A DNA stretch of 64,000 bases from Candidatus Heimdallarchaeota archaeon. Lineage in GTDB: Archaea > Asgardarchaeota > Heimdallarchaeia > Heimdallarchaeales > Heimdallarchaeaceae. Under the pieces are notes generated by a model. The model saw nothing but the letters and a program-made list of their open reading frames with translations. It did no database searches and had not been told where the DNA came from. This document shows positions 1 through 64,000 of the stretch, piece by piece. Both the position numbers and the translations under genes were made by a program. The stretch spans positions 32,001 through 96,000 of the forward strand of contig DXJF01000114.1 in the NCBI GenBank assembly GCA_019057375.1, written 5' to 3'. Numbering within the stretch: the stretch's first letter is position 1; every line of letters begins with the position of its first letter.

Positions 1-1
1 C

Positions 2-523
2 TTCCCAAGACTTAATGTGTCCGATATGGATTACTCTCTTCAACCATCTTAGAGCTTCAAGTTGAGAAGAGATATCGGGTATGTCAAATAGATTCCATAG
101 TCTATCAGTAAGACGAATTAAAGAGAGATTCTCAATTAACTCTCCACGAGACAAAGCACCTTGGAGATTTGAGTTATATGCACAGATCGCAATTGGAAGA
201 CTTTTTGTTTCAGAATCCCAAGCTATCTTTTCCCAGAAATAGTTTCTTTCGTGTTTTATCATTTCTTCTTTGGTTGCATCAATAAGATATAACAACCCTT
301 CAAATGGAGTAAATTGCTTATGTTTGAATTTGAACCCTAAAGAATACGGTAATTCAGTTAGAGAACTATCTATTATGAATTCTGAGAGAGATGTATTAGA
401 CCTCATCAGTAGAGTTCTGTTTCTAGTTGCTGGAGTATCATCACCCAAAATTAGTATAGATACTTCTGGGTAGCCTAGTTTTCTTCGAAGAGAACTTTTC
501 AGATTCTGAATAAGGTTAGTCAT
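2..523 (-). CDS. Degenerate Arf/Arl-like small GTPase-fold protein (3' end runs off the window)
   Basis: Not in the ORF track; translated by hand from the ATG at 523: MTNLIQNLKSSLRRKLGYPEVSILILGDDTPATRN...FEGLLYLIDATKEEM...LPIAICAYNSNLQGALSRGELIENLSLIRLTDRLWNLF...LEALRWLKR. This aligns by eye to Arf ([51 protein letters not shown]; GLDWL). Confidence 0.6.
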   Translation of the reverse strand, partial: MTNLIQNLKSSLRRKLGYPEVSILILGDDTPATRNRTLLMRSNTSLSEFIIDSSLTELPYSLGFKFKHKQFTPFEGLLYLIDATKEEMIKHERNYFWEKIAWDSETKSLPIAICAYNSNLQGALSRGELIENLSLIRLTDRLWNLFDIPDISSQLEALRWLKRVIHIGHIKSWE

Positions 524-629
524 TGGGTTTCGTTAAAAAGCAACTTATGTGCATCTTTATCAATTTTTTGAATAAGAAGTTTTTAGAATAAGAGTAAAAG
601 TTTAGAACTTCAATAAAAATGAAATAGTA

Positions 630-1124
630 ATGAGTCAAAAAATCCTAAACATAGTTGTCGCAGGTATTGAGCACAATAACAAGTGGTTGTTTATCAAACG
701 TGAAAGAGGAGATTATCAGAAGAAATGGGCTTTAGCAGGGGGGAAAATGCATTTTGATGAAACAATAAAAGAATCAATTTTAAGAGAAATTAAAGAAGAA
801 ACGGGTTTAGAAGTAGAGTGGGTAGGAATTAAATCCATCCTAAATGAAAAACTCAAAGAGAAAGATTCTGGAGAAACAACACAACATTTCATTATTATTT
901 TATGTTTAACAAAAGCAAAGAGTGATGATGTCATAAAAACAGAAGAAGGAGAATTATGCTGGTTCACTGAACAAAAAATCAGAGATAATAAAGATAAGAT
1001 CATCCCCTCCGATTATCATATGATAACAAATTTGATTATGAAAGAATCATTAAACCAGATTGTTGAAGTGGAACTATTAAAAAAAGAAGATGAATTATCT
1101 CTTGGTTTATTTGAAGAATATTAA
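630..1124 (+). CDS. NUDIX hydrolase
   Basis: Nudix box GGKMHFDETIKESILREIKEETGL. Confidence 0.9.
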   Translation: MSQKILNIVVAGIEHNNKWLFIKRERGDYQKKWALAGGKMHFDETIKESILREIKEETGLEVEWVGIKSILNEKLKEKDSGETTQHFIIILCLTKAKSDDVIKTEEGELCWFTEQKIRDNKDKIIPSDYHMITNLIMKESLNQIVEVELLKKEDELSLGLFEEY

Positions 1125-2074
1125 TTAATTATTTTCTCAAATTCCTTTGAACTTATTTTAGAACCACTTAAAACAAGAACTACTTCTCGTCCTTGAAATT
1201 TCTCAATCTTTTGGATGAATGATGCAACAGACAATACCGCAGCGCCCTCAACTATCAGTTTGTGTTCTTTGAAAAGCAACCTTAATGCGTTTTTAATTTC
1301 CTCTTCTGAAACCATAATGTACTCATCTACATATTTTTTGCAAAAATCGAAAGTAATAGAATCGGGTTCGATCCCTCCAGCAGTTCCATCAGATAATGTA
1401 GGTTTTGATTCGTAATCTATTATTCTTCCTGCTTTAATTGATTCATACATTACTGGAGAATTAATTGGTTGGCACCCAATGATTTCAACTTCCCCAAATT
1501 TACTCTTCAAATAGCTTGCAATGCCTGAAATCAAACCTCCTCCTCCGATGGGAATTAAAACAAAATCTGGTTTCCTTAATTGTTTCTCTAATTCCATTCC
1601 TATAGTCCCTTGTCCCGCTATGATTTTCAAATCGTTATAGGGAGAGATAAACTCTATCATGTTTTTCTTAGCATATTCACGTGCAAATGTTTCTGTTTCA
1701 ACACAATCATTTCCGTAAAGTTCTATCTTTACATTCTGCTCTTCTAATGCTTTAATCTTAGTTTGGGATGCATTTTTAGGTAGAAATATTATTCCTTTCA
1801 ATCCCAAAATATCAATTCCATGAGCGAATGCTGCTCCATGGTTTCCAGATGAAGCAGTTATGAACTCACCTTTACTTTCTGTAGTACAAAGGAAGATCAG
1901 ACTATTCATAGCTCCTCTTATCTTAAAAGAACCAGTTACCTGTTGATTCTCTAATTTGAGATATACTTTGCAATTTCCCATTCTACTTAGAACTGGAGAG
2001 AACTCTAAGGAGGTCTCTTTAATATATGGTCTAATCCTCTCTTCAGCTTCTTGAATTTCTCTAAGTATATCCAT
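1121..2074 (-). CDS. ilvA: Threonine/serine ammonia-lyase (PLP, fold type II)
   Basis: KLENQQVTGSFKIRGA (PLP lysine), TASSGNHG, PIGGGGLISG; no C-terminal regulatory domain. Confidence 0.85.
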   Translation of the reverse strand: MDILREIQEAEERIRPYIKETSLEFSPVLSRMGNCKVYLKLENQQVTGSFKIRGAMNSLIFLCTTESKGEFITASSGNHGAAFAHGIDILGLKGIIFLPKNASQTKIKALEEQNVKIELYGNDCVETETFAREYAKKNMIEFISPYNDLKIIAGQGTIGMELEKQLRKPDFVLIPIGGGGLISGIASYLKSKFGEVEIIGCQPINSPVMYESIKAGRIIDYESKPTLSDGTAGGIEPDSITFDFCKKYVDEYIMVSEEEIKNALRLLFKEHKLIVEGAAVLSVASFIQKIEKFQGREVVLVLSGSKISSKEFEKIIN

Positions 2075-2283
2075 TTGTTTCTAAAAGATAATCTCCGATT
2101 TCTATATAAACTTTAAATCTAATCTTCTGATTCTCAATCATCATCTTTTTTGGGGTAAATCTGAAGAGAATTAGTCAAGGAAACTAAAACCAAATATTTT
2201 GGAAATATCATTACAAGTAAAGATTTAAACACCTTCTAGATTTTTCGAGAAAAGGTTTTTACTGAAAAACGAAATGATATACT

Positions 2284-3354
2284 ATGGCAACTAGTTCTTC
2301 TAATGTTTTAAATGAAGGTATTATTACCACTAGAAAAGAAAAAAAAGCGGTACAAAACAAAGCTTCTAGATATCTTTCCATTGATGTTTTCAGAGGTCTA
2401 GCAATAGTCGCAATGATTTTTGTTAATGTGATAGCTCCTTTCAATAAAGTCCCAGCATGGTCAAAGCACGCACTTGATTATGGCTTAACCTATGTTGATC
2501 TAGTTACTCCTTTCTTTATCTTTGCAATCGGCTTAACTTACACAATGTCTTTTAATCGCTATTTCGAAAAAAATGGTTGGTTTCAAACATTTCTAAGATT
2601 CTTACGAAGGTATGCAGCATTTTATGGCATGGGGATGATAGGAGCTATGTACTTCTTCACAGATAAAGGAATAGTTTTTTCTTGGGGGGTTCTACAAGCT
2701 ATAGGATTAGCAGGTAGTTTCACCTTATTCTTTCTAAAGTTTCCAAGAAGTGTGAGATTTGCGGTTGGTATTGGTTTATTAGTTGCATATCAATATATTT
2801 TGACTATACCTGTAGAAGTAGGTATAGATACTATATCCTTAGCTGATCTAAATTTAGATGATGTTCATGGTGGAATAATTGGAGGTATTGGTTTCTGTAT
2901 TCTACTGCTTTTATGTACAGCAATAATTGATGACTTTCGTAAAACAAACAAATGGTGGATTCTGGGTTGTGGGGGAATTTTTACTACAGCAGGAATTATT
3001 TTACATTTTGTTTGGAAATTAACAGGTTGGCCGTTATACGGGGGAATCTCCAAAGAGAGGGTCACCGCATCATATATCCTCCTCACAGTTGGATTAGGTT
3101 CAATTCTTTTCTGGTTGTTATGGTTTATCTATGATAAAAAACAGATTACGAAGAACAGAAGCATTTTACAACCAATTGGGAGAAATTCATTTTTTATCTA
3201 TATAATTCACCCCATAATGATTATGTTAACACAATTAATCTTACCAATCGACACCCACTTTGCACTTGTAATGTTTCTAGGAATAGTTAGTGTGGTTATT
3301 TTGTGGACTGTATCGTTCTTTCTTGATAAGAAGAAAATCTACATAATAATATGA
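2284..3354 (+). CDS. Multi-pass membrane acyltransferase, HGSNAT/NagX-like
   Basis: RYLSIDVFRGLAIVAMIFVN, DLVTPFFIFAIG, WGVLQAIG and IGRNSFFIYIIH motifs; about 10 hydrophobic segments. Confidence 0.75.
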   Translation: MATSSSNVLNEGIITTRKEKKAVQNKASRYLSIDVFRGLAIVAMIFVNVIAPFNKVPAWSKHALDYGLTYVDLVTPFFIFAIGLTYTMSFNRYFEKNGWFQTFLRFLRRYAAFYGMGMIGAMYFFTDKGIVFSWGVLQAIGLAGSFTLFFLKFPRSVRFAVGIGLLVAYQYILTIPVEVGIDTISLADLNLDDVHGGIIGGIGFCILLLLCTAIIDDFRKTNKWWILGCGGIFTTAGIILHFVWKLTGWPLYGGISKERVTASYILLTVGLGSILFWLLWFIYDKKQITKNRSILQPIGRNSFFIYIIHPIMIMLTQLILPIDTHFALVMFLGIVSVVILWTVSFFLDKKKIYIII

Positions 3355-3367
3355 TAAATGAGGTATA

Positions 3368-4285
3368 ATGATGAAAGTAGTAGAAGATATTACACAACTC
3401 ATTGGAGAAACTCCCTTAGTAAAACTAGGAAGGCTCTTTCCAAACTCTGAAATTTTTGGCAAATGCGAATTCATGAACCCTTTAAGTGTAAAGGATCGTC
3501 CTGTTCTGCAAATCTTTAGTGATGCTGAAGAACAAGGTTTGATTAAGCCAGGAGATACTGTGATTGAATGTACAAGTGGAAACACAGGAATGGCAGTTTC
3601 TTTGATTGCAGCCATAAAGAATTACAAAGCAATTTTAGTCATGTCAGAAATACAAAGTATTGAACGACGCCAAATTCTTAGTGCTTTGGGAGCTGAATTG
3701 ATTCTGACACCTGCGGAATTAGGGACTGAAGGGTCCCGACAGAAATTAAAGGAATTATTAGAAGAAAACCCTGATTACTTTTATATAGGACAGCATGTGA
3801 ATTCTTCAAACCCCAAAGCCCATTATCTATCAACTGGTCCTGAACTATGGGAACAAACAGAGGGAGAGATAGATATTCTAATTGCAGGATTAGGTACAGG
3901 AGGAACAATATGTGGTGCAGGTAAATACTTGAAGGAAAAAAATCCAAATGTACAATTGATTGCAGTAGAACCTTTTGAATCACCTTATATCTCTAAGGGA
4001 ATATTCAAACCCCACAAAATAATGGGCACAGCACCAGGATTTGTACCTGAAACACTTGACAAGGATATAATTGATGAGATATTTCTGGTTAAACAAGCTG
4101 ATGCTTTTGAGATGTGTAGAAAAATGGCATTAATAGAAGGTATTCTAATTGGAATAAGCTCAGGAGCAGTATGTGAGGCAGCAAAACAAATTTCGAAAAG
4201 AGTAGAGAATAAGAAAAAGAAAATTGTTGTTGTTTTAGCGGATACAGGACAAAGATACTTGAGCGTGGAAGGATTATTTGTTTGA
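3368..4285 (+). CDS. cysK: Cysteine synthase (O-acetylserine sulfhydrylase family)
   Basis: LIGETPLVKL, EFMNPLSVKDR, TSGNTG, GLGTGGT, DTGQRYLS. Confidence 0.9.
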   Translation: MMKVVEDITQLIGETPLVKLGRLFPNSEIFGKCEFMNPLSVKDRPVLQIFSDAEEQGLIKPGDTVIECTSGNTGMAVSLIAAIKNYKAILVMSEIQSIERRQILSALGAELILTPAELGTEGSRQKLKELLEENPDYFYIGQHVNSSNPKAHYLSTGPELWEQTEGEIDILIAGLGTGGTICGAGKYLKEKNPNVQLIAVEPFESPYISKGIFKPHKIMGTAPGFVPETLDKDIIDEIFLVKQADAFEMCRKMALIEGILIGISSGAVCEAAKQISKRVENKKKKIVVVLADTGQRYLSVEGLFV

Positions 4286-4298
4286 TTTAAAAGAGGAG

Positions 4299-4321
4299 TG
4301 GTGGGGCAGGGCGGATTCGAA
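4299..4321 (-). pseudogene. 3' fragment (T-loop to CCA) of a tRNA-Val(GAC) gene
   Basis: Reverse complement reads TTCGAAT CCGCC CTGCCCC A CCA. The acceptor strand is identical to that of tRNA-Val at 6335-6443. The T-stem strand CCGCC differs from that copy but pairs with GGCG of the 5' fragment at 8655-8708. Confidence 0.85.
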
Positions 4322-4360
4322 TAGACTCCTTTAAAATGAGGGAAAGGAAGAGTTTTAAGA

Positions 4361-6328
4361 TTGAACGGTAAAATGTACGAGATGAAAGAGCAAAGAATTC
4401 TAGTATTTATTCTGGTATTCTATCTTACTTTAAATGTAAATATAATTAAAGCCAATAGAACTGATACTTTTCTCTTAACAACCACAAACACCTCTATTCA
4501 GGATAATAAAGCATCAACAGTAAGTCAAACCAGTTCATTGTTCATAGATGATGACTCTGATTTCATCACACTTAACTTCCCTGGAAGTGGAACAAAAGGT
4601 GACCCCTACTTAATTGAAAACTATCAAATCATCACCACTGGTAGAGAAGCAGGTATTGATATTCAGAATACAAGTAAACATTTCATTATTAGAAATTGTA
4701 CTATTGAAACTGACAGTTGGGGTATTCGACTAAATGAAATAGCTCCTAATACAGCATCAATCATTGATAATGAGTTCATAGATAATGATTATACAGCTAT
4801 ATCCATCTACAATTCAATTGGAGTTACAATTTCCAATAATAAATTCAAAAATAATGACGAAGCATTATACTTAAGGAAATCTAGTTTCTTAACTATATCT
4901 AACAATACGTTTGAAGAGAATTGGCATGGTTTGCTCACATCTGGAACTGATTCATTAATTATAGAAGACAACTTTTTCTATTCAAATGTAATTGCAATAA
5001 GCATTACAGCAGTTACTGGTTTTTGTATCAAAAATAATGTTTTTAAAAATAATTCCAGATACGGAATGAATCTATATGCAACAGACAACACACTGGTTTC
5101 GAATAATACATGCAGTGATAGTGGATGGCGAGGAATCCTAGTTCGTCAGTCGATGTTTGTTGTTTTAAACCATAACACTCTTACTAATGATGGTATCCAC
5201 ATTGATTATTACTCGGTAGAATATGGAAGTTTTTCAAATAATCAAGTCAATTCTAGAATTCTTGGATTTTTCAAAAATAAGAATGACTTAGAACTAAAAG
5301 ACCCAATTTATGGTCAGTTAATTTTGTCAGACTGTAAAAAGGGAACCATTTCTAATCAAAATCTCTCAAACACAAGCATTGGTATAACATTGTACAATTG
5401 TGAGAAGACCACCATAATAAATAGTACTTGTAACAATAATGACGGTGATGGAATCCAAATTCATAATTCTGATGGATGTTCAGTGAGTAATAACACTTGC
5501 AATAATAATGATAATGGGATCAGTGTTGTAAACTCAAATCATTGTAATGTATCGAATAATATCTTACTTGGGAATTGGGAGAGCATAGAATTAACAAAAT
5601 CTAACTCAGCAGAAATTAATCTAAACAAATGTTCATTTAACAAAAACCATGGAATAACAATAATAAATTCCGAATATGGATTTGTAACTAATAACAATTG
5701 TTCAGATAATCATAACGATGGAATTCGAATACTAAGTTCAAATTATTTCGTGATTGCTAACAACTCGTGTATAAATAACAGAGAGGAGGCAATTTACTTA
5801 ATAACAACTATTGTTTCTATTGTTTACAATAATCTCTGCAAAAATAACACAAACGGGATATACATCGGACATTCAGGATTTAGTCCTATTCCTGAATTTG
5901 TACCCCCACCTCCAGATTCATATTCGGAAGTAATTTCTAATCATCTTGAAGAAAATAGTAAATATGGAGTTTATCTTAATCGACTGACTCAGGATAACAG
6001 CATACATCATAATTCCTTCATTAATAATGGTGAGGAAGGAATAGCACAAGCTTATGACACAGGATATAGAAATACTTGGTTTGATAAGAAGACAAATGAA
6101 GGTAATTTTTGGTCTGATATGGGGACCGGATCTTATGAAATTGCAGGAGAAGCAAATTCAATCGACAAATATCCGCTAATGGAACCCAAAATGATAGAAA
6201 TGCCGGAAATTCCATCAAATTGGCCAACTTACAGAACTAAATCTAATCCACAAATAATATGCATAGGAATAGTGACATTAGTTATTCTGAAACGTAGAAA
6301 ATTAAGATTTAAAAGAAGAAAAATCTAA
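4361..6328 (+). CDS. Secreted/surface right-handed parallel beta-helix (NosD/CASH-repeat) protein with C-terminal membrane anchor
   Basis: N-terminal hydrophobic signal; GSGTKGDPYLIENY; many IxxNxxxNNxxGI repeats; GNFWSD motif; C-terminal hydrophobic stretch followed by KRRK. Confidence 0.85.
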   Translation: MNGKMYEMKEQRILVFILVFYLTLNVNIIKANRTDTFLLTTTNTSIQDNKASTVSQTSSLFIDDDSDFITLNFPGSGTKGDPYLIENYQIITTGREAGIDIQNTSKHFIIRNCTIETDSWGIRLNEIAPNTASIIDNEFIDNDYTAISIYNSIGVTISNNKFKNNDEALYLRKSSFLTISNNTFEENWHGLLTSGTDSLIIEDNFFYSNVIAISITAVTGFCIKNNVFKNNSRYGMNLYATDNTLVSNNTCSDSGWRGILVRQSMFVVLNHNTLTNDGIHIDYYSVEYGSFSNNQVNSRILGFFKNKNDLELKDPIYGQLILSDCKKGTISNQNLSNTSIGITLYNCEKTTIINSTCNNNDGDGIQIHNSDGCSVSNNTCNNNDNGISVVNSNHCNVSNNILLGNWESIELTKSNSAEINLNKCSFNKNHGITIINSEYGFVTNNNCSDNHNDGIRILSSNYFVIANNSCINNREEAIYLITTIVSIVYNNLCKNNTNGIYIGHSGFSPIPEFVPPPPDSYSEVISNHLEENSKYGVYLNRLTQDNSIHHNSFINNGEEGIAQAYDTGYRNTWFDKKTNEGNFWSDMGTGSYEIAGEANSIDKYPLMEPKMIEMPEIPSNWPTYRTKSNPQIICIGIVTLVILKRRKLRFKRRKI

Positions 6329-6334
6329 AGAGTA

Positions 6335-6443
6335 TGGTGGGGCAGGCAAGATTCGAACTTGCGACTTCCTCCACTTTTTGTCTGTAGGTTTTCCACCTTG
6401 CAGATGTCAAGGAGGTATCATAGCCAAGCTAGATCACTGCCCC
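6335..6443 (-). tRNA. tRNA-Val(GAC) with 31-nt anticodon-loop intron, CCA encoded
   Basis: Acceptor GGGGCAG/CTGCCCC, anticodon stem CCTCC/GGAGG with TT-GAC, T-arm GCAAG-TTCGAAT-CTTGC. The intron (6375-6405, +/-1 nt) forms a hairpin with a relaxed BHB-like motif. Confidence 0.92.
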
Positions 6444-6477
6444 TTTTGCCGATAAGCTTTTCGCCTACTTTTCTTTC

Positions 6478-6504
6478 CTTGTTTTCTTTAAATGTTTTTT
6501 GTTA
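6478..6504 (-). promoter_or_regulatory. Putative BRE/TATA promoter of tRNA-Val
   Basis: Minus strand reads TAACAAAAAACATTTAAAG, about 45 nt upstream of the tRNA; 26/27 identical to 8744-8770. Confidence 0.6.
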
Positions 6505-6641
6505 TCCAGCTCTTTTAGTCAAGTAGACAAATTCGCAGAAAACATGGACAAGCTAGCCATATCCTTTGCAAGAAGTATAAACAGACAACAGAGAGGAAAA
6601 ACCCATCATAACAGAAGATTTTATCGAGTTTAAAAACCATT

Positions 6642-8594
6642 TTGTGGATATTGTTACTGAGTGAATTGGTCACACAAGCAACAAGTAAAACTCAAACAAT
6701 TATGTCTCCCTCGTCAAAGGGAGTGATGAGAAGTTATCAGGTGGTGCTCAAGTGTATAGACCAATCCCAAAGAGAAGAGATTAACCAGAGAATAAAAACA
6801 TTAGAAGAACAACAAAATCAGCTACTCACCCCTCAAGTTGTCAAGCAAGCAGTAGAACTCTATAGAACCAATCCCAAAGAAGGATTTTTCACACGCCAAC
6901 TCTGCAAAAAAGTAGGGAAAAGTCCAAATATTGCAGAAAGTGCTTTCCACTGGTTATACATAGCTATCAAAGGAAAGATAGATAAGGAGAAGAAAGTGGA
7001 AGGGTTATTGAGCTTTCTTTTGAAAAATCCTCAACAGCTGATAGAATGGCTGATTTTTGGTCGTTCCCCTTATACTGAGCGAAGTTTAGAAAACTATTGG
7101 AGACTAAAAAGAAAATATATCATTAACCTCCTCACCAGTACTAGATCCAAAACTGATTCCTATTGGAGAAAAAAACACAAACACAACTATTTTGCTGACT
7201 TCCTACAATTCAACGACTCCCTTCCTTTTACGTCACAAACTGATATCCTCCAAGCTCTTGATGATGCGCTGTTTTACTACAATCATGAATTTTCTCTCAT
7301 CCCACAGCTTACCAAAAATCAGAAAGCATTTCTGAAAAAACTCCAACTCTTAAAGAAGGAACAAAAAACTGTAGTACCTTTTCTCACTTCATGGATCAAA
7401 GGTCCTCAAACTTCTCGATGGAAAAGTCTCAAAACTCTCTCCGAACAACTAGCTTCAATTATAGGCAAACCTTCTCGAAAACTCTTTTCAGTAGTTAGAC
7501 TGATAATTGTTTTCACACTCTTTGATCATTACATGCAGAGTGTCCCTCAGTTAGTTAAGGCTCTCCCTATTGCTAATGTTGTTCCCCTACCATTTAAACG
7601 AAAAAAGAAAGGAAGATTACCAATCAAATTGCTAATGAAGAAAAACTATGTTATCACCCGTCAAGGGAATGCTCAAGAATTGACTGATCAGGTAAAAAAA
7701 CAAGGATGGACGGAATTTTGTTTTCCGCAAAAGGGAAAACAGCGACTAACAGCTCAAGTTCACTTTCCTAAAAAAGTAATAGGGTATATTGGAAATGGTG
7801 CACACTTCAAAGTCTTCCAAGTAAGTAGTGGACAAGCTCCTAGTTTCAAACCTAGGGTGGATGTGGTACTCGAAGGAGCTCATGCTTGCTTCCATTCATC
7901 CAAACTTCTTCACCGTTATCTTGCTAATGTTTCTGCAAAGAAAGCTTCTATTCTTGGAGTAGATATTAACCGCTTAGGACAGTATATGGTCGTGTTTAAC
8001 ACCCCTATCCCTCTGCCTCCAGATTTACTAAACTTAGCAGCACACTATAAACATCTCAGCACAAAAGTTCTGGATGAGTTGAACACAGGTTTTCTCCGTA
8101 AAAGAAAAGAGTATGATTCCCACGGGTGTTGTAAACTTAAAGGTGAACTTGACCGTGTTTATACTCGTCGCAGCCGCATCCTTCGCGAAATCACTTATCT
8201 CCTCCCCCACTTTCTTGCTGCAGTAATGGTGAAAAAGAAGTGTAAAGTGTTAAAGATTGAACGTTTAACTGTTGATCCTACCGGCACCAGAGGAGCTTTA
8301 GCTAAAGCTATTTACACCATGCCCGATAGTTTGTTCATTTACAAAAAAGCAGTGTGGTTAGCTTCTTTGGAGTTAGGGTATGATGTGCAGTTAGAAGCAG
8401 TTCACCCATATCATACCAGCACCATTCATTACGGATGTGGAGGTCTTCTTACTCGTCAAAAAGGTCAGTATGATGTTGCTCCTTGTAAAAAGTGTGGTCA
8501 AAAGGTCCCTACTCATGCTAATGCTGCCAAAAATATTGCTTCCCTTCAAGGTATCTTTCTTCCTCCCGATTCCTTCCCCTCAACGCACGTGTAG
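6642..8594 (+). CDS. tnpB: Large TnpB-like (IS200/IS605 OrfB, Cas12f-like) RNA-guided RuvC protein; likely start ATG 6702
   Basis: RuvC-I ILGVDINR, RuvC-II VLKIERL, VHPYHTSTIHYGCG...CKKCG zinc finger, RuvC-III region THANAAKNIA (Asp position is His). Confidence 0.85.
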   Translation: MWILLLSELVTQATSKTQTIMSPSSKGVMRSYQVVLKCIDQSQREEINQRIKTLEEQQNQLLTPQVVKQAVELYRTNPKEGFFTRQLCKKVGKSPNIAESAFHWLYIAIKGKIDKEKKVEGLLSFLLKNPQQLIEWLIFGRSPYTERSLENYWRLKRKYIINLLTSTRSKTDSYWRKKHKHNYFADFLQFNDSLPFTSQTDILQALDDALFYYNHEFSLIPQLTKNQKAFLKKLQLLKKEQKTVVPFLTSWIKGPQTSRWKSLKTLSEQLASIIGKPSRKLFSVVRLIIVFTLFDHYMQSVPQLVKALPIANVVPLPFKRKKKGRLPIKLLMKKNYVITRQGNAQELTDQVKKQGWTEFCFPQKGKQRLTAQVHFPKKVIGYIGNGAHFKVFQVSSGQAPSFKPRVDVVLEGAHACFHSSKLLHRYLANVSAKKASILGVDINRLGQYMVVFNTPIPLPPDLLNLAAHYKHLSTKVLDELNTGFLRKRKEYDSHGCCKLKGELDRVYTRRSRILREITYLLPHFLAAVMVKKKCKVLKIERLTVDPTGTRGALAKAIYTMPDSLFIYKKAVWLASLELGYDVQLEAVHPYHTSTIHYGCGGLLTRQKGQYDVAPCKKCGQKVPTHANAAKNIASLQGIFLPPDSFPSTHV

Positions 8595-8674
8595 GGGACC
8601 CATTCAAACGACGGTTAAATAGCCTCTGCAAGTTTAACCAAGTTTCATAACGTGCGCCGACTTCCTCCACGTCA
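8560..8674 (+). ncRNA. Candidate omega/reRNA of the TnpB-like gene (scaffold plus ~20-nt guide; 5' boundary unknown)
   Basis: Hairpins CCCCT(8576-80)/AGGGG(8593-97) and GGTTAAA/TTTAACC. The loop CGCACGT (8584-90) is complementary to ACGTGCG (8650-56), a pseudoknot next to the putative guide. Confidence 0.5.
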
Positions 8675-8708
8675 AGGAGGTATCATAGCCAGGCTAGATC
8701 ACTGCCCC
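8655..8708 (-). pseudogene. 5' fragment (acceptor to T-stem 5' strand) of an intron-less tRNA-Val(GAC) gene
   Basis: Reverse complement GGGGCAGTGATCTAGCCTGGCTATGATACCTCCTTGACGTGGAGGAAGTCGGCG, then unrelated sequence. Nearly identical to the exons of 6335-6443 but has no intron. Confidence 0.88.
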
Positions 8709-8743
8709 CTTTTATTGATAGGTCTTTCTTCGTTCTCTTCTTT

Positions 8744-8770
8744 CTTGTTTTCTTTAAATATTTTTTGTTA
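8744..8770 (-). promoter_or_regulatory. Duplicated tRNA-Val BRE/TATA promoter
   Basis: 26/27 identity to 6478-6504 and the same spacing (~45 nt) to the tRNA 5' end. Confidence 0.6.
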
Positions 8771-9057
8771 CAAATCTATGTTTCACCAATATTTGATATT
8801 TCTCTCTTTTTGGTTCATTAAAATCTTCTTTTTTTTCATTCTAATTATTAATTTGGTTTCTTCTAATTTGCTCGTTTTCTTTAATATTTCCCCCTTAAGA
8901 TACCATTTTGTCAAACTTTCGTTTTTTTCCGACTCAAAATCATATTCCAATCCTTGTTTCTTTTTTCAATATCACTAGGTAACATTTATAAAAACTTCAG
9001 CAGACAATCTATCAAAGGAATAGTGTTAAACTATTCTGTCCACTCGAGTGATTTATT

Positions 9058-11673
9058 ATGGATAAAAGTGTAGCAATGTCTTTAAAAATCGTTGGTTTTC
9101 TCCTTATTCTTACTTCTGCCTGGGTACCTATATATACAATTACATTTGATTCTACAACAACTGAACCTGAACCAATTATTCTTGTTGGTTCTCAGAGCAT
9201 TACTGGAGTCCTTCATAATGTATATTACGAAAATAATCTAGCATTTGTAGTAGATTCAGATACAGGGTTAAATATTGTAAATGTAACTGATGCAACAACA
9301 CCTGAGATTATTGGGACATACAATATTGCAAATGGGGCCAATGGTATATTCGTGAAGGATAACTATGCTTACATTGCAGATACGGTCACAGGATTACAGA
9401 TTGTTAATATTACTGACCCTACTTCACCAACACAAGTTGGTACATATAGTATTACAGGAGGGGCCACTGATGTATTTGTATCAGGAAATTATACTTACAT
9501 TGTAGATTCAACAATAGGGTTTCAAATACTAAATATTAGTGACCCAACAACACCAACACAAGAGGGTGTATTTAGTATTTCAGGGGAAATAAACAGTTTA
9601 ATTGTAAAAGATGAATTCGCATATATTGTAGATTCAGTAACTGGTTTACGTATTCTAAATATTACTGACGCAACTTTACCAAGCTTGGTTGCAACCTTCG
9701 ATGTAAACGAACCAGTATATGATGTAGCTGTTTTAGGAAGTTATGCTTACATTGTTGGTGAAAATATTGGCATACAAGTAGTAAATATAAGTAATCCTCA
9801 ATCTCCCGTTCTCACTAGTTCTTATTATATTGAAGGAAATGTCAATGGAATACATATTGAAAATGAACATGCATATATTGTTGATTCGACTGTTGGAATA
9901 CAAATTGTTTCAATTATAAATCCAGAAGAATTAACTATTGTAGGCTCACAGGAAATTACAGGAGAGATATATGGAATATTCGTAAAAGATGGATATGCAT
10001 ATGTTGTAGGATCAGATCTAGAAATCTTTATAGTAAGACCCAGATCTGAGTATGATTCATCAGGTACACTAGTACGAATCTTCGGTTTCAAAATCGATTA
10101 TAAAATGTTAACTTACAGTAGTGCAAACAACCTCGCTCAAGAACGATTCTTGGAAGCAGAAACACCCAGTAGTGTTGTTATTCTTGCTGCAGCTTTGTGG
10201 TTTATACTAATCTTTGCTACAGCTGCTGTTGTTTTGGGTCAGGTTTTTCAAAGTGGTGGTTTCAAATCGAGGGGCACTATTGCAGATATTGCTGCAGGAA
10301 TTCTTTTACTTTTGGCTCTGGTAGTTGCTATTTTATCAATGAGCAGATCAATGATTATAGCAGCAGAAAGATACCAAGCTTTAGTAACGGGACAAACTGC
10401 AGCCTCAACGGTGCCTCTTACGTTTAACCCGAATGATTCTACACCAGCTTACTTTGACATTGGTTTAACAGGTTCAGTTGGACCAGGATTCTACATATTC
10501 ACCATTGGAATATTAATGATGGTAACTGGTATCTTTCTACCAGTCAATTGGCAACAACCAACCAGCTCCAAAATGTCAAGAAGAATTGGTGATACTGGTG
10601 TTCTTAGATGGGTTAAAAACATAGCATCATTAAGATTAACTACTTATGTTACTAGAAGATTATTAACACTTATTCCTCTCTTCATTGCAATATGTGTGAT
10701 GACATTTGTAATGGTAAACGGAATGGGTGACCCAGTTGCATTATTGCTACTTGGAAAACAAAGAGTAACGGAACAAGATAGGATAAATCTTACTAAAAAA
10801 CTTGGTCTAGATCAGCCCATTTATATTCAATTCGTTACTTGGTTCTATAACCTTATACGAGGGGACATGGGTATAAGTTTCCAATCAGGTCAATCAATTA
10901 ATAATATGATTGGTGGATTAATTTGGGAAACTTTAAAGCTTCAGTTAGCATCATTTGTGCTAGCTTTGCTTATTTCGATACCTTTGGGTGTTTTAGCAGC
11001 AAAGAATCAAAATACTTGGATTGACTCAGCTGCAAGTTCTTTCGCACTCTTAGGTCTCTCAATGCCAATTTTTGTGTTTGGTTTATTAATGATTTATATA
11101 TTCAGCGGATATGGTTTAGGATGGTTCCCAGCTGCAAAAGCTCACCGAATACCAGCGCCCACGCCTGTGTTTAGTCAGACGAACTGGCAATTATTCTGGT
11201 CAGGGCAGTGGGGAGGTGTTGGTGGATTTTGGAATAATGTAGGTGTAAGATTAGGGGATTCACTCCTTCATATGGCTTTACCAACTATAACTTTGACATT
11301 TGCTTTCTTAGCCCTATATACTAGGTTAGTTAGGGCAACAATGCTTGAAGTTCTTAGACAAGATTATGTCTTATCTGCAAGAGCAAATGGAATATCTGAA
11401 AGAACCATTACATGGAGACATGCATTCAGAAATGTTTTGATCCCTGTAGTAACCTATGTTGGGTTGTTTATGGCTACAGCTTTAGCTGGAGCTCCAATTA
11501 CTGAAACACTCTTCACATGGCCGGGTTTAGGATTCAAATATGTAGGTGCGGTGCTTCTTTTGGACTTCCCGATGGTCTTAGGTACGACGGCGATTCTGAC
11601 TTTACTTATCTTACTAGGTAACTTGATAACAGATATTGCTTATGTTGCGGTAGATCCGCGTATAGAACTATGA
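9058..11673 (+). CDS. dppB: Peptide/nickel ABC permease (DppB/OppB) fused to an N-terminal LVIVD-repeat beta-propeller
   Basis: About seven 42-aa repeats (AYIVDSxxGLxIVNITDPxxP); C-terminal RRLLTLIPL, GLDQPIYIQF, QDYVLSARANG (EAA loop) and DPRIEL. Confidence 0.85.
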   Translation: MDKSVAMSLKIVGFLLILTSAWVPIYTITFDSTTTEPEPIILVGSQSITGVLHNVYYENNLAFVVDSDTGLNIVNVTDATTPEIIGTYNIANGANGIFVKDNYAYIADTVTGLQIVNITDPTSPTQVGTYSITGGATDVFVSGNYTYIVDSTIGFQILNISDPTTPTQEGVFSISGEINSLIVKDEFAYIVDSVTGLRILNITDATLPSLVATFDVNEPVYDVAVLGSYAYIVGENIGIQVVNISNPQSPVLTSSYYIEGNVNGIHIENEHAYIVDSTVGIQIVSIINPEELTIVGSQEITGEIYGIFVKDGYAYVVGSDLEIFIVRPRSEYDSSGTLVRIFGFKIDYKMLTYSSANNLAQERFLEAETPSSVVILAAALWFILIFATAAVVLGQVFQSGGFKSRGTIADIAAGILLLLALVVAILSMSRSMIIAAERYQALVTGQTAASTVPLTFNPNDSTPAYFDIGLTGSVGPGFYIFTIGILMMVTGIFLPVNWQQPTSSKMSRRIGDTGVLRWVKNIASLRLTTYVTRRLLTLIPLFIAICVMTFVMVNGMGDPVALLLLGKQRVTEQDRINLTKKLGLDQPIYIQFVTWFYNLIRGDMGISFQSGQSINNMIGGLIWETLKLQLASFVLALLISIPLGVLAAKNQNTWIDSAASSFALLGLSMPIFVFGLLMIYIFSGYGLGWFPAAKAHRIPAPTPVFSQTNWQLFWSGQWGGVGGFWNNVGVRLGDSLLHMALPTITLTFAFLALYTRLVRATMLEVLRQDYVLSARANGISERTITWRHAFRNVLIPVVTYVGLFMATALAGAPITETLFTWPGLGFKYVGAVLLLDFPMVLGTTAILTLLILLGNLITDIAYVAVDPRIEL

Positions 11674-11690
11674 TAAACAGGTGATATGAG

Positions 11691-12968
11691 TTGCAAAAAG
11701 CTAAGAAAACACAAAAAGGGTCTTTTTCTAAAAGACTTGATAATTACTTAGTGGAAAAAAGGTTACCAAGATCTATGTCTTGGGCTGGAGCACTCGCTGT
11801 GCTCTGGCAGCACTACTACCTTAACTATATCATACAATTCTTAGGGATTATCTTAATATTTGGAATTGGATTACCATATGGTCTTAGAGCATTCGGAGTT
11901 TCCATGAGTGTAGACGGTGTTCGACTAGGACCAATTGGATCTCCATTCGCATATCTTATCTATATAGGAATCGTAGCATTAGTATGGGTTGGTGTAAAGG
12001 TAGGTTGGAGATATTACCAGAAGGTAACTGGTAAGAAAGAAATGATTATTGCAAAAGATGGAACTCTTCGAGAAAGAAGTCCTTCTCAATGGACACTTGT
12101 TTGGAGAAGATATAAGAAAAACAAAGTTGCAGTCTTATCTGCTACTCTCGTAGTTGGAATCACAATTCTGGCAATTACTTATCCAATCTTGATGCCCTTT
12201 AGCCCTGTAGGAACTTCCCCCCTGTTTGATGCATGGAATGGAGGTGGTTCTTTAGCTAATCCAAATCTAAAGTATCCTGGAGGAACAGATATTCTTGGAA
12301 GAGATGAATTCTCAAGGTTACTTGCTGGTAGTGAAGTTTCCTTAACTGTAGGATTATTCTCAACTGTGATGTCTGTTCTAATAGGAGTAACATTAGGTGC
12401 CCTTGCTGGATACTATAGAGGATGGACTGAAGAAATTATTATGAGAATTACAGACATGTTTCTCGCTCTACCATTTCTTGTAATAGCAATTCTAGCAGTT
12501 TCATTCATCAGAAGAGGAAGATTAGTTTTTTTGAGACGGATACCACAATCAATAGTTATTATTATTGTACTAGGAATATTTGGTTGGGCAGGACTATGTA
12601 GGTTAGTCACAGCTAACACGAAGCAGATTTACAACTTAGATTATGTAAATGCTGCAAGAGTATTAGGAGCAAGTAATCGGAGAATCATTTTAGTCCATAT
12701 ACTACCGAATATTTTAGCTCCTATCATTGTTATTGCCACAATATCCATTGCAGGAGGAATTCTCTCAGAAGCAGGATTAACCTTTTTAGGTTTAGGAAGT
12801 CCAACAACGATTTCTTGGGGACAGATGGTTAATGAAGCACAAACGGTTCTTAAAACGAACCCAGAATTAGCGCTTCTACCAGGATTCGCAATATTCTTTG
12901 TAGTACTGGCATTCAACTTGCTAGGAGACGCATTAAGAGATGCGCTAGATCCAAGATTAAGAGAGTGA
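11691..12968 (+). CDS. dppC: Peptide ABC permease DppC/OppC
   Basis: GTDILGRDEFSRL, DYVNAARVLGAS, HILPN, FNLLGDALRDALDPR. Confidence 0.9.
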   Translation: MQKAKKTQKGSFSKRLDNYLVEKRLPRSMSWAGALAVLWQHYYLNYIIQFLGIILIFGIGLPYGLRAFGVSMSVDGVRLGPIGSPFAYLIYIGIVALVWVGVKVGWRYYQKVTGKKEMIIAKDGTLRERSPSQWTLVWRRYKKNKVAVLSATLVVGITILAITYPILMPFSPVGTSPLFDAWNGGGSLANPNLKYPGGTDILGRDEFSRLLAGSEVSLTVGLFSTVMSVLIGVTLGALAGYYRGWTEEIIMRITDMFLALPFLVIAILAVSFIRRGRLVFLRRIPQSIVIIIVLGIFGWAGLCRLVTANTKQIYNLDYVNAARVLGASNRRIILVHILPNILAPIIVIATISIAGGILSEAGLTFLGLGSPTTISWGQMVNEAQTVLKTNPELALLPGFAIFFVVLAFNLLGDALRDALDPRLRE

Positions 12969-12972
12969 TACA

Positions 12973-14007
12973 ATGGCACAAAATAAAAAAATACTAGACG
13001 CACGAAATATTTACACATACTTCTATACTGAGAGCGGTGTTGTTGAAGCCTTAGATGGTGTTTCCTTCGATGTTAATTATGGTGAACCTGTAGGTATTGT
13101 TGGAGAATCAGGCTGTGGTAAAACAGTCACTGCTCACTCCACTTTACGTATCTTACCTAAAAATGGTAAAACTGTTGCTGGTGATATAATCTACAAGGGT
13201 GTTAACCTTCTTGATTTACCTGATCTTCAAATGAGAAGGATACGTGGTAAAGAAATTGCTATGATTTTCCAAGATCCTATGACAAGCTTGAATCCAATTT
13301 TCAAAGTATCAGATCAGATGACTGAAGTTATTGCTTTGCATAGAAAATGCAATAAGAAAGAAGCTTTAGAGATTGCTATTGAAACTCTTGATCAAGTAGG
13401 AATTTCCGAAGCTGAAAAACGTATTACTGATTATCCTCACCAATTTAGTGGAGGAATGCGTCAGAGAATTCTCATAGCCAGAGCACTTGCTCTTCAACCC
13501 AGTCTTTTGATTGCTGATGAACCTACAACTGCTTTAGATGTTACAATTCAAGCACAGGTTCTTGAAATCATCAAAGAGATGCAAAAAAAACTAGGGTTAG
13601 CTATGATGCTCATTACTCACAATCTTGGAGTTGTTGCAGAGACTACAAAGCGAGTTCATATTTTCTATGGTGGTCGTGTCGTTGAATCTGGACCAACAGA
13701 AGAGATATTCCTTGATCCCAAACATCCATACACATATGCACTCTTTGAAAGTATTCCATCTCTGGAAAAAGACAAGACACGTCTTGAAACGATTCCTGGT
13801 AATGTACCAAGATTGATTAATCCTCCAAAGGGATGTCGTTTCCACCCGAGATGTAAATATGCAACTGAAATTTGTTCTCGTGTTCGACCTCCTGAATTTA
13901 AGTTTGGCAAGGGTCGTCGTGTTGCTTGTCATCATTTCGAGGAACTAGATTTGCATATAGATATGGAATCTATACGTGAGAGTAAGGCTATAAAGGAGGA
14001 AGCATGA
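12973..14007 (+). CDS. dppD: Peptide ABC ATPase DppD/OppD
   Basis: GESGCGKT, YPHQFSGGMRQR, LIADEPTTALD, C-terminal GCRFHPRC. Confidence 0.92.
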   Translation: MAQNKKILDARNIYTYFYTESGVVEALDGVSFDVNYGEPVGIVGESGCGKTVTAHSTLRILPKNGKTVAGDIIYKGVNLLDLPDLQMRRIRGKEIAMIFQDPMTSLNPIFKVSDQMTEVIALHRKCNKKEALEIAIETLDQVGISEAEKRITDYPHQFSGGMRQRILIARALALQPSLLIADEPTTALDVTIQAQVLEIIKEMQKKLGLAMMLITHNLGVVAETTKRVHIFYGGRVVESGPTEEIFLDPKHPYTYALFESIPSLEKDKTRLETIPGNVPRLINPPKGCRFHPRCKYATEICSRVRPPEFKFGKGRRVACHHFEELDLHIDMESIRESKAIKEEA

Positions 14008-14008
14008 A

Positions 14009-15046
14009 ATGACAACGCTTGAAGAATATGAAACAATTGATCTCTTCTCTAATTGGGACCAAAAAACACAACCTATTATAACAATTGATAACCTAAAGAA
14101 ATGGTTTCCTGTAAGTCAACAGTCAGTCCTTTTCTCTCGAGTGGTTGCAAATATTAAGGCTGTTGATGGGGTAAACCTATTTCTTAACAAAGGTGAAACT
14201 CTGGGTCTAGTTGGTGAATCAGGCTGTGGTAAAAGTACAACAGCCAGAGTTATTGTCAAGTTAGAAAAACCTACTGAGGGTTCTATTTATTTCAAAGGAA
14301 TAGACATCTTCCAACCTATGTCTCGTGAAGAAGAACTAGCAGTTAAACGTCAATTACAGATGGTTTTCCAAGATCCTTATTCCAGTTTGAATCCAAGGAG
14401 AATGGTTCTTGATTTAATCAAAGAGCCTTTTGATATACATTATCCAGATATGCTCTATGAAGAAAAAGAATCAAGAGTCCTTGAAATTCTTGCAAAGGTA
14501 GGATTAGAAGATTACCATGCTTTAAGATATCCTCACGAATTCAGTGGTGGTCAAAGACAAAGATTAGGGATTGCAAGGGCTTTAGCAATTCACCCAGAAG
14601 TAATTTTGTTAGATGAACCAGTTTCAGCTCTTGATGTCTCTGTGCAGGCACAAATCCTGAATCTTCTACATGACTTGCAAAAGGATTTCGATCTAACTTT
14701 CATGTTTATTGCACATGATCTCAGTGTTATCAAACATGTCTCAGATAGAGTAGCAGTAATGTACCTAGGAAAAATCATGGAAATGTGTCCAACAGGAGAA
14801 TTGTTTCGTAAGACAGCTCATCCCTATTCAGTATCTTTGCTTTCAGCTATTCCTCGTCCAGATCCTCGTATAAAAATGGATCGTATAATTCTTGAGGGTG
14901 ATGTTCCAAGTGCAATTAATCCTCCTACAGGATGTCCATTTCACCCAAGATGTTACAAGGCTCAAGAGATATGCTCAAAAGTTACTCCTCAATTAGAAGA
15001 ACTAGAACCAAATCACTACGTTTCATGTCATTTTCCAGAAATTTAA
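14009..15046 (+). CDS. dppF: Peptide ABC ATPase DppF/OppF
   Basis: GESGCGKST, YPHEFSGGQRQR, LDEPVSALD, GCPFHPRC. Confidence 0.92.
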   Translation: MTTLEEYETIDLFSNWDQKTQPIITIDNLKKWFPVSQQSVLFSRVVANIKAVDGVNLFLNKGETLGLVGESGCGKSTTARVIVKLEKPTEGSIYFKGIDIFQPMSREEELAVKRQLQMVFQDPYSSLNPRRMVLDLIKEPFDIHYPDMLYEEKESRVLEILAKVGLEDYHALRYPHEFSGGQRQRLGIARALAIHPEVILLDEPVSALDVSVQAQILNLLHDLQKDFDLTFMFIAHDLSVIKHVSDRVAVMYLGKIMEMCPTGELFRKTAHPYSVSLLSAIPRPDPRIKMDRIILEGDVPSAINPPTGCPFHPRCYKAQEICSKVTPQLEELEPNHYVSCHFPEI

Positions 15047-15132
15047 TTTGTTACTTTTTTCTTTTCTTTTTATTTTTGAATTAACTCTGAACAATAGAGA
15101 GTTTTTTAACTTTCTTAGGTAACAACCCCATA

Positions 15133-15711
15133 ATGCACGTGTCACAATATTTCAAGAAACGAACTTATACTTTCAAAGCATTCAGGCGAGACGTTTCAAA
15201 AATATTTAGAAATAGATCTCAGATTAGAGAATCTAGGAAAACAGAAAGATTGTCTCCACAGTTCAGAGAGCGAATTATGTTAGCAGTAACAGCTGTTAAT
15301 GGTTGTAGATATTGTGAGTGGGGTCACACAAAAGCAGCATTAAATCTTGGGTGTACAGAAGAAGAAATAGAACAGATTATGAAACACGATTTCGGTTCTT
15401 GTGACCCTGATGAAGTTATAGGTCTTGCTTATGCCCAACATTATGCTGAATCAGGTGGATCACCAGCAGAAGACGCAAAACAGAAATTATTGGAATTTTA
15501 TGGTGAACAGAAGGCTCGAGACATTCAACTATACATAGATATGGTTACAATAGGGAACTTACTTGGAAATACAGTAGATGCTTTTGAAAGTAGACTAAAG
15601 GGTTTACCACCAGAAAATGGATCGTTTCTATTTGAGTTGTTACTCTATTCCTTAGGTTTTCCTTTTGTTATTATCTTCAATAGAAAAGAGAAAAAGAAAC
15701 GTAAAAATTAG
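15133..15711 (+). CDS. Carboxymuconolactone decarboxylase/AhpD-family protein
   Basis: RERIMLAVTAVNGCRYCEWGH (CxxC...H). Confidence 0.85.
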   Translation: MHVSQYFKKRTYTFKAFRRDVSKIFRNRSQIRESRKTERLSPQFRERIMLAVTAVNGCRYCEWGHTKAALNLGCTEEEIEQIMKHDFGSCDPDEVIGLAYAQHYAESGGSPAEDAKQKLLEFYGEQKARDIQLYIDMVTIGNLLGNTVDAFESRLKGLPPENGSFLFELLLYSLGFPFVIIFNRKEKKKRKN

Positions 15712-16742
15712 TAGCCTTCTTCAAGATTTACCTCATTCAAGAATTTCTTCTTACCTTTTGCAAATCTACGTAAATTTTCTATTTGTTCATCCCATCTTTT
15801 TAGATCACCCATAGGTGATGCACCTCTATGAGGGGACACAATGACATTGTCTAGTTCATGAAAAGGATATGAGGAAGGATATTTTTTCCCTTTGTCATCT
15901 TCTTCTGGTTGATAATTGTACCAAACATCGATAGCAGCACCAGTTATTTTGCTTTCCTTCAGGGCTTCAAATAAACTCTTCTCTTCAATGATTGGTCCTC
16001 TACCTATATTAACAAGTAAACTATCTTCTCCCAGTAAGTCAAGTTCTTTTTCTTGGATTAAACCTTCGGTTACAGATGTTAAAGGTAAGGCAACAACTAG
16101 AATATCAATTTCTCTTAGGAATTTCGGAAGATCCTCAAAAGAATACTGCTCTGCAGGAGTGACTAAAGGTTCCATTTGTTTGCTCCAATTATTTCTTAGA
16201 ATGGAAAAATCGATATCGAATCCAGACAGAAAAGTGTGTACTAATCTATTAACTGCTCCATATCCTAGTAAACCTACTTTTCTTCCACGTAGAGGTATAG
16301 AAGTAGCAAATGAATCGCCTCGTCTCCAATGACCCTCAACCATCCAATTATGGTGAAGAATAACCTTGTTCATTAGAGCCAATAAGATTGCTACAACATG
16401 TTGTGCAGTAAAGTAGGCATTACCATGTCCATTGACTAAAGTTATCTTTCTATTTGTTGTTACTTCTCTGAAAAGAGGAACAAGATGTTGTACTCCTGCT
16501 CCTGGATTAATGAAAAGTTGAAGCTTGGTAGCTGCATTAAGTAATTCTTTAGAGGGACGCCACCCCATTATTATATCAGCTTCTGGAACAAGTTCTAGCA
16601 AATTTTGTTCAGAAAGATCTTCAGGAAAAACTAGATTGACATTGGGATATCCTTTTAGTCCTTCTTCCAGATAATTTCTTAAAATATCGTTTGGTTTCCA
16701 GATACAAAGAACACTTACTTCTTTTTCACTCATTATTGACAT
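15708..16742 (-). CDS. D-isomer 2-hydroxyacid dehydrogenase family
   Basis: LLGYGAVN, LVNIGRGPII, AAIDVWY, SPHRG. Confidence 0.88.
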   Translation of the reverse strand: MSIMSEKEVSVLCIWKPNDILRNYLEEGLKGYPNVNLVFPEDLSEQNLLELVPEADIIMGWRPSKELLNAATKLQLFINPGAGVQHLVPLFREVTTNRKITLVNGHGNAYFTAQHVVAILLALMNKVILHHNWMVEGHWRRGDSFATSIPLRGRKVGLLGYGAVNRLVHTFLSGFDIDFSILRNNWSKQMEPLVTPAEQYSFEDLPKFLREIDILVVALPLTSVTEGLIQEKELDLLGEDSLLVNIGRGPIIEEKSLFEALKESKITGAAIDVWYNYQPEEDDKGKKYPSSYPFHELDNVIVSPHRGASPMGDLKRWDEQIENLRRFAKGKKKFLNEVNLEEGY

Positions 16743-16862
16743 GAAAAGATTACTTGATTTTAACCTTTAGTTTATAACTGCCTATGTATCTTACTAATTG
16801 ATAACTAGAAGAGTGTATGAAAATGTCAAGGGTAAAGATATCTGTTATTAAAAATAGTTCAG

Positions 16863-17720
16863 GTGATTAAAATGAAATTTGGTTATACATTAGAAAACTT
16901 TGACATGAATTTAGAAAGAGATTTATTAATTGAAACTGCTAAAATTGCAGAAAAAGCAGGTTTTGAATCTCTTTGGACTGTTGATCATATCATGCAATCT
17001 GATGAAAAAGGTTTGACAATCTATGGAAATACTACTACTGCACTCTACAATAATATTGCTGAACCCTTAACAACGATAGCTTTTCTCGCAGGACATACAA
17101 ATAAAATTAAATTTGGAGTTTCTACTCTAGTTCTTCCTATAAGGAATCCCATTATTGTTGCTAAACAGTTAGCTACTTTAGATTATTTAACTAATGGAAG
17201 AATTGTAATGACATTCGGTGCGGGATGGAATGAATCTGAATTTGGCTTTCTTGGAGAAAATTACAAGAAACGAGGAAGCAAACTTCGAGAATGTCTTCAG
17301 ATTATAAGAGCCTTATGGAATGGTGAAACTTCATTTGAAGGAAATTATTATCAATTCCAAAACGTATGTTTCCAGCCATTAAGACCTGAACTTTCCAAAT
17401 TACCCTTAATTGTCGCAGGAACATCTGACTATATGATAGAAACAGCAATAGTATATGGTGATGGGTTACATCCAGCTGGTGCAAGTGGGCAGGAAATCAA
17501 ACAGATAATTGCACCTTATCAAGATAGATTAAATGGTAGAGATTTCTATTTATCAGTTCATGTTGACATTTACAGAGATACGAATCTGGAAAAATTAGTT
17601 AACGATTATGAAGAAAATGGAATTCATAGAGTCATTTTTGATCTATCCAGAGGAGATATCAAGCCAGAAGAAAGAATAGAGTTTCTAGAACGATTAAGTG
17701 ATTATGTAAGAAACTTTTAA
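16863..17720 (+). CDS. LLM-class (F420/flavin-dependent) oxidoreductase
   Basis: AEKAGFESLWTVDH, EPLTTIAFLAGHT, LPIRNPIIVAKQLATLD, GAGWNESEF. Confidence 0.85.
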   Translation: MIKMKFGYTLENFDMNLERDLLIETAKIAEKAGFESLWTVDHIMQSDEKGLTIYGNTTTALYNNIAEPLTTIAFLAGHTNKIKFGVSTLVLPIRNPIIVAKQLATLDYLTNGRIVMTFGAGWNESEFGFLGENYKKRGSKLRECLQIIRALWNGETSFEGNYYQFQNVCFQPLRPELSKLPLIVAGTSDYMIETAIVYGDGLHPAGASGQEIKQIIAPYQDRLNGRDFYLSVHVDIYRDTNLEKLVNDYEENGIHRVIFDLSRGDIKPEERIEFLERLSDYVRNF

Positions 17721-17747
17721 ACTATTTGTGAATCAAATGTCATTTAG

Positions 17748-19040
17748 ATGATGTTTGATAAAGAATTAATTGAGCAAATTAGAACAGCCTTTCCTAGAGC
17801 AGTTTCTGATTTCAATGGACGGAAGCGTGCTTTCTTTGATAATGGTACAGCAACACTTGTTGTTGATAAAGCAGCAAAAGCTGAAACTGAAGCTCGAATC
17901 AATTGGAGTGCTAATGTAGGTGGTATTTTTGACGAGTCCAGAAAAGCAAGTGAAATTATCCTTGCGGGGAGACAATCGGTAGCAGATTTCTTAAACACTC
18001 CCGACCCATCAACTATCATCTCTGGAGAATCTGCGACTTCATTGCTCTTTAACTTAAGCTACGCTCTTGGCAAAGAACTTACTGGTAATGAAAATGTTGT
18101 TACAACAGATTATGAGCATTATACTAACGTAGACCCTTGGGTAGAACTGAATAAACGTGGAAAAATCAAGCAGGTTCGATTTACCAAGCTGAATATGGAA
18201 GAAGGTACACTCAATATGGATCACTTACAAGAATTGATAGATTCTAACACAAAAATTGTTACCATTACAGCTGCTTCGAACATGCTGGGAACAAAAAGTC
18301 CTTCAGAAAAGATTGGAAAATTGGCACGAGAAGTTGGTGCACACTTTATAGTGGATGCAGTACATCACATTCCTCATGGCCCAACTGATGTTCAAGCTTT
18401 AGACTGTGACTTTCTTGTTTTTTCAGGATACAAACTCTTTACTTCTCATGGTAGTTTTCTCTATGGTAAGAAAGAGCATCTTGAAGATCTTCAACCTTTC
18501 AAGGTAAGAACAGCTCCCAAAACTTCTCCTGGCAAATTCGAGTGGGGAACCAGGAATCAAGCAACATTCGCAGCTTTTAGTGGTGTTATTGATCATTTTC
18601 TTTGGTTATCAAAAGAAGTTCAATCCAAGTACGAAAATGAATTCTCGAATTTTGATGAAAATAAGCGTGCATTGAAGATTGCAATGGATGCAATAGAACA
18701 GTACGAAACAGAATTTTCCAAAGCCATCCTTACTGGATTTGATGACATCCCAGGTTTGCTAGACATGCCAAAAGTAACAGTATACGGATTGACTGACCTA
18801 AACCGATTAGACGAAAGAGACCCAACCTTTTCCTTTGAAGTAGAAAACATTCCTGAAGAAGAAGTAGTTAAACGCCTTTGGAAGGAAGGAGGGATAGCTG
18901 CTCGCGCAGGTCACTATTATTCATATGCTCAAGATATCTATAATAAGCAGAAGATTATCAGAATTAGTTTAGTTCACTACAATACAATAGAAGAAATCAG
19001 GCTATTCTTGAAAACCTTGGATTCAATATGCAAATCATGA
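17748..19040 (+). CDS. Class V aminotransferase, cysteine-desulfurase-like subfamily lacking the catalytic Cys
   Basis: VDAVH, FSGYK (PLP lysine), RISLVHYNT; RAGHYYS where SufS has RxGHHC. Confidence 0.8.
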   Translation: MMFDKELIEQIRTAFPRAVSDFNGRKRAFFDNGTATLVVDKAAKAETEARINWSANVGGIFDESRKASEIILAGRQSVADFLNTPDPSTIISGESATSLLFNLSYALGKELTGNENVVTTDYEHYTNVDPWVELNKRGKIKQVRFTKLNMEEGTLNMDHLQELIDSNTKIVTITAASNMLGTKSPSEKIGKLAREVGAHFIVDAVHHIPHGPTDVQALDCDFLVFSGYKLFTSHGSFLYGKKEHLEDLQPFKVRTAPKTSPGKFEWGTRNQATFAAFSGVIDHFLWLSKEVQSKYENEFSNFDENKRALKIAMDAIEQYETEFSKAILTGFDDIPGLLDMPKVTVYGLTDLNRLDERDPTFSFEVENIPEEEVVKRLWKEGGIAARAGHYYSYAQDIYNKQKIIRISLVHYNTIEEIRLFLKTLDSICKS

Positions 19041-19080
19041 TAACACTCAACTCTAACAGAAATAAGTTAGATGGAAAAAG

Positions 19081-19166
19081 GAAGCTAGCGCTACTAAGCT
19101 TGCCATATCATTAATAAGAATGCAACGTCTGAACCACCAAGCAGAGTAGGCAAGCTAGCTTCAGAA
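19081..19166. repeat. Dispersed ~80-nt repeat bounded by GAAGCTAGC inverted repeats (copy 1)
   Basis: Shares GAAGCTAGCG, AATGC, GAA, CACCA, GCAGA and AGCTAGCTTCAGAA, in that order, with 36856-36935. Confidence 0.7.
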
Positions 19167-19237
19167 GGATATGAAGAAAAGAGTATAAAAACACAAAAAA
19201 ATTGAAACAATAATTGTAATTAAGAAAGAAGGAAGGA

Positions 19238-19314
19238 TGGCGCCGCTGGTAGGATTTGAACCTACGACCGATCGGTTAACAGCCGATTGCTCCACCAGAC
19301 TGAGCTACAACGGC
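19238..19314 (-). tRNA. tRNA-Asn(GTT)
   Basis: GCCGTTG acceptor, ATCGG-CTGTTAA-CCGAT anticodon arm, TTCAAAT T-loop, GCCA end. Confidence 0.95.
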
Positions 19315-19429
19315 ATACTTTTGGTTACATTCGTTCTACTTCCTTTTTCTTTTTAAACCTTTTTTTCTATTCTTTAATTTCTCATAGGAAGAATTATCAA
19401 CAAGGAACCGTCAGTTTATTGGAGTAAAA

Positions 19430-20104
19430 ATGGATATTAAATCTCAGGAAGAGTTGTTTGAGAAGAATTGGGAGCATTATAGTAAAATTATGTTAGAAGA
19501 TAAAGTACCTCTTTTTGATGATAGTGTAATCTACTCTGGAAAAAAACTCTACGATAAAAACAATCCTCCTTTTCTAGCCTCTATTGTTAAGGTTCCTCAT
19601 TCCCTTTGTGAAAACCTCCAACAAATTCAAGCTGCTTTCGATAGGATTGATCACAGACATACTTATTTTCATCCCATATATTTTCACATTACTCTAAAAG
19701 AATTTGGCTGGGAGGACCAAGTAGAAATCAAGGAAATCAGTGAAAAAATGACAAGGGTTGCAAATAATTTTTCACCTTTTGAATTAGAAATCAAAGGAAT
19801 TAATTGCTTTGAAAGAATCATTTTTGCACAAGTGTTCGATAAGAATCAGGTTCTAGAATCTATCTTTAATAAGATTTTTGAAGAGTTTCCACATTTGGAA
19901 AAATACTTCCCATTCTATATTCCCCACATATCTTTAGCTAGAATAGAAACAACTGAAGCCAGGAATTTAATTCATGTGATAAATGAAAAATATAGAAATA
20001 TGGAAATTGGATTTATGCGAGTAGAAGATATTCAGATTGTAGCGGCTAGACCTTATCTAACGGTTGGAAGGATAGATATCCGTGAGAAAATCAGTCTTGG
20101 ATAA
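19430..20104 (+). CDS. 2H phosphoesterase / 2'-5' RNA ligase family
   Basis: Two HxT/S motifs: FHITL and PHISL. Confidence 0.8.
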   Translation: MDIKSQEELFEKNWEHYSKIMLEDKVPLFDDSVIYSGKKLYDKNNPPFLASIVKVPHSLCENLQQIQAAFDRIDHRHTYFHPIYFHITLKEFGWEDQVEIKEISEKMTRVANNFSPFELEIKGINCFERIIFAQVFDKNQVLESIFNKIFEEFPHLEKYFPFYIPHISLARIETTEARNLIHVINEKYRNMEIGFMRVEDIQIVAARPYLTVGRIDIREKISLG

Positions 20105-20165
20105 AAGATAGTAACAATCAAAATATTTTTTATACGAATATCATCAAAACTCCTTGCAAAGTATT

Positions 20166-20240
20166 GCCTCGGTAACTCAGTGGTAGAGTGATTGACTTGT
20201 AATCAATTAGTCGAGGGTTCAATTCCCTTCCGAGGCTCCA
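20166..20240 (+). tRNA. tRNA-Thr(TGT)
   Basis: GCCTCGG/CCGAGGC acceptor, ATTGA-CTTGTAA-TCAAT, TCCA end. Confidence 0.95.
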
Positions 20241-20261
20241 TCTTTTTCTTCTATTACTTCA

Positions 20262-20795
20262 TTACAGTTTACTCTTTGCTTTTTCAATTATGTTTTGTAT
20301 GAAATCTGATTTGCCTTCTGTATATTTTTCTCTATCATTTCCATATTTAAGAAATAATTTCTGTTTAAGTTCAGAATATTGTTCTAATTCTTTTGGATAT
20401 TTTCTCAAAAAATCTCTAAACAGAATATGTTTATCCCATTCATAATGACCTTTTAGCATAACATGAAGATGATGGGTTCTATAATTCTCTCCCCCTTTCA
20501 CAAACATATGTCTATCTGGGATTCCCTGCTCTCCCCTATAGATAAAACCAACATTTTTTAGAGGAATAATGATTTTCTCAATATTATCAAGTGAATCAAT
20601 AGCAACAGCGATATCTATTATTGGTTTAGCTACAGAGTTTGGAATGGCAGTGCTTCCAATATGTTGGATATCAACTAGAAAATCAGCTATCACTGCTGAC
20701 ATTAACTCTTTTTCCTGTTTGAAAAAATCTTTCCACTGTAGATTATATGGTTTTAACAGAACTGTACCACGTTTTAAACCAATCATCAAACCCAT
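20262..20795 (-). CDS. GrpB/UPF0157 nucleotidyltransferase-fold protein
   Basis: IQHIGSTAIP, AKPIIDI, RTHHLH, FRDFLR, YTEGKSDFI. Confidence 0.88.
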   Translation of the reverse strand: MGLMIGLKRGTVLLKPYNLQWKDFFKQEKELMSAVIADFLVDIQHIGSTAIPNSVAKPIIDIAVAIDSLDNIEKIIIPLKNVGFIYRGEQGIPDRHMFVKGGENYRTHHLHVMLKGHYEWDKHILFRDFLRKYPKELEQYSELKQKLFLKYGNDREKYTEGKSDFIQNIIEKAKSKL

Positions 20796-20888
20796 TTTAA
20801 AAACAGTTTATTTAGATTTTTTCATCGCTCATAATAGCAAAATGATGATGACTCCCTCCCTTCGACAGAGACCTTACTTTGTTTGTTC

Positions 20889-21209
20889 TTATGAACTATC
20901 AGCTGTTACTATTTCCATTAATCCTAATATTTCGAGTAGTTTTCTTTCTAAATCTATTCCTACTACACCTGCTAATGCTAAAGTACTAAGAAGACTTTCA
21001 ATTAATTCATCCTCAATAGTTGGATCACATTCTAAACCTTCACAGTCATCTAATATTTGGCTAGCAAAAGCATTCAACATTTTTTCTCCCATTATTCTGC
21101 TTGGAGTTTTTGGAATATTCATTACATCTAATTGTTTTACACTGTTTCTACTGTTAATGAGTTCAAGCAGTTTCTTTTGTGCCTCGTTAATTGTTACCAT
21201 CATCATCAC
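20889..21209 (-). CDS. Small protein, possibly a degenerate MazG-like pyrophosphohydrolase
   Basis: EDELIESLLSTLALAGVVGIDLE resembles MazG EELADVL..LA..LGIDLE. Confidence 0.45.
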   Translation of the reverse strand: MMMMVTINEAQKKLLELINSRNSVKQLDVMNIPKTPSRIMGEKMLNAFASQILDDCEGLECDPTIEDELIESLLSTLALAGVVGIDLERKLLEILGLMEIVTADSS

Positions 21210-21606
21210 CTATTCTTCGGAGTTTTTCCTATTTATACAGAGATAATATTTACTTTTAAAATCATCTAATATATTTACTTAATGATTCATTGTTCCACAA
21301 GAAATCTAATAGAAAAAATTATTTTTTCCTTAGAGGTGGATTCGTTAAGAAGAGGGGCTGAATCTCCGAAGAACCACCGTTTCCATTGGAAACTATGGGG
21401 AGGGGCTTTAAACGGCTGAAAGACAACTAATCATTAAATTTAGGATTTTTGTCGGGAGTCTGTAAACTGATTTTTGTCGGTAAATGTAATACCAGCCTAT
21501 TATCAAAAAAAGTAGTTTTCACTTAAATTTTCAAAGGTTTATACTAAAACAAATCTTTTCGATATCGAAATGTTAAAAAAAGGAGGAAGGGAAGACAATC
21601 CAACAT

Positions 21607-21682
21607 GGGCCAGTAGATCAGTTGGGAGATCGCATCGCTTGCACCGATGAGGCCTCGGGTTCAAGTCCCGACTGGTCCACCA
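21607..21682 (+). tRNA. tRNA-Ala(TGC)
   Basis: GGGCCAG acceptor (G3:U70), CATCG-CTTGCAC-CGATG, ACCA end. Confidence 0.95.
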
Positions 21683-21748
21683 TTTTTACCTTTCAGAGTT
21701 AATGATTAAAGAAAGGTTTTTGTTTTCAAATAGAATAAGGATTTTGAA

Positions 21749-22474
21749 ATGATGGTTTCTGCAATTATTCCAGTCCATAATGAAGAAGGTAACGTTATAC
21801 CTGTATACCGTGAACTAAAAGAGATATTGCAGAAAGTAACAACTGATTTTGAGATAATCTTTGTAGACGATGGGTCGAAGGACACTACCTTGGATAAGCT
21901 TCTTTCACTTAAATCTAAGGAAGAAAAACTGCGTATTATTCAATTTAAGAAAAACTATGGTAAAAGTGCAGCTCTTTCAGCTGGATTTGACAATGCAGAA
22001 GGAGATTCCATCATCACACTTGATGGAGATGGCCAAGATGACCCAAATAACATTCCTAATCTAATCAGTGCCTTAACAGAAGAATATGACTTTGTTTGTG
22101 GTTGGAGAAATAAACGTAAGGATAAATTTCTTAAAAAAACTAGCTCGAAAATTTACAATTTTCTAAATAGGGTAATTAATCGAAGTAAAATTCACGATAA
22201 CAATTGTATGCTGAGAATTTACAGAAAAGAAGCTGTTTCGGATTTAAAATTAACAAAGGGGGCACATAGATACATCCCAACAATTCTTACCAGCAAAGGT
22301 TTCAGAATTGCAGAAATAGAAGTCAATCACAGACCAAGATTAACAGGGGAATCAAGTTATGGTTTCAAACGGCTTTTTGTTGGATTCTTTCATTTATTCA
22401 GATTTCGTTCTTTTAACAGAATTAATCAAAAGTCAATATATGCAATAGAAAAGAAATATGGTTTTGAGGAATAA
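21749..22474 (+). CDS. GT2 glycosyltransferase (polyprenol-phosphate glycosyltransferase-like)
   Basis: IIPVHNEE, FVDDGSKD, NYGKSAAL, LDGDGQDDP. Confidence 0.9.
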   Translation: MMVSAIIPVHNEEGNVIPVYRELKEILQKVTTDFEIIFVDDGSKDTTLDKLLSLKSKEEKLRIIQFKKNYGKSAALSAGFDNAEGDSIITLDGDGQDDPNNIPNLISALTEEYDFVCGWRNKRKDKFLKKTSSKIYNFLNRVINRSKIHDNNCMLRIYRKEAVSDLKLTKGAHRYIPTILTSKGFRIAEIEVNHRPRLTGESSYGFKRLFVGFFHLFRFRSFNRINQKSIYAIEKKYGFEE

Positions 22475-22485
22475 TATCTAATAGA

Positions 22486-23475
22486 TCAAACTAGTTTCTG
22501 TTCTTTCATCCAGTTAAAAGCATCCTGAAAAGAATCTTTAATAGAATATTCTGGTTCAAAACCCACTATTTGGTTAATTTTTTCTAAACTATATACTCTT
22601 GTTCTACTGAATTGATTTACTCTTCTACGGGATATTTTTGGTGTTGATTTTTTTATTTTAGCCATTGTTTCACTAAAAACAGCTGCAATTATCGCTAGTG
22701 GGAAGCTTATTTCTTCAAATATAGGTTTTTTTCTGGTAATTTCTCCGACCATTTCAAATAACTCCCGAGCAGTGCAAGTAGAACCAATAACATGAAAAGC
22801 TTCACAATTAGCTTTTTCTGTAGCTCCACACATAACTAAAGCTCTAGCTACATCCTCATGATGAACAAAAGAAACAACAGCTTTACCAGTTCCAACAAGA
22901 GGTATCTTTCTTTCCTTCAAAAGGTAATCAAAAACTTTGGGTGCTACTTGTCTATCCCTTGGACCAACAATGTAAGGTGGTCTAACTGCTGATGCAAAAA
23001 AACCATGCTCTTGTGCATACTTGAATATTAATTTCTCTGCTATCCATTTAGTTTCATGATAAGGATGGTCAGATTTTTTTGGATAATCCTCTTTTATTGG
23101 TTGGTTTTTTACCTTGTAACCATAAATGCCAACTGTACTTACATGTAAGAATTTTTTCCCATTGTTCTCAACAAATGCTTCAAGCAAATTCTTTGTACCG
23201 GTTACATTAACATCATAATATAATCTCGAGGGAATATTATCTCTAGCTTCTCCTGCAGCATTATAGACATCATCTATTCCGTTTAACGCTTTTACTAGAG
23301 ATTCTTTATCAGTTAAATCTCCTTTAACGAAACTGATACCTAGTTCTTCTAAAGCAGGATATTTTTTGTCTGACCTAGTTAATGCTTTGATTTCTGTCTT
23401 TGGATATTCTTCTCTTAATTTCTTAGCGATAAAATATCCTACTGCACTAGTTGCTCCAGTTACCAATATAGTCAT
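22486..23475 (-). CDS. NAD-dependent epimerase/dehydratase (extended SDR)
   Basis: LVTGATSAVG, NVTGT, HVST, YHETK, VHHEDVA. Confidence 0.88.
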   Translation of the reverse strand: MTILVTGATSAVGYFIAKKLREEYPKTEIKALTRSDKKYPALEELGISFVKGDLTDKESLVKALNGIDDVYNAAGEARDNIPSRLYYDVNVTGTKNLLEAFVENNGKKFLHVSTVGIYGYKVKNQPIKEDYPKKSDHPYHETKWIAEKLIFKYAQEHGFFASAVRPPYIVGPRDRQVAPKVFDYLLKERKIPLVGTGKAVVSFVHHEDVARALVMCGATEKANCEAFHVIGSTCTARELFEMVGEITRKKPIFEEISFPLAIIAAVFSETMAKIKKSTPKISRRRVNQFSRTRVYSLEKINQIVGFEPEYSIKDSFQDAFNWMKEQKLV

Positions 23476-23599
23476 TTTCTTCCATCTAAAGTAAAACGGG
23501 TTCTATATATTTTTTTAGAATGAAAAAGGACTAGAAGCTAAATTATTTTAACTTCTGTTAAAGCGAAACGCTTTTTTAAACCGATTTTGTAACTAACTT

Positions 23600-25033
23600 A
23601 TGATAAAAATTTACAGCACTCTTACACGTCAACTTGAAGAGTTCAAGACTATTGAACCTAGTGTTGTGAAGTGGTATAACTGTGGACCAACAGTTAATGG
23701 TCTAATGCATTTAGGGCACGCTAGGTCAGCCATAGCCTTTGATACTATTCGAAGATATCTTGAGTATAAAGAATACAAGGTGGAATATGTAATGAATTTC
23801 ACAGATATCGAAGATAGGGTGATAGAGGTAGCAAAACAGGAGCAAAGAGCTGTACTAGAAGTTGCAGAGGAGTATCTAAGCTATTTTCGAAGGGATATGG
23901 CAAGTTTAAATCTAAAAGAAGCTACTGTACACCCTCGAGCCATGCTTCACATTAACCAAATGATTGAGTTCATTGAGGGGTTAATAGAAAAGGGATATGC
24001 ATATGAGAGTGGTGGTGATGTCTATTTTGATGTTAGAAAATTTGATGAATACGGAAAACTATCAAACCAAAAAATAGACAATATCCTACAAGAAGGTACA
24101 GAAGATGCTAAGAATCCTAAAAAACGCTTTCCTGCAGACTTTGCACTCTGGAAGGAGAAGAAAGAAGGGGAACCATATTGGTTCTCGCCATGGGGAGATG
24201 GAAGGGTTGGCTGGAGTATCGAATGTTCACAAATGTCTATGATGTACCTTGGCGATACTTTAGACATCCACAGCGGTGGTCAGGATCTTATCTTTCCTCA
24301 TCATGAAAATGAAATTGCTCAGTCCGAAGCACTTACTGGAAAACCTTTCGCCAAGTACTGGCTCCATAATGGTTATGTTAACATAGATAAGGAGAAGATG
24401 AGCAAATCTCTAGGCAATTTTGTCAATATTGTTGATTTGCTCCAACACTATTCTCCTGATGCTGTTCGCTTATTTGTCCTTCAAACCCATTACCGTAGTC
24501 CAATTACCTTTACTGAGGATGCAATAGATCAAGCTCAAATAACATCGGATAGGTTGTTTGATGTTATTCTACTAACCAAGAATTATGCAACCGATACAAC
24601 AGTGGATGAAAGTGCTCTATCGGATTTAGATAAAGATTTACTAGAAAAAATCACCAAAGCTAGAGAGGATTTTGTTAATGCAATGGATGAAGACTTCAAC
24701 ACATCTAATGGTTTTGCTGTAGTCTTTGACTATTCTAGGGAAGTTAATGATTATCTTCGAAAAGCGGACAAAATTAATGGAGCTGTTATTAACAAAGCTG
24801 ATGAACTATTCGATGAATTCAGGTCAGTTTTTGGTTTATATGAAGATTTTAACAGTTACTTATCAATGGATTTAGTTGAAAAGCTAGTTAAGCTTCTTGT
24901 TGAATTACGTGGTGAATATAGGAAAGAGAAGAATTGGGAAATGAGTGACAAAATAAGAGATGAGCTAAAGCAAGCTGGTGTCACCTTGGAAGACAATCCA
25001 AAAAGAATTCTCTGGAAACTTAGTGAAAACTAG
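23600..25033 (+). CDS. cysS: Cysteine--tRNA ligase (class I)
   Basis: CGPTV, HLGH, DIHSGGQDLIFPHHENE, KMSKS. Confidence 0.95.
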   Translation: MIKIYSTLTRQLEEFKTIEPSVVKWYNCGPTVNGLMHLGHARSAIAFDTIRRYLEYKEYKVEYVMNFTDIEDRVIEVAKQEQRAVLEVAEEYLSYFRRDMASLNLKEATVHPRAMLHINQMIEFIEGLIEKGYAYESGGDVYFDVRKFDEYGKLSNQKIDNILQEGTEDAKNPKKRFPADFALWKEKKEGEPYWFSPWGDGRVGWSIECSQMSMMYLGDTLDIHSGGQDLIFPHHENEIAQSEALTGKPFAKYWLHNGYVNIDKEKMSKSLGNFVNIVDLLQHYSPDAVRLFVLQTHYRSPITFTEDAIDQAQITSDRLFDVILLTKNYATDTTVDESALSDLDKDLLEKITKAREDFVNAMDEDFNTSNGFAVVFDYSREVNDYLRKADKINGAVINKADELFDEFRSVFGLYEDFNSYLSMDLVEKLVKLLVELRGEYRKEKNWEMSDKIRDELKQAGVTLEDNPKRILWKLSEN

Positions 25034-25113
25034 GAGCTCCCTCCTTTTTTATTTCTAATTTCAGACAAAATAATCTAAAATGATTTATAATCTGTGTTTG
25101 ACTAAAGAAGTTA

Positions 25114-25551
25114 ATGACTAGAATGTATGGTGTCCCTGAAGATTTCAAAGTATATATGTACACTGCAGTTGGAATGGTGATTACTGGTGTTGTGGCTTTT
25201 ATTATTTTCTTAATAATTGGAATTACAGCTTTAATTTCAGCTAGTGTAATTGCCATCGGATGTGGTTTTTTTATAGCTGCAGGAATGGGCTTTGGCTTTC
25301 TTAGAAAAAAGAAGAAAGACACTAACGCTGACCTCAATATTACAATAGTAATTAGAATTTTGTTACTTTTAGCTTTTGCTGTGAGTACTTATCTAACTAT
25401 ATTTTCAGGTTTTTATATTATAGAATCTGATCCCTTCTCAACTAATATGCTTATCACTCTGGCAATTATACTTCCGATAGTTATTATATCGCTAATTACT
25501 TGTGACCTATTTCTAAATCGAAAGAGGAATGAAAAAGAAGGGAGTAATTAA
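25114..25551 (+). CDS. Hypothetical membrane protein (about 4 TM)
   Basis: Hydrophobic segments; no recognised motif. Confidence 0.6.
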   Translation: MTRMYGVPEDFKVYMYTAVGMVITGVVAFIIFLIIGITALISASVIAIGCGFFIAAGMGFGFLRKKKKDTNADLNITIVIRILLLLAFAVSTYLTIFSGFYIIESDPFSTNMLITLAIILPIVIISLITCDLFLNRKRNEKEGSN

Positions 25552-25646
25552 TCATTTAGCCATAAAAAAACCTAGGAATTCGTTAATTAAGGCAAAATCT
25601 GATTAATGGTTCCTGTTGAATTTGAAAGGAATGATTTATACGATTT

Positions 25647-27233
25647 TTATCTCGAAATTAGTTTTCTTCTTCTTAGACTTATAGCAGATAGTAACAATGG
25701 TGGTATCACTAAAGATAATGGATGAAATCTTGATTCATTTGTAGTTTCTGGAGGTTTCTCAAATATTTGTACGTTGATTTGTTCGATGTTTTGATGCTCA
25801 CTCTCATCTTTAATAACAATAGTTAGATTGTAGTTACCATCTTCTAAGTAACCCAGATCTACACTCAATGAAGTTGGTTGCCAATACTTCTTGAAATCAA
25901 GTTCAGATTGTTCTATTAGTTCCTCCTCGAAATATAGTCTATAGCTGCCATTCATTGGATATTTATTTCTAAAGTTGTAGAAAGCTTCCCAGTTTATGAT
26001 TGCTTTTTCACCAGATTTTATCCAATACAGTGAATCTATTTGTATTATTGGCGAAAGTGATACTCTTTCCATTCTGTAAACTCCTCCTGCAACATCTCCT
26101 TCTTCTGGAAAATACATCTCCCAAACAATTTCTGATTTACTATTTACTTCGACCAACCTTGCCCCAATTGTAGTTTTTCCTTCATGACCGTGTGTCCCAA
26201 AAGTTCCTAATTTATTACCATTGGGTAACAGATCTGCGTCACCCCACCAAGCAGTATGATAATTCTTAGGAGATGAAAATTCATAAGTCGTATTAGCAGT
26301 CATTGTATTTTCATCAATAGTAATCTCAATAATCCTCGAATGATGATTCAAATTGTCTGTCTGATTGTGTTCATCATTATCAAAATAGATGAAGGAATTT
26401 TCAGATATTATCTCTAGTGCATGACCATGATAGAAGAGGCCGTCTTTTATGTTTCCATAAATATCTCTCATTGTAAAGTCTCCATGCTCTCCTAGAGACC
26501 AGAGAAGAGAACCTGTTTTATGATCTATCTTGTAGAAAGTGTTAGTATTCCTACAATTGACATAAATTACATCTTGATCTTGATCATAGCTTATAGAATT
26601 TGCATGTGTGACATCAGCAACCCCTCCAATTTCTAAGTCTTGATAAGGACACCAATGACTAAAGGGTATAAAGTCGCCCATATTCACACTCCAGACTAAA
26701 GTGCCATCAGGAGTATATTCTGCTATTTGATCATACAGATATTCTGTTCCTTGGTTTTCAATTGTATACGGATGCAGTGTGAAATAAGTGTCATTTGCTT
26801 CATTTCTTTCATAGTCATGGTGTCCTTTGAACCCTAATTGTTCGGTCTCATCAGTTTCAATATTCCACAAGAAAGCTCCAAAATAATTACCATATAGAAG
26901 AGTTGTTGAGTTGAGAAATTCAACGCTCATGAACCCATCAAGTCCTATATCTTCTTCTATGATAATATTTCCTCCCATATCTGTTAAATAAAGCGTTTTA
27001 TCCACAGACGTATAGTCATCCATATTCCTTCTTTCAATAATAAAGAGATTATAAGCATCAAAATAATCACCATTAGAAGTTATTACAGGATTACCACGAA
27101 TACTAGTAGTACCAGTTGATTCTTCGAAGTTTCCCTGGCTAATCATTCCGTTTGAAGTAAGGAAAAACAAGATTAGTATTGATGGATATATTTTGGAAGT
27201 TATTGAAGTATTGAGCATAGATAGTATCTCCAT
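25647..27233 (-). CDS. Secreted aryl-sulfate sulfotransferase (ASST)-family beta-propeller with C-terminal anchor
   Basis: GHHD, THANSI, YHGHAL, FDN, WWGDADLLPNGN; C-terminal hydrophobic stretch followed by RRRK. Confidence 0.8.
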   Translation of the reverse strand: MEILSMLNTSITSKIYPSILILFFLTSNGMISQGNFEESTGTTSIRGNPVITSNGDYFDAYNLFIIERRNMDDYTSVDKTLYLTDMGGNIIIEEDIGLDGFMSVEFLNSTTLLYGNYFGAFLWNIETDETEQLGFKGHHDYERNEANDTYFTLHPYTIENQGTEYLYDQIAEYTPDGTLVWSVNMGDFIPFSHWCPYQDLEIGGVADVTHANSISYDQDQDVIYVNCRNTNTFYKIDHKTGSLLWSLGEHGDFTMRDIYGNIKDGLFYHGHALEIISENSFIYFDNDEHNQTDNLNHHSRIIEITIDENTMTANTTYEFSSPKNYHTAWWGDADLLPNGNKLGTFGTHGHEGKTTIGARLVEVNSKSEIVWEMYFPEEGDVAGGVYRMERVSLSPIIQIDSLYWIKSGEKAIINWEAFYNFRNKYPMNGSYRLYFEEELIEQSELDFKKYWQPTSLSVDLGYLEDGNYNLTIVIKDESEHQNIEQINVQIFEKPPETTNESRFHPLSLVIPPLLLSAISLRRRKLISR

Positions 27234-27295
27234 ATATTATTCTCTTCAATAAATTTTTCTTTATTTCTTAATCATTAAAACTTATATTAACTGCG

Positions 27296-28048
27296 TTAAG
27301 ATAAGTGGTTTAGGTTTTCTCTCGCCAAAATCATATTCACTAGATAATATGGAACTTTAGTCTTTCTTCCCTCTTTGTTTCCCAAAGTCATATCTAGATC
27401 ATAAGAAAGTGACCAGTTTTCTACAACAGCTTCCTCTCTGATTTTAGTAGATATTATCTCCCACTGTGTCCCAGGTTTCAACCCTTTTTCCTCTAATTCA
27501 ATATAAACTTCTTGTAGAGTTGCTTCATGAGGAAAATGTCTAGCAATAGCACGCTCAATTATTTCTACAATTTCTATATTTCTTCCTGAACTAAAAAGAG
27601 CTAGTGGTTTATTCGTTTCTGCATTAGTTTTAGTGCTTTCCTTTTGCGGTATCGTTGCCCCATATGGTGTTTTCTCTGGTTTCAATTTTTGTTCAATCAT
27701 TTCTGCTATTTCATCAGTTAGAACATGTTCCCATTTACATGCTTCTTCATGTATCTTTGACCATGGAACACCTAACCATTCAAGAAAACTTTCAGATAGT
27801 CTGTGCTTTCGCACAACTTTTCTAGCTATTTCCTCTCCCTCAGAGGTTAACTTAGCACCGTAATATGGCTTATACTCAATAAATCCTTTTTTTGATAATT
27901 TCTTAAACATTGAAGTAACTGTACCCGGATCTACATTCATCATTTCAGCTATTTGGTTGGTTTTAACGTTTTTAGTACCATATTCAAAAAACCAGAAGAA
28001 AGTTTCTAGATACTCCTCTTCTGCAGCTGTTACTTCTGTTTGATTCAT
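27296..28048 (-). CDS. DtxR/MntR-family metal-dependent repressor with FeoA-like tail
   Basis: EEEYLE, VTSMFKKL, VRKHRLSE, EACKWEH. Confidence 0.9.
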   Translation of the reverse strand: MNQTEVTAAEEEYLETFFWFFEYGTKNVKTNQIAEMMNVDPGTVTSMFKKLSKKGFIEYKPYYGAKLTSEGEEIARKVVRKHRLSESFLEWLGVPWSKIHEEACKWEHVLTDEIAEMIEQKLKPEKTPYGATIPQKESTKTNAETNKPLALFSSGRNIEIVEIIERAIARHFPHEATLQEVYIELEEKGLKPGTQWEIISTKIREEAVVENWSLSYDLDMTLGNKEGRKTKVPYYLVNMILARENLNHLS

Positions 28049-28075
28049 GGGAAACCCTATAGGTTGTTATAGAAA

Positions 28076-28867
28076 TCATTCACCTTTGAAATCAGGCTTT
28101 CTCTTTTCAAGTACAGCTTTTATTCCTTCTCTTATATCTTTAGTCCTAAAACAAGTCCTTATTCCTTTAGTTTCAGCTCTATATCCTCCATCGATTGAGG
28201 TATTAAGTCCTCTCTTTATTGCTTTCTTGGCTTCTCTTAGAGCAATGGGTGCATTATTAACAATGATTTCAGCTTTTTCTATCGCTTTTACTTTCAGTTC
28301 TTCTAGAGGAACTTTTTCACTAATCAAACCTATTTCAAGAGCTTCATCAGCTGAGAATTTTCTTCCAGTTAAGATGAGATCTTTTGCAATGCTCAAACCT
28401 ACAACCTTGGGGAGACGATAAGTTCCACCCCAACCTGGTTGCAATCCTATGGTGGTCTCAGTCAGCCCAAATAAGGCAGTATCAGCTGCTATTCGTATAT
28501 CGCATGAAAGAGCTAATTCCATCCCTCCACCTAGAGCATATCCATTAATCGCAGCTATCACAGGAGTTGGATGATTTTCAATTTGTGAAAACACTTTTTG
28601 CCCTTTCTTTATAGCTGTCATCACTCTCCATCCAAGGGATGCGGTCCATTTTAAATCCACACCAGCAGACCAACTTTTACCTTCAGCATAGATAATTACT
28701 GCTCTAACATTTTTCTTTTTCTTTAACGATTTGAGTGTAATAGATAACTGATTTAACAACTTATCATTGAAAGCATTCAAAGCTTTTTGACGATTAAGTG
28801 TAATTAAAGCGATGTTATTGTTTTCACCTACATAATCTAGTAGGAGTAAAGAATTATTCTCGGCCAT
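28076..28867 (-). CDS. Enoyl-CoA hydratase/isomerase
   Basis: SAGVDL, AAINGYALGGGMELALSCDIR, PGWGGTYRL. Confidence 0.92.
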   Translation of the reverse strand: MAENNSLLLLDYVGENNNIALITLNRQKALNAFNDKLLNQLSITLKSLKKKKNVRAVIIYAEGKSWSAGVDLKWTASLGWRVMTAIKKGQKVFSQIENHPTPVIAAINGYALGGGMELALSCDIRIAADTALFGLTETTIGLQPGWGGTYRLPKVVGLSIAKDLILTGRKFSADEALEIGLISEKVPLEELKVKAIEKAEIIVNNAPIALREAKKAIKRGLNTSIDGGYRAETKGIRTCFRTKDIREGIKAVLEKRKPDFKGE

Positions 28868-29097
28868 GAACTAACTATCCCTATGTCATATCTAAATTTT
28901 ATGTAGTGTATTGTTAATATATTTAGTGATAAGAGAAAATTGCAGTAGAAAATAACTTAGGAGCTTTAGATTGTACAATTCAAAAGTGAATAATACTAAA
29001 ATAATACGATAAGCATATATTTATCCGGTAAAAAAGGCGGTACTTCAGCTGATGCTGGAAAGAAGTTTCGCGTAGAAAATGTTATGTCACCAAATGA

Positions 29098-30678
29098 TTA
29101 ATCCGCTTCATACCCTCCTCCACCTGGAGTCTCAATAATCACTATATCTCCCTTCTTAATTTCCTTAGTGACTTTAGATGGAAGACAAATTGATTCACCA
29201 TCTTGTCTCAAGATATTGCGACCTTTGGAACCAGTTCCTCCTCCCAGTAATCCAAATGGAGAATGTTCTCTTCTTTCACTTTGTATTGACAGTACGGCTT
29301 TTTGTGCTAACAACTCAACTGATCGACGAACACCATTACTCCCTTGCCATTTTCCTGAGCCACCAGTATTAGGTATAATTGAGTATTCATGTATTCGCAA
29401 AGGATAATATCGTTCTAGAACTTCTACTGAAGTATTCCTTGTATTGGTCATGTGACTGTGTTTTGCATGGGGAGGAGTGTAATCCTTTCCTGCACCTATA
29501 CCTCCAGCAATTGTTTCATAGTAAGTAAATTGAACACCTTTTGGGTTTATTCCTCCAATAATTATATTGTTCATTGTTCCACTACTTGCAGCTGGTACCG
29601 CTGTTGGGAAAAGTTGTGCAAAAGCACCTAACATAACATCAGTTATTCTTTGACTTGTTTCTACATTCCCTGCAGCTACTCCCGCGGGGGGAAGAGGATC
29701 AACTAAAGTTCCTTTTTTGGTTATAACCTCCAAAGTTTCATAGAGGCCATAGTTTGTTGCATAGTCTCTAGAAACTAAACAACGCAGAATGTAATATGTT
29801 GCTGAAAGTGTTACTGCATAGGGGGCATTGATGTTTCCTTCTACTTGAGAGTCGGTTTTACTATAATCAACAATAAGTTTTTCACCCTTTCTTTGCACTT
29901 CAGCCGTAATTGCAATTGGTTCTTCCGTCACCCCATCATTATCCATATAATCAGTATAGGCTACAATTTCATCCTCAGGAATGGTTTTCACAAGCTTTAA
30001 AGAAGCACTTCTTGATCTTTTATTCAAGAAATCTATTATTTTTTGAACCCTATCCAGAGAATATTTTTTCAAAAGAGCATGGAATTTTTTCTCACCAATC
30101 TTTGTAGAAGCTAATTGAGCTTGTATATCTCCTTTCCGTTCATTTGGAACACGAATATTGTCAAGAAAATAATCTAACCATTCTTGGTTTAAAATACCAT
30201 TTCTTTCCAGTATGGTTGGATCTATGACAAACCCCTCTTCTTCTAAAGTATACTTCCCACTGGGCATAGAACCGGGGACTACACCTCCAACGTCTGCATG
30301 ATGGCACCTATTTGCAATATACCCTACTAATGTTCTATCAAAGAAAATAGGTTTAACTACAGATATGTCTGGAAGATGTGTTCCACCCAAATAAGGATTA
30401 TTTGCAATGTAAATATCCCCATCCCTGATGTTATCCTCACCAAAATGCTTGATTAAAGCTTTAACTCCCTCTGGCATCGCACCAAGATGAACTGGAATGT
30501 GCTCTGCCTGAGCAATTAATCTACCTTTGTGATCCATTATAGCACTTGAAAAGTCTAATCTATCTCTTATATTTGGGGAAAAGGCTGACCGTTGAAGAAC
30601 GATTCCTGTTTCTAAAGCTACGTTCTTCAGTGACTGATTAATGACTTGTGCCTCTATGAGACTAAATTTAGAACTCAT
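29098..30678 (-). CDS. Hydantoinase B / 5-oxoprolinase subunit B
   Basis: SPNIRDRLDFS, HIPVHLG, NNPYLGGTHLPD, ETPGGGGY. Confidence 0.92.
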   Translation of the reverse strand: MSSKFSLIEAQVINQSLKNVALETGIVLQRSAFSPNIRDRLDFSSAIMDHKGRLIAQAEHIPVHLGAMPEGVKALIKHFGEDNIRDGDIYIANNPYLGGTHLPDISVVKPIFFDRTLVGYIANRCHHADVGGVVPGSMPSGKYTLEEEGFVIDPTILERNGILNQEWLDYFLDNIRVPNERKGDIQAQLASTKIGEKKFHALLKKYSLDRVQKIIDFLNKRSRSASLKLVKTIPEDEIVAYTDYMDNDGVTEEPIAITAEVQRKGEKLIVDYSKTDSQVEGNINAPYAVTLSATYYILRCLVSRDYATNYGLYETLEVITKKGTLVDPLPPAGVAAGNVETSQRITDVMLGAFAQLFPTAVPAASSGTMNNIIIGGINPKGVQFTYYETIAGGIGAGKDYTPPHAKHSHMTNTRNTSVEVLERYYPLRIHEYSIIPNTGGSGKWQGSNGVRRSVELLAQKAVLSIQSERREHSPFGLLGGGTGSKGRNILRQDGESICLPSKVTKEIKKGDIVIIETPGGGGYEAD

Positions 30679-32750
30679 TTTCTCTCCTCCATTATTATGT
30701 ATCCTAAATTGTTTACCCGCCCAATTACTGAAGGTGGAATTACAGTAGTTGTATCAAGTTGATCAATAATACATGGTCCGTCTAGAACATTACCTGATAG
30801 CAATTTTTGCTTATCATAAACTGGAATATTTATCCACTCTCCATCAAAATTAACACTTCGGTTTGTTTTAATCGCATCTTCAGGTGGATTTTCAGAACCC
30901 TTAGCTAACTTTGTGAATTCTATTCTTGGTACTTTACCAACTCCCCTTACAGATAAGTTTACTATCTCAACTATGAGTTCTTTATCAAACCAAGAATAAT
31001 TCTGATTATGTAACAACTGAAATTTTTCAGTTACAGATTCTAGTTGTTTTTTATCAATTGGGAATGTAACAGGTAAGGTTAGAAAGTCAGATTGACCCAC
31101 GTATCTCATATCTAAGGAATAATCAAAGGATTGATTTTTGCTTCTAACCTCTTCACTTGTAAGAACTTCTTTCAGATTTTCCTCGATTTCCTTAAGTTTT
31201 TCATTCATCTCAGTAAAATCTACTTCATCTTTAGTTTGAAGATAGGATTGTGTATGTTCGTGTTTAATGTCTGAACAGACAAGTCCAAAAGCTGACCAAA
31301 CACCAGGGAAGGGTGGAATAATAACACCGTCCATTTCAAGCTCTTGAGCTATTTCCCAAGCTTGTAGAGGACCAGCTCCACCAAACCCTAGCAGAGCAAA
31401 ATCTCTTGGGTCTAATCCTCTTTGTATTGTCACTACCCTGATTGCATTAGCAATGTTGTTGTTTAGTATCTTCCTGATAGATAATGCTAGTTCATCTACG
31501 GTCACTATTTCAAGAGGGAATGGTGATGACTTGATTTCATTTAATAGATTATTGAGTTGTAGAGTTGCTTTATCTTTATCTATATTCAAACTCCCTGCAA
31601 AATTATCTTGATGAACATAACCCAGATACAGATTTGCATCAGTTAAGGTTACCTTATCTCCTCCTAGAGAGTAGCACGCTGGACCAGGATTTGCCCCCTG
31701 AGACTCTGGTCCAACAGATAATAAACCATCTTTAAAGTCTGCAATTGATCCACCACCACTACCTATTGTTTCTACATCCACCATACTTGCAACTAGTGGG
31801 AAACCTCTAAATTCTCTTGATCTTAAAACAATTGGACCATTTATTAGAGCTGCAACATCAGTAGATGTTCCCCCTATATCAAGAGAAACTAAGTGCGTTC
31901 TGTTTAAGTGTTTAAGACTATCAGCTGCAGCTAAGACTCCACCCGCAAGCCCAGAATAAAGAGTTTGTATACCCGATTTACCTATCGAAACAACATCTGC
32001 CATTCCAGTATTGGATTGCATAATAAGTAGAGGAGATTCCACTCCTAGATTTATTAGCTTACTTTTCAATCTCGATAAGTATGAATTGACCACTGGGCTA
32101 ACTTTAGCATTAACGATTGTTGTAACAGCCCTTTCATACTCCTTGATTTGAGGACTTATCTCATGAGATGTAAAAACATTGTAACCCTTCTCCGAAAAAT
32201 ATTCAGCAACCCTCTTCTCATGTTCTATATTGAGAAAAGAAAAAAGAAAGGAGATGGCTAAGTTCTTAACTGACTTTGACTCAAACATCTGTAAAGAATT
32301 TTCCAACGAACGAAGATCAAGAGATTTGACAATCTTTCCATTACTATCAACTCTTTCTTCAACCTCGTAAAGAACATCTTTTTGAAAATTAACTGGATAT
32401 TTCTGATTGAATTTAAGATTATAGAGTTCTGACCTTTGTTGTCTTCCAATTTCAACTATGTCTTTGAATCCTTTTGTAGTTAGGAAAGCAATAGGGGGAC
32501 ATTTGTCCTCTAGAAATGCATTTGTTCCTATTGTTGTCCCATGAACAATCACTTCCACATCATTTTTTTGAAAGTGATGCTTTTCCATAATTTCGTTGAA
32601 ACCAAAGATTATACCCTCACTTGGATCAGTAGGAGTAGTAGGAGTCTTCCATGCAGAAATATGTCCGTTAGTTACAATAACATAATCTGTGAAAGTCCCG
32701 CCCGTATCAATTCCAATTCTAACTTGTGATGATAGATTGTCCCCGTTCAA
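30675..32750 (-). CDS. Hydantoinase A / 5-oxoprolinase subunit A
   Basis: IGIDTGGTFTD, HGTT, DIGGTSTDV, GPESQGANPGPACY, MRYVGQ. Confidence 0.92.
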   Translation of the reverse strand: MNGDNLSSQVRIGIDTGGTFTDYVIVTNGHISAWKTPTTPTDPSEGIIFGFNEIMEKHHFQKNDVEVIVHGTTIGTNAFLEDKCPPIAFLTTKGFKDIVEIGRQQRSELYNLKFNQKYPVNFQKDVLYEVEERVDSNGKIVKSLDLRSLENSLQMFESKSVKNLAISFLFSFLNIEHEKRVAEYFSEKGYNVFTSHEISPQIKEYERAVTTIVNAKVSPVVNSYLSRLKSKLINLGVESPLLIMQSNTGMADVVSIGKSGIQTLYSGLAGGVLAAADSLKHLNRTHLVSLDIGGTSTDVAALINGPIVLRSREFRGFPLVASMVDVETIGSGGGSIADFKDGLLSVGPESQGANPGPACYSLGGDKVTLTDANLYLGYVHQDNFAGSLNIDKDKATLQLNNLLNEIKSSPFPLEIVTVDELALSIRKILNNNIANAIRVVTIQRGLDPRDFALLGFGGAGPLQAWEIAQELEMDGVIIPPFPGVWSAFGLVCSDIKHEHTQSYLQTKDEVDFTEMNEKLKEIEENLKEVLTSEEVRSKNQSFDYSLDMRYVGQSDFLTLPVTFPIDKKQLESVTEKFQLLHNQNYSWFDKELIVEIVNLSVRGVGKVPRIEFTKLAKGSENPPEDAIKTNRSVNFDGEWINIPVYDKQKLLSGNVLDGPCIIDQLDTTTVIPPSVIGRVNNLGYIIMEERK

Positions 32751-32789
32751 AGTTATTCAGATTACAGAGAATCTGAACCAATTTAAAGT

Positions 32790-32912
32790 TTAGCGGAAAA
32801 CCATTTGACCGTTATAAAATTCAAATTTCTTCTGCTCTGCTTTATTCTCTAAGGTATACTTCCAATCCTTCTCAACTTTCTCCATTCTTGCTTTAGTCTT
32901 ATTTTCATTCAT
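32790..32912 (-). CDS. 40-aa small ORF with strong RBS (not in ORF track)
   Basis: AGGTGATAGATA-ATG; translates to MNENKTKARMEKVEKDWKYTLENKAEQKKFEFYNGQMVFR. Confidence 0.4.
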   Translation of the reverse strand: MNENKTKARMEKVEKDWKYTLENKAEQKKFEFYNGQMVFR

Positions 32913-33153
32913 TATCTATCACCTATACTACTCACTAATTCATCTAATTTCAGATGCTAGGCTCATGTCACCAGCAGTGACTTTCTCCCTGTATCCTACA
33001 AGTAAGCTAGATATAAAAACACCAAAAACAAATTGCGAAGAACTGTTGAAAGTTATACTAGTATTTTCTTAATTCTAGAAATTGTCAAAGAACAAGCATT
33101 AAAAATCAAATGTTCCCATTTTTACCATCAAAAATAATTCTGAGCTGAAATCG

Positions 33154-34149
33154 ATGCCATACTTTTTACGAAAAATCTGGAATGACTCAATCTTTCAAGG
33201 TAAGAACAAAAAACGGAATTACTTTGAAGGATGGTATTTCAAAATAATAAATTCTACAAAAGATGAGATTTATGCAATTATTCCTGGGATTTCCTATGAT
33301 AATAATGGAAATGGAATAGCTTTTGTTCAATTCTTTGATGGAATAAATGCAGAAACTACTTTCTTTGAATTCGATATCTCTGCGTTCAAGTTCTCAAAGA
33401 AGGAATTCGCTGTTGAAATCGGAGAAAACTATTTTAGCTCTGAAAAGATTAAACTCAGTCTATCTTCAGAGGGAAAAAAAGTGGAAGGAGAGATTGGAAT
33501 AGGAGAATTAGTACCTTGGTCTAAGAAGAAGTTATCTTTAGGTGTAATGGGTTGGTATAAGCTAGTTCCATTTATGGAATGCTATCACGGCGTTCTAGGT
33601 TTTGATCATTCTATTGAAGGAGAACTTTCAGTAGATGGAAAGAAAATCGATTTCACAAATGGCAAGGGGTATATGGAAAAAGATTATGGTAAAAGCTTTC
33701 CTCACTATTATATCTGGATGCAATCAAATACTTTCGATAAAGAAGGTGTTTCTCTCATGGCTTCATATGCAAAAATACCTTGGTTAGGTAATTCTTTTGA
33801 TGGCTATCTAGTAGGTTTTAGACACAATAAAGAACTATACAGATTTACAAATTATACTGGAGCAGAAGTTACCAAACTTCAACTAAAAGAAAAGGAGATT
33901 ATACTTCATGTCACTGATAAGAAGTATAGGGTTGAAATAACGGCTTTTAAATCCAAAGCAGTTAATCTTCATTCTCCAATTGATGGTTCTATGGTCGGAA
34001 GAATTTTGGAAAGTAATACTTCTGAACTTAAAGTTCGTTTAATCAAGCTCAGTAAAAAAGAGGGAGAAAGTATACTTTTTGAGGGAACTGGCAAAAATGC
34101 AGGTCTAGACATAGGTGGAAGGGTTGAAGAAATAAAGGAAATTCATTGA
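33154..34149 (+). CDS. Tocopherol cyclase-family protein
   Basis: YFEGWYFK, MECYHG, KGYMEKDYGKSFP..YIWMQSN. Confidence 0.8.
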   Translation: MPYFLRKIWNDSIFQGKNKKRNYFEGWYFKIINSTKDEIYAIIPGISYDNNGNGIAFVQFFDGINAETTFFEFDISAFKFSKKEFAVEIGENYFSSEKIKLSLSSEGKKVEGEIGIGELVPWSKKKLSLGVMGWYKLVPFMECYHGVLGFDHSIEGELSVDGKKIDFTNGKGYMEKDYGKSFPHYYIWMQSNTFDKEGVSLMASYAKIPWLGNSFDGYLVGFRHNKELYRFTNYTGAEVTKLQLKEKEIILHVTDKKYRVEITAFKSKAVNLHSPIDGSMVGRILESNTSELKVRLIKLSKKEGESILFEGTGKNAGLDIGGRVEEIKEIH

Positions 34150-34173
34150 AAACCTATCTTTTACCATAGAAAT

Positions 34174-34965
34174 CTAAATAGTTTTTATTGTATAGATAGC
34201 AGATAATGCTGCTAGCCAACTCGTTTTTGGGTTGGTTGGTGAAGGGTTGTTCTCGAAAAGGAAATTATATTTTCCAACTTCAGATTCAATTTCGATTGCA
34301 TGAATGTTCTTTGAAATCGATGGATCAGCGATTATTTCAACTAATGTTTTTTCAGGACCTAATGTTGAGAGAGCTAAGCGTGCAGCAACATTAATACTCC
34401 TTGGAAAATATGCAGCGGCTAGTTTAGCATTTCCTTTGAATATGACCACTGGTGAATGTTCGTTTAATTTGATGTTGTTTGATTCAATATAGCTGTTGTT
34501 CCTAAAGGCTCTGTTTGGTTTTCTAGTTTGGAGCTTAGCAGATTTTATGCCTACTAAGTTAATTGTTTCTACACTATCAAATCCACCAATAGCACCAGAG
34601 GGAAGAATAATGTTCTTTTTCTTTATTTCAGTTAATTTTTGGTATTTAGAAAATAAACCAGGGAAAGATACGAAAGCACCAATACTCATAGGAACGAAAT
34701 ATTTGCCACTTTTTATTATTTCATCAAATACTTCAGCTACTACTTGTTGAACTGCACATTCTACAACAATATCACAATCTTGGAAATCAGTTACATGTTG
34801 CATTAGTCTGATTGAAGGATGTTTTTCAGCAACATCTTTCATTTTTACATCGTCAATATCATATATAGCTTGGATGGTCAGATTTTCATTTGCTTCTTCA
34901 CTTACAGCATTCAGAATAGTAGTTCCTATGTATCCCAGTCCTATTAATCCTATCTTTTTTGTCAA
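34174..34965 (-). CDS. nadX: L-aspartate dehydrogenase
   Basis: IGLGYIG, VECA, PSGAIGGFD, FPRSINVAA, NPKTSWLAALS. Confidence 0.88.
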   Translation of the reverse strand: MTKKIGLIGLGYIGTTILNAVSEEANENLTIQAIYDIDDVKMKDVAEKHPSIRLMQHVTDFQDCDIVVECAVQQVVAEVFDEIIKSGKYFVPMSIGAFVSFPGLFSKYQKLTEIKKKNIILPSGAIGGFDSVETINLVGIKSAKLQTRKPNRAFRNNSYIESNNIKLNEHSPVVIFKGNAKLAAAYFPRSINVAARLALSTLGPEKTLVEIIADPSISKNIHAIEIESEVGKYNFLFENNPSPTNPKTSWLAALSAIYTIKTI

Positions 34966-34984
34966 TGAATCATGCTCCTGAACA

Positions 34985-35968
34985 TTATCTAATACTCTCG
35001 TAATCAGCTACCCAGTCAGATACTTCGTCTAATCTCTTTATTTCGTCTTCATCTAGTTTAACTTCTAAAGAAGCAACATTTTCTTCTAATTGCTCAACTG
35101 AATTAGCACCGATAATTGGGGCTGTTATGAAGTCCTTTGCTAGTATCCAAGCAATTGCAACTTGTGTCATCTTAACTTCCTTGCTCTTAGCAATTTCCTT
35201 TACTGTGTCATGTATTTTCCATCTCTTTTCAGTAAAGTATCTCTTCTGTGCCCCTTCACTTCTTGGAGTATCTGGAAGAGGACCATCAGAAGAATACCTG
35301 TCTGTTAGGAAACCACCAGCTAGAGGACTATAAGGAATGATACCAAGGCCAAATTTCTTGATTACATGTTCCATTTGATGTTCAACAAGCATTCTTCTGA
35401 CAATACTGTAGGGTGGTTGAACTGTTTCAAAACGAGCATATCCATTCTTTTCACTTACCCAGAAGGATTCTACCAACATCCAAGGATGTATATTTGATGC
35501 CCCTATGTAGTTTATTATTCCTTTTTCTACAAGTAGATTCATTGCATGTAATGTTTCTTCAATAGGTGTGTCATTATCAAAACTATGAATCTGATAAAGG
35601 TCAATCCAATCAGTTTGCAATCTCTTAAGACTATTAGTAATTGCTTGATGTACGTGTCTTCGTGATAATCCTCGATCATTAATATCGTCAGACATGGCAC
35701 CTCGAAGTTTAGTTGCAAGAATTAAATCATCTCTTGTACTCCTATCATTTAACCATCTTCCAATTATTTCTTCAGTTTTACCTGCATGGCTGTTTTCAGC
35801 CCAGTAACTGTAAACATCTGCAGTATCAAAACAATTGATACCTAATTCTAGAGCCCTATCCATTATCTTAAATGACTCTTCTTCGTCTACTCTCCATCCC
35901 ATTTGCATAGTTCCAAGAACAATTGGTGATATCTTTACACCTGTTGTTCCCAATCTTCTGTATTCCAT
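34985..35968 (-). CDS. Aldo/keto reductase
   Basis: FDTADVY, SLKRLQTDWIDLYQIH, YIGASN, YSPLAGG, PIIGA. Confidence 0.93.
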   Translation of the reverse strand: MEYRRLGTTGVKISPIVLGTMQMGWRVDEEESFKIMDRALELGINCFDTADVYSYWAENSHAGKTEEIIGRWLNDRSTRDDLILATKLRGAMSDDINDRGLSRRHVHQAITNSLKRLQTDWIDLYQIHSFDNDTPIEETLHAMNLLVEKGIINYIGASNIHPWMLVESFWVSEKNGYARFETVQPPYSIVRRMLVEHQMEHVIKKFGLGIIPYSPLAGGFLTDRYSSDGPLPDTPRSEGAQKRYFTEKRWKIHDTVKEIAKSKEVKMTQVAIAWILAKDFITAPIIGANSVEQLEENVASLEVKLDEDEIKRLDEVSDWVADYESIR

Positions 35969-36012
35969 AATGAAAGTTAATACAAGTTAGTTAAAAGAAT
36001 TGTTTTTCTCTT

Positions 36013-36279
36013 TTAAATAGAGAATATTTTTTTAATTGTAACTAGAATCTTTGTTAGAAGAGTTTCTTGCTTTTCTCCTTTTACTGCTTCTTTTGCCCAG
36101 TAATCTTGTCTATTATGAACTAATCTGTGTTCACCTTTACAATGTGGGTGTAATGGCATTTTACATTTATTACATATTGCCCAAGTTGCACCACAAGTCT
36201 TTTTTCCCGAATCTAAAGATTTCCCACAATGTCCACATTTTCCCATTAATGGCATAGATGGATATGCAACAACATACAC
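36013..36279 (-). CDS. Small Cys/His-rich zinc-finger protein (B-box/AN1-like spacing)
   Basis: CGHC-x8-C-x5-CNKC-x4-H-x2-C-x3-H-x3-H. Confidence 0.55.
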   Translation of the reverse strand: MYVVAYPSMPLMGKCGHCGKSLDSGKKTCGATWAICNKCKMPLHPHCKGEHRLVHNRQDYWAKEAVKGEKQETLLTKILVTIKKIFSI

Positions 36280-36299
36280 TTATCAATATAACGCAAAGA

Positions 36300-36791
36300 T
36301 TAGAGGTTTATTATCACATCTTTTGCTCTCTTTCCGCTCATGTATTCAATATCGATTTTTCCTATAGTAACTCTAGTAATAGATTTCTCTGTTAATTGTG
36401 CCTTTTCAACTTCTTCTGGTTTATTATCTAGTTTTCTTATCACGGCTTGTAAAGCAGTTTTCTTCTCCTCAAAATCTTCAATGAATGTAACTTTTCCTTT
36501 GAATTGAGTTGTAGCATAAAGATGATCACAAGAACCTTGAACGTAACCTTCATCCATAAGCGCTTGCCCCCAGATAATGTTGTTTTTCTTAAGAATATCA
36601 ATTTTCTTCCCCTCGCCAGCACAATGGAAGTAAATACGATGTTGCTCAGAATCATAAACATGACTTAAGGTTACTAAATAGGGAACATTGTCTTCACACA
36701 TAGCAATAGTTATGTGCTTAACTGTTTGGAGAATATATTTCATCTCTTCAATACTTTCTATTGCTTTTTCTTTACGTCTCATACCTCTCAT
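36300..36791 (-). CDS. Pyridoxamine 5'-phosphate oxidase-like flavin-binding (NimA-like) protein
   Basis: MRRKEK, PYLVTL, IYFHCAGEGKK. Confidence 0.85.
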   Translation of the reverse strand: MRGMRRKEKAIESIEEMKYILQTVKHITIAMCEDNVPYLVTLSHVYDSEQHRIYFHCAGEGKKIDILKKNNIIWGQALMDEGYVQGSCDHLYATTQFKGKVTFIEDFEEKKTALQAVIRKLDNKPEEVEKAQLTEKSITRVTIGKIDIEYMSGKRAKDVIINL

Positions 36792-36855
36792 TTGAATGTC
36801 ACTTGAAGAAAAAAATCTTCATACGTTATATCTTTTTGGTATAGGAGAAGAGAGT

Positions 36856-36935
36856 GAAGCTAGCGGAGAAATGCAGGGGGTGGAAGCAATGCGGAGGTGG
36901 AAGTCACCAGGCAGATATATTAGCTAGCTTCAGAA
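36856..36935. repeat. Dispersed ~80-nt repeat bounded by GAAGCTAGC inverted repeats (copy 2)
   Basis: Collinear conserved blocks with 19081-19166. Confidence 0.7.
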
Positions 36936-37015
36936 TAAATACTTGTTTTATGCTTAAAAACCTAAAAGGAAGAATTACTAATTAAAGGCAAGGAGTAACT
37001 AAAAGAAAGAAAAAT

Positions 37016-37123
37016 TGGAGCCCAGAGCGTGATTTTCAATGCTCAGAACGCATCTGAAACAGTTCTTGAACACGCGACAACTGGATCTTCAGTCCAGCGC
37101 TCTCCCAGCTAAGCTATCTGGGC
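37016..37123 (-). tRNA. tRNA-Phe(GAA) with 32-nt intron in the T-loop (probably 59/60)
   Basis: GCCCAGA/TCTGGGC, CTGGA-CTGAAGA-TCCAG, T-stem GCGTG/CACGC enclosing 39 nt. A 4-bp TTCA/TGAA helix is flanked by AGA and AAT bulges (BHB). Confidence 0.9.
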
Positions 37124-37570
37124 ATCCATGTCTTAACCTTTTTCTTCTTCTTTCCAATAAAAGTTTTTTGATAAAGAGAAGAAAGTAGATTTGGCAGTAG
37201 TGAAGGAATTTTTTGAATTGAAGTTCTTGTAAGATGTTTTGTATATGATTCAGCTGTATCTACATCATATCATCAATATTTTATTTAAACTCATAAATAA
37301 TCTAAAAAAGTTCTAGTTGCAAACCTAAATGAAATCATCTAACCCCGCTTGTTTCTTGGTTCTCTTGTTTGTTTCATATTTGCGAGATTAATTTTCTCTT
37401 TGTAAAGTGTGCTGTCCACTTTTTACACTATTATCGTCAGAAAAGTGGGAAAAACAAGAGCCTACCGATTTCAAACAAGTTTGTAGATTATTAAAAGTCG
37501 GTAATGTTTAATTGTGAAGTTTAATCCCTCAATATAAAAATATGTTTTAAAATCTCAGCTGAAGTAAAAT

Positions 37571-38200
37571 TTAATCTAAAGGCGTGTTCTTATACACTTT
37601 TCGATATTTTATCTTTTGATACTTGCTCCTAATAAACCAAATTCCCCTTTTTATAACGCCTAAAAATGTATCTTCTTCAATGTTATAGATTAGTAGTTTC
37701 CATCTTTGATCAGTACGTTTTCCCCCAAATAACAGTAAGATATTTCTTTCTTTGTCTTTATATCCTAAATAACTTCCAAATATTGCTAATGTTCCTTCTT
37801 CCCAATTTTCAACTTCTTTAACTAAATCAAATACAAAAGCCTTTGAGTGATTTTGACCTGAATCTAAGGGAAATTCATAGTTTATCAAAGCTGGAACCAA
37901 TGTTTGAGCTACATCCTTCTTCCTTTTTGAATAATAAGGATGAACATTTATTACAAGAGACAAATCCATTACAGTACTTATCTCTCCTGAATTTCTAAAG
38001 AGAAGTTTAATCCTACAACCTGGAGGTTTATTTTCTCTAATTATGTACGGTTGTTCAACTCTAACTTTTGATATGTAAATACGCGGTTGAGGTTGTGTTC
38101 TTCTTCTAGCATATAGGTAGTTCAACAATGCAAAAGATGTAGTTATTATTAGTGCTGCTATTGCTATTGACTCAGATCTCAACCATACCATATTTATCAA
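37571..38200 (-). CDS. Hypothetical single-pass membrane protein
   Basis: N-terminal TM, then a beta-rich region with FRNSGEIST; architecture like 45797-46414. Confidence 0.6.
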   Translation of the reverse strand: MINMVWLRSESIAIAALIITTSFALLNYLYARRRTQPQPRIYISKVRVEQPYIIRENKPPGCRIKLLFRNSGEISTVMDLSLVINVHPYYSKRKKDVAQTLVPALINYEFPLDSGQNHSKAFVFDLVKEVENWEEGTLAIFGSYLGYKDKERNILLLFGGKRTDQRWKLLIYNIEEDTFLGVIKRGIWFIRSKYQKIKYRKVYKNTPLD

Positions 38201-38249
38201 ATATCTAGTTATTAATTTCTTATTTAATCTTTTTCAGTACTTCTCATGG

Positions 38250-39086
38250 TTATTTTTTCTCAAAAAACTCACTTAGGACTTTTCTTAATCTTTTTTCTAC
38301 TTCATCACCTATTAATTTTGCTTGCTTTTTCTCATATTTGTATTCATCAATTTCTTTTTCTTCAGTCGAACTAGTTGGAGAAATTGATGAATATCTTCCT
38401 TCCTCTAAACTCCTATAATACTTGATTTCTTCTTTTAAACGATTGGAAAGCTCTATTTGTTCAGGTATTTCTTCTATTGCACCTAAGGTCTTTTCTTCAT
38501 TAAATTTTGAACAATATTCTGATTCAAACTGAAATTTCCTTCTTGTATGGTCTTCTATTTCTTTCCTATCGAATATCAAATGTCTACAATCTTCAGATAG
38601 AACTGCTATTCCATTTCCTATGCAGAAATCAACTCTCCTACTTGCTTCTGAAATATCTTTTTCTTCTGATTGAATCAGAGGTATTGCCCAATTTATCAAT
38701 CCAATAATGCTTTCTTTATCAGCAATAATGTTATCATAATATGGGTCATTACGAGTATAGTAAGATTCACCTAAATCTAGATTATGTTTACAAATTCCTT
38801 TACACTCACTAAAAAAGGGACAAAAGATTGTCTTAAGTGCTTCTCGGTTTAACTTTGTTATTTCTTTATCATTCATCCAAATCTTAGTGGATTTCCAAGT
38901 ACCTATGATATCAATAAGTTGTTTCAAATCATTACTTGCTTCTGAAAAATAGATATTGTAAAAATTTTCATCTTCGGTAGAATCATTATCTTCAATAATC
39001 TTGAGTGCATCAGGATAAGAATCGCTTCTAGATACTTTTGTAATTCTTAATTTTATTCCTTTATTATTTGTTTTTTCTGTTTCCAT
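38250..39086 (-). CDS. Hypothetical protein
   Basis: 278-aa ORF with a small Cys cluster (CPFFSECKGIC); no family recognised. Confidence 0.6.
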   Translation of the reverse strand: METEKTNNKGIKLRITKVSRSDSYPDALKIIEDNDSTEDENFYNIYFSEASNDLKQLIDIIGTWKSTKIWMNDKEITKLNREALKTIFCPFFSECKGICKHNLDLGESYYTRNDPYYDNIIADKESIIGLINWAIPLIQSEEKDISEASRRVDFCIGNGIAVLSEDCRHLIFDRKEIEDHTRRKFQFESEYCSKFNEEKTLGAIEEIPEQIELSNRLKEEIKYYRSLEEGRYSSISPTSSTEEKEIDEYKYEKKQAKLIGDEVEKRLRKVLSEFFEKK

Positions 39087-39218
39087 TCTATCACTAACTA
39101 TATTTTCTTGGTCTTTTTATACTTTCTTTCTTCTCTCCTTACTGAAACTCTGTCTAGATGGGTCCTTCCAGCACTATTTCTACATAGATTTTTATAATTT
39201 GCTTCTATATGACATCTA

Positions 39219-39761
39219 ATGAATAAGGAATATGTTCTTGGTCTATTGCGAACAACTTTGAACAACTATGTAGTAGGCTGTCTTTCGGGATATTTTATCA
39301 CGCATATAGATCCCTTCAATCTTACAGAAACTATTGAGATGAGAAACCAAAATGCTCCAGAAGTATTTATTATACTTGATCTAAAACCAATAAAAGAATT
39401 GTTACAATTTCCTGATAAGAGAAGTAAATTACTTAATGAACACATGAAATCTATACTCAGAAGTTTCGTTAAGGATATGTTTGAAATTGTTAAACTTTAT
39501 ACTAAAGAGACTAAACAATTTAATAAAATGAAGAAAGCTAATTGGTACGATTTTGTTCGTATCATTAGAAATTGCTTAGCCCATGATTTCAAATTAAGAT
39601 TCAACAATCATGATAAGAAAACGCTTCCTGTTAAATGGCGGGATAAGGAAATTACTTTAACAATAAACAACCAACTATTAAATGTACAAATCTTGAATGA
39701 AGCTAATGCAATTGAGCTTTATAGTGAAATATTTGCATATGTGGAAACTGAATTGAGCTAA
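39219..39761 (+). CDS. Putative HEPN-domain protein
   Basis: Helical protein with Rx4H motif IRNCLAH. Confidence 0.55.
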   Translation: MNKEYVLGLLRTTLNNYVVGCLSGYFITHIDPFNLTETIEMRNQNAPEVFIILDLKPIKELLQFPDKRSKLLNEHMKSILRSFVKDMFEIVKLYTKETKQFNKMKKANWYDFVRIIRNCLAHDFKLRFNNHDKKTLPVKWRDKEITLTINNQLLNVQILNEANAIELYSEIFAYVETELS

Positions 39762-39903
39762 TTTAATCTTTTTCAATAGATTATTTCGTCTTATCTTAGT
39801 AAAACACTGACACCGAATTCTTTGTTCAAGACTATTATAACAAGATTTATCTATTTATTTCATATTTTTTTAATTTAATTAAGAAATATGATGCTGAATA
39901 TCT

Positions 39904-40728
39904 ATGACTGGAGAAACAATGGATGATATGAATATAAATCAATTTGAGAAAGATACCTTACTTTTCCTCATTCAAGATGTTCTTGATGCTTTAGATGATT
40001 TGGAGGACTTAGAAGATGATGAGGTTTTTCAAGTAATTTACAGAAAAAAAGACCTTTCCTCAGAACAGTTTTATAGAATGCTGAAACTCATTGAGTTTTG
40101 TCAAGATAGCATATCTCCTTTCCCATTTTTCAGTAGAAAAGAAACTGAAGAAAATGGAATCAGAACAATTAGAATTAGATCTTCAGATGAGACAGGTATT
40201 TTTCATACATGTTACCTTGAATTTATTTTCATAATTGGTGATGATTATGTTATTATCCCAGAAACCTGCGGTTGTAGAAAAGAGAATTTTGATTATACTC
40301 TTCCTTCTGTATTGTCCTTAGATATGTATAAGATTTGGTTATGTATTAGTTTACATGAAAACACAACAATTGAATTCAAAGATAGGGTTAATTCTCTTCT
40401 CAAAATGTATGTTCAAAGCAACTTCGTTGAAGCTTGGACACATATAGGTTTTATAGCTGAAACTCTGACAAAAGAGATTTATCTTAAATCCTACCCTAAT
40501 AAAACTCTCACAGATACAAATAACATTAAATGGAATAGTCTTCTCAAACAACTTGCAAATGATAAGAACCTTGCTGATATTGAACATTATGCACTTCTTT
40601 TAGATTCTCTCAGACCAATTAGAAATGATGTAATTCACAACGATTACAAACCAACATCTGAAGATACAGAATTAGGACTTCTAAGCTTAGATCGATTATT
40701 CAAGTTTTATGTGCAGAAATACAAATAA
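39904..40728 (+). CDS. Protein with C-terminal DUF4145/HEPN-like domain
   Basis: AWTHIGFIAETL...WNSLLKQL...LDSLRPIRNDVIH. Confidence 0.55.
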   Translation: MTGETMDDMNINQFEKDTLLFLIQDVLDALDDLEDLEDDEVFQVIYRKKDLSSEQFYRMLKLIEFCQDSISPFPFFSRKETEENGIRTIRIRSSDETGIFHTCYLEFIFIIGDDYVIIPETCGCRKENFDYTLPSVLSLDMYKIWLCISLHENTTIEFKDRVNSLLKMYVQSNFVEAWTHIGFIAETLTKEIYLKSYPNKTLTDTNNIKWNSLLKQLANDKNLADIEHYALLLDSLRPIRNDVIHNDYKPTSEDTELGLLSLDRLFKFYVQKYK

Positions 40729-40888
40729 TAATCCTCTTCTCTACTACTATGTTGATATTGGGTGTTCTCCATTTGTCACTTTTTAGCTTCTTAATTTTTT
40801 GAGTCCTGTACCTATTAACTTTTGCTCGTGATGTGTTTTTATATGGTTTTTTAGTTGAATTGGTGAGTATAACCACTATTACTTCAAA

Positions 40889-42553
40889 GTGACAGTTATG
40901 GAAAAAACTATTCTCCTTGGATATGAATATGATTACGGTTTAACCTCTAATGAAATTTCTATAGATATTGGTGAACTCCTCTATAATGTTGAAATCTATG
41001 GAATGATTGGAAGAGGAAAAACTCGCTTGGTCTGCAGTATTATTCAACATCTTTTTCACAATAAAGTACCAAGTTTGATCTTCGATATCAAGGGGGAATA
41101 TGCTGCAACTTTTGCTACTGAACCAAATGTAGAGATTTTTACAATTGGTGCTCCTCATCCACTCTGTATCAATCTTTTTGATACCAAAGATGAAGATGAT
41201 GTCAGTGGAACACTCTTAGTTATTGAAGAGATGATGGTTTCTTCTAACCAAGAATTCAGTCCTTCGATGAAAAACCTCTTTGAAACAGCTCTATTCCTAA
41301 CCCACAAAGCTGAGGTAAGAACACTAGAGACCTTTGTTGAAAACCTAATTGCTCTTGCTAAGAAAACTAAACAGATCAAATCAATACAACATACCTTAGA
41401 TGCTGTTCTTAATAGATTAAATTACATCTTAAATCCTATCAGTTTTGAGATTTTAGGAGTCTCTCAAACAACGTTAAACTTCGATATGTTAGAGCAAGGA
41501 AAAAGCATAATTCTTGATCTTAGCCAATTTCAAAAAAGGGCAGCTAGACCGTCGGATATCTACCTTATTTGCAATCTTATTTTGAAACTATTTTACAAGT
41601 ATGCATCCTCTAAAGAACTAACCAACAAGTTACGTTATGTTGTGGTTTTAGAAGAAGCGATTAACATTATACCTCACTTCTATAGAAAACAGAGTTCAGC
41701 ATCCTTGATTACAGCTGAAAACAACTTCTTACTTGGTAGAAGTCTAGGTATTGGTCACATAACTATATCTCAAATGTGGAATAGTGTGAGTAATGTTGTT
41801 CATGCAAATTCCTCAACTAAGATTGTTTTTCGTTCAGGTCAGGAAATAGAGAAAATTGCTAAAGCTCTAAATCTTCAAGATTTTTATTTCAAACGTCTCC
41901 AACAACTACCAATTCGTCATTGTTTCCTCTGGAAGGATGGTCAAGAATATGTCAAAGAGATGACTACAGTTAATTTTACTCTTGAACCACTCAAATACGA
42001 CCATTATTTGTTATTTCTTAGAAGAAAATACCATTCTTCTACTTATCCTCTATTATTTAGCAACTTTATTGATATGCGAACAGCACTCTACGATAAACTA
42101 ACCAATACCAAGAAAACCAAACAAAAAAAGAAGGAGAAACCAGTTGAAAATAACCAAATATCTAAGAAAAATCCAGATTCTCAAAAGGAAATTACAAGTA
42201 AAGTTGAGCAATTCAAGAAGATATTTTCAGAAGAAATCAAATTTCAATTAGATGATGTTTGTTTCACCTTTTGTTCTTTAAGCAAAGACAAGAAGAAATG
42301 TATGAAAATTAGAAAAGATGCAGAAAGAGTCAACTCGTCTCTACTGAAGAGATTTACAGAGTATGAGATTAAACAAGCTATACTTGAAAAATCTCAGATA
42401 TCAATAGATGAGCTGCTAAAACAAGTTCTTCTAGAGAACAAGCTGTCATCTAATAGTCAAGTACTATTTTGTGCAAAGAGAGAATTAATCAATTTTTTGA
42501 TGAGAAGTGACCAAGAATTATCCTTCAATCTTTCTAACAATTCAAAAAAGTAG
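40889..42553 (+). CDS. HerA/FtsK-VirB4 superfamily ATPase (DUF87-like)
   Basis: Walker A GMIGRGKT, IFDIKGEY, Walker B VVVLEEA, GRSLGIG (arginine finger), ISQ, NSSTKIVFR. Confidence 0.82.
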   Translation: MTVMEKTILLGYEYDYGLTSNEISIDIGELLYNVEIYGMIGRGKTRLVCSIIQHLFHNKVPSLIFDIKGEYAATFATEPNVEIFTIGAPHPLCINLFDTKDEDDVSGTLLVIEEMMVSSNQEFSPSMKNLFETALFLTHKAEVRTLETFVENLIALAKKTKQIKSIQHTLDAVLNRLNYILNPISFEILGVSQTTLNFDMLEQGKSIILDLSQFQKRAARPSDIYLICNLILKLFYKYASSKELTNKLRYVVVLEEAINIIPHFYRKQSSASLITAENNFLLGRSLGIGHITISQMWNSVSNVVHANSSTKIVFRSGQEIEKIAKALNLQDFYFKRLQQLPIRHCFLWKDGQEYVKEMTTVNFTLEPLKYDHYLLFLRRKYHSSTYPLLFSNFIDMRTALYDKLTNTKKTKQKKKEKPVENNQISKKNPDSQKEITSKVEQFKKIFSEEIKFQLDDVCFTFCSLSKDKKKCMKIRKDAERVNSSLLKRFTEYEIKQAILEKSQISIDELLKQVLLENKLSSNSQVLFCAKRELINFLMRSDQELSFNLSNNSKK

Positions 42554-42872
42554 GTTCTTCCTCTTCTCCCCATAGCAGTCAACTTTCTCTATTCTTTTTC
42601 ATAACTCTTCTTCATTCTAATTATTCTTTTTAGAATGATTTGGCACAAAATTTCTGTGGTGCTAATAATATCAACCTCATTCTAGATTCCTGATAGGCAA
42701 GAATTACAACCAAACCTGTAATTCTTCGCTTTTCACCTAAAAGGAAAAAGGAGATGAGAAAAAAGAATAGGTAGTTCTTTGAGATCTTATTCGAATTCCT
42801 GAAGCAATTTTACACGTAGTACTTATCATTGGTTCCTCTACTGGTTTCAAACTGAGAAGAGAAGAGGATCCA

Positions 42873-44477
42873 ATGATTTTCGACAATTCGAAAAGAGTTT
42901 CAGTGTTTATAATACACTTCCAATTTCAAAAGGTGAAAACCATGAAAATTGAAGAAATTAATGAACAAAAAGAACTACAATCAAAAGTCAAGAAACATGG
43001 AAAACATGGAGAAGTCAAAAGCATGTCTCAAGCACCATTAGTTACATTCTACGAGGTTGTCCCTTTGAGAATCAAGACGGAATTAATGTCTGTGAGAGAG
43101 TGCGAAAGGTTGCGAAGAATAACCGAACGAGATACCAGAATCATTCGAGACTACCTCAGAATCATCAAACATAACGAGGAGAATATTCTGCAAAAAAACG
43201 GCAAAGTCAATACGTCCCTGTTGGATAAATTGACTTTAACCACATCGAAGAATACGAAGAACAAGTTACGGACATCTGTTCCTCATGACTTGAAGAAACG
43301 TTATCCCCGTTGCTCTTTTGATGAATTCCAAGAATGCAGAGACAAAGCTATCTGGACTTATGAAAGCTGGAAAGCACAACAAGATGTTTCCAAAAAGGAA
43401 CTGAGTAGACCAAAGTTTAAGAATAAAACCCCCCGACCCTTGTTCAAAGGAACAGAAGGCAGAGGTACATTTCAGGTACATTCCAAATCTGATAATACTG
43501 ATGCTAGACTTTGGCTGGAGTTAAGGGATTCTCTTGATACAAAACGATCTGGCAAACGAACCCATCAGAGACTATGGCTACCATTAGCTTACTCACCTTA
43601 CCACGAAAAGAGGTTGAAACTAGAGAACATCAAAATGATGGAACTAGTACGCAAATCCAAAGAACAACAGTGGTGGGCACATTTCACCCTCCAGTATTCT
43701 GTCTCATGTTACCAATCCACCCTTCCACCTGCAGTGTTAGGAGTAGACCTGGGAATAAAGAAGACAGCTGTTGCAGTCTTACTTACCCCTACAGGCAAAG
43801 TAATTATGGATGAAATCCGCTTCATCGTCAATAAGGAGAGACAGTCTAAGATATGGCAACTTGAAAACCAAATCGAGGATACTCAGAGAAAGTTGAACAA
43901 AAGTCTCAACAACGGTCAGCACACTAAACAGCTTAACACTACACTCTTCCGTCTACGTAGAAGACGACGTTCTATTATAGAACAAGAACTGGGGTATGCT
44001 GTTAACCAATTGGTTGATTTCACCCTTCAGTTGAAGAAGCGTTACAATCTGTTTGTGTCTGTTGGCTATCCTAAGAACATTCAGAAAAGTCAACCTCGAG
44101 GTAGTGGAAACAAATCTCATAGAAGACGATTACATAAATGGTGTTACCGTCTTTTCATTACTAAGCTGAAATATAAGCTTACTAGCTATGGGTTTGAACC
44201 TCTTCGAGTAGTAGCTGTTAAGGAGAGCGACACCTCTAAAACATGTTCTAGATGCAATTCTACAAACACTACACGTACAGGACAAGGACAGTTCAATTGC
44301 CACGATTGCAACTACGTACTAGACGCTGACTTGAACGGAGCAAAGAACATAGGAAAGAGGTTGATTCGATATGTATTGAAATCAAAGTTCAATTATATAT
44401 TCGATATATTAACAAAAGAATGCTATCCACTAAGACACTACAAGTCTTTCCTGCCCTTAGGTCAATGGCTTAAGTGA
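42873..44477 (+). CDS. tnpB: TnpB-family RNA-guided nuclease with rearranged (Fanzor-type) RuvC-II; no adjacent TnpA
   Basis: VLGVDLGI; VSVGYP at the canonical Glu position; VKESDTSKTCSRC; CHDC; DADLNGAKNIG. Confidence 0.88.
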   Translation: MIFDNSKRVSVFIIHFQFQKVKTMKIEEINEQKELQSKVKKHGKHGEVKSMSQAPLVTFYEVVPLRIKTELMSVRECERLRRITERDTRIIRDYLRIIKHNEENILQKNGKVNTSLLDKLTLTTSKNTKNKLRTSVPHDLKKRYPRCSFDEFQECRDKAIWTYESWKAQQDVSKKELSRPKFKNKTPRPLFKGTEGRGTFQVHSKSDNTDARLWLELRDSLDTKRSGKRTHQRLWLPLAYSPYHEKRLKLENIKMMELVRKSKEQQWWAHFTLQYSVSCYQSTLPPAVLGVDLGIKKTAVAVLLTPTGKVIMDEIRFIVNKERQSKIWQLENQIEDTQRKLNKSLNNGQHTKQLNTTLFRLRRRRRSIIEQELGYAVNQLVDFTLQLKKRYNLFVSVGYPKNIQKSQPRGSGNKSHRRRLHKWCYRLFITKLKYKLTSYGFEPLRVVAVKESDTSKTCSRCNSTNTTRTGQGQFNCHDCNYVLDADLNGAKNIGKRLIRYVLKSKFNYIFDILTKECYPLRHYKSFLPLGQWLK

Positions 44478-44715
44478 TTCTGCAAAGAATACATCATTTA
44501 GCAATATTTGATGTGCGAGGTCGAGAATCTGTCGTTTCACTTGTTTGACTGATTCAGCAATGAGTGCCCTTTATCAGGAGATGAATCCTTTGAACAGATT
44601 TACAGCAATGTAAATGTTCCAGAAAACTAGTACTGTAACTTATGAAATATTCTATTTTTCATTTTACAGTTATGCCTCCTTGCCTACCCTTAGCTACGCT
44701 AGTTTAGGATGAGTC
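44478..44715 (+). ncRNA. Candidate omega-RNA / IS right end downstream of the second TnpB
   Basis: Non-coding; hairpins 44592-44619 (GAACA..TTTACA/TGTAAA..TGTTC) and 44632-44670 (ACTGTAA..ATGAAA/TTTCAT..TTACAGT). Confidence 0.4.
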
Positions 44716-44962
44716 TTGAAAGGATCTATTTGAAAATCGTAAGGTTTTTGAAGAGAAAATAACTCATTAAAAGTTTTTTGTTTCGTTTCCATTCTCTTTC
44801 CTTTTCCTTTTTTTTCTCTGTAAATGCTTATGTTTTGATTGATTTTAATAGAAAAAAGATAAGGCATAATAATAACCTTGCTTGCTTTTTTTCGATTTTT
44901 TCTTCTATTTTTGTTCCGTTTCTTTCTATTTCTTTTTAAATTTATTTTAAATTCTCTTTACC

Positions 44963-45775
44963 ATGCCTTCTCCTTCCAGAAAAAACCCTTGGTCTTCTCC
45001 TGAATGGAAAGCTCTCGTGGAACGTCTTCGCAAAGATTATTGTGAAATCTGTGGTTCTCGTACTCCTCCTTTCACTCTTCATCATGAAAAACCCCTTCTT
45101 CCCTATTCTTCCATTCGTACTCAAGTTGCAGAATCTCTCTTTTCTGAGCTTCTCGATAAAGGTGAGTTAAATACTGATCTCATTCAAGTTACTATTCGTG
45201 ATTCTTGTCCTGAATGTGATTCCATCAATGTTCAAGGTCCCCGTTCTACTATCTCTCCTCCCTTTTACTGTGGTCGCTGTTATCATCGTTTTGATCATCC
45301 TGTCAAAAAGAAAGTTAAAAACGATAAGGCTCTTCGTCGTGACTTTTTTCAGAGATTTAAGGACGAAATCGATAAAAGAACTCAGATAGAACGAGATAAA
45401 CAATCTGCTTATTATCTTTCTGGCAAAGATGTTATTACTGTTTGTTCAAGATGTCACCTTCCTACTGAACAGGGCAAGGTTTTATGCAAAATCTGTAATC
45501 ACCACTTTCACAACGCTCGTTTCAATCAATGTTGGGAATGTTTCATCAAGATGAAGATTGCTGATGGACAAGTTAAATGTAAATTTTGTGAATCAAAATT
45601 TCATTCCTCTGATGAACCTGCTTGTGATGAATGTAGTATTTTAAGATCCACTATCTACTGCCAAGAATGTAATCAAACCAAATATTCTCTTTCTTGCTAT
45701 TGTTATAATTGTGAAACATCCATCTGCGAAGATTGTTCTTCAAAACATAGTGAAAGGGGACATGATGTTGTGTAA
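44963..45775 (+). CDS. HNH-like nuclease with inserted zinc ribbon, multiple CxxC fingers and C-terminal B-box-like finger
   Basis: CEICGS...TLHHEKP and VITVCSRCH flank CPEC/CGRC; ends CQEC-x7-CYCYNC-x4-CEDC-x3-H-x4-H. Confidence 0.65.
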   Translation: MPSPSRKNPWSSPEWKALVERLRKDYCEICGSRTPPFTLHHEKPLLPYSSIRTQVAESLFSELLDKGELNTDLIQVTIRDSCPECDSINVQGPRSTISPPFYCGRCYHRFDHPVKKKVKNDKALRRDFFQRFKDEIDKRTQIERDKQSAYYLSGKDVITVCSRCHLPTEQGKVLCKICNHHFHNARFNQCWECFIKMKIADGQVKCKFCESKFHSSDEPACDECSILRSTIYCQECNQTKYSLSCYCYNCETSICEDCSSKHSERGHDVV

Positions 45776-45796
45776 ATACTCTAGGCTCCAAATCTT

Positions 45797-46414
45797 TTAT
45801 TCATTTTGCTGGTGATTTTCTATTTTGACTCTTTTCCAGAATTTTTTAACATATTTTCTTTTTGCTTCTTCTATTCCAAAATATTCTAATCTTGTCTCCT
45901 CAATTACTTCTCTTTCAATCTTGTAGTATTTGTTGATTTTCTGCATTTTGTTTCTATGATCTAAGAAAACATATAAAATTTCTAAATGAGGAATCTCCCA
46001 GAGACCTGGGTCTATAAATTCTATTGTTTGATTCAATTCTATAACCTCATCTGGCTTGAGTCTATAATCTTCTGTAATAATTTTCATCTCATAATCTAAT
46101 GATGATTCATCTTCAGCTCCAACAGTTGATTGGTTTAATGCTCTCAGAAACATGAAGAAGTCAATATTTGTTGTCATATCTCCTACATTGTGAAGTCTGT
46201 ATTCAACCTTGATTTTTGAAAAATTTATTCCCTTCTCAGGAATACTGAAACCTAAGATGTTAAAATTAATCTTAGGTCCTCTTCTATCTCTATAAAACCT
46301 CATAATAGCCAACAATAACATTCCAACTGAAACAACAGAACCAATTAGTGCAAGTAAAAAACTAGTAATTGTAAAAGCATCCATAACTATATGATGGATC
46401 TTCTTGTTTATCAA
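45797..46414 (-). CDS. Hypothetical single-pass membrane protein
   Basis: N-terminal TM, RGPKINF, LHNVGDMTT. Confidence 0.6.
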   Translation of the reverse strand: MINKKIHHIVMDAFTITSFLLALIGSVVSVGMLLLAIMRFYRDRRGPKINFNILGFSIPEKGINFSKIKVEYRLHNVGDMTTNIDFFMFLRALNQSTVGAEDESSLDYEMKIITEDYRLKPDEVIELNQTIEFIDPGLWEIPHLEILYVFLDHRNKMQKINKYYKIEREVIEETRLEYFGIEEAKRKYVKKFWKRVKIENHQQNE

Positions 46415-46665
46415 TTTTTCACACTTATGTTATCTGCTCTGTAGACACCGGCTCTTTAATTTGATTTGTTTTTCTTCTCCATAAATCTTCTAACATTCTT
46501 TTTCTTATTGTTTATTATTGGTTTAAATGACTAACAACAATGAAGATCCTATTAATCTAAAATCTATTCACTTTCTACACATCCACACCTTATGTCAAAA
46601 TTGAGATCTATCGTTTCTCATTGGAATGTTTTTATAATTCTACTTCCTTTTATCTTTGATTCACA

Positions 46666-48264
46666 TTGATTCTTCGAAAGAAAGATGTTTCTATTCTTAG
46701 GGAACTGACCTTAGATTTTCTTAATCAATTCTTTTCTTATATCCATTCTTCTGCTTTTTCTGACAGATATATTAAGCATTACGATACTGTCTTAGACGTT
46801 TTTCAGTCTTTTTGTACTGCTGAAAAAGGTGATCCTGAATCCTCTTCTTTCAGTTTTTCAATTGATGATATTTACTCCTTATCACATGCTGAAATAAAGC
46901 ATTTTACTAATCTATATCTTGACAATGAACAGAATAATTCAAAAGTTGAGACTTTGGAAAAGATTGGTGCTTTCAAAAGTCTTAATTACTTCAGACTCGG
47001 CCCTCACTTGTCTTTATTTGGTTTTATTTTTTATAGATTTATACAAGAACAATTCAAAGCCTCATCAAAAGAAGATATCTTTAGTATACTTGAGAGACTA
47101 GAATTCAATAGAGATTTATTTGATAACCTGTTCACTGAAATAACTGATCTAATTGTAGAGGATGTTGTTAAACTAGACTATTTTTACTTTATTTATGGAG
47201 TCAGAGTTACAGGAGAATCAACTTCTTTTGATAAAACTAAAAATGAAGAGTTCTTAAAATTGAATAACAAAATTAGAAAAGAGTTAATCAAGAAATTCAG
47301 ATTTAGGAAAGATGAATTTACTGGAACCTCTATACTAATCAATAAGATGAATTGGATAATGAATTGTCCTACTATGATTTGGGGAGAACTAACAGTAAAG
47401 AATCCTCAAATCAAGGAAGATTTGAAAAATTTAGATGATTTGAAACTCAAAAATGTTGATCTACTTGTTCCAATTTACCTAGAAGAAGCACTGTTTTTAC
47501 TAGGGTACACTAATCCTTTAGTTCATTTTGCTAGTATTACGCATCCTAGCTATTTTGGTAATTTTAGTGTCAACTCTACTCCTCGAGGAATTTTCTTCTC
47601 CAGAGGTGACTTTAGTGGTTTACAATATCCTTATTGGATGAATAAAGAGATGTATGACTTTCGTCGTCCTCTAGGTAAATCTGAAGAATTTGTTCTCTCT
47701 TCTGACAAATTAGAGTTCTTGAGATTATATCCTAGATTTAGATTTAAATTAAAAGAGAACTCTATTGAAAGATTAATACTTAATAGATTTTACCGAGTGA
47801 TGGAACTTTCAGATCCAAAGGACATAATACTAGAATCTTGTATAATTTTTGAAACTATAACAACTACAGAAACTAAGGAAGTAGGTTTTCAATTAAGAAT
47901 AAAACTAGCTTGGCTTTTAGCCAAGAATCTTGAGTATAAGAAACTAATACAAAAAATTTCTAGAATTCTCTATGATATACGAAGCGACATTGTTCATAAT
48001 GGGGGCATTAGTTCTGAAAAGAAAGCTAAAAAACTTGGAGGATTGAAGAATGCAGCTAAAATTTCAAAAATGATGGTAAGGATCTTAATTTTAAGAATTT
48101 TGCATGTTGGAGACAACAAAATCACTATAATGTCTAGAAACGAGGTATCAAATGCTCTAGATAATTTAATGTTAGGTGAAGAAAAGCAATTGCCTGAAAA
48201 CTCTTATTTTAAAGAACTATCTTCAGTATTCTTTGATAACATCTCAGAATTAGTTAAGTTTTAG
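46666..48264 (+). CDS. ApeA-like HEPN-domain protein (putative antiviral RNase)
   Basis: C-terminal ESCIIFETI...QLRIKLAWLL...LYDIRSDIVHNG. Confidence 0.7.
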   Translation: MILRKKDVSILRELTLDFLNQFFSYIHSSAFSDRYIKHYDTVLDVFQSFCTAEKGDPESSSFSFSIDDIYSLSHAEIKHFTNLYLDNEQNNSKVETLEKIGAFKSLNYFRLGPHLSLFGFIFYRFIQEQFKASSKEDIFSILERLEFNRDLFDNLFTEITDLIVEDVVKLDYFYFIYGVRVTGESTSFDKTKNEEFLKLNNKIRKELIKKFRFRKDEFTGTSILINKMNWIMNCPTMIWGELTVKNPQIKEDLKNLDDLKLKNVDLLVPIYLEEALFLLGYTNPLVHFASITHPSYFGNFSVNSTPRGIFFSRGDFSGLQYPYWMNKEMYDFRRPLGKSEEFVLSSDKLEFLRLYPRFRFKLKENSIERLILNRFYRVMELSDPKDIILESCIIFETITTTETKEVGFQLRIKLAWLLAKNLEYKKLIQKISRILYDIRSDIVHNGGISSEKKAKKLGGLKNAAKISKMMVRILILRILHVGDNKITIMSRNEVSNALDNLMLGEEKQLPENSYFKELSSVFFDNISELVKF

Positions 48265-48334
48265 TTTGGTTTCGTGTTATTTTTATTAGAAAGGTTTTTT
48301 ACTAATAATTAACAGAATTAACTAGTGCTTTCAA

Positions 48335-49360
48335 TTGGAGGAAGTTTTGTTGTTCAAAGAGATTCTAAAAACTGACATGATTAAAGGAGAAAGAGCAGAT
48401 TTAAGTAAACAAATGAATTTGGGCTATTTTCAAACTCTTTGGCAAATAATTAAAGAAAACAGCAAAAAGAAGATCTTTATTTTAGCTCTATGTTCTTGTT
48501 TGGCCTGTTCCGGGTTTGTAGTTTCTCTTGTTGTCTTTTCAGATCCAGACATAAAATTAGTATCTACTATAATTATTGTATTTTTCATTGTTTTGCTTTT
48601 GGTAGTTCTATTCGTTAGCCCTCTGAAACGCACTCAAATTATATCAAAACTAATTAAAATTAACAAATTATTGCGAATTGTTCAATTTATTAGCTTTACA
48701 ATCGCTTTATCTATACTTTTGATTCTTATTTGCTTTTTAGATTTTCTTGAAAGTGATTATTGGATGTTCTTAACTGGATTTTTCTTGATGGTTTCATTTT
48801 TTTTCATCCTTTTTGTTTCTATGACCCTTTCTGTAGATATAGAAGAAAGAGATAAAGTTTTTTGGCACTTGCTTTTTATTCATTATCCTTATCTTGATAA
48901 AGAAAATTATGATAAATTATTTGATTCAATTCAGCACGAATGTGAAAATAATTCAAATATCATTAATGATTTCCAGGATATTCTAAAAAGATTATCAAAA
49001 ATACTTGAATCTTTTATTTCTCCAAAACTTAGAGTTAAATTACATACTTCAGATTCATACAATCTTCATCTATCTTTCCTGAATAATCAAGAAACCCAGA
49101 AAATCACCAATGCATTCATCTCTACCATTTTAGAACTTAACAAAGGTAATTTCAAGAATTTCTATATGTATTTTCACCAACTGGTTCAATTTTTCAGAAG
49201 TGAAAATCTGTCAGCTCCAATTGATTCATTTGTATTTCATCCTAAAGCTTCTGTGAACAAGTTTTTTTCAAAGATAATTTACAATCAATATTTTCTTGGA
49301 TTCGTATTTATATTAATATCAGGTCTATTTGGATTTCTTACCAATTTTTTAAAACCTTAA
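48335..49360 (+). CDS. Hypothetical membrane protein
   Basis: Four N-terminal TM segments, a soluble domain and a C-terminal TM. Confidence 0.6.
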   Translation: MEEVLLFKEILKTDMIKGERADLSKQMNLGYFQTLWQIIKENSKKKIFILALCSCLACSGFVVSLVVFSDPDIKLVSTIIIVFFIVLLLVVLFVSPLKRTQIISKLIKINKLLRIVQFISFTIALSILLILICFLDFLESDYWMFLTGFFLMVSFFFILFVSMTLSVDIEERDKVFWHLLFIHYPYLDKENYDKLFDSIQHECENNSNIINDFQDILKRLSKILESFISPKLRVKLHTSDSYNLHLSFLNNQETQKITNAFISTILELNKGNFKNFYMYFHQLVQFFRSENLSAPIDSFVFHPKASVNKFFSKIIYNQYFLGFVFILISGLFGFLTNFLKP

Positions 49361-49465
49361 ATTTCAATATACTTTTTTGTTCCTTTTCTTTTACTATTCT
49401 AGAATATTTTTTGTGAATGCTAACATATAATAATCCCCTAGCTTCATTTTGTTTGAGGATATATT

Positions 49466-50029
49466 ATGTCACAAGATCGTTATTATTCAAAAAAAGACTA
49501 TAAAGGAGATTATTCTGCTTTTGGAGTCGCTATAGTATTCACAATTGTTGGAATTGTTTCTCTCGTTCTCAGATATGCTTATCCAGCTCATGATTTTTGG
49601 GGAATCTCCGGTTGGGGTTACTGGATGTTCGTTCCAGCTTTCTTCATTTTCATAGGTGCCATTGGTCACGTTGATACTGATCGAAGAATGAGAAACAATG
49701 TTCTTGCATCTGTTCAAAATCGAACAGGTTCAATAAGAATAGAAAACTTAGCTGCTGAAACAGGAATAAAACCGCATCATGTACTACGAGTTCTAGTTGA
49801 TTTACGTACTAGAAATCACATAAAGTACAGTTATGACTCTACTACTGGAGAAATTCAATTTGGGGAAACAGTTTCATATGACAAAGCTCCTGAATTTGTT
49901 ACTCCCTTACCTAAAAAACAAGCTGATGTCATTTTTGCTGGGGGGGAATCAACTTTCTGTCCTTATTGCGGTCATAAACCCCCTGTTGGGTCACAATTCT
50001 GTGAAAACTGTGGTTCTAAGCTTACATAG
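49466..50029 (+). CDS. Membrane protein with PCI-like winged helix and C-terminal double zinc ribbon
   Basis: 2 TM; IRIENLAAETGIKPHHVLRVLVDL...YDSTTGEI; CPYCG...CENCG. Confidence 0.6.
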   Translation: MSQDRYYSKKDYKGDYSAFGVAIVFTIVGIVSLVLRYAYPAHDFWGISGWGYWMFVPAFFIFIGAIGHVDTDRRMRNNVLASVQNRTGSIRIENLAAETGIKPHHVLRVLVDLRTRNHIKYSYDSTTGEIQFGETVSYDKAPEFVTPLPKKQADVIFAGGESTFCPYCGHKPPVGSQFCENCGSKLT

Positions 50030-50049
50030 AACCTCTCTTTTTCTTTCTT

Positions 50050-51045
50050 TTATTTTTGAAAAGTTAAATGGATTACATCTTTATCTTTAAGTTCGTAAGT
50101 TATTCCAACTCTTTTTCTTCTTCCATTTGGTCCACCCTCAAGAACTACAGCATCTTTGAATATGTCTATTTTACTTTTGCTTATTTTGTTTACAACATCT
50201 TCAACTATCACTGTATCGTTGTAAAACGCTACAGGTTGATCTTGAATTTCATTAAATGAGTTCATAGTGAATATTCTTACTGGTTTGCTAATTTCAAACA
50301 TGGTTTTCTTTATTTCATCAAGATTATTAACAAACACATTCTTCAAATTGTTATAGGATATAAGGCCTAGATTTTCCTTTTTTACCAAAAAAGTTGGAAT
50401 TCTTCTTGGACTGGTTTGAGCAAAACTATCACCCAACCTTTTCTCGATTAATTCAATATTCTGCTCCTCTAACTCAGATAACACTATTGTAAAATCTTCA
50501 AAAGATTTACCTAGAATTAATAGACAATCTGTAGAGTGTACTAACGCTAGAGTCGATTTGTCGTAAATCCAACCTCCTTCGCTTATTGCAGGAAGCTCTA
50601 CAAGTTGGAATTTTATTCCTTCATATTCTAAGGCACCATATTGTGGTTCTGTTGTGGTGTATTCATAGTCTCCTACAGGGATTTCAGTGCCGCATAGATT
50701 GTTAATCAAAGTACTTTTACCACTATTTGTTGTACCTATTACAAGGATTTGCGGTGTTTCTTTTTTGGTTTTAGTACTTTTTCGAGAAGCTTTTTTTGCT
50801 TGTTCTACCATCTCGATTTCATTTAATTCGCGTCTTAGTTTATCCTTTATTTTCCTATAGTCTCCTACATCCCATTGTATTTCCTTTAGTATTTTTCTGA
50901 TTTCTTTTGCTCTTTCTTCCCCCACTTTTCCTTTTAGAGCATCTTTTATCTCTTCATTAATTACGCTATAGGGTTTAGGCATTGTCCACGACCTGTTTTC
51001 ATTTTGATATGTCTTGTTTGAGTGCTTATTAACTTTCTTTCTCAA
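50050..51045 (-). CDS. Divergent DRG/OBG-family GTPase with TGS-like C-terminus
   Basis: G1 GTTNSGKST, G2 YEYTT, G3 position ELPA, C-terminal VGITYELKDKDVI. Confidence 0.7.
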   Translation of the reverse strand: MRKKVNKHSNKTYQNENRSWTMPKPYSVINEEIKDALKGKVGEERAKEIRKILKEIQWDVGDYRKIKDKLRRELNEIEMVEQAKKASRKSTKTKKETPQILVIGTTNSGKSTLINNLCGTEIPVGDYEYTTTEPQYGALEYEGIKFQLVELPAISEGGWIYDKSTLALVHSTDCLLILGKSFEDFTIVLSELEEQNIELIEKRLGDSFAQTSPRRIPTFLVKKENLGLISYNNLKNVFVNNLDEIKKTMFEISKPVRIFTMNSFNEIQDQPVAFYNDTVIVEDVVNKISKSKIDIFKDAVVLEGGPNGRRKRVGITYELKDKDVIHLTFQK

Positions 51046-51901
51046 TAGCTTCTGAGACTAATCTTTCACTCAATTCCCAAAGATAATCTTGATTTTCTAT
51101 AACTTTAGTCATTTTTGCAGTTTTTGTTTCTTTGCAGTCAGTAAGATATTTTCCAGTTACACCTTCTAAATCATTTGAAGCAGCTACATAAACTGAAGTC
51201 TCTGCACCTTGTTCAGGAGTTCGACGATTAGGTATTAGATTCGACATTGTATTCATCCATTTTGGAAGTCCTTCTGTTGTCAATTGTGTCTTAATATGTC
51301 CCGGATTTACTGTAAATGCTGATACTCCCGTTCCTTCTAATTCTCTTACTAACTTATTGGTAAAGAGAACCATAGCTGTTTTAGAATTACTATAGGCTTG
51401 TTGTCCACTATATCTTTTTTCCAGCAAAGGATCTTTTAGTTTTATTTTGAAGAATTTGTGTATATCAGAAGAGAGATTTACAATCCTAGAGGGAGAACTC
51501 TTCCTCAACAACGGAAGCAAAAGCTTGGTTAGATAGAAGTGAGCTAAATAATTTACTGCAAAAGTGAGTTCAAATCCATCCTCAGTTACAGTTCTCTTCA
51601 TTCGGAAAACTCCCGCATTATTTATCAGAACATGTAAACTTGAGTATTTCTTTAGAAACTCATCAGTAAACTGTTTTACTTCATTTAATGATGATAAATC
51701 ACAGATTAGAAGATCAACATTCTGATTATTAGTTTTTTGAATAATTTCCTTACGAGCTGCTTCTCCTTTTTCTAGATTACGACAAACCATTACTAAATGA
51801 GCTCCTAGAGCAGCTATCTTTCTTGCTGTTTCTTTCCCAATACCTGTATTTGCTCCAGTTATCATGCAAGTTTTCCCATTTATCCAAGAGTTATTCGGCA
51901 C
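51029..51901 (-). CDS. Classical SDR oxidoreductase (retinol dehydrogenase-like)
   Basis: ITGANTGIG, LINNAG, YSNSK. Confidence 0.9.
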   Translation of the reverse strand: MPNNSWINGKTCMITGANTGIGKETARKIAALGAHLVMVCRNLEKGEAARKEIIQKTNNQNVDLLICDLSSLNEVKQFTDEFLKKYSSLHVLINNAGVFRMKRTVTEDGFELTFAVNYLAHFYLTKLLLPLLRKSSPSRIVNLSSDIHKFFKIKLKDPLLEKRYSGQQAYSNSKTAMVLFTNKLVRELEGTGVSAFTVNPGHIKTQLTTEGLPKWMNTMSNLIPNRRTPEQGAETSVYVAASNDLEGVTGKYLTDCKETKTAKMTKVIENQDYLWELSERLVSEAIEKES

Positions 51902-51985
51902 AATATCACATCATAAAATGTTTCTGTACATTTATACCTATACGTTCAAGTAAAAACTTTATCCGAATCTTTTATTAATAACTCA

Positions 51986-53206
51986 ATGTCTACTCTTTTC
52001 ATGAGTTCAGAAAAATCAAAAGTCTATTTCGGTTCTGTTCAACATGGAAGAAATTCCGCTTTTGCTTCTTTTGCTGCAAAGGTTGACAAAATCACAGAAC
52101 TTTTACTTGAAGAAACACCCATTGAGAAGAAGGATAAGGTTGCTGTTAAAATGCACCTTGGTTTCAACGATGGTTATCAAACTGTTCCTGTTTTTTTTGT
52201 TCGTAAAATAGTAGAAGCTGTTAAAAAACGAGGGGGATATCCCTTTGTTACAGATAATCCCACTTCTGTTTATAATGCGGTCAACAGAGGGTACACTCAA
52301 GAGACATGTGGTTGTCCTATTATTCCAATAGCAGGTGTAAAAGATGGTTATACTACTCCTGTAGAAGTTAATTACAAAGGAATAGATACACTAGATCTTG
52401 CTGGAGCTTTGAAAGACGCAGATGTTTTAGTTGATTTGTCCCATGCTAAAGGTCATGGAGCTTGTGGTTATGGTGGTGCAATCAAAAATCTAGCCCTTGG
52501 TGGTTATTCAGGTCCAACCCGTTGGAGAAAAATCCATGGGGCATCCCACGTTGATGAATATTGGGACAAAGCTAAAGGCAATCCAGAACTAGCAAAGAAG
52601 CTTGTTGAATCATGTCCTTACGGTGCCCTTCGATATGATGAAGAAAAGGATGACCTCAAAAGAAATTATCACGACTGTCGCCAATGTATGACCTGTTTAC
52701 AAGTTGATGGAGGTCTAGGAGCCGTTAAACTTCCACGTGAAAGCTATACTGCATTTAATGAAATGATGGCAATAGCAACAAATGAAGTACTGAAAACCTT
52801 TGATCCTGCTAAAGTTATGTATATCAATTTCTTGACACAGATAACAATTTATTGTGATTGCATGGGCCTAGGCCAGCCACCATTCATAAATGACATTGGT
52901 GTTGTTGGCAGCAAGGATATTGTTGCAGTTGAAACAGCCACACTTGATTTAATCAAAAAGGAAAAGATAATAGAGAAAAACATTCCTCCTTACTTCAAAC
53001 ATGTCAATCTCGATCCAAATGAAGATCTTCACCCATTCACAAGAGTTCATGGACCATACAAAGATCCTTACGAAACGGTTGTTTTCGCAGAAAAATTGGG
53101 CTTGGGTACTTCCAAGTATGAATTAATTGAAATCTTATCTGCTGAAGAAACTATGAAGATGAAAACCCCAGAAAGAGTCTACGAAGGTGAACCAACTTTC
53201 TTTTAA
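51986..53206 (+). CDS. DUF362 Fe-S protein
   Basis: VAVKMHLG, SHAKGH, YGGAIKNL, CPYGA/CRQCMTC, ASKD-like GSKDIVAVE. Confidence 0.82.
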   Translation: MSTLFMSSEKSKVYFGSVQHGRNSAFASFAAKVDKITELLLEETPIEKKDKVAVKMHLGFNDGYQTVPVFFVRKIVEAVKKRGGYPFVTDNPTSVYNAVNRGYTQETCGCPIIPIAGVKDGYTTPVEVNYKGIDTLDLAGALKDADVLVDLSHAKGHGACGYGGAIKNLALGGYSGPTRWRKIHGASHVDEYWDKAKGNPELAKKLVESCPYGALRYDEEKDDLKRNYHDCRQCMTCLQVDGGLGAVKLPRESYTAFNEMMAIATNEVLKTFDPAKVMYINFLTQITIYCDCMGLGQPPFINDIGVVGSKDIVAVETATLDLIKKEKIIEKNIPPYFKHVNLDPNEDLHPFTRVHGPYKDPYETVVFAEKLGLGTSKYELIEILSAEETMKMKTPERVYEGEPTFF

Positions 53207-53310
53207 ACATGAAATCGCTTCTCTTTCTTTTTTTCTCCTTTTATTGTAATATTTGAAATAGCGAATAAATAAATAATTCATTTAATGAAAAGCCTAAAAT
53301 AGATTTGGAT

Positions 53311-53724
53311 TTAGTTGAAAATTTCATCATTAATCCAATTATTGAATAAATCTTTGAAGTGTTCTAAGGATTTTTGAACAATAGAATAATGTGTAAATTT
53401 ACCCTTCTTCCAACCTTTAATCAAATTTAGATTTTCAAGGATTTTAAGGTGATAGGATATATTAGATTGACTTTTTCCTAATATGGCCTCTAATTCGCAT
53501 ACACATCGATCCTTTTCCATTAAGATTCTAAGAATTAAAATCCTATCAACATGAGAAAAAGCTTCCAATAATTTTGATAAGCTAGCAAGGTATGATTCAT
53601 TTAATATTTTCTTTCCGTATTCTGTTATTTTATCATAATATGCACTTGCATCTTCGATATCTTCACATTTTGCTAGTGTTGTGATTAATTCCATCTCTTT
53701 TTTACTATACTCCATACATTTCAC
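53311..53724 (-). CDS. arsR: ArsR/SmtB-family repressor
   Basis: RILIL, CVCEL, SQSNISYHLKIL; divergent from acr3. Confidence 0.85.
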   Translation of the reverse strand: MKCMEYSKKEMELITTLAKCEDIEDASAYYDKITEYGKKILNESYLASLSKLLEAFSHVDRILILRILMEKDRCVCELEAILGKSQSNISYHLKILENLNLIKGWKKGKFTHYSIVQKSLEHFKDLFNNWINDEIFN

Positions 53725-53834
53725 ATTACTTCAACTATATTAATAAACTATTTATCAGACATTTATACATCAAAAGTTTTTAATATGAACCAACTATCAT
53801 TGATGTATAAAAAATTTCTGGCATGTGAAGAGAT

Positions 53835-54899
53835 TTGAGTAACAGTGTTGAAACTAATCAAATTGAGGAAGATACTAAAAAGAATAAAGGACTTGGTTTA
53901 TTTGAAAAATTATTACCAATTTGGATTGTAATTTGTATGGCAGCAGGTATTCTGCTATCTCTATATGCACCAGGAATTGCAGAAACTATTGATAGTTGGC
54001 AAGTTAGGGGAATATCAATACCAATAGGGATATGTCTCTTTTTTATGATGTATCCTGCAATGCTGAATCTTAAAGCTTCAGAATTAAAGAAGCTAGCAAA
54101 GAATCCTAAACCAATTATCCTAACTTTAATATCAAATTGGATAATTGCACCTTTTGTAGGGTGGGGGCTTGCTAGATTATTCCTTCCTGGAAATGAACAA
54201 TTAATGTTTGCAATAATTCTTTTATCTTCTAGTCCTTGCACAGCCATGGTTCTGGTTTGGGGTTATTTAGCTGATGGAAACCAAGAACAAAATGTGATTA
54301 CTACAAGTCTTAACACTATAACTATAATTATAGGATATGTCCCTATGGTTGTATTACTATCTGGAATTTCAAACATATCCATAGATGTTATCGCACTTAT
54401 CGTATCAGTATCGGTTTTCATCGGAATTCCACTCATATTAGGCATTATCAGTAAAGCATTGATTATAAAAACAAAAGGAGAGGAATGGTTTAAAAACAAA
54501 TATATTCCAATAGTTAGCAAAATTTCAATAGTTGCTTTACTCACGACTCTAGTCGTTCTGTTTTCATTAAATGGAAATGTGATGATAACTAATTTCAACT
54601 TACTATTACTAGTATCAATACCATTATTGTTAGGTTTCATTATAGTGGTTGGTTACAATTTACTTGTTACCCGATTTACAAAATTAGCTTACAAAGAAGG
54701 TGTAATTACTGTAATTATTGGATCATCAAGTCATTTTGAAATTGCTATTGCAACATCTATTGCCATTTATGGAGTCGGTTCAGTAGCCGCTCTAGGTACT
54801 ACAATGGGGTTATTTTGGGAGATACCAGTCATGGTTGGTTTAGTATATCTCGCTAAATTTCTTAAAAAGAAAAATTGGTGGAAAGGAACGCCAATTTGA
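53835..54899 (+). CDS. acr3: Acr3 arsenite efflux transporter
   Basis: MMYPAM, SNWIIAP, SPCTAMVLVW, SSHFEIAIA. Confidence 0.92.
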   Translation: MSNSVETNQIEEDTKKNKGLGLFEKLLPIWIVICMAAGILLSLYAPGIAETIDSWQVRGISIPIGICLFFMMYPAMLNLKASELKKLAKNPKPIILTLISNWIIAPFVGWGLARLFLPGNEQLMFAIILLSSSPCTAMVLVWGYLADGNQEQNVITTSLNTITIIIGYVPMVVLLSGISNISIDVIALIVSVSVFIGIPLILGIISKALIIKTKGEEWFKNKYIPIVSKISIVALLTTLVVLFSLNGNVMITNFNLLLLVSIPLLLGFIIVVGYNLLVTRFTKLAYKEGVITVIIGSSSHFEIAIATSIAIYGVGSVAALGTTMGLFWEIPVMVGLVYLAKFLKKKNWWKGTPI

Positions 54900-54902
54900 T
54901 TT

Positions 54903-55286
54903 TTATTTTTCCTTTTTCTTTCCAAGCCATGTTGCAATTAAATCAGTTATAGGACCATAAGCTATACCTGCCGCAAAGGTTGTAAAGCCGAAATGAGGAT
55001 CCATTAGCAGAACAGCTGCAGAAGTAATTAAACCAAAAATTGTTCCTCTAATTCCAGCATTTAACCATTTTTGCCATTGTTCTCCTTTGATAATTGTTAT
55101 TCCATCAGCTAATCCAATGAGCATTCCTAAAACAACTCTCATTGCCCAAATACCCATAAGGTAAACAATATTTTCAGCATAAGTTCCAAGAATACGCTGT
55201 CCCACACCAATTATACAAGCTACTCCTAATATAGCGCCAGTAAGTGTAGATATCCAAAGACGTTTGTAATTAACCATTTTTCTCAA
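54903..55286 (-). CDS. Hypothetical membrane protein (about 4 TM)
   Basis: Gly-rich hydrophobic helices. Confidence 0.6.
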   Translation of the reverse strand: MRKMVNYKRLWISTLTGAILGVACIIGVGQRILGTYAENIVYLMGIWAMRVVLGMLIGLADGITIIKGEQWQKWLNAGIRGTIFGLITSAAVLLMDPHFGFTTFAAGIAYGPITDLIATWLGKKKEK

Positions 55287-55396
55287 CTTTACTTTATTGA
55301 AAGTAGCATAAAAATTCTACGTATAGACAAGAGTTTACAAAAGAGCTTGCAAGTCACATCGAATATTTTTTAAATCTTCATTACACTTTTGACCAA

Positions 55397-56335
55397 GTGA
55401 GCAAAATGGATTTGAAAGGTAGATCACTTCTATCATTAGAGGATTTCACAGCAGATGAAATCCGTTTTCTTCTAGATGAATCTAAACGTTTGAAAGCTGA
55501 TTTTAAGGCCTATAAAAGAACTAAACCACTTTCTGGTTTAACTTTGGGGATGATTTTCCAGAAACGTTCAACTCGTACTAGAGTTTCAACAGAGGTTGCA
55601 ATGTATAACCTAGGAGGGCATGCAATTTTCCTGAGTTCAGCAGATATTCAACTAGGTGCCGGTGAATCTATTAAGGACACATCCCGTGTTCTTGCAAGAA
55701 TGGTTGACGGCATACTTGCGCGAGTTTATGCACATGAAGATGTTGCAGAGTTAGCTAAACATTCTACTGTTCCAGTTATCAATGCACTCTCAGATAAATA
55801 CCATCCTCTCCAGATTCTTGCTGATCTTCTTACTATTGAAGAACACAAAGGCAAGCTAGCTGGTTTAAAGCTTGCTTGGGTTGGTGATGGAAATAATGTT
55901 TGTAATTCATTATTAATTGGATGTGCAAAGATGGGTTTAGACGTGTCAGTTGCTACACCAAAAGGTTACGAGCCACCTAGTGATATTGTGGGAAATGCTG
56001 AACATCATGCAGAGGAAACTGGTGCCGAAATCATAATAACCAATGATGCTATTGCAGCAGTAACAAATGCAGATGTTGTTGTAACTGATACATTCATCTC
56101 TATGGGAGAAGAAAAGGAAGCTACAGCTAAGCTCAAAGCTTTCGAGAACTATGTTATTACAGAGGAACTATGTACTAACGCTAAATCCGATTATCTTTTT
56201 ATGCACTGTTTACCCTACAAACATAAAGAAGCAACAGAAGAAGTCTTTGAAAGTAGTAATAGTGTAGTGTTTGATGAAGCTGAAAATAGATTACATACTG
56301 TTATGGCTGTTCTAAATGCATTAATGGGGAGTTAA
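55397..56335 (+). CDS. argF: Ornithine carbamoyltransferase
   Basis: STRTR, HPLQ, WVGDGNN, TDTFISMG, HCLP, EAENR. Confidence 0.95.
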   Translation: MSKMDLKGRSLLSLEDFTADEIRFLLDESKRLKADFKAYKRTKPLSGLTLGMIFQKRSTRTRVSTEVAMYNLGGHAIFLSSADIQLGAGESIKDTSRVLARMVDGILARVYAHEDVAELAKHSTVPVINALSDKYHPLQILADLLTIEEHKGKLAGLKLAWVGDGNNVCNSLLIGCAKMGLDVSVATPKGYEPPSDIVGNAEHHAEETGAEIIITNDAIAAVTNADVVVTDTFISMGEEKEATAKLKAFENYVITEELCTNAKSDYLFMHCLPYKHKEATEEVFESSNSVVFDEAENRLHTVMAVLNALMGS

Positions 56336-56452
56336 AATTCTCCCCTTTTCCTTATTTTCTTGAAAATATTCCTAAAAACTATGATTTATTCAACCTCTTA
56401 CCCTGTTTTTTAGATTGCTAACTTTTCAAAACAGAATTCAAGTTGAGATGGA

Positions 56453-56509
56453 GGAAGCTAGCAAAAAGTGCTTTTATGAGAATTATGTTAACGTGGTCTT
56501 GCTAGCCTC
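56453..56509. repeat. Third, more divergent GAAGCTAGC...GCTAGC(C)TC element
   Basis: Terminal inverted motif only; the internal blocks of copies 1 and 2 are not evident. Confidence 0.35.
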
Positions 56510-56562
56510 AACTTAATAATATTGACAATTGTTTAAAAACCCAAAAAAAAGTGAGATATAAA

Positions 56563-56745
56563 TCAACCAAAGAGGTTTTCAAAAGAAACTTGGGACCAGT
56601 CTATTAAACTCATTATAATACCGAAGATAATTGCAAAAATGAGTATGGCTATACCAATTAGTAAGATCTCCTCTAAGATAGGACCACCTTTTTTATTCTT
56701 CAATCTTAAACTTTTCAACATTCGAAAGATTAACATTTTAGTCAA
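56563..56745 (-). CDS. Small type IV pilin-like protein with class III signal peptide
   Basis: Basic leader KNKKG, then GPILE (+5 Glu) and a long hydrophobic helix. Confidence 0.6.
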   Translation of the reverse strand: MTKMLIFRMLKSLRLKNKKGGPILEEILLIGIAILIFAIIFGIIMSLIDWSQVSFENLFG

Positions 56746-56822
56746 AAGTTGTACTCAAGGTCAATATTTAAACTCAACAAAAATATAGAGAGAAAAGAAT
56801 GAAGCTTTCAAGGCATTCTATG

Positions 56823-57707
56823 TCATGAAGTAACAATCTGTAATTCTGTTTCCACAATTTCTTTTTCTGATGGAATCTCTCTATCGGTTGTATATTTCCC
56901 AACAATTATCTGTGATGCAATACCTGAAACAACCTTCTTTTTGAATTTCTTAGATCGTTTTGTTATCCAGATTAATGGTCTAAACATTTTTGGCAGTATG
57001 AGGTTTTCTTTTGGTTTTAGTATAAGTTTAACAATTTCTTTAGCCAATTTTGCAACTTCATAACCTTTGAACGATGCTTTTCCAATATTCGCCACTTGAT
57101 TAAACTCAGTATTATAGGGTCCAGGTAAAACAGTTGAAACCAATATTCCATACTCTTTCAATTCTTCTCTTATACAATCATCAAATGTTTTTACAGCAGA
57201 TTTGGTGGCAGAGTAAACAGCGAATGGATATGTAGGAAGCATTGCCAAAGTAGAAGATAAATTGATAATGTGTCCATGACCTTGTTCTTTCATCACTTTT
57301 GCAGCTTTTTGAGTTAGTTTGATTAAAGAAATAACATTTGTATCTATTAGTTCATTAATTTCTTCCTCAGGTTGTTCTAGAAACAGATTTACTTTTCCTA
57401 ATCCCGCATTATTAATGAAAACATCAATTGAACCAAAGGCTGTTATTGAAAAATCTATAATTCTATTTCTATCATCACTGTCTCTAACATCAGCTGTTAC
57501 TGGTAATACTTTCAGACCTAGTCTTCTCAGATCCTTTGTTGTCTGCATTAATTTCTTCTTTCTTCTTGCTACAATTACTATTTTTGGTTTGTGTGCAGCC
57601 AAAGCAAGTGATACTGCTTTTCCTATCCCAGAAGAAGCTCCTGTGATAATCACCACTTTATCTCGAATAGGAGAATCCTTTACCCCTTTTACCCTAATAT
57701 TATGCAT
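56823..57707 (-). CDS. Classical SDR oxidoreductase
   Basis: ITGASSGIG, INNAG, YSATK. Confidence 0.92.
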   Translation of the reverse strand: MHNIRVKGVKDSPIRDKVVIITGASSGIGKAVSLALAAHKPKIVIVARRKKKLMQTTKDLRRLGLKVLPVTADVRDSDDRNRIIDFSITAFGSIDVFINNAGLGKVNLFLEQPEEEINELIDTNVISLIKLTQKAAKVMKEQGHGHIINLSSTLAMLPTYPFAVYSATKSAVKTFDDCIREELKEYGILVSTVLPGPYNTEFNQVANIGKASFKGYEVAKLAKEIVKLILKPKENLILPKMFRPLIWITKRSKKFKKKVVSGIASQIIVGKYTTDREIPSEKEIVETELQIVTS

Positions 57708-57800
57708 AATATCAGTAATGTTTCTAAAAAATTCTATAAAAACCCAAAAAATACACTTAAAGGGTCAATGATACAGAAATCGATCAGTATTTTCAAGATT

Positions 57801-58655
57801 TTAAATGAATATGTGCTCTTTTCCCAAATTTTCCAGCATTTTTATTGCATTCTTTCTTTGTTCTGATCTTGCTCCCTTCTTATCTATCAATGCTCCAACA
57901 GGTGATTCAATTGTTTTTTCGAACGCTTGTTTTAGAACATCTTCTGTTAAATCATCCAAAGAATGTTTAGCAGCTATGTGACTAATAAAGACATCTGGAT
58001 TTTCCATCAGATATTTATGAAAACGGTAAGCATAATGATTTCCCCCTATTCCAATATAACTTAGATTATCAATATTTTCTCGATGTATGAAGCCTTGAGC
58101 TGTCTCGAGTATGGCTTCAGCCACAGCTATAGCACCGGTTTCATGTACCCAATATTCTTCGCTACTACCAAGTTCCATGAAAATAAGAGGAGTTGTTAAT
58201 TCTGTAGGACCATGATGAGTAACTTCTAAGTCTACCTTGAATTCATCTAGTTTGAATTCTTCCTGTTTCTCTTTTAGTTTCTTCAATCCATAGTTCAAAG
58301 CCCAGCTTGAAGTGTAAGAAAGTTCAGATTCTCTCCCCGCCAAAGTGATTTTTGACCAATTTCCAGTAGGGTGTATTAATAATGCCGGTGTTCCAGAAGC
58401 TGCTCTATGTCTACTAGCAAATATGTATAATTCGGCATTCACTCCTCTATCCAGATGACATGATTCTACACCATCCCTCTTTGTATGGATTAATTTTATT
58501 TCATTGGGGTTTTGTTTAAGCGAATAGACAGGAATGTTATCAAAACTTTCGTCTGTTTCTTTGAAGAATGATTGCTGATTCAAAACGTGCCATATTGTTT
58601 GAGCTGCTTGATCTTTTTCAGGAACTATTATGGCTACTTTTGTATTTATGGTCAA
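57801..58655 (-). CDS. dtdA: Archaeal D-aminoacyl-tRNA deacylase (DTD2)
   Basis: FASRH, LLIHPTGN, LEVTHHGPT, FMELGS, GIGGNHY. Confidence 0.9.
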   Translation of the reverse strand: MTINTKVAIIVPEKDQAAQTIWHVLNQQSFFKETDESFDNIPVYSLKQNPNEIKLIHTKRDGVESCHLDRGVNAELYIFASRHRAASGTPALLIHPTGNWSKITLAGRESELSYTSSWALNYGLKKLKEKQEEFKLDEFKVDLEVTHHGPTELTTPLIFMELGSSEEYWVHETGAIAVAEAILETAQGFIHRENIDNLSYIGIGGNHYAYRFHKYLMENPDVFISHIAAKHSLDDLTEDVLKQAFEKTIESPVGALIDKKGARSEQRKNAIKMLENLGKEHIFI

Positions 58656-58725
58656 AAATCACACTTCTTTCTATGTTAAGAAAAAGCAGCTAAAGTGCTA
58701 TAAAAATCTAGAGTAAGATAGAAAA

Positions 58726-59766
58726 TCATTCATTATAAAACACTTGATAGATAGTGTCGTTGGTTTTCTTTACAGCTGTGAGCTCATTAAGCTTAAAATT
58801 TATTTCTTGTTTTGTTTTAACAGGAAAATCATAAAATTCGTTTCTATACTTAAGTTCTCCATGTTTTTGAGCATGTTCAATCATGTAATCCTTATGTTCT
58901 TCTAATCGATTATGATTGTATTTATTGGCATAAGTTACTATGTCTTTTATTCTTCCATCGATTATTTCGTTGAAATTAGTAGCAATTTCAACTCCAATAC
59001 TATTTCTTTCTAAAGCCATAGCAGCTAGCATGGTGGTTCCTGTTCCTAGAAAAGGATCTAACACAATATCATGTTTTAAGGAATACATATTTATTAGACG
59101 ATAAGCTAACTCAAAAGGAAAAGCTGCGCTTCTTTCTCGTGTATTGTTCTGTTTTAACGCTTGGTGGACACCTTTGAGATCCCAAACATCAGAGAACCAT
59201 TTATTCCTTTCTTCCCAGAAATATGAGCTATCAATTCGCTTTTTCTTCTCAATGTCTGTTTTGAATTCCCTTTTACCGCCTTTACGAAGAACAAGAATAT
59301 ATTCGTGTTCCAGAGTTACATATCCTCCAGGGGGTAACATACCCGACCCCATGAATTTGTTAGGGGCATTTGTTAGTTTTGCCCAAATGATGAGCGGAAG
59401 ACATTGAAAACCTATTTTACAACAATGAGAAATAATTCTAGAATGAGATGCATACAGTTTGAAATCATTTCCAATACTTCTAGTCGTATCTCCAACGTTA
59501 ATGCATGCAATTCCATTAGTTTTCAGTATTCTGAAAGCTTCATTCCACACTTTATCTAGTTCCTGATGCATTAATTCAAAAGCTAGATTTCCATCTTCTT
59601 CTTCTAATGCTACACCTATGTCGGGATTTAGCTGAGAAAAAACATGATCCCATATTTGAACAAGTGGGTACATTGGGCTTGTGAGAATAAGGTCAACAGA
59701 TTCATCTTCTAGAGTCCTCAAATTTTGTGCATTCTGGAAGTAAATCTTATGAGTTGTCTCTGACAT
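58726..59766 (-). CDS. Orphan beta-class N4-C/N6-A DNA methyltransferase
   Basis: Motif IV TSPMY near the N-terminus, motif I VLDPFLGTGTT near the C-terminus, KFMGSGMLP..YVTLEHEYIL; no neighbouring endonuclease. Confidence 0.88.
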   Translation of the reverse strand: MSETTHKIYFQNAQNLRTLEDESVDLILTSPMYPLVQIWDHVFSQLNPDIGVALEEEDGNLAFELMHQELDKVWNEAFRILKTNGIACINVGDTTRSIGNDFKLYASHSRIISHCCKIGFQCLPLIIWAKLTNAPNKFMGSGMLPPGGYVTLEHEYILVLRKGGKREFKTDIEKKKRIDSSYFWEERNKWFSDVWDLKGVHQALKQNNTRERSAAFPFELAYRLINMYSLKHDIVLDPFLGTGTTMLAAMALERNSIGVEIATNFNEIIDGRIKDIVTYANKYNHNRLEEHKDYMIEHAQKHGELKYRNEFYDFPVKTKQEINFKLNELTAVKKTNDTIYQVFYNE

Positions 59767-59829
59767 GCTTTCCCCTTTGTTTATGCTATAAGTATAATAT
59801 ATTAATTAATTGGATATTAAATACTAAAA

Positions 59830-59888
59830 ATATTAGCTAGATTAAAGTTTTGTGTAAAGATATTAGCTAGATTAAAGTTTTGTGTAAA
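59830..59888. repeat. Tandem duplication, period 30 nt (29 nt identical x2)
   Basis: ATATTAGCTAGATTAAAGTTTTGTGTAAA repeated in the divergent intergenic region. Confidence 0.9.
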
Positions 59889-59979
59889 AACAATTTTTAG
59901 TTGTGAAAAGGATAGCGAAAGATTTTTGTAAAAATTATTTTTAGTAACACAATCATTATCAAAATAATCATTTAATTAT

Positions 59980-62697
59980 GTGAAAATCATGGCAAATGGA
60001 GAAATTATTAAGATAACAATTGATGGTAAGGAAATTGAATGTCACACGAATGAAACATATCTTTCTATTGCTGAAAGGAACGGTATTGAAATTCCAACAA
60101 TATGCCATCATCCTGCTTTAGAACCCGCAGCTAAATGTAGAGTGTGTGTTGTGGAAGAAATAATTGGTAATGTTTCAAAAACAGTAGCTTCCTGCAAAGA
60201 ACTTGCTAAACCAAATGCAATAATTAAAACAGATTCTGAAAGAATTTTAAGAACAAGAAAAGCGTTAATCACTAAATTTGCAAAATTACACACTGAAGAA
60301 TGTATTATTTGTGCAATCGGTCAAATTTGTAAGATTAAAACTCTTGAATTAGAACATTTGGATGAACCTGTAGAAATTGAGGAAAGGAAAGTAGATTTAC
60401 ATGAATCGAACGAATTCTTTTCGCTCAACTACGAAAACTGCATCAAATGTGGTATTTGTGTAAGAGTTTCCAGTGAACTACAAGTTTGTAATGTACTTTC
60501 TATGGAGAGAGGAAAATTTGATGGCTACCCCACCACACCAGACGGTGGTAGTTTTGAGAGTGCTGGCTGTGTAGCTTGTGGTAATTGTGTTGCACTCTGT
60601 CCAGTTGGAGCTCTTGTTAATCATCATGTACGAGATTCAGAACATTGGAAAAATTTAACCAGAACCACAACAGTTTGCTCTTATTGTGGTGTAGGGTGCA
60701 ATTTCGATGTTCTTGCAAACCCAAATACTAACACAATTTCTTATGTTGATTCAAATCATTACAATGTTGTTAATGGTGTGGCTCTCTGTGTAAAAGGCAG
60801 ATATGGTTGGGACTTTGTTAATCATCCAGAAAGGCTAAACACACCATTGATCAAGAAAGAAGGAGAATTTGTAGAAGCTTCTTGGGATGAAGCATTAGAT
60901 TTAGTTGAAAAGAAACTAAAAAGTATTCGAGATGAAAGTGGTCCGGGAGCTCTTGCTTTCCTAGCCTCTGCTAAATGCACTAACGAAGAGAATTATCTTA
61001 TGCAGAAGTTCGCAAGAGCAGCTGTTGGAACCAATAATGTAGATCATTGTGCAAGGTTATGTCATGCTTCAACTGTTACAGGACTCGCCAAAGCTTTTGG
61101 TTCAGGTGCTATGACTAATAGTATTGGTGATTTAACTAACGATGCTGAAGTAATATTCATAATAGGTAGCAATACAACAGAAGCTCATCCAGTTATTGGT
61201 ATAAAAATTAAACAAGCAGTCAAAAGAGAAGTCACAAAGCTGATTGTTGCAGATCCAAGAAGAATAGAACTTTCTGATTATTCAGAAATCTATCTACAAC
61301 AGAAACCAGGGTCGGATGTTGCTTTAATCAATGCTTTCATGAAAGTTATTCTAGATGAGAAACTACATGATGAAGAATTTATCAGAAGCAGAACAGAAGG
61401 TTTTGAAGAATTCAAAGAAGGCCTAAAGGACACATCGCTGGAATTACTCTGTAAAATCGCAAATGTTGATGTTGAAGAGGTTAAAGAAGCTGCTAGGCTA
61501 TATGCAAATGCCAAAACAGCTGTAATAGTTTACTCAATGGGTATAACTCAACATACCACTGGAACAGATAATGTCTTATCTCTAGCTAATCTTGCCATGA
61601 TAACTGGAAACATTGGACGTCCTGGTACTGGAGTCAATCCCCTAAGGGGTCAAAACAATGTTCAAGGTTCTTGTGATCTTGGAGGATTACCTAATGTTTA
61701 TCCCGGTTATCAACAAGTAACTGATCCAGAAAACAAAGCTAAATTTGAGAAAGCTTGGGGGGTTTCCAATCTTGATGACAAGGTAGGTTTAACAGTTGTA
61801 GAGGTAATGCATGCAGCTCATAGTGGAGACATTCGTGGAATTTACATTATGGGAGAAAATCCTGCTTTAAGTGATCCAAATCTAAATCATGTAAAAGAAG
61901 CTCTTGAAAACCTTGAATTCCTTGTAGTTCAAGACCTATTCCTCACTGAAACAGCAAAATACGCAGATGTCGTTCTTCCAGGAGTTTCTTTTGCTGAAAA
62001 AGATGGTACTTTCACAAATACAGAGAGGAGAGTTCAACGAGTTAGGAAAGCAATTAATCCAATAAATAACAGAAGAGATGATTGGGACATACTCCAAGAA
62101 ATGTTAAATCGTTTTGGAATTGAAGCAAATTATAGTAGTCCTAGTGACATTATGGATGAAGTAGCAACTCTATCCCCAATATATGGAGGGATAAGTTATG
62201 AAAGAATTAAGGAAATTGGTTTACAATGGCCTTGTAAAGACAAGGATCACGAAGGAACTAAAATACTCCATCAAGGAGAGTTTACTAGAGGAAGGGGTAA
62301 ATTCCATGCTATTTCCTACATAGATCCTGCAGAATTACCTGATGAGGAATATCCATACATGCTGACAACTGGTCGTATCTTATATCACTTCCATACAGGT
62401 GAAATGTCTCGCAGATCTAAAGGATTACATGAACGAAGACCTATTGAAAGAAGTGAGATTAACGTAAAAGATGCTGAAAAACTCGGCATTAAGAGTGGAG
62501 ATAAGATTACTATTGAATCAAGAAGAGGTCGTTTAACAACTGTTGCTAGAGTTACAGATAGAATCCAAGAAGGTTTAGTCTTCATGTCTTTCCATTACAA
62601 AGAATCTGCTGCAAACCTTCTAACTAATGATGCCTTAGATCCTCTAGCTAAAATTCCTGAATTCAAAGTATGCGCTATTAAAATATCTAAAGAATAG
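59980..62697 (+). CDS. fdhF: Formate dehydrogenase alpha subunit (Cys-type, Mo/W-bisPGD, N-terminal Fe-S modules)
   Basis: 2Fe-2S (CHHP..CRVC), H-x3-C-x2-C, two 4Fe-4S ferredoxin motifs, CSYCGVGC, CARLCH, LRGQNNVQG, PEFKVCA. Confidence 0.93.
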   Translation: MKIMANGEIIKITIDGKEIECHTNETYLSIAERNGIEIPTICHHPALEPAAKCRVCVVEEIIGNVSKTVASCKELAKPNAIIKTDSERILRTRKALITKFAKLHTEECIICAIGQICKIKTLELEHLDEPVEIEERKVDLHESNEFFSLNYENCIKCGICVRVSSELQVCNVLSMERGKFDGYPTTPDGGSFESAGCVACGNCVALCPVGALVNHHVRDSEHWKNLTRTTTVCSYCGVGCNFDVLANPNTNTISYVDSNHYNVVNGVALCVKGRYGWDFVNHPERLNTPLIKKEGEFVEASWDEALDLVEKKLKSIRDESGPGALAFLASAKCTNEENYLMQKFARAAVGTNNVDHCARLCHASTVTGLAKAFGSGAMTNSIGDLTNDAEVIFIIGSNTTEAHPVIGIKIKQAVKREVTKLIVADPRRIELSDYSEIYLQQKPGSDVALINAFMKVILDEKLHDEEFIRSRTEGFEEFKEGLKDTSLELLCKIANVDVEEVKEAARLYANAKTAVIVYSMGITQHTTGTDNVLSLANLAMITGNIGRPGTGVNPLRGQNNVQGSCDLGGLPNVYPGYQQVTDPENKAKFEKAWGVSNLDDKVGLTVVEVMHAAHSGDIRGIYIMGENPALSDPNLNHVKEALENLEFLVVQDLFLTETAKYADVVLPGVSFAEKDGTFTNTERRVQRVRKAINPINNRRDDWDILQEMLNRFGIEANYSSPSDIMDEVATLSPIYGGISYERIKEIGLQWPCKDKDHEGTKILHQGEFTRGRGKFHAISYIDPAELPDEEYPYMLTTGRILYHFHTGEMSRRSKGLHERRPIERSEINVKDAEKLGIKSGDKITIESRRGRLTTVARVTDRIQEGLVFMSFHYKESAANLLTNDALDPLAKIPEFKVCAIKISKE

Positions 62698-62708
62698 ACC
62701 TAGGAGAT

Positions 62709-63731
62709 TTATTTTATTCTTCTTGGTTCAATCTTCATTTTTTTTCTTAATTCCTTAATTTCAGCACTGATACTTGGTTTTCTCTCCCTAGGAAAATATT
62801 TAGCAAGATCATCCAAAGAGTGAAGAGCAAGAAAAGGCATTTCATTTTTAATCCAAAATTCATATTCTTTCTTCAACGATTCAATTCCAAATGCCTTGTA
62901 TTTTCCAATGGAAATTTTCTTTTGTTTCAAGAAATAAAAGGATAAAAGAAAAGCTGAGTAATAATTTTCAATTTCAATAAGAGTCTCAACGGTTTCATCT
63001 TCCTTGTTGTATCTAGTATCATCAAATGTAAAATTTGGCTGTTCTCTCTCGATTATTACTGAATTGGGGATATTAACTGCTGCTGAATTAGAATATTCTA
63101 TTCCTTCATTTTCGATATCAGGTTGAATATTAATGTTAGCGAAAATTTTGGAAGATAAATTATTTCTATCAAGTATTTCATTTATACTATAAACTTGAAT
63201 TTCATTAGAAAATCTAATTGGAACATCTGCTCTTGACAATGGAAGTTGAGAAAAGCTCTCTGGAAAAGATGCTTGTGCCCCGTATAGAGAAAGTAAAGGC
63301 TCAATCATACCATTATCATACCTGAGCAAACTTACTCCCCTTTTCATAACTTTTAAACCTCTTAAAATACTTAAGTCGAGATAGGGGCGATCTGAAGGGA
63401 TGAATTGAACTGAAGATTTTGTTCTCTTTTTAAGAGTTGAATAAATTCCTTTTAGAACACCATCTAAAGAGATTTTTCTTAAATCAACAGTGAAATCTAT
63501 ACTGATATTTGGTAAATAACCCTCTATAATCTCCTTATAATCACGCTTTCTAGAATTTGAATTTACAGAAATATTGATACCATCAAAAATTTCGTTTCCT
63601 TGAGCTAAAAGATGTATTAAAAGAGGTTCATTGTTAAAATGTAACAAAGCTTTGTCTAACCACTGACCATCTTTTTTCTGAAATCTTCTAGAATGGCCGC
63701 CTGCAAGAATAGTTAGTGTTCGATTAGACAT
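62709..63731 (-). CDS. mobA: MobA-like molybdenum cofactor guanylyltransferase with C-terminal extension
   Basis: ILAGGHSRRF...DKA, SDRPY, EPLLSLY, FANINIQPD; next to fdhF. Confidence 0.7.
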   Translation of the reverse strand: MSNRTLTILAGGHSRRFQKKDGQWLDKALLHFNNEPLLIHLLAQGNEIFDGINISVNSNSRKRDYKEIIEGYLPNISIDFTVDLRKISLDGVLKGIYSTLKKRTKSSVQFIPSDRPYLDLSILRGLKVMKRGVSLLRYDNGMIEPLLSLYGAQASFPESFSQLPLSRADVPIRFSNEIQVYSINEILDRNNLSSKIFANINIQPDIENEGIEYSNSAAVNIPNSVIIEREQPNFTFDDTRYNKEDETVETLIEIENYYSAFLLSFYFLKQKKISIGKYKAFGIESLKKEYEFWIKNEMPFLALHSLDDLAKYFPRERKPSISAEIKELRKKMKIEPRRIK

Positions 63732-63801
63732 TAAGAAAAATGTCTGCTTTCTCTATAAATGACTTTTGAAATGAAAAAGAAAATAAAAAAAGAAAATAGA
63801 A

Positions 63802-63999
63802 TTAGTAAGAATCTTCTGATTCTTCGTCTATTTTTGTTTCTACGGTATCTTCAACAGCTTCAGTGATTTCATCTACTTTTTCTTCGACAGCTTCTTCTAC
63901 AGCTTCTTCAGTAATTTCGTCTACAACCTTTTCAACTATATCTTCAGCTATATGTTCAGCTTTTTCTTCGCTTATACCTTCCGCTTTTTCAAGAACATC
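63802..63999 (-). CDS. 3' end of a protein with HhH-like motif and very acidic tail (partial)
   Basis: DVLEKAEGISEEKAEHIAEDIVEKVVDEITEEAVEEAVEEKVDEITEAVEDTVETKIDEESEDSY*. Confidence 0.6.
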   Translation of the reverse strand, partial: DVLEKAEGISEEKAEHIAEDIVEKVVDEITEEAVEEAVEEKVDEITEAVEDTVETKIDEESEDSY

Positions 64000-64000
64000 T

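Follow-up and report, generated by a model that had tools for sequence, protein, structure and literature searches.

Introduction

The tRNA-Thr(GGU) locus of Caldiarchaeum subterraneum carries a multicopy mobile sequence between a 5′ tRNA fragment and an intron-gained full gene, with population variants that include an uninterrupted form, and recombination has been proposed to scatter tRNA fragments and add introns (Sugahara et al. 2012, PMC3293823). Split and tri-split tRNA genes occur in Nanoarchaeum, Caldivirga and Staphylothermus (PMC3218864). Integrative elements of the SSV1 and pNOB8 type insert into tRNA genes, their targets being the T-loop or the anticodon loop, and leave the gene restored, with its 3′ end duplicated. 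In the TnpB elements ISDra2 and ISFba1, the omega RNA (reRNA) guide is drawn from the right-end flank (PMC11061315).

Here we describe a tRNA-Val(GAC) gene cut by an insert that carries a second, complete tRNA-Val(GAC) gene, within a window of 64,000 nucleotides from a metagenome-assembled genome (MAG) of a Heimdall-group Asgard archaeon (159 contigs, 89% complete, 5% contamination). As in Caldiarchaeum, a mobile sequence lies between a 5′ fragment and an intron-gained tRNA, and uninterrupted variants exist; however, the Caldiarchaeum element supplies only the 5′ part (1-27) and was read as integrase/att-type, whereas the present insert brings an entire tRNA along with its promoter, both 5′ and 3′ relics remain, and the mobile part is a TnpB insertion sequence (IS). 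The locus shares with SSV1- and pNOB8-type integration a tRNA gene as target, a short 3′ relic and an element-borne sequence that preserves gene function, but lacks an integrase and an exact att repeat, and a separate complete gene has been brought in while the resident gene is left unrestored. As in split and tri-split tRNA genes, the tRNA is divided into halves apart from each other, with breaks at archaeal intron positions. In contrast to those genes, there is no complementary leader and trailer, one base is missing and an intact gene is present, the pieces being relics.

Results

The resident gene and its flanks comprise the following features.

3368-4285, plus strand: cysK-like PLP enzyme gene, native left flank (Pfam PALP, E 8.6e-67), collinear with relatives through 4321
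4299-4321, minus strand: 3′ relic of the resident tRNA-Val(GAC), positions 54-76 including CCA, identical to the 3′ end of the intact G013 and G009 genes
4321/4322: left junction of the insert, GATTCGAA joined to TAGACTCC
4322-8654: insertion of 4,333 bp relative to congener empty sites, from flank alignments to G013, G009 and G018
8656-8708, minus strand: 5′ relic of the resident tRNA-Val(GAC), positions 1-51/52, intron-less, identical to the G013 and G009 gene
8709-8770, minus strand: resident tRNA promoter region, kept upstream of the 5′ relic, within the right flank 8655-11704
9058-11673, plus strand: LVIVD-repeat/ABC permease (dppB-like) fusion gene, native right flank (Pfam BPD_transp_1 and LVIVD)

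By direct sequence reading and alignment, the minus strand of 4299-4321 is TTCGAAT-CCGCC-CTGCCCC-A-CCA, or tRNA positions 54-76, and that of 8708-8655 is an intron-less tRNA-Val(GAC) running from position 1 to GGCG (49-52). In G013, G009 and G018 the counterparts of window 1-4321 and of 8655-11704 lie side by side, at 94-96% identity (right flank 95.6% overall to G013, where 1 nt separates the two flanks; orthologues of the fusion gene are 93-96% identical in G013, G018, G009 and G011). In the same three genomes the contiguous intron-less tRNA-Val(GAC) equals piece plus C plus piece, and the split-gene match is therefore not due to chance. An uninterrupted intron-less tRNA-Val(GAC) occupies this site in 13 congeners (G013, G009, G011, G018, G001, G020, G023, G016, G012, G005, G008, G017 and G002), with flanks about 94% identical in four of them. 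This is the empty site that a previous sequence-only reading had suggested seeking in relatives, and it confirms that both pieces are the ends of one gene cut by the insert. Also borne out are that reading's claims that the T-stem of the pieces is unlike that of the intact copy between them (GCAAG/CTTGC) and that the resident gene, uninterrupted in congeners and present here as two relics, was broken rather than restored. Its claim that G53 alone is missing stands if the 5′ piece ends at position 52; however, base 8655 (c) equally fits as the final base of the IS right-end consensus ...CATAACGTGC, and the piece may therefore stop at 51, with a loss at insertion of only 1-2 nt (G53, perhaps G52).

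The undecayed state of the pieces, which are identical to the intact gene of relatives, and the promoter kept by the 5′ piece would fit a functional split tRNA whose pieces are made as independent transcripts and joined by trans-splicing, in the manner of Nanoarchaeum or Caldivirga. We give this almost no credence: the four relatives with flanks about 94% identical lack the split, which must thus be recent, G53 is missing, and an intact gene with the same anticodon lies between the pieces. The 5′-piece trailer, which is the IS end in antisense, is no more complementary to the 3′-piece leader than are shuffled controls (-32.2 vs a shuffled mean of -32.5 kcal/mol), and complementarity for trans-splicing is thus not seen. 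The two pieces are dead relics. A chimeric contig assembled across tRNA or IS repeats is extremely improbable. The MAG has 159 contigs and 5% contamination, and there are repeats in the region, but the independent MAG G024 (JAUWJS010000090.1) has the left junction, the cargo and the intron-containing tRNA at 94.6% identity, the junctions lie outside shared k-mers, copies of the IS are just 75-83% alike, and the same layout is found on a second contig.

The 4.3-kb insert is a composite of an IS (right 2.14 kb) and a cargo of beta-helix gene, tRNA and promoter (left 2.2 kb).

4361-6328, plus strand: cargo gene for a 655-aa right-handed beta-helix (NosD-like repeat) protein (Pfam NosD 9e-44, Beta_helix 1e-42)
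6335-6443, minus strand: intact replacement tRNA-Val(GAC) with CCA and T-stem GCAAG/CTTGC (Rfam tRNA, 49.3 bits)
6375-6405, minus strand: intron of the replacement tRNA, 31 nt, at the canonical 37/38 position (ARAGORN)
6444-6516, minus strand: upstream (promoter) region of the replacement tRNA, with a TATA-like TTTAAAG on the tRNA strand
6517-8655, plus strand: TnpB-only insertion sequence of ~2.14 kb, one of seven genome copies (BLAST)
6702-8594, plus strand: tnpB-like gene, 630 aa, with RuvC-I D, RuvC-II E, RuvC-III H (Asp>His) and a zinc ribbon
8566-8655, plus strand: right-end module with two hairpins, a candidate omega-RNA scaffold or transposition signal, ending ...TTTCATAACGTGC

The replacement tRNA folds as a cloverleaf and is called as Val(gac), i(40,31), by ARAGORN with introns allowed. 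A whole-genome ARAGORN scan of this 89%-complete MAG found one gene each for Val GAC, CAC and TAC, and the carried tRNA is the sole intact Val(GAC) gene in the genome. Its intron has no further copy elsewhere in the genome, is identical in G024 and is missing from the empty-site allele of each of the 13 congeners; of the 42 tRNA genes detected in the genome, 16 contain introns. The resident promoter (8709-8770) repeats 6406-6504 in direct orientation at 85%. Identity of the replacement promoter is 85% to this resident promoter, 82-86% to the G023 and G020 promoters and about 85% to every sampled allele of the locus. The beta-helix gene has 76% nucleotide identity to a gene beside tRNA-Val in G005, and a beta-helix remnant abuts tRNA-Val in G017, this gene order being native in both congeners. 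The left 2.2 kb thus looks like chromosomal DNA, and from its sequence would derive from the same locus of another congener. A donor locus combining replacement tRNA, promoter, IS and non-tRNA flank was not found in 25 congeners, GTDB species representatives or JGI metagenomes. The insert does bring its own complete tRNA-Val and promoter-like upstream region, as had been proposed from sequence, but it is not the unitary "tRNA-replacing element" envisaged: a multicopy IS is joined to apparently chromosomal DNA, and no conserved left end was found at 4322.

The earlier comparison with integrase att sites holds as analogy only. The 23-nt 3′ piece begins exactly at T54, where integrases classically cross over, G000:C12 has a relic of another tRNA, also T54-CCA and 23 nt long, and G024 and G005 resemble "tRNA + cargo + 3′ repeat", all of which might suggest an att repeat made by a site-specific recombinase at the T-loop. 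Such integration is nevertheless very improbable, as a Pfam search detected no integrase in the insert, the resident 5′ part abuts the IS right end rather than being fused to a new 3′ part, the repeat is just 18/23 identical, and the breakpoints are complementary (51/52 and 54), as expected of one insertion into one gene.

The other six copies of the IS (C92, C21, C144, C102 and two on C145), 75-83% alike by BLAST, share its right end, which here directly adjoins the 5′ relic. The left end at 6517, AGTCAAGTAGAC, resembles that of the C92 copy, AGACCGTAGAC. Filled/empty pairs, which set the ends of simple copies, point to (A/G)C(C/T)^G(T/C) as the target in nine of ten cases (^ marks the junction), and the right-end target here is GAACC^GCCGAC on the plus strand, in the T-loop/T-stem. 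Left junctions are ragged, with target duplications or deletions of -5, -2, 0, 2, 4, 5, 11, 11 and 11 nt and left-end starts at ~1, 5, 6, 9, 16, 32, 66 and 95 along the longest copy. The right-end module has >170 matches in 22 of 25 congeners, its columns being 92-99% conserved vs ~68% upstream. The TnpB-like protein matches Pfam Cas12f1-like_TNB at 9.6e-5 and 22.9 bits, under the Pfam gathering cutoff of 26.3 bits, and PDB 8hr5_A at 3.9e-5, with NADYNAARNIA aligned to PTHANAAKNIA. Histidine occupies the RuvC-III position in 7/7 copies, where D371A inactivates ISFba1 TnpB (PMC11061315). No Y1 TnpA was found in the 89%-complete genome, the serine recombinases that it does encode do not adjoin any tnpB, and a transposase for the IS was not identified. 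The family is similar to TnpB-only elements of the IS200/IS605 (IS1341-like) and IS607 types (ISDra2, ISFba1; PMC11061315) in its multiple copies, its TnpB-like protein with RuvC and zinc ribbon, its conserved structured right end and its short sequence-specific target, whose adjoining right-end flank would serve as guide. It differs from them in the 630-aa protein with His for the RuvC-III Asp, in lacking a Y1 TnpA in the genome or a serine recombinase beside any copy, and in the 2.2 kb of extra DNA dragged along by this copy; unlike canonical IS200/IS605 elements, it has ragged left ends and variable target duplications (0-11 nt).

In the sister MAG G024 the left junction, cargo and intron-containing tRNA persist, but the IS and the 5′ piece are gone: its contig C13 matches window 3690-6504 at 94.6% and then continues into a resident-type D-loop and promoter (identities 66/75 vs 57/78). 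At the tRNA-Val(CAC) locus on C145, a 3,677-bp insert has the same layout, with empty sites in G009 and G013 and a left boundary unrelated in sequence to that at the GAC locus, and G024:C26 shows the split-plus-replacement layout at a tRNA(CAU). In all three cases the carried and the targeted tRNA are the same isoacceptor.

Discussion

We favour, at a probability of roughly 0.6, a single 4,333-bp insertion of the TnpB-only IS into the T-arm of the resident intron-less tRNA-Val(GAC), between 51/52 and 54, together with 2.2 kb from the left side of the IS at an earlier residence. That residence would be the corresponding tRNA-Val locus in a further, unsampled congener, and the carried tRNA would have replaced the resident. 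The right end of the IS joins precisely at its target and the left junction is sloppy, so that copies are either truncated on the 5′ side or, on this reading of the present copy, over-long. Such an over-run agrees only loosely with the left junction, GAA^TAGACTCC. For the CAC locus it would need a truncated IS at the donor site, since ~95 nt of the IS left end are missing where it meets the carried promoter. All Val(GAC) decoding would now come from the carried tRNA, and an insertion into a single-copy tRNA gene is expected to survive only when it brings a replacement. Counting against this reading are the RuvC-III substitution common to all IS copies, the lack of a donor locus among the genomes and metagenomes searched, the lack of an identified transposase, and the shared isoacceptor in the three cases, for which selection, or homology or guide targeting, would be the only explanations, all putative.

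Alternatively, the IS alone may have entered the tRNA first, a rescuing beta-helix/tRNA/promoter fragment of a foreign congener being captured later at the left junction, where IS copies would have recombined on one side and microhomology joining would have sealed the opposite side. Simple insertions of the IS are common, inter-lineage recombination at tRNA-Val(GAC) is evident, and microhomology of the left junction with the native region upstream of beta-helix in G005 and G017 is limited to AA(T). However, this two-step route is quite unlikely: its intermediate would lack the only tRNA-Val(GAC) gene, a rescue free to land anywhere lies exactly between relic and IS at three loci, and the IS has a full left end at 6517, directly beside the promoter, like an ordinary insertion.

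In synthetic Cleave-and-Rescue (ClvR) gene drives, which are engineered and Cas9-based, a nuclease directed by a guide RNA attacks an essential gene and is coupled to a recoded version of that gene that resists cleavage. The cassette here is similarly arranged, although both nuclease and drive are putative. The plus strand of 8656-8708, the 5′ relic, is the predicted TnpB guide, and if TnpB is active this guide would match the intact allele and not the replacement, in which guide positions 1-2 are mismatched and the intron breaks the match after position 15. In a natural counterpart, the selfish unit would be the whole cassette rather than just the IS: TnpB with its omega RNA would cut every intact resident allele, on sister chromosomes or incoming DNA, and repair would copy the cassette between the relics, the cassette being tolerated only through its cleavage-resistant tRNA. 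By construction, the guide is identical to the empty allele beside GAACC, which fits the family target or TAM, and the replacement differs from it at positions 1-2 and from 16 on; the CAC-locus replacement differs throughout the guide region. The split-plus-replacement layout common to three tRNA loci, the shuffling of alleles between lineages at Val(GAC) (G011, G018, G024) and the strong constraint on the right-end RNA module are also consistent with such a drive. We nonetheless regard it as unlikely. Nuclease activity is only putative given the Asp to His change in all copies, the guide matches the empty site in any IS605-type insertion, so that the match itself is not evidence, introns occur in 16/42 tRNA genes anyway, and the GCAAG/CTTGC T-stem is also found in ordinary intron-less genes of G011 and G001 and need not be an escape adaptation.

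Under the single insertion that we favour, the 5′ relic and the carried tRNA could recombine at a later time, deleting the IS and placing an intron-bearing tRNA on the native promoter, and it is likely that the IS was lost in G024 in this way. Deletion of the IS by recombination would be a concrete route to tRNA intron gain, and mobile DNA can thus break, replace and add introns to tRNA genes.

The interrupted tRNA-Val(GAC) gene and its empty site

The tRNA-Val(GAC) gene resident at this locus is split into two relics, which lie on either side of a second, complete gene for the same tRNA.

Pieces of tRNA-Val(GAC) in the window
4321-4299, minus strand: 3' relic of the resident tRNA, TTCGAAT CCGCC CTGCCCC A CCA, tRNA positions 54-76
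8708-8655, minus strand: 5' relic of the resident tRNA, GGGGCAG TG ATCT AGCCTGGCT ATGAT A CCTCC TTGACGT GGAGG AAGTC GGCG
6335-6443, minus strand: replacement tRNA-Val(GAC), complete, T-stem GCAAG/CTTGC, 49.3 bits against Rfam tRNA
6375-6405, minus strand: intron of the replacement tRNA, 31 nt at 37/38, ARAGORN intron mode Val(gac) i(40,31)

Direct reading and alignment show that the 5' relic comprises tRNA-Val(GAC) positions 1 to 52 without an intron, and the relics lack G53. The coordinates and base-pairing that the sequence-only reading had assigned to these pieces are correct on direct reading of the sequence. Its proposal that the resident gene was broken and not restored also holds, as the resident 5' part stops at the right end of an insertion sequence (IS), with no reconstituted junction. 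The empty site that it had anticipated, with one contiguous intron-less tRNA-Val, was found in congeners with the flanks abutting (genomes G013, G009 and G018). The orthologous locus was located in these genomes with the right-flank LVIVD/permease gene (9058-11673) as anchor, and the upstream DNA was then fetched. In G013, window 1-4321 aligns with positions 6431-10750 of the fetched locus (L013) at 93.8% identity and window 8655-11704 aligns with 10752-13801 at 95.6% identity, and the join is spanned by a contiguous 78-nt tRNA-Val(GAC) without an intron. G009 and G018 have an empty site like that of G013, as does G011, which additionally lacks cysK, and a single uninterrupted gene is also present in nine more distant congeners (G001, G020, G023, G016, G012, G005, G008, G017 and G002) whose flank identity is approximately 65-75%. 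Comparison of the empty-site sequence, ATTCGAA-C-CGCCGACTT, with the left (ATTCGAA^TAGACTCC) and right (CATAACGTG^CGCCGACTT) junctions of the window, where ^ marks the junction, defines the insert as 4322-8654 (4,333 bp). The breakpoints of both sides are complementary within 1-2 nt, which argues for one insertion into one gene. An origin in two steps, insertion and then rescue, is in our assessment quite unlikely. The sequence of both relics remains unchanged relative to the intact gene of G013 and G009, and the insertion is therefore recent.

Further recombinant alleles of tRNA-Val(GAC) are found in G018 and G011. The empty-site gene of G018 (C52:315-392, locus L003) is chimeric, with its last ~12 nt and cysK-side flank of G005 type (CCACCCC) opposite a 5' strand GGGGCAG, giving two acceptor-stem mismatches, and this reflects either inter-lineage recombination within the tRNA or a chimera in that metagenome-assembled genome (MAG). 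At the G011 locus (C105) the cysK-like gene (window 3398-4275) is missing, and the tRNA-Val has a GCAAG/CTTGC T-stem and no intron in an otherwise resident-type context.

The replacement tRNA

The intron-bearing gene was missed by ARAGORN in default mode and required intron mode. Its cloverleaf and intron position are supported by Rfam, ARAGORN and folding; the intron forms a hairpin in the minimum free energy fold, in which a canonical bulge-helix-bulge motif is only putative. A whole-genome scan found exactly one intact gene apiece for Val(GAC), Val(CAC) and Val(TAC), and as the sole Val(GAC) gene the cassette copy must be functional. Introns occur in 16 of the 42 tRNAs detected in this genome, so that an intron is nothing unusual for the organism; a search for the origin of the 31-nt intron found no second copy elsewhere in the genome. 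The replacement T-stem is a natural allele, present without an intron in G011 and G001. That the two relics might instead be joined as a functional trans-spliced split tRNA was considered and rejected: the duplex energy between the leader of the 3' piece and the trailer of the 5' piece equals that of shuffled controls, the pieces lack a nucleotide of the T-stem, and the intact gene lies between them. Such a split tRNA is almost certainly not encoded here.

A multicopy insertion sequence with a TnpB-like gene

BLAST of the right-hand 2.1 kb against the 3.47-Mb, 159-contig genome identified six other copies (on C92, C21, C144, C102 and, twice, C145) at 75-83% identity, all terminating at the same ...TTTCATAACGTGC and each encoding a TnpB-like protein of ~630 aa. 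Flanks diverge directly past ...CATAACGTGC; the element is multicopy, with a conserved right end and a variable flank (the putative guide). Alignment to the C92 left end places the start of the window copy at ~6517 (AGTCAAGTAGAC), and the IS is as such ~6517-8655 and not 4.3 kb; three simple copies delimited by filled/empty comparison with close relatives are 2,078-2,140 bp. The protein matches the Pfam Cas12f1-like TNB domain weakly (E 9.6e-5, 22.9 bits, under the 26.3-bit gathering cutoff) and PDB 8hr5_A at 3.9e-5, and its N-terminal ~330 aa have no family match. The protein retains the RuvC-I D (GVDINR), the RuvC-II E (KIERL) and a CxxC...CxxC zinc ribbon, and all seven copies have His in place of the RuvC-III Asp, where NADYNAARNIA of the solved protein aligns with PTHANAAKNIA. 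Window 6702-8594 and its six paralogues share the His motif NTH.NAA in intact or near-intact copies, and the element is still multicopy.

The last ~90 nt form a right-end module of two hairpins that is 92-99% conserved, compared with ~68% upstream, with more than 170 occurrences distributed over 22 of the 25 congeners. As a stretch of ~85 nt, this right-end module also closes a non-coding element of ~290 nt that lacks tnpB and has a TATA-like box of its own (module at G000:C65:8487-8569, C81:24656-24738, C40:60-142 and C124:13362-13440 of this genome). Such elements could represent free-standing omega-RNA-like genes or derivatives of MITE type; G005, G008 and G022 have many more of them at the ends of contigs. 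In G001 (C1:~52000, L068) only ~9 nt lie between an IS right end and the start of a tRNA-Leu(CAG) gene downstream of it, in the same orientation, and this IS end may separate the gene from its promoter.

Precise right ends and ragged left ends

Ten filled/empty pairs were compared: in three the IS copy is in this genome and the empty site in a relative, in five the reverse holds, and the other two are the tRNA-Val loci (G000 C92, C21, C102 and C145; G009:C89; G013:C89 and C88; G011:C133; fetched loci L023-L028 and L088-L091). The right end lies at (A/G)C(C/T)^G(T/C) in nine of the ten. The target used within tRNA-Val(GAC) lies in the T-loop/T-stem and reads, on the plus strand, GAACC^GCCGAC; base 8655 is therefore probably part of the IS. 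Left junctions are imprecise, with apparent target duplications or deletions of -5, -2 (the window locus), 0, 2, 4, 5, 11, 11 and 11 nt, and left ends start at approximately 1, 5, 6, 9, 16, 32, 66 and 95 of the longest copy, the truncations at the 5' side ranging over 0-95 nt. In C21 the flank is clean but ~65 nt of the left end are missing, which is hard to attribute to later deletion. Window position 32810 (G000:C65:64810) is itself the empty site (TTTGACC^GTTATAAAA) of the IS copy at G013:C88, with a 4-nt duplication there.

No Y1 (HUH) TnpA was found by PF01797 in the 89%-complete genome, in which controls matched. Four genes encode Resolvase-domain serine recombinases (C56, C127, C16 and C118), and none of them coincides with or adjoins one of the genome's ten tnpB homologues; the linked serine-recombinase TnpA of an IS607-type element is thus lacking, although a recombinase may act in trans. 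Despite the target motif in nine of ten pairs, the precise ends without target duplication expected of IS200/IS605 are not seen, and the family differs from the canonical form in its precise 3' end, variable 5' end and lack of a detectable TnpA. It is TnpB-IS-like, yet departs from such elements in end precision, duplication and transposase, a signature at odds with textbook IS200/IS605. Given a precise 3' end and a variable 5' end, an over-long copy that includes left-side DNA is the natural counterpart of the truncated copies. It is possible that this TnpB family moves without a classical transposase, by a 3'-anchored process that truncates or over-runs at the 5' end. Mobility through an RNA intermediate of retro type would also give ragged 5' ends, but is unlikely, as the cassettes include promoters and a third cassette (G024:C26, described below) carries a sense-oriented tRNA with its introns intact.

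Origin of the left 2.2 kb

The cargo includes a 655-aa beta-helix gene (Pfam NosD/Beta_helix) that is 76% identical to a G005 gene located between cysK and tRNA-Val, a divergence similar to that of neighbouring core genes, and in G017 a remnant of this gene directly abuts tRNA-Val, its stop codon adjoining the tRNA just as it does in the window. The region upstream of the replacement tRNA shares ~85% identity with the resident promoter (8709-8770) and with the promoters of G023 and G020. We infer that an unsampled congener would have supplied 4322-6516 from the equivalent locus of its chromosome, where the IS would have inserted ~73 nt upstream of the tRNA. Searches for this donor arrangement or for more carriers returned only G024 in the genus and only the G024 contig in a GTDB pattern scan, and two metagenome scans (for the intron-bearing Val(GAC) and for the right-end/tRNA junction) gave no matches. 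In G005 (C8, L019 8030-11700) a 10-nt tRNA 3'-end relic (TGGTGGGTGG) lies just past cysK, and for this reason the locus resembles an older, decayed cassette. Beyond this relic lie, in order, the beta-helix gene, a distinct antisense ORF of 405 aa that may represent another IS, and a complete tRNA-Val(GAC). The arrangement may reflect an older event of the same kind with a different breakpoint (~65/66).

Pfam searches of all ORFs in 4322-8654 matched only beta-helix and TnpB families, with no integrase of tyrosine or SSV/pNOB8 type in the insert. Integration by an integrase at an att site would leave an exact repeat, and the 3' relic and the 3' end of the replacement are identical at 18 of 23 positions; this origin is very unlikely. 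Two further candidates were set aside. A conserved left end at 4322 was suggested by AGAC-N10-TGAGGG, which resembles the C92 left end with nothing else matching, perhaps by chance; G024 has TAAGGT there, and the left boundary of the tRNA-Val(CAC) cassette is unrelated. An in-situ long target duplication as source of the 6406-6504/8671-8770 repeat was rejected because the repeats are only 85% alike, whereas the site is empty in relatives whose flanks are 94% identical.

A derived state in a related genome

G024, a Candidatus Heimdallarchaeota MAG, matches window 3690-6504 at 94.6% on contig JAUWJS010000090.1, a stretch that includes the 3' relic, the beta-helix gene, the tRNA with its intron and the left junction, which is identical; the IS and the 5' piece are absent. 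This match confirms the cassette in an independent assembly, and an assembly chimera, which would place these pieces together artificially, is a highly improbable explanation for the locus. From the D-loop outwards the G024 tRNA and its promoter are of resident type (agccaGgctag; promoter identities 66/75 vs 57/78). The 5' relic and the carried tRNA are direct repeats of 85% identity, with a 21-nt identical stretch from intron to D-loop, and homologous recombination between them would be expected to yield the G024 state. The reverse path, from the G024 state to the cassette, needs an insertion and is implausible. G024 also shows how a native tRNA locus can come to carry an intron and a T-stem that are new to it, together with a 3' relic resembling the att scar of an integrase.

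Recurrence at other tRNA genes

On C145 of this genome tRNA-Val(CAC) is split in the anticodon loop, with halves pairing CCACT/AGTGG, by a 3,677-bp insert; as at the window locus, the layout from the 3' relic to the 5' relic comprises cargo (1.5 kb), a full tRNA-Val(CAC) together with its promoter, and the IS. G009 and G013 have the empty site. The cargo of this cassette matches no Pfam family, and no homologue of it was found in the genus. A mirror-image arrangement interrupts tRNA(CAU) at G024:C26, where the order is 5' relic, cargo of 420 nt, a complete but diverged tRNA copy with introns, IS and, at the right end, the 3' relic. tRNA genes were hit in 3 of ~12 characterised insertions, and make up ~0.1% of the genome. 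The start of another contig of this genome (C12:184-206) holds a 23-nt T54-to-CCA relic of tRNA(CAU), the full two-intron gene being at C5:5942-6204; their separation points to an integrated element or a rearrangement. In G024 the same tRNA(CAU) relic is hit by the IS (TCCGCC^GTGCCCC).

Discussion

The reading that best accommodates these data, to which we give a probability of roughly 0.6 for its four parts jointly, is that an over-long IS copy bearing a neighbouring tRNA locus would have inserted in a single right-end-anchored event, that the cell would have survived because the carried tRNA stands in for the broken single-copy gene, that relics of the resident tRNA would remain at both sides, and that the IS would subsequently be lost by recombination. 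The other five readings considered, namely a selfish cassette, a two-step origin, an integrase, a chimera and a split tRNA, are each less likely.

The selfish cassette would be a natural cleave-and-rescue system, in which TnpB cuts intact alleles of the single-copy essential tRNA-Val, directed by a guide linked to a guide-resistant replacement with recoded T-stem and intron; the cassette would spread through polyploid or recombining Heimdall populations by destruction of intact alleles. The guide does equal the empty allele, whereas the replacement does not match the guide at its positions 1-2, and from position 16 onwards the intron breaks the match. However, a guide that matches the empty site holds for any IS605-type insertion, the T-stem variant occurs in ordinary genes, and the TnpB has the RuvC-III His. 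Some RNase-H-fold nucleases use an active-site His, and this protein may therefore still be active. In ISFba1 TnpB, D371A at the RuvC-III Asp position is inactivating (PMC11061315). Taken together, we consider cleave-and-rescue unlikely. The cassette is nevertheless a candidate natural RNA-guided toxin-antidote arrangement that is directly testable, and if this were true, it would, as a by-product, drive the turnover of tRNA alleles, the gain of introns and the fragmentation of tRNAs in Asgard archaea.

The closest precedent is the tRNA-Thr locus of Caldiarchaeum, where a multicopy element parts a 5' tRNA fragment from a full gene with a gained intron, and where recombination was proposed to scatter fragments (PMC3293823). 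In contrast, the cassette described here carries a complete tRNA with promoter, both relics persist at the locus, and the mobile part is a TnpB IS. It is somewhat like tRNA-integrating elements in that function is preserved by element-borne sequence, but departs from that class in every feature tested.

The splitting, fragmentation and intron loading of archaeal tRNA genes is a long-standing question, and in a 2026 Asgard census the arrival route of introns was still open (bioRxiv 10.64898/2026.10.13.758758). This locus provides natural snapshots, among closely related genomes, of one route of tRNA change, from the intact gene (G013, G009 and G018), through its splitting and replacement by an IS-borne cassette in the genome studied here, to loss of the IS in G024, where the native locus carries an intron and a 3' relic. 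TnpB elements can occupy single-copy, presumably essential tRNA genes when they bring a differently spelled copy with them.

Follow-up and report, generated by a model that had tools for sequence, protein, structure and literature searches.

A tRNA-Val gene split by a transposase-less IS607-type element copy in a Heimdall-group Asgard archaeon

The split tRNA-Val gene of a Heimdall-group Asgard archaeon, described here, is the work of a copy of an IS607-type element that has no transposase gene of its own. The copy lies in the window analyzed (the whole stretch of 64,000 nucleotides, in which all positions below are counted), and it encodes an enlarged TnpB-like protein with an Asp-Glu-His (D-E-H) RuvC site, followed by a predicted guide. 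We consider it probable that this IS607-derived TnpB has the unbroken tRNA-Val allele for its guide and serves homing into it, with a spare tRNA, carried along in the same insertion, acting as a rescue.

As to the locus itself, an intact intronless tRNA-Val gene is present at the same place in sister species, and comparison with such empty sites (in genomes G014, G018, G024, G015, G030, G027, and G028) reveals a single inserted block of 4.3 kb (4322..8656, plus strand), at one point in the gene. To the right of the block lies the 5′ part of the split, intronless tRNA-Val(GAC), 54 nt in length (8655..8708, minus strand), then the native tRNA upstream region (8709-8770 onward) and an ABC-permease gene, and over 846 nt this right flank shares 98% identity with the locus in G014, where the tRNA is intact. 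The earlier note on this DNA had taken the flanking fragment for a piece of tRNA-Val, and the unbroken gene that sister genomes carry at this locus bears this out. To the left lies a 3′ remnant of the resident gene (4299..4321, minus strand), composed of the T-loop, the 3′ strands of the T-stem and of the acceptor stem, and CCA; it is the same as the 3′ end of the intact G014 tRNA, it directly follows the same PALP-enzyme gene as in G014, and its junction is common to a further genome, G023. The right end of the block is the right end of the insertion sequence (IS), and the left junction is irregular, being 1-3 nt shorter than canonical. The genes inside the block are a tRNA, tnpB, and a NosD-like cargo gene only, the latter (4361..6328, plus strand) encoding a right-handed beta-helix protein (Pfam NosD, E 9e-44; Beta_helix, E 1e-42) and absent from the corresponding interval of G014, from the PALP gene to the tRNA. 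Both the 4.3-kb size of the insertion and the spare tRNA had been overlooked in the earlier note. A tandem second IS copy, for which the upstream 655-aa open reading frame (ORF) was considered, was ruled out, this frame being the NosD/beta-helix gene, and a second left end at 4322 was likewise rejected: the sequence there opens with the same six bases as the left end of another copy, k2, but the left-end HMM did not detect it.

The tRNA within the block is a spare tRNA-Val(GAC) (6335..6443, minus strand; Rfam tRNA, 49.3 bits), intact, with an intron of 31-33 nt after the anticodon and with a different T-stem; its fold is a cloverleaf in which the intron forms a hairpin, and it is recognized by ARAGORN with the intron option and missed without it. 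A diverged direct repeat, comprising a tRNA 5′ half and approximately 60 nt upstream of it, is apparent from sequence comparison (6406..6505 on the left, 8671-8770 on the right), its two copies being 95% identical within the tRNA part and 74% identical upstream of it. As the origin of this repeat, neither a Campbell-type integration nor a 2.1-kb element that had duplicated a long target was accepted, because the right copy is entirely of the G014 type and the left copy entirely of another, and because the tRNA 3′ remnant is found 2.2 kb further left. In G023, the IS has been lost through recombination between the two tRNA repeats, and retention of the IS is thus not absolute.

The right end of the element possesses the features of an omega-RNA scaffold (8575..8656, plus strand). 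Helix P1 (8575-80 with 8593-98) spans the stop codon, P2 (8613-19 with 8633-39) is nested in P3 (8606-09 with 8642-45), and a pseudoknot of 7 bp joins the P1 loop (8584-90) to the last 7 nt of the element (8650-56). The two hairpins described in the earlier note are present, as is the loop-to-3′ pairing, exactly at the positions it gave, and they are now supported by covariation: across 32 copies, 94.9% of cells are paired, with compensatory double changes in 11 pairs, versus 1.9 in shuffles (none of 500 reaching the observed value), and with covariation in six of the seven pseudoknot pairs. Even in relatives of 33% identity the pseudoknot is retained, with compensatory changes. A covariance model of the scaffold (R1) finds 13 copies in this genome. 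No Rfam family matches the scaffold. The position at which the scaffold ends is constant in every copy, with unrelated flanks beyond (30 loci); the predicted structured RNA would thus share sequence with the end of tnpB, run as far as the right end of the element, and continue there into a guide that differs between copies. This is the omega-RNA geometry originally suggested, and a scaffold ending elsewhere, named at the time as evidence to the contrary, was not seen in these loci. As the last CG belongs to the pseudoknot, we place the end of the scaffold at 8656 and the start of the guide at 8657; the earlier start at 8655 holds for the tRNA fragment, but not for the guide.

The predicted guide, defined by its position relative to the right end as the first ~20 nt of the flank (8657..8676, plus strand), corresponds to the 5′ strand of the T-stem, the variable loop, and the anticodon arm of tRNA-Val. 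Since the right end abuts the 5′ part of the split tRNA-Val(GAC), the guide would be that of the unbroken intronless allele, and it matches this allele in G014 perfectly, after AACCG, in keeping with the original suggestion of a guide against the uninterrupted gene, an allele that exists in sister species. The only perfect target in the genome under study is the element's own flank, and no other site within 5 mismatches is found there. As to the TAM, those of IS607 adjoin the left end (Ren et al., 2024, PMC11061315), and in 11 of the 12 recognizable left ends the left flank consists of AC plus a 2-nt core (CG, TG, or CT), the core being the same as the last 2 nt of the right end. In the empty site of k2, AC and the core derive from the target, and the empty site of another copy, k5, reads CCAC-TG. 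The predicted TAM is thus ACYG, a consensus of left flanks and three empty sites that could equally reflect target choice by the recombinase; at the present locus it would be read in AACCG, at the border of the T-loop and the T-stem. The TAM previously placed in the T-loop, TTCGAA[C], would be in the wrong register. In the spare tRNA, the TAM position reads ACTT, guide base 1 differs, the intron ends the match after base 14, and the sequence is not within 5 mismatches of the guide, suggesting that the guide should not recognize the intron-bearing tRNA.

In the mechanism that we regard as most likely, the last 80 nt of the element encode the pseudoknotted scaffold and transcription would continue into the flank. 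As in other TnpB systems, the resulting RNP would cut alleles lacking the element, whether on further copies of the chromosome or in incoming DNA, and homologous repair from the occupied allele would copy in the whole 4.3-kb block. The host would survive as the block brings its own tRNA-Val(GAC), which would escape the guide through the TAM position, base 1, and the intron.

The element is a non-autonomous copy of an IS607 family of Heimdallarchaeaceae, with tnpA deleted and the left end degenerate. Full copies in sister genomes (L016, L018, and L022) encode TnpA in an upstream MerR-resolvase ORF (NF033518, 170 bits, cut-off 110; MerR and Resolvase domains), this tnpA-tnpB gene order is kept in remote relatives, and the dinucleotide before the left end is always the same as the last two bases of the right end. 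The family thus combines the serine-recombinase TnpA and the asymmetric ends of IS607, and it is a multi-copy transposon with MITE-like derivatives. The absence of TnpA nearby, remarked upon in the earlier note, is real for this copy, in which a relic of the tnpA 3′ end (serine recombinase; about 6545..6605, plus strand) can be aligned to the corresponding ends of the intact tnpA genes of full copies. A search with the left-end HMM (nhmmer, E below 10) produced no detection at 4322, at 6520, or at the left junction of k5. Lacking both a recognizable left end and tnpA, the present copy cannot excise, and an element-free allele could arrive only through DNA exchange or polyploid heterozygosity. 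The paralogues are of 72-84% nucleotide identity, and some of them contain stop codons; given this age, activity may be a matter of the past.

Recurrence at tRNA genes is observed across the genus, where six independent insertions adjoin tRNA pieces (Val twice, Leu, Cys, Pro, and Ser). One example is k5, which interrupts a tRNA-Val(CAC) gene and brings along a spare belonging to the other allele type. Right ends of distant subfamilies adjoin pieces of tRNA-Leu, -Cys, -Pro, and -Ser (10 of 14 loci). For the Cys and Leu groups, conservation of the flank is confined to its first 20 nt (77% and 72%, versus 31-33% over the next 40 nt). These tRNA sites are six among roughly 40 distinct insertion sites, with tRNA genes making up ~0.1% of the genome. 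Most copies of the main subfamily lie elsewhere than at tRNAs (27 of 29 flanks), and the three remote relatives with flanks available are IS607-like, none of them adjoining a tRNA.

This pattern has to be weighed against an incidental landing of an IS607 element in tRNA-Val, compensated later by a second tRNA-Val, with TnpB and its ‘guide’ having no tRNA-related role and decaying as a stranded relic. We regard such a history as unlikely, although it would account for a copy without tnpA and without a detectable left end, for the old age of the copies and the stop codons in some of the paralogues, and for the loss of the element in G023 without harm; moreover, a flank is a ‘guide’ by construction in any IS607 or IS605 copy. 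However, the ORF is intact and under purifying selection (dN/dS 0.12-0.19, about 0.15, between paralogues, at dS of 0.55-1.5), and conservation extends to the catalytic residues as well as to the paired positions of the scaffold. It also speaks against this history that a split tRNA, together with a divergent but complete counterpart of matching anticodon, recurs independently at six tRNA sites, and that conservation of the flank is limited, in two old orthologous groups, to a segment of guide length. We infer from these that homing, rather than chance plus compensation, is the better reading.

The protein is encoded by an ORF at 6642-8594 (plus strand), with a probable start at ATG 6726 (gene at 6726..8594; 622 aa), as the paralogues align only from there and as residues 1-25 are disordered in the AF2 model (pLDDT 84). 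The top Foldseek matches are Cas12f and TnpB (E 6e-10 to 1e-7, with matches to these two extending to 2e-6), and the fold is that of TnpB/Cas12f, with a split RuvC and a conserved zinc finger (HxxC...CxxC) between RuvC-II and RuvC-III, and with a complete C-terminus. The Pfam TNB domain scores 22.9 bits in this copy, versus a cut-off of 26.3, and many homologues carry PF07282. The description of a ~630-aa TnpB-like protein with the RuvC-I Asp, the RuvC-II Glu, and a His for the RuvC-III Asp agrees with this fold and with the codons now located for the three residues (7962-64, 8259-61, and 8514-16, respectively), the triad being Asp-Glu-His in place of the canonical Asp-Glu-Asp. In alignments, the His takes the position of the catalytic Asp both in CnCas12f1 and in a TnpB chain, and among remote relatives (21% mean identity) D441 and E540 are invariant and H625 is found in 35 of 36. 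The His thus appears to be a conserved, clade-specific residue and not a defect. A conserved change from Asp to His in RuvC-III has been reported for other TnpB branches, whose enzymes are considered by the authors as probably active, with a rearranged site (Altae-Tran et al., 2023, PMC10691335). For no TnpB did we find in the literature a biochemical test of a His in the third RuvC position.

The earlier note had also entertained a nuclease-dead, RNA-guided DNA binder similar to TldR and acting on a tRNA gene; such a protein would regulate or mark the gene or its promoter. TldR is likewise a TnpB descendant with a changed RuvC-III residue, the present copy is likewise immobile, and the guides conserved across species in the Cys and Leu groups resemble fixed regulatory guides. 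We nevertheless consider this idea improbable, because the His is conserved and not decaying, dN/dS is low, and the same change is known from published branches. In addition, the catalytic Asp and Glu, the C-terminus, and the zinc finger are all maintained, whereas the published TldR and inactivated TnpBs drop several catalytic residues or the whole of RuvC-III (PMC10691335); the context is not fixed and non-transposon but that of a multi-copy transposon with TnpA, MITE-like derivatives, and variable guides, and a regulator would have as its sole perfect target in the genome the flank of its own element. That the two pieces, at 8655-8708 and 4299-4321, are expressed separately and joined in trans, the insertion being a giant intervening sequence, is hardly credible, even though both are sequence-intact, the 5′ piece retains its native upstream region, and archaea are known to have tRNA genes that are split or rich in introns (Sugahara et al., 2012, PMC3293823), as the 3′ piece is only 23 nt long, directly follows a protein gene, and has no promoter or leader of its own, complementary leaders are not seen, 1-3 nt are missing at the junction, and the complete tRNA-Val(GAC) in between makes such a rescue unnecessary.

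With the reading of a homing TnpB, the element can be compared to several known systems. The IS607 TnpB with its omega/reRNA (ISFba1; Ren et al., 2024, PMC11061315), along with the ‘restorative homing’ model of IS605/IS607, shares the TnpA upstream of tnpB in full copies and the TnpB/Cas12f fold, and its structured 3′-overlapping RNA reaching the right end, its flank guide, and its TAM by the left end correspond to what is predicted here. It differs in the size of the protein (about 390-400 aa, versus about 620-650 aa here), and the D-E-H site, the scaffold without an Rfam family, the inferred ACYG TAM, and the tRNA-gene sites beside a divergent spare set the present family apart. The ‘RIIIr’ TnpB branches (PMC10691335), some of them archaeal and linked to serine recombinases, share the conserved His in the third position, but no tRNA-derived guides are reported in that paper. 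Another example is the tRNA-Thr locus of Caldiarchaeum subterraneum, where a multi-copy element of ~1.9 kb lies between a tRNA 5′ fragment and a complete tRNA that has the same anticodon and bears an intron, and for which integration of mobile elements was proposed as a driver of tRNA disruption and intron gain (PMC3293823); that element, however, was not identified as TnpB/IS607, and guide logic was not considered. Integrase-borne elements of the SSV and pNOB8 types also target tRNA genes, leave a partial tRNA duplication at their ends, and keep a functional tRNA. In contrast, no tyrosine integrase is found here, one end of the block is the right end of an IS607 element, the repeats are diverged rather than tRNA-regenerating att repeats, and the functional tRNA comes from a complete additional gene, of another allele type, and not from a regenerated hybrid.

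A more far-reaching proposal, which we put forward only tentatively, is that this TnpB clade is a natural ‘cleave-and-rescue’ drive specialized on tRNA genes, in which a selected guide would cut the common allele of an essential, highly conserved tRNA gene and a linked recoded or intron-bearing spare would resist. Under such a drive, the tRNA genes of Asgard archaea, the closest known archaeal relatives of eukaryotes, would be pushed over time toward compensatory recoding of stems and intron gain, and the long-standing idea of introns shielding tRNA genes from mobile DNA would become directly testable. If the homing mechanism itself holds, a natural RNA-guided selfish element would be hitting an essential, conserved gene while bringing a resistant replacement, which is the logic of engineered cleave-and-rescue drives, and archaeal tRNA genes would have a concrete selective agent for the recoding of their alleles and the gain of introns. 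The enzyme would also bear on the question of whether an Asp-Glu-His RuvC site cuts DNA in TnpB, and a compact pseudoknotted scaffold (~80 nt) and a predicted 4-nt TAM would be added from Asgard archaea. Even on a conservative reading, this is a clean, datable case in which a tRNA gene was disrupted and rescued, and sister species provide the empty, the occupied, and the secondarily deleted allele.

The tnpB promoter, which follows the tnpA relic, contains a TATA-like box (6630-6637), and the promoter block is kept in all copies. A minor observation is a 17-nt match between 6629-45 and 8895-911, at the same offset, within two promoter-like boxes.

The tRNA-Val(GAC) gene is present in the window as two pieces, the 5' 54 nt, recognized by sequence match on the minus strand at 8655-8708, and the missing 23 nt, found at 4299-4321 directly after the gene for a PALP enzyme, and thus the insertion must correspond to positions 4322-8656. 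Nine sister genomes possess at the orthologous locus, which is ordered as the PALP-enzyme gene, tRNA-Val, its upstream region and an ABC-permease gene, an intact, intronless tRNA-Val without the element, and the right flank is 98% identical over 846 nt in one sister genome, G014. The inserted block carries a NosD/beta-helix gene, a spare tRNA-Val(GAC) (6335-6443), ~100 nt of the upstream region of the spare, and the tnpB element (IS). The spare is intact and intron-bearing, with a different T-stem, and its 5' half and upstream region make up a diverged direct repeat of the 5' part of the split tRNA (95% and 74% identity). The block's left junction lacks 1-3 nt relative to a canonical one, and no left end was detected at this site (4322). 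Another sister genome, G023, shares the left junction and the NosD gene but lacks the IS, and its tRNA consists of the 3' exon and intron of the spare joined to a host-type 5' half, as would result if the two tRNA repeats had recombined; this locus (L043/L050, contig C13), which also holds the 3' remnant, derives by deletion from the arrangement seen in the window. In a further genome (L046, G029:C76:1-2512) the orthologous tRNA-Val(GAC) has a ~30-nt insertion in the T-loop, probably a non-canonical intron, and is missed by ARAGORN. The source genome (3.47 Mb in 159 contigs, 89% complete, G+C ~34%; window at C65:32001-96000) encodes CCA in its tRNA genes, many of which have introns. To the right of the tRNA fragment lie an 871-aa ORF (9058-11673) in which LVIVD/beta-propeller repeats are joined to an ABC permease domain of the OppB type and, after it, an OppC-type permease (11691-12968). 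A 108-aa GTG ORF (8652-8978), without family matches and overlapping both the tRNA fragment and the A+T-rich region upstream of it, is probably not a gene.

The element inside this tRNA gene can be firmly assigned to the IS607-family TnpB/omega-RNA elements, with a D-E-H active site. Eleven copies are recognized at the protein level in the source genome, and copies occur throughout the genus (24 of 24 genomes) and in both genomes of a second genus. By pairwise DNA comparison, the shared unit extends from ~90 nt upstream of the ORF to 65 nt past its last codon, while several loci in sister genomes reach further left, to an ORF of 186-197 aa which has MerR and Resolvase domains and passes the NCBI IS607 transposase model; the gene order tnpA-tnpB is repeated in two remote relatives. 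Full copies measure ~2.73 kb, and the window copy is a tnpA-deleted form of ~2.1 kb, retaining a remnant of the 3' end of tnpA (~6545-6605). The left end is made of AC, a 2-nt core, T and a conserved 45-nt block, and the right end closes with GTG and a 2-nt core, T usually being next. The core before the left end is always the same as the core closing the right end (CG/CG, TG/TG, CT/CT), the expected trace of crossover by a serine recombinase at a dinucleotide. A remote relative (L086; GCA_046759345.1, JBHICA010000004.1:91198-98246), 35% identical and with its IS607 tnpA intact, has a NosD/beta-helix gene nearby like the window copy, which may be a coincidence.

The last 80 nt, compared in 32 copies, share one fold, which comprises a hairpin spanning the stop codon, a nested pair of helices and a 7-bp pseudoknot in which the loop of that hairpin pairs with the final 7 nt of the element. 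Paired cells amount to 94.9% (24-46% in slid controls), and compensatory double changes are found in 11 pairs versus 1.9 expected, a number reached in none of 500 shuffles. The pairing of loop to 3' end noticed in the earlier note is borne out by covariation at six of the seven pseudoknot pairs, core dinucleotide included, and the pseudoknot is retained, with different letters, in relatives at 33% protein identity. Just past the last paired base, 30 flanks are mutually unrelated, and this layout is, as read from sequence, that of a TnpB omega-RNA, the guide of which would come from the flank. In the window the guide would start at 8657, and its 20 nt are matched perfectly, after AACCG, in the empty site of sister genomes, firmly equating the guide with the element-free tRNA-Val allele, as had been predicted; no other site within 5 mismatches exists in the source genome. 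The TTCGAA[C] TAM originally proposed gives way to ACYG, which we infer from AC plus core at 11 of 12 recognisable left junctions, from the k2 copy, whose empty site reveals these nucleotides as target-derived, from their presence at the site of the k5 copy, and from the experimental TAM beside the left end of bacterial IS607 elements (PMC11061315). The target preference of the recombinase itself would give the same pattern. The spare has ACTT at the TAM position and differs from the guide at base 1, matching at bases 2-14, before the intron.

The ORF (6642-8594) could encode 650 aa from a TTG, but since alignments with paralogues and homologues begin only at Met 6726 and the AF2 model shows disorder over the first 25 residues, a product of 622 aa is likely. 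Pfam gives only a below-threshold match to the Cas12f1-like TNB domain, and NCBIfam faint Cas12f2 and TnpB matches. Among solved structures, CnCas12f1 aligns with the protein over its C-terminal 120 residues (E 4e-5), the unusual RuvC-III His (THANAA motif) falling on the catalytic Asp. The AF2 model (30 homologues, pLDDT 84) has Cas12f and the TnpB proteins of ISFba1 and ISDra2 as Foldseek neighbours, with Fanzor ranking lower. All named homologues belong to Candidatus Heimdallarchaeota/Heimdallarchaeaceae. When 1.8 billion cluster representatives were searched exhaustively without a profile, only 156 relatives emerged. Could the His represent a lesion? Across 36 of the 156 relatives (mean identity 21%) the RuvC-I Asp, the RuvC-II Glu and three zinc-finger Cys never vary, and 35 of the 36 have the His; dN/dS between paralogues within the source genome is 0.12-0.19 (dS 0.55-1.5), and a conserved RuvC-III Asp-to-His change in other TnpB branches has been taken for a rearrangement of the site that probably leaves it active (PMC10691335). 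We therefore consider the His to be characteristic of the clade and not a lesion.

A second split tRNA is found in the same genome at the k5 locus (L005/L088, G000:C145:90645-94346), where tRNA-Val(CAC) is interrupted after the anticodon by a 3.7-kb block, flanked by a 5-bp duplication. Besides tnpB, the block contains two small ORFs on the reverse strand and, 100 nt upstream of tnpB, a complete tRNA-Val(CAC) of a different allele type. The 3' part of the split tRNA is 1.7 kb upstream, and at this locus sister genomes have an intact gene of either allele type. In distant subfamilies (39-45% identity) the right end adjoins a tRNA piece at 10 of 14 loci: tRNA-Cys in five genomes (L077, L078, L079, L073, L083), tRNA-Leu in three (L008, L032, L066), and a tRNA read as Pro(UGG) and tRNA-Ser in one each (L067, L084). 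In the main, younger subfamily most flanks are ordinary DNA. At the distant loci no more than ~20 nt of tRNA-like sequence is left beside the right end; this is conserved across species, the adjacent spacer not being so, and a complete tRNA of the same kind, differing from the flank at at least 5 of 20 positions, is nearby; resident tRNA-Cys genes spell the D-arm differently from the flank. Between genomes, identity over the initial 20 nt of flank is 77% (Cys) and 72% (Leu), compared to 59% and 42% for the scaffold and, over the next 40 nt, 31-33% ungapped (~50% gapped, the background level for such A+T-rich DNA), the pattern that selection on the guide would produce. With orthologous groups counted once, six of ~40 distinct insertion sites are in tRNA genes, which make up ~0.1% of the genome. 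At L033 and L070 the first 17 nt of flank are common to both loci, with a slightly changed copy ~110 nt downstream, and could be part of a small RNA gene that has escaped recognition.

By analogy with other TnpB systems, the ribonucleoprotein is likely active and would help the occupied allele to persist or spread, and the insertion is likely made harmless to the carrier by the linked spare tRNA, which would resist the guide. More speculatively, this may be an evolved cleave-and-rescue strategy, shaping tRNA alleles and introns. A literature search found no paper linking TnpB guides to tRNA genes. A very similar locus is the tRNA-Thr of Caldiarchaeum, for which disruption driven by a mobile element, of a nature not known, was proposed in 2012 (PMC3293823).

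Searches with a covariance model of the scaffold also revealed MITE-like derivatives of the element, 320-360 bp in length (G000:C81:24419-24739; G000:C65:8486-8843, outside the window; G000:C49:36430-36733; G000:C40:1-143). They combine a canonical left end, preceded by ACCG, with a TATA-like promoter, a conserved non-coding stretch of ~150 nt and the complete scaffold up to the right end, without an ORF, and appear to be stand-alone guide-RNA units, which could rely on TnpB in trans.
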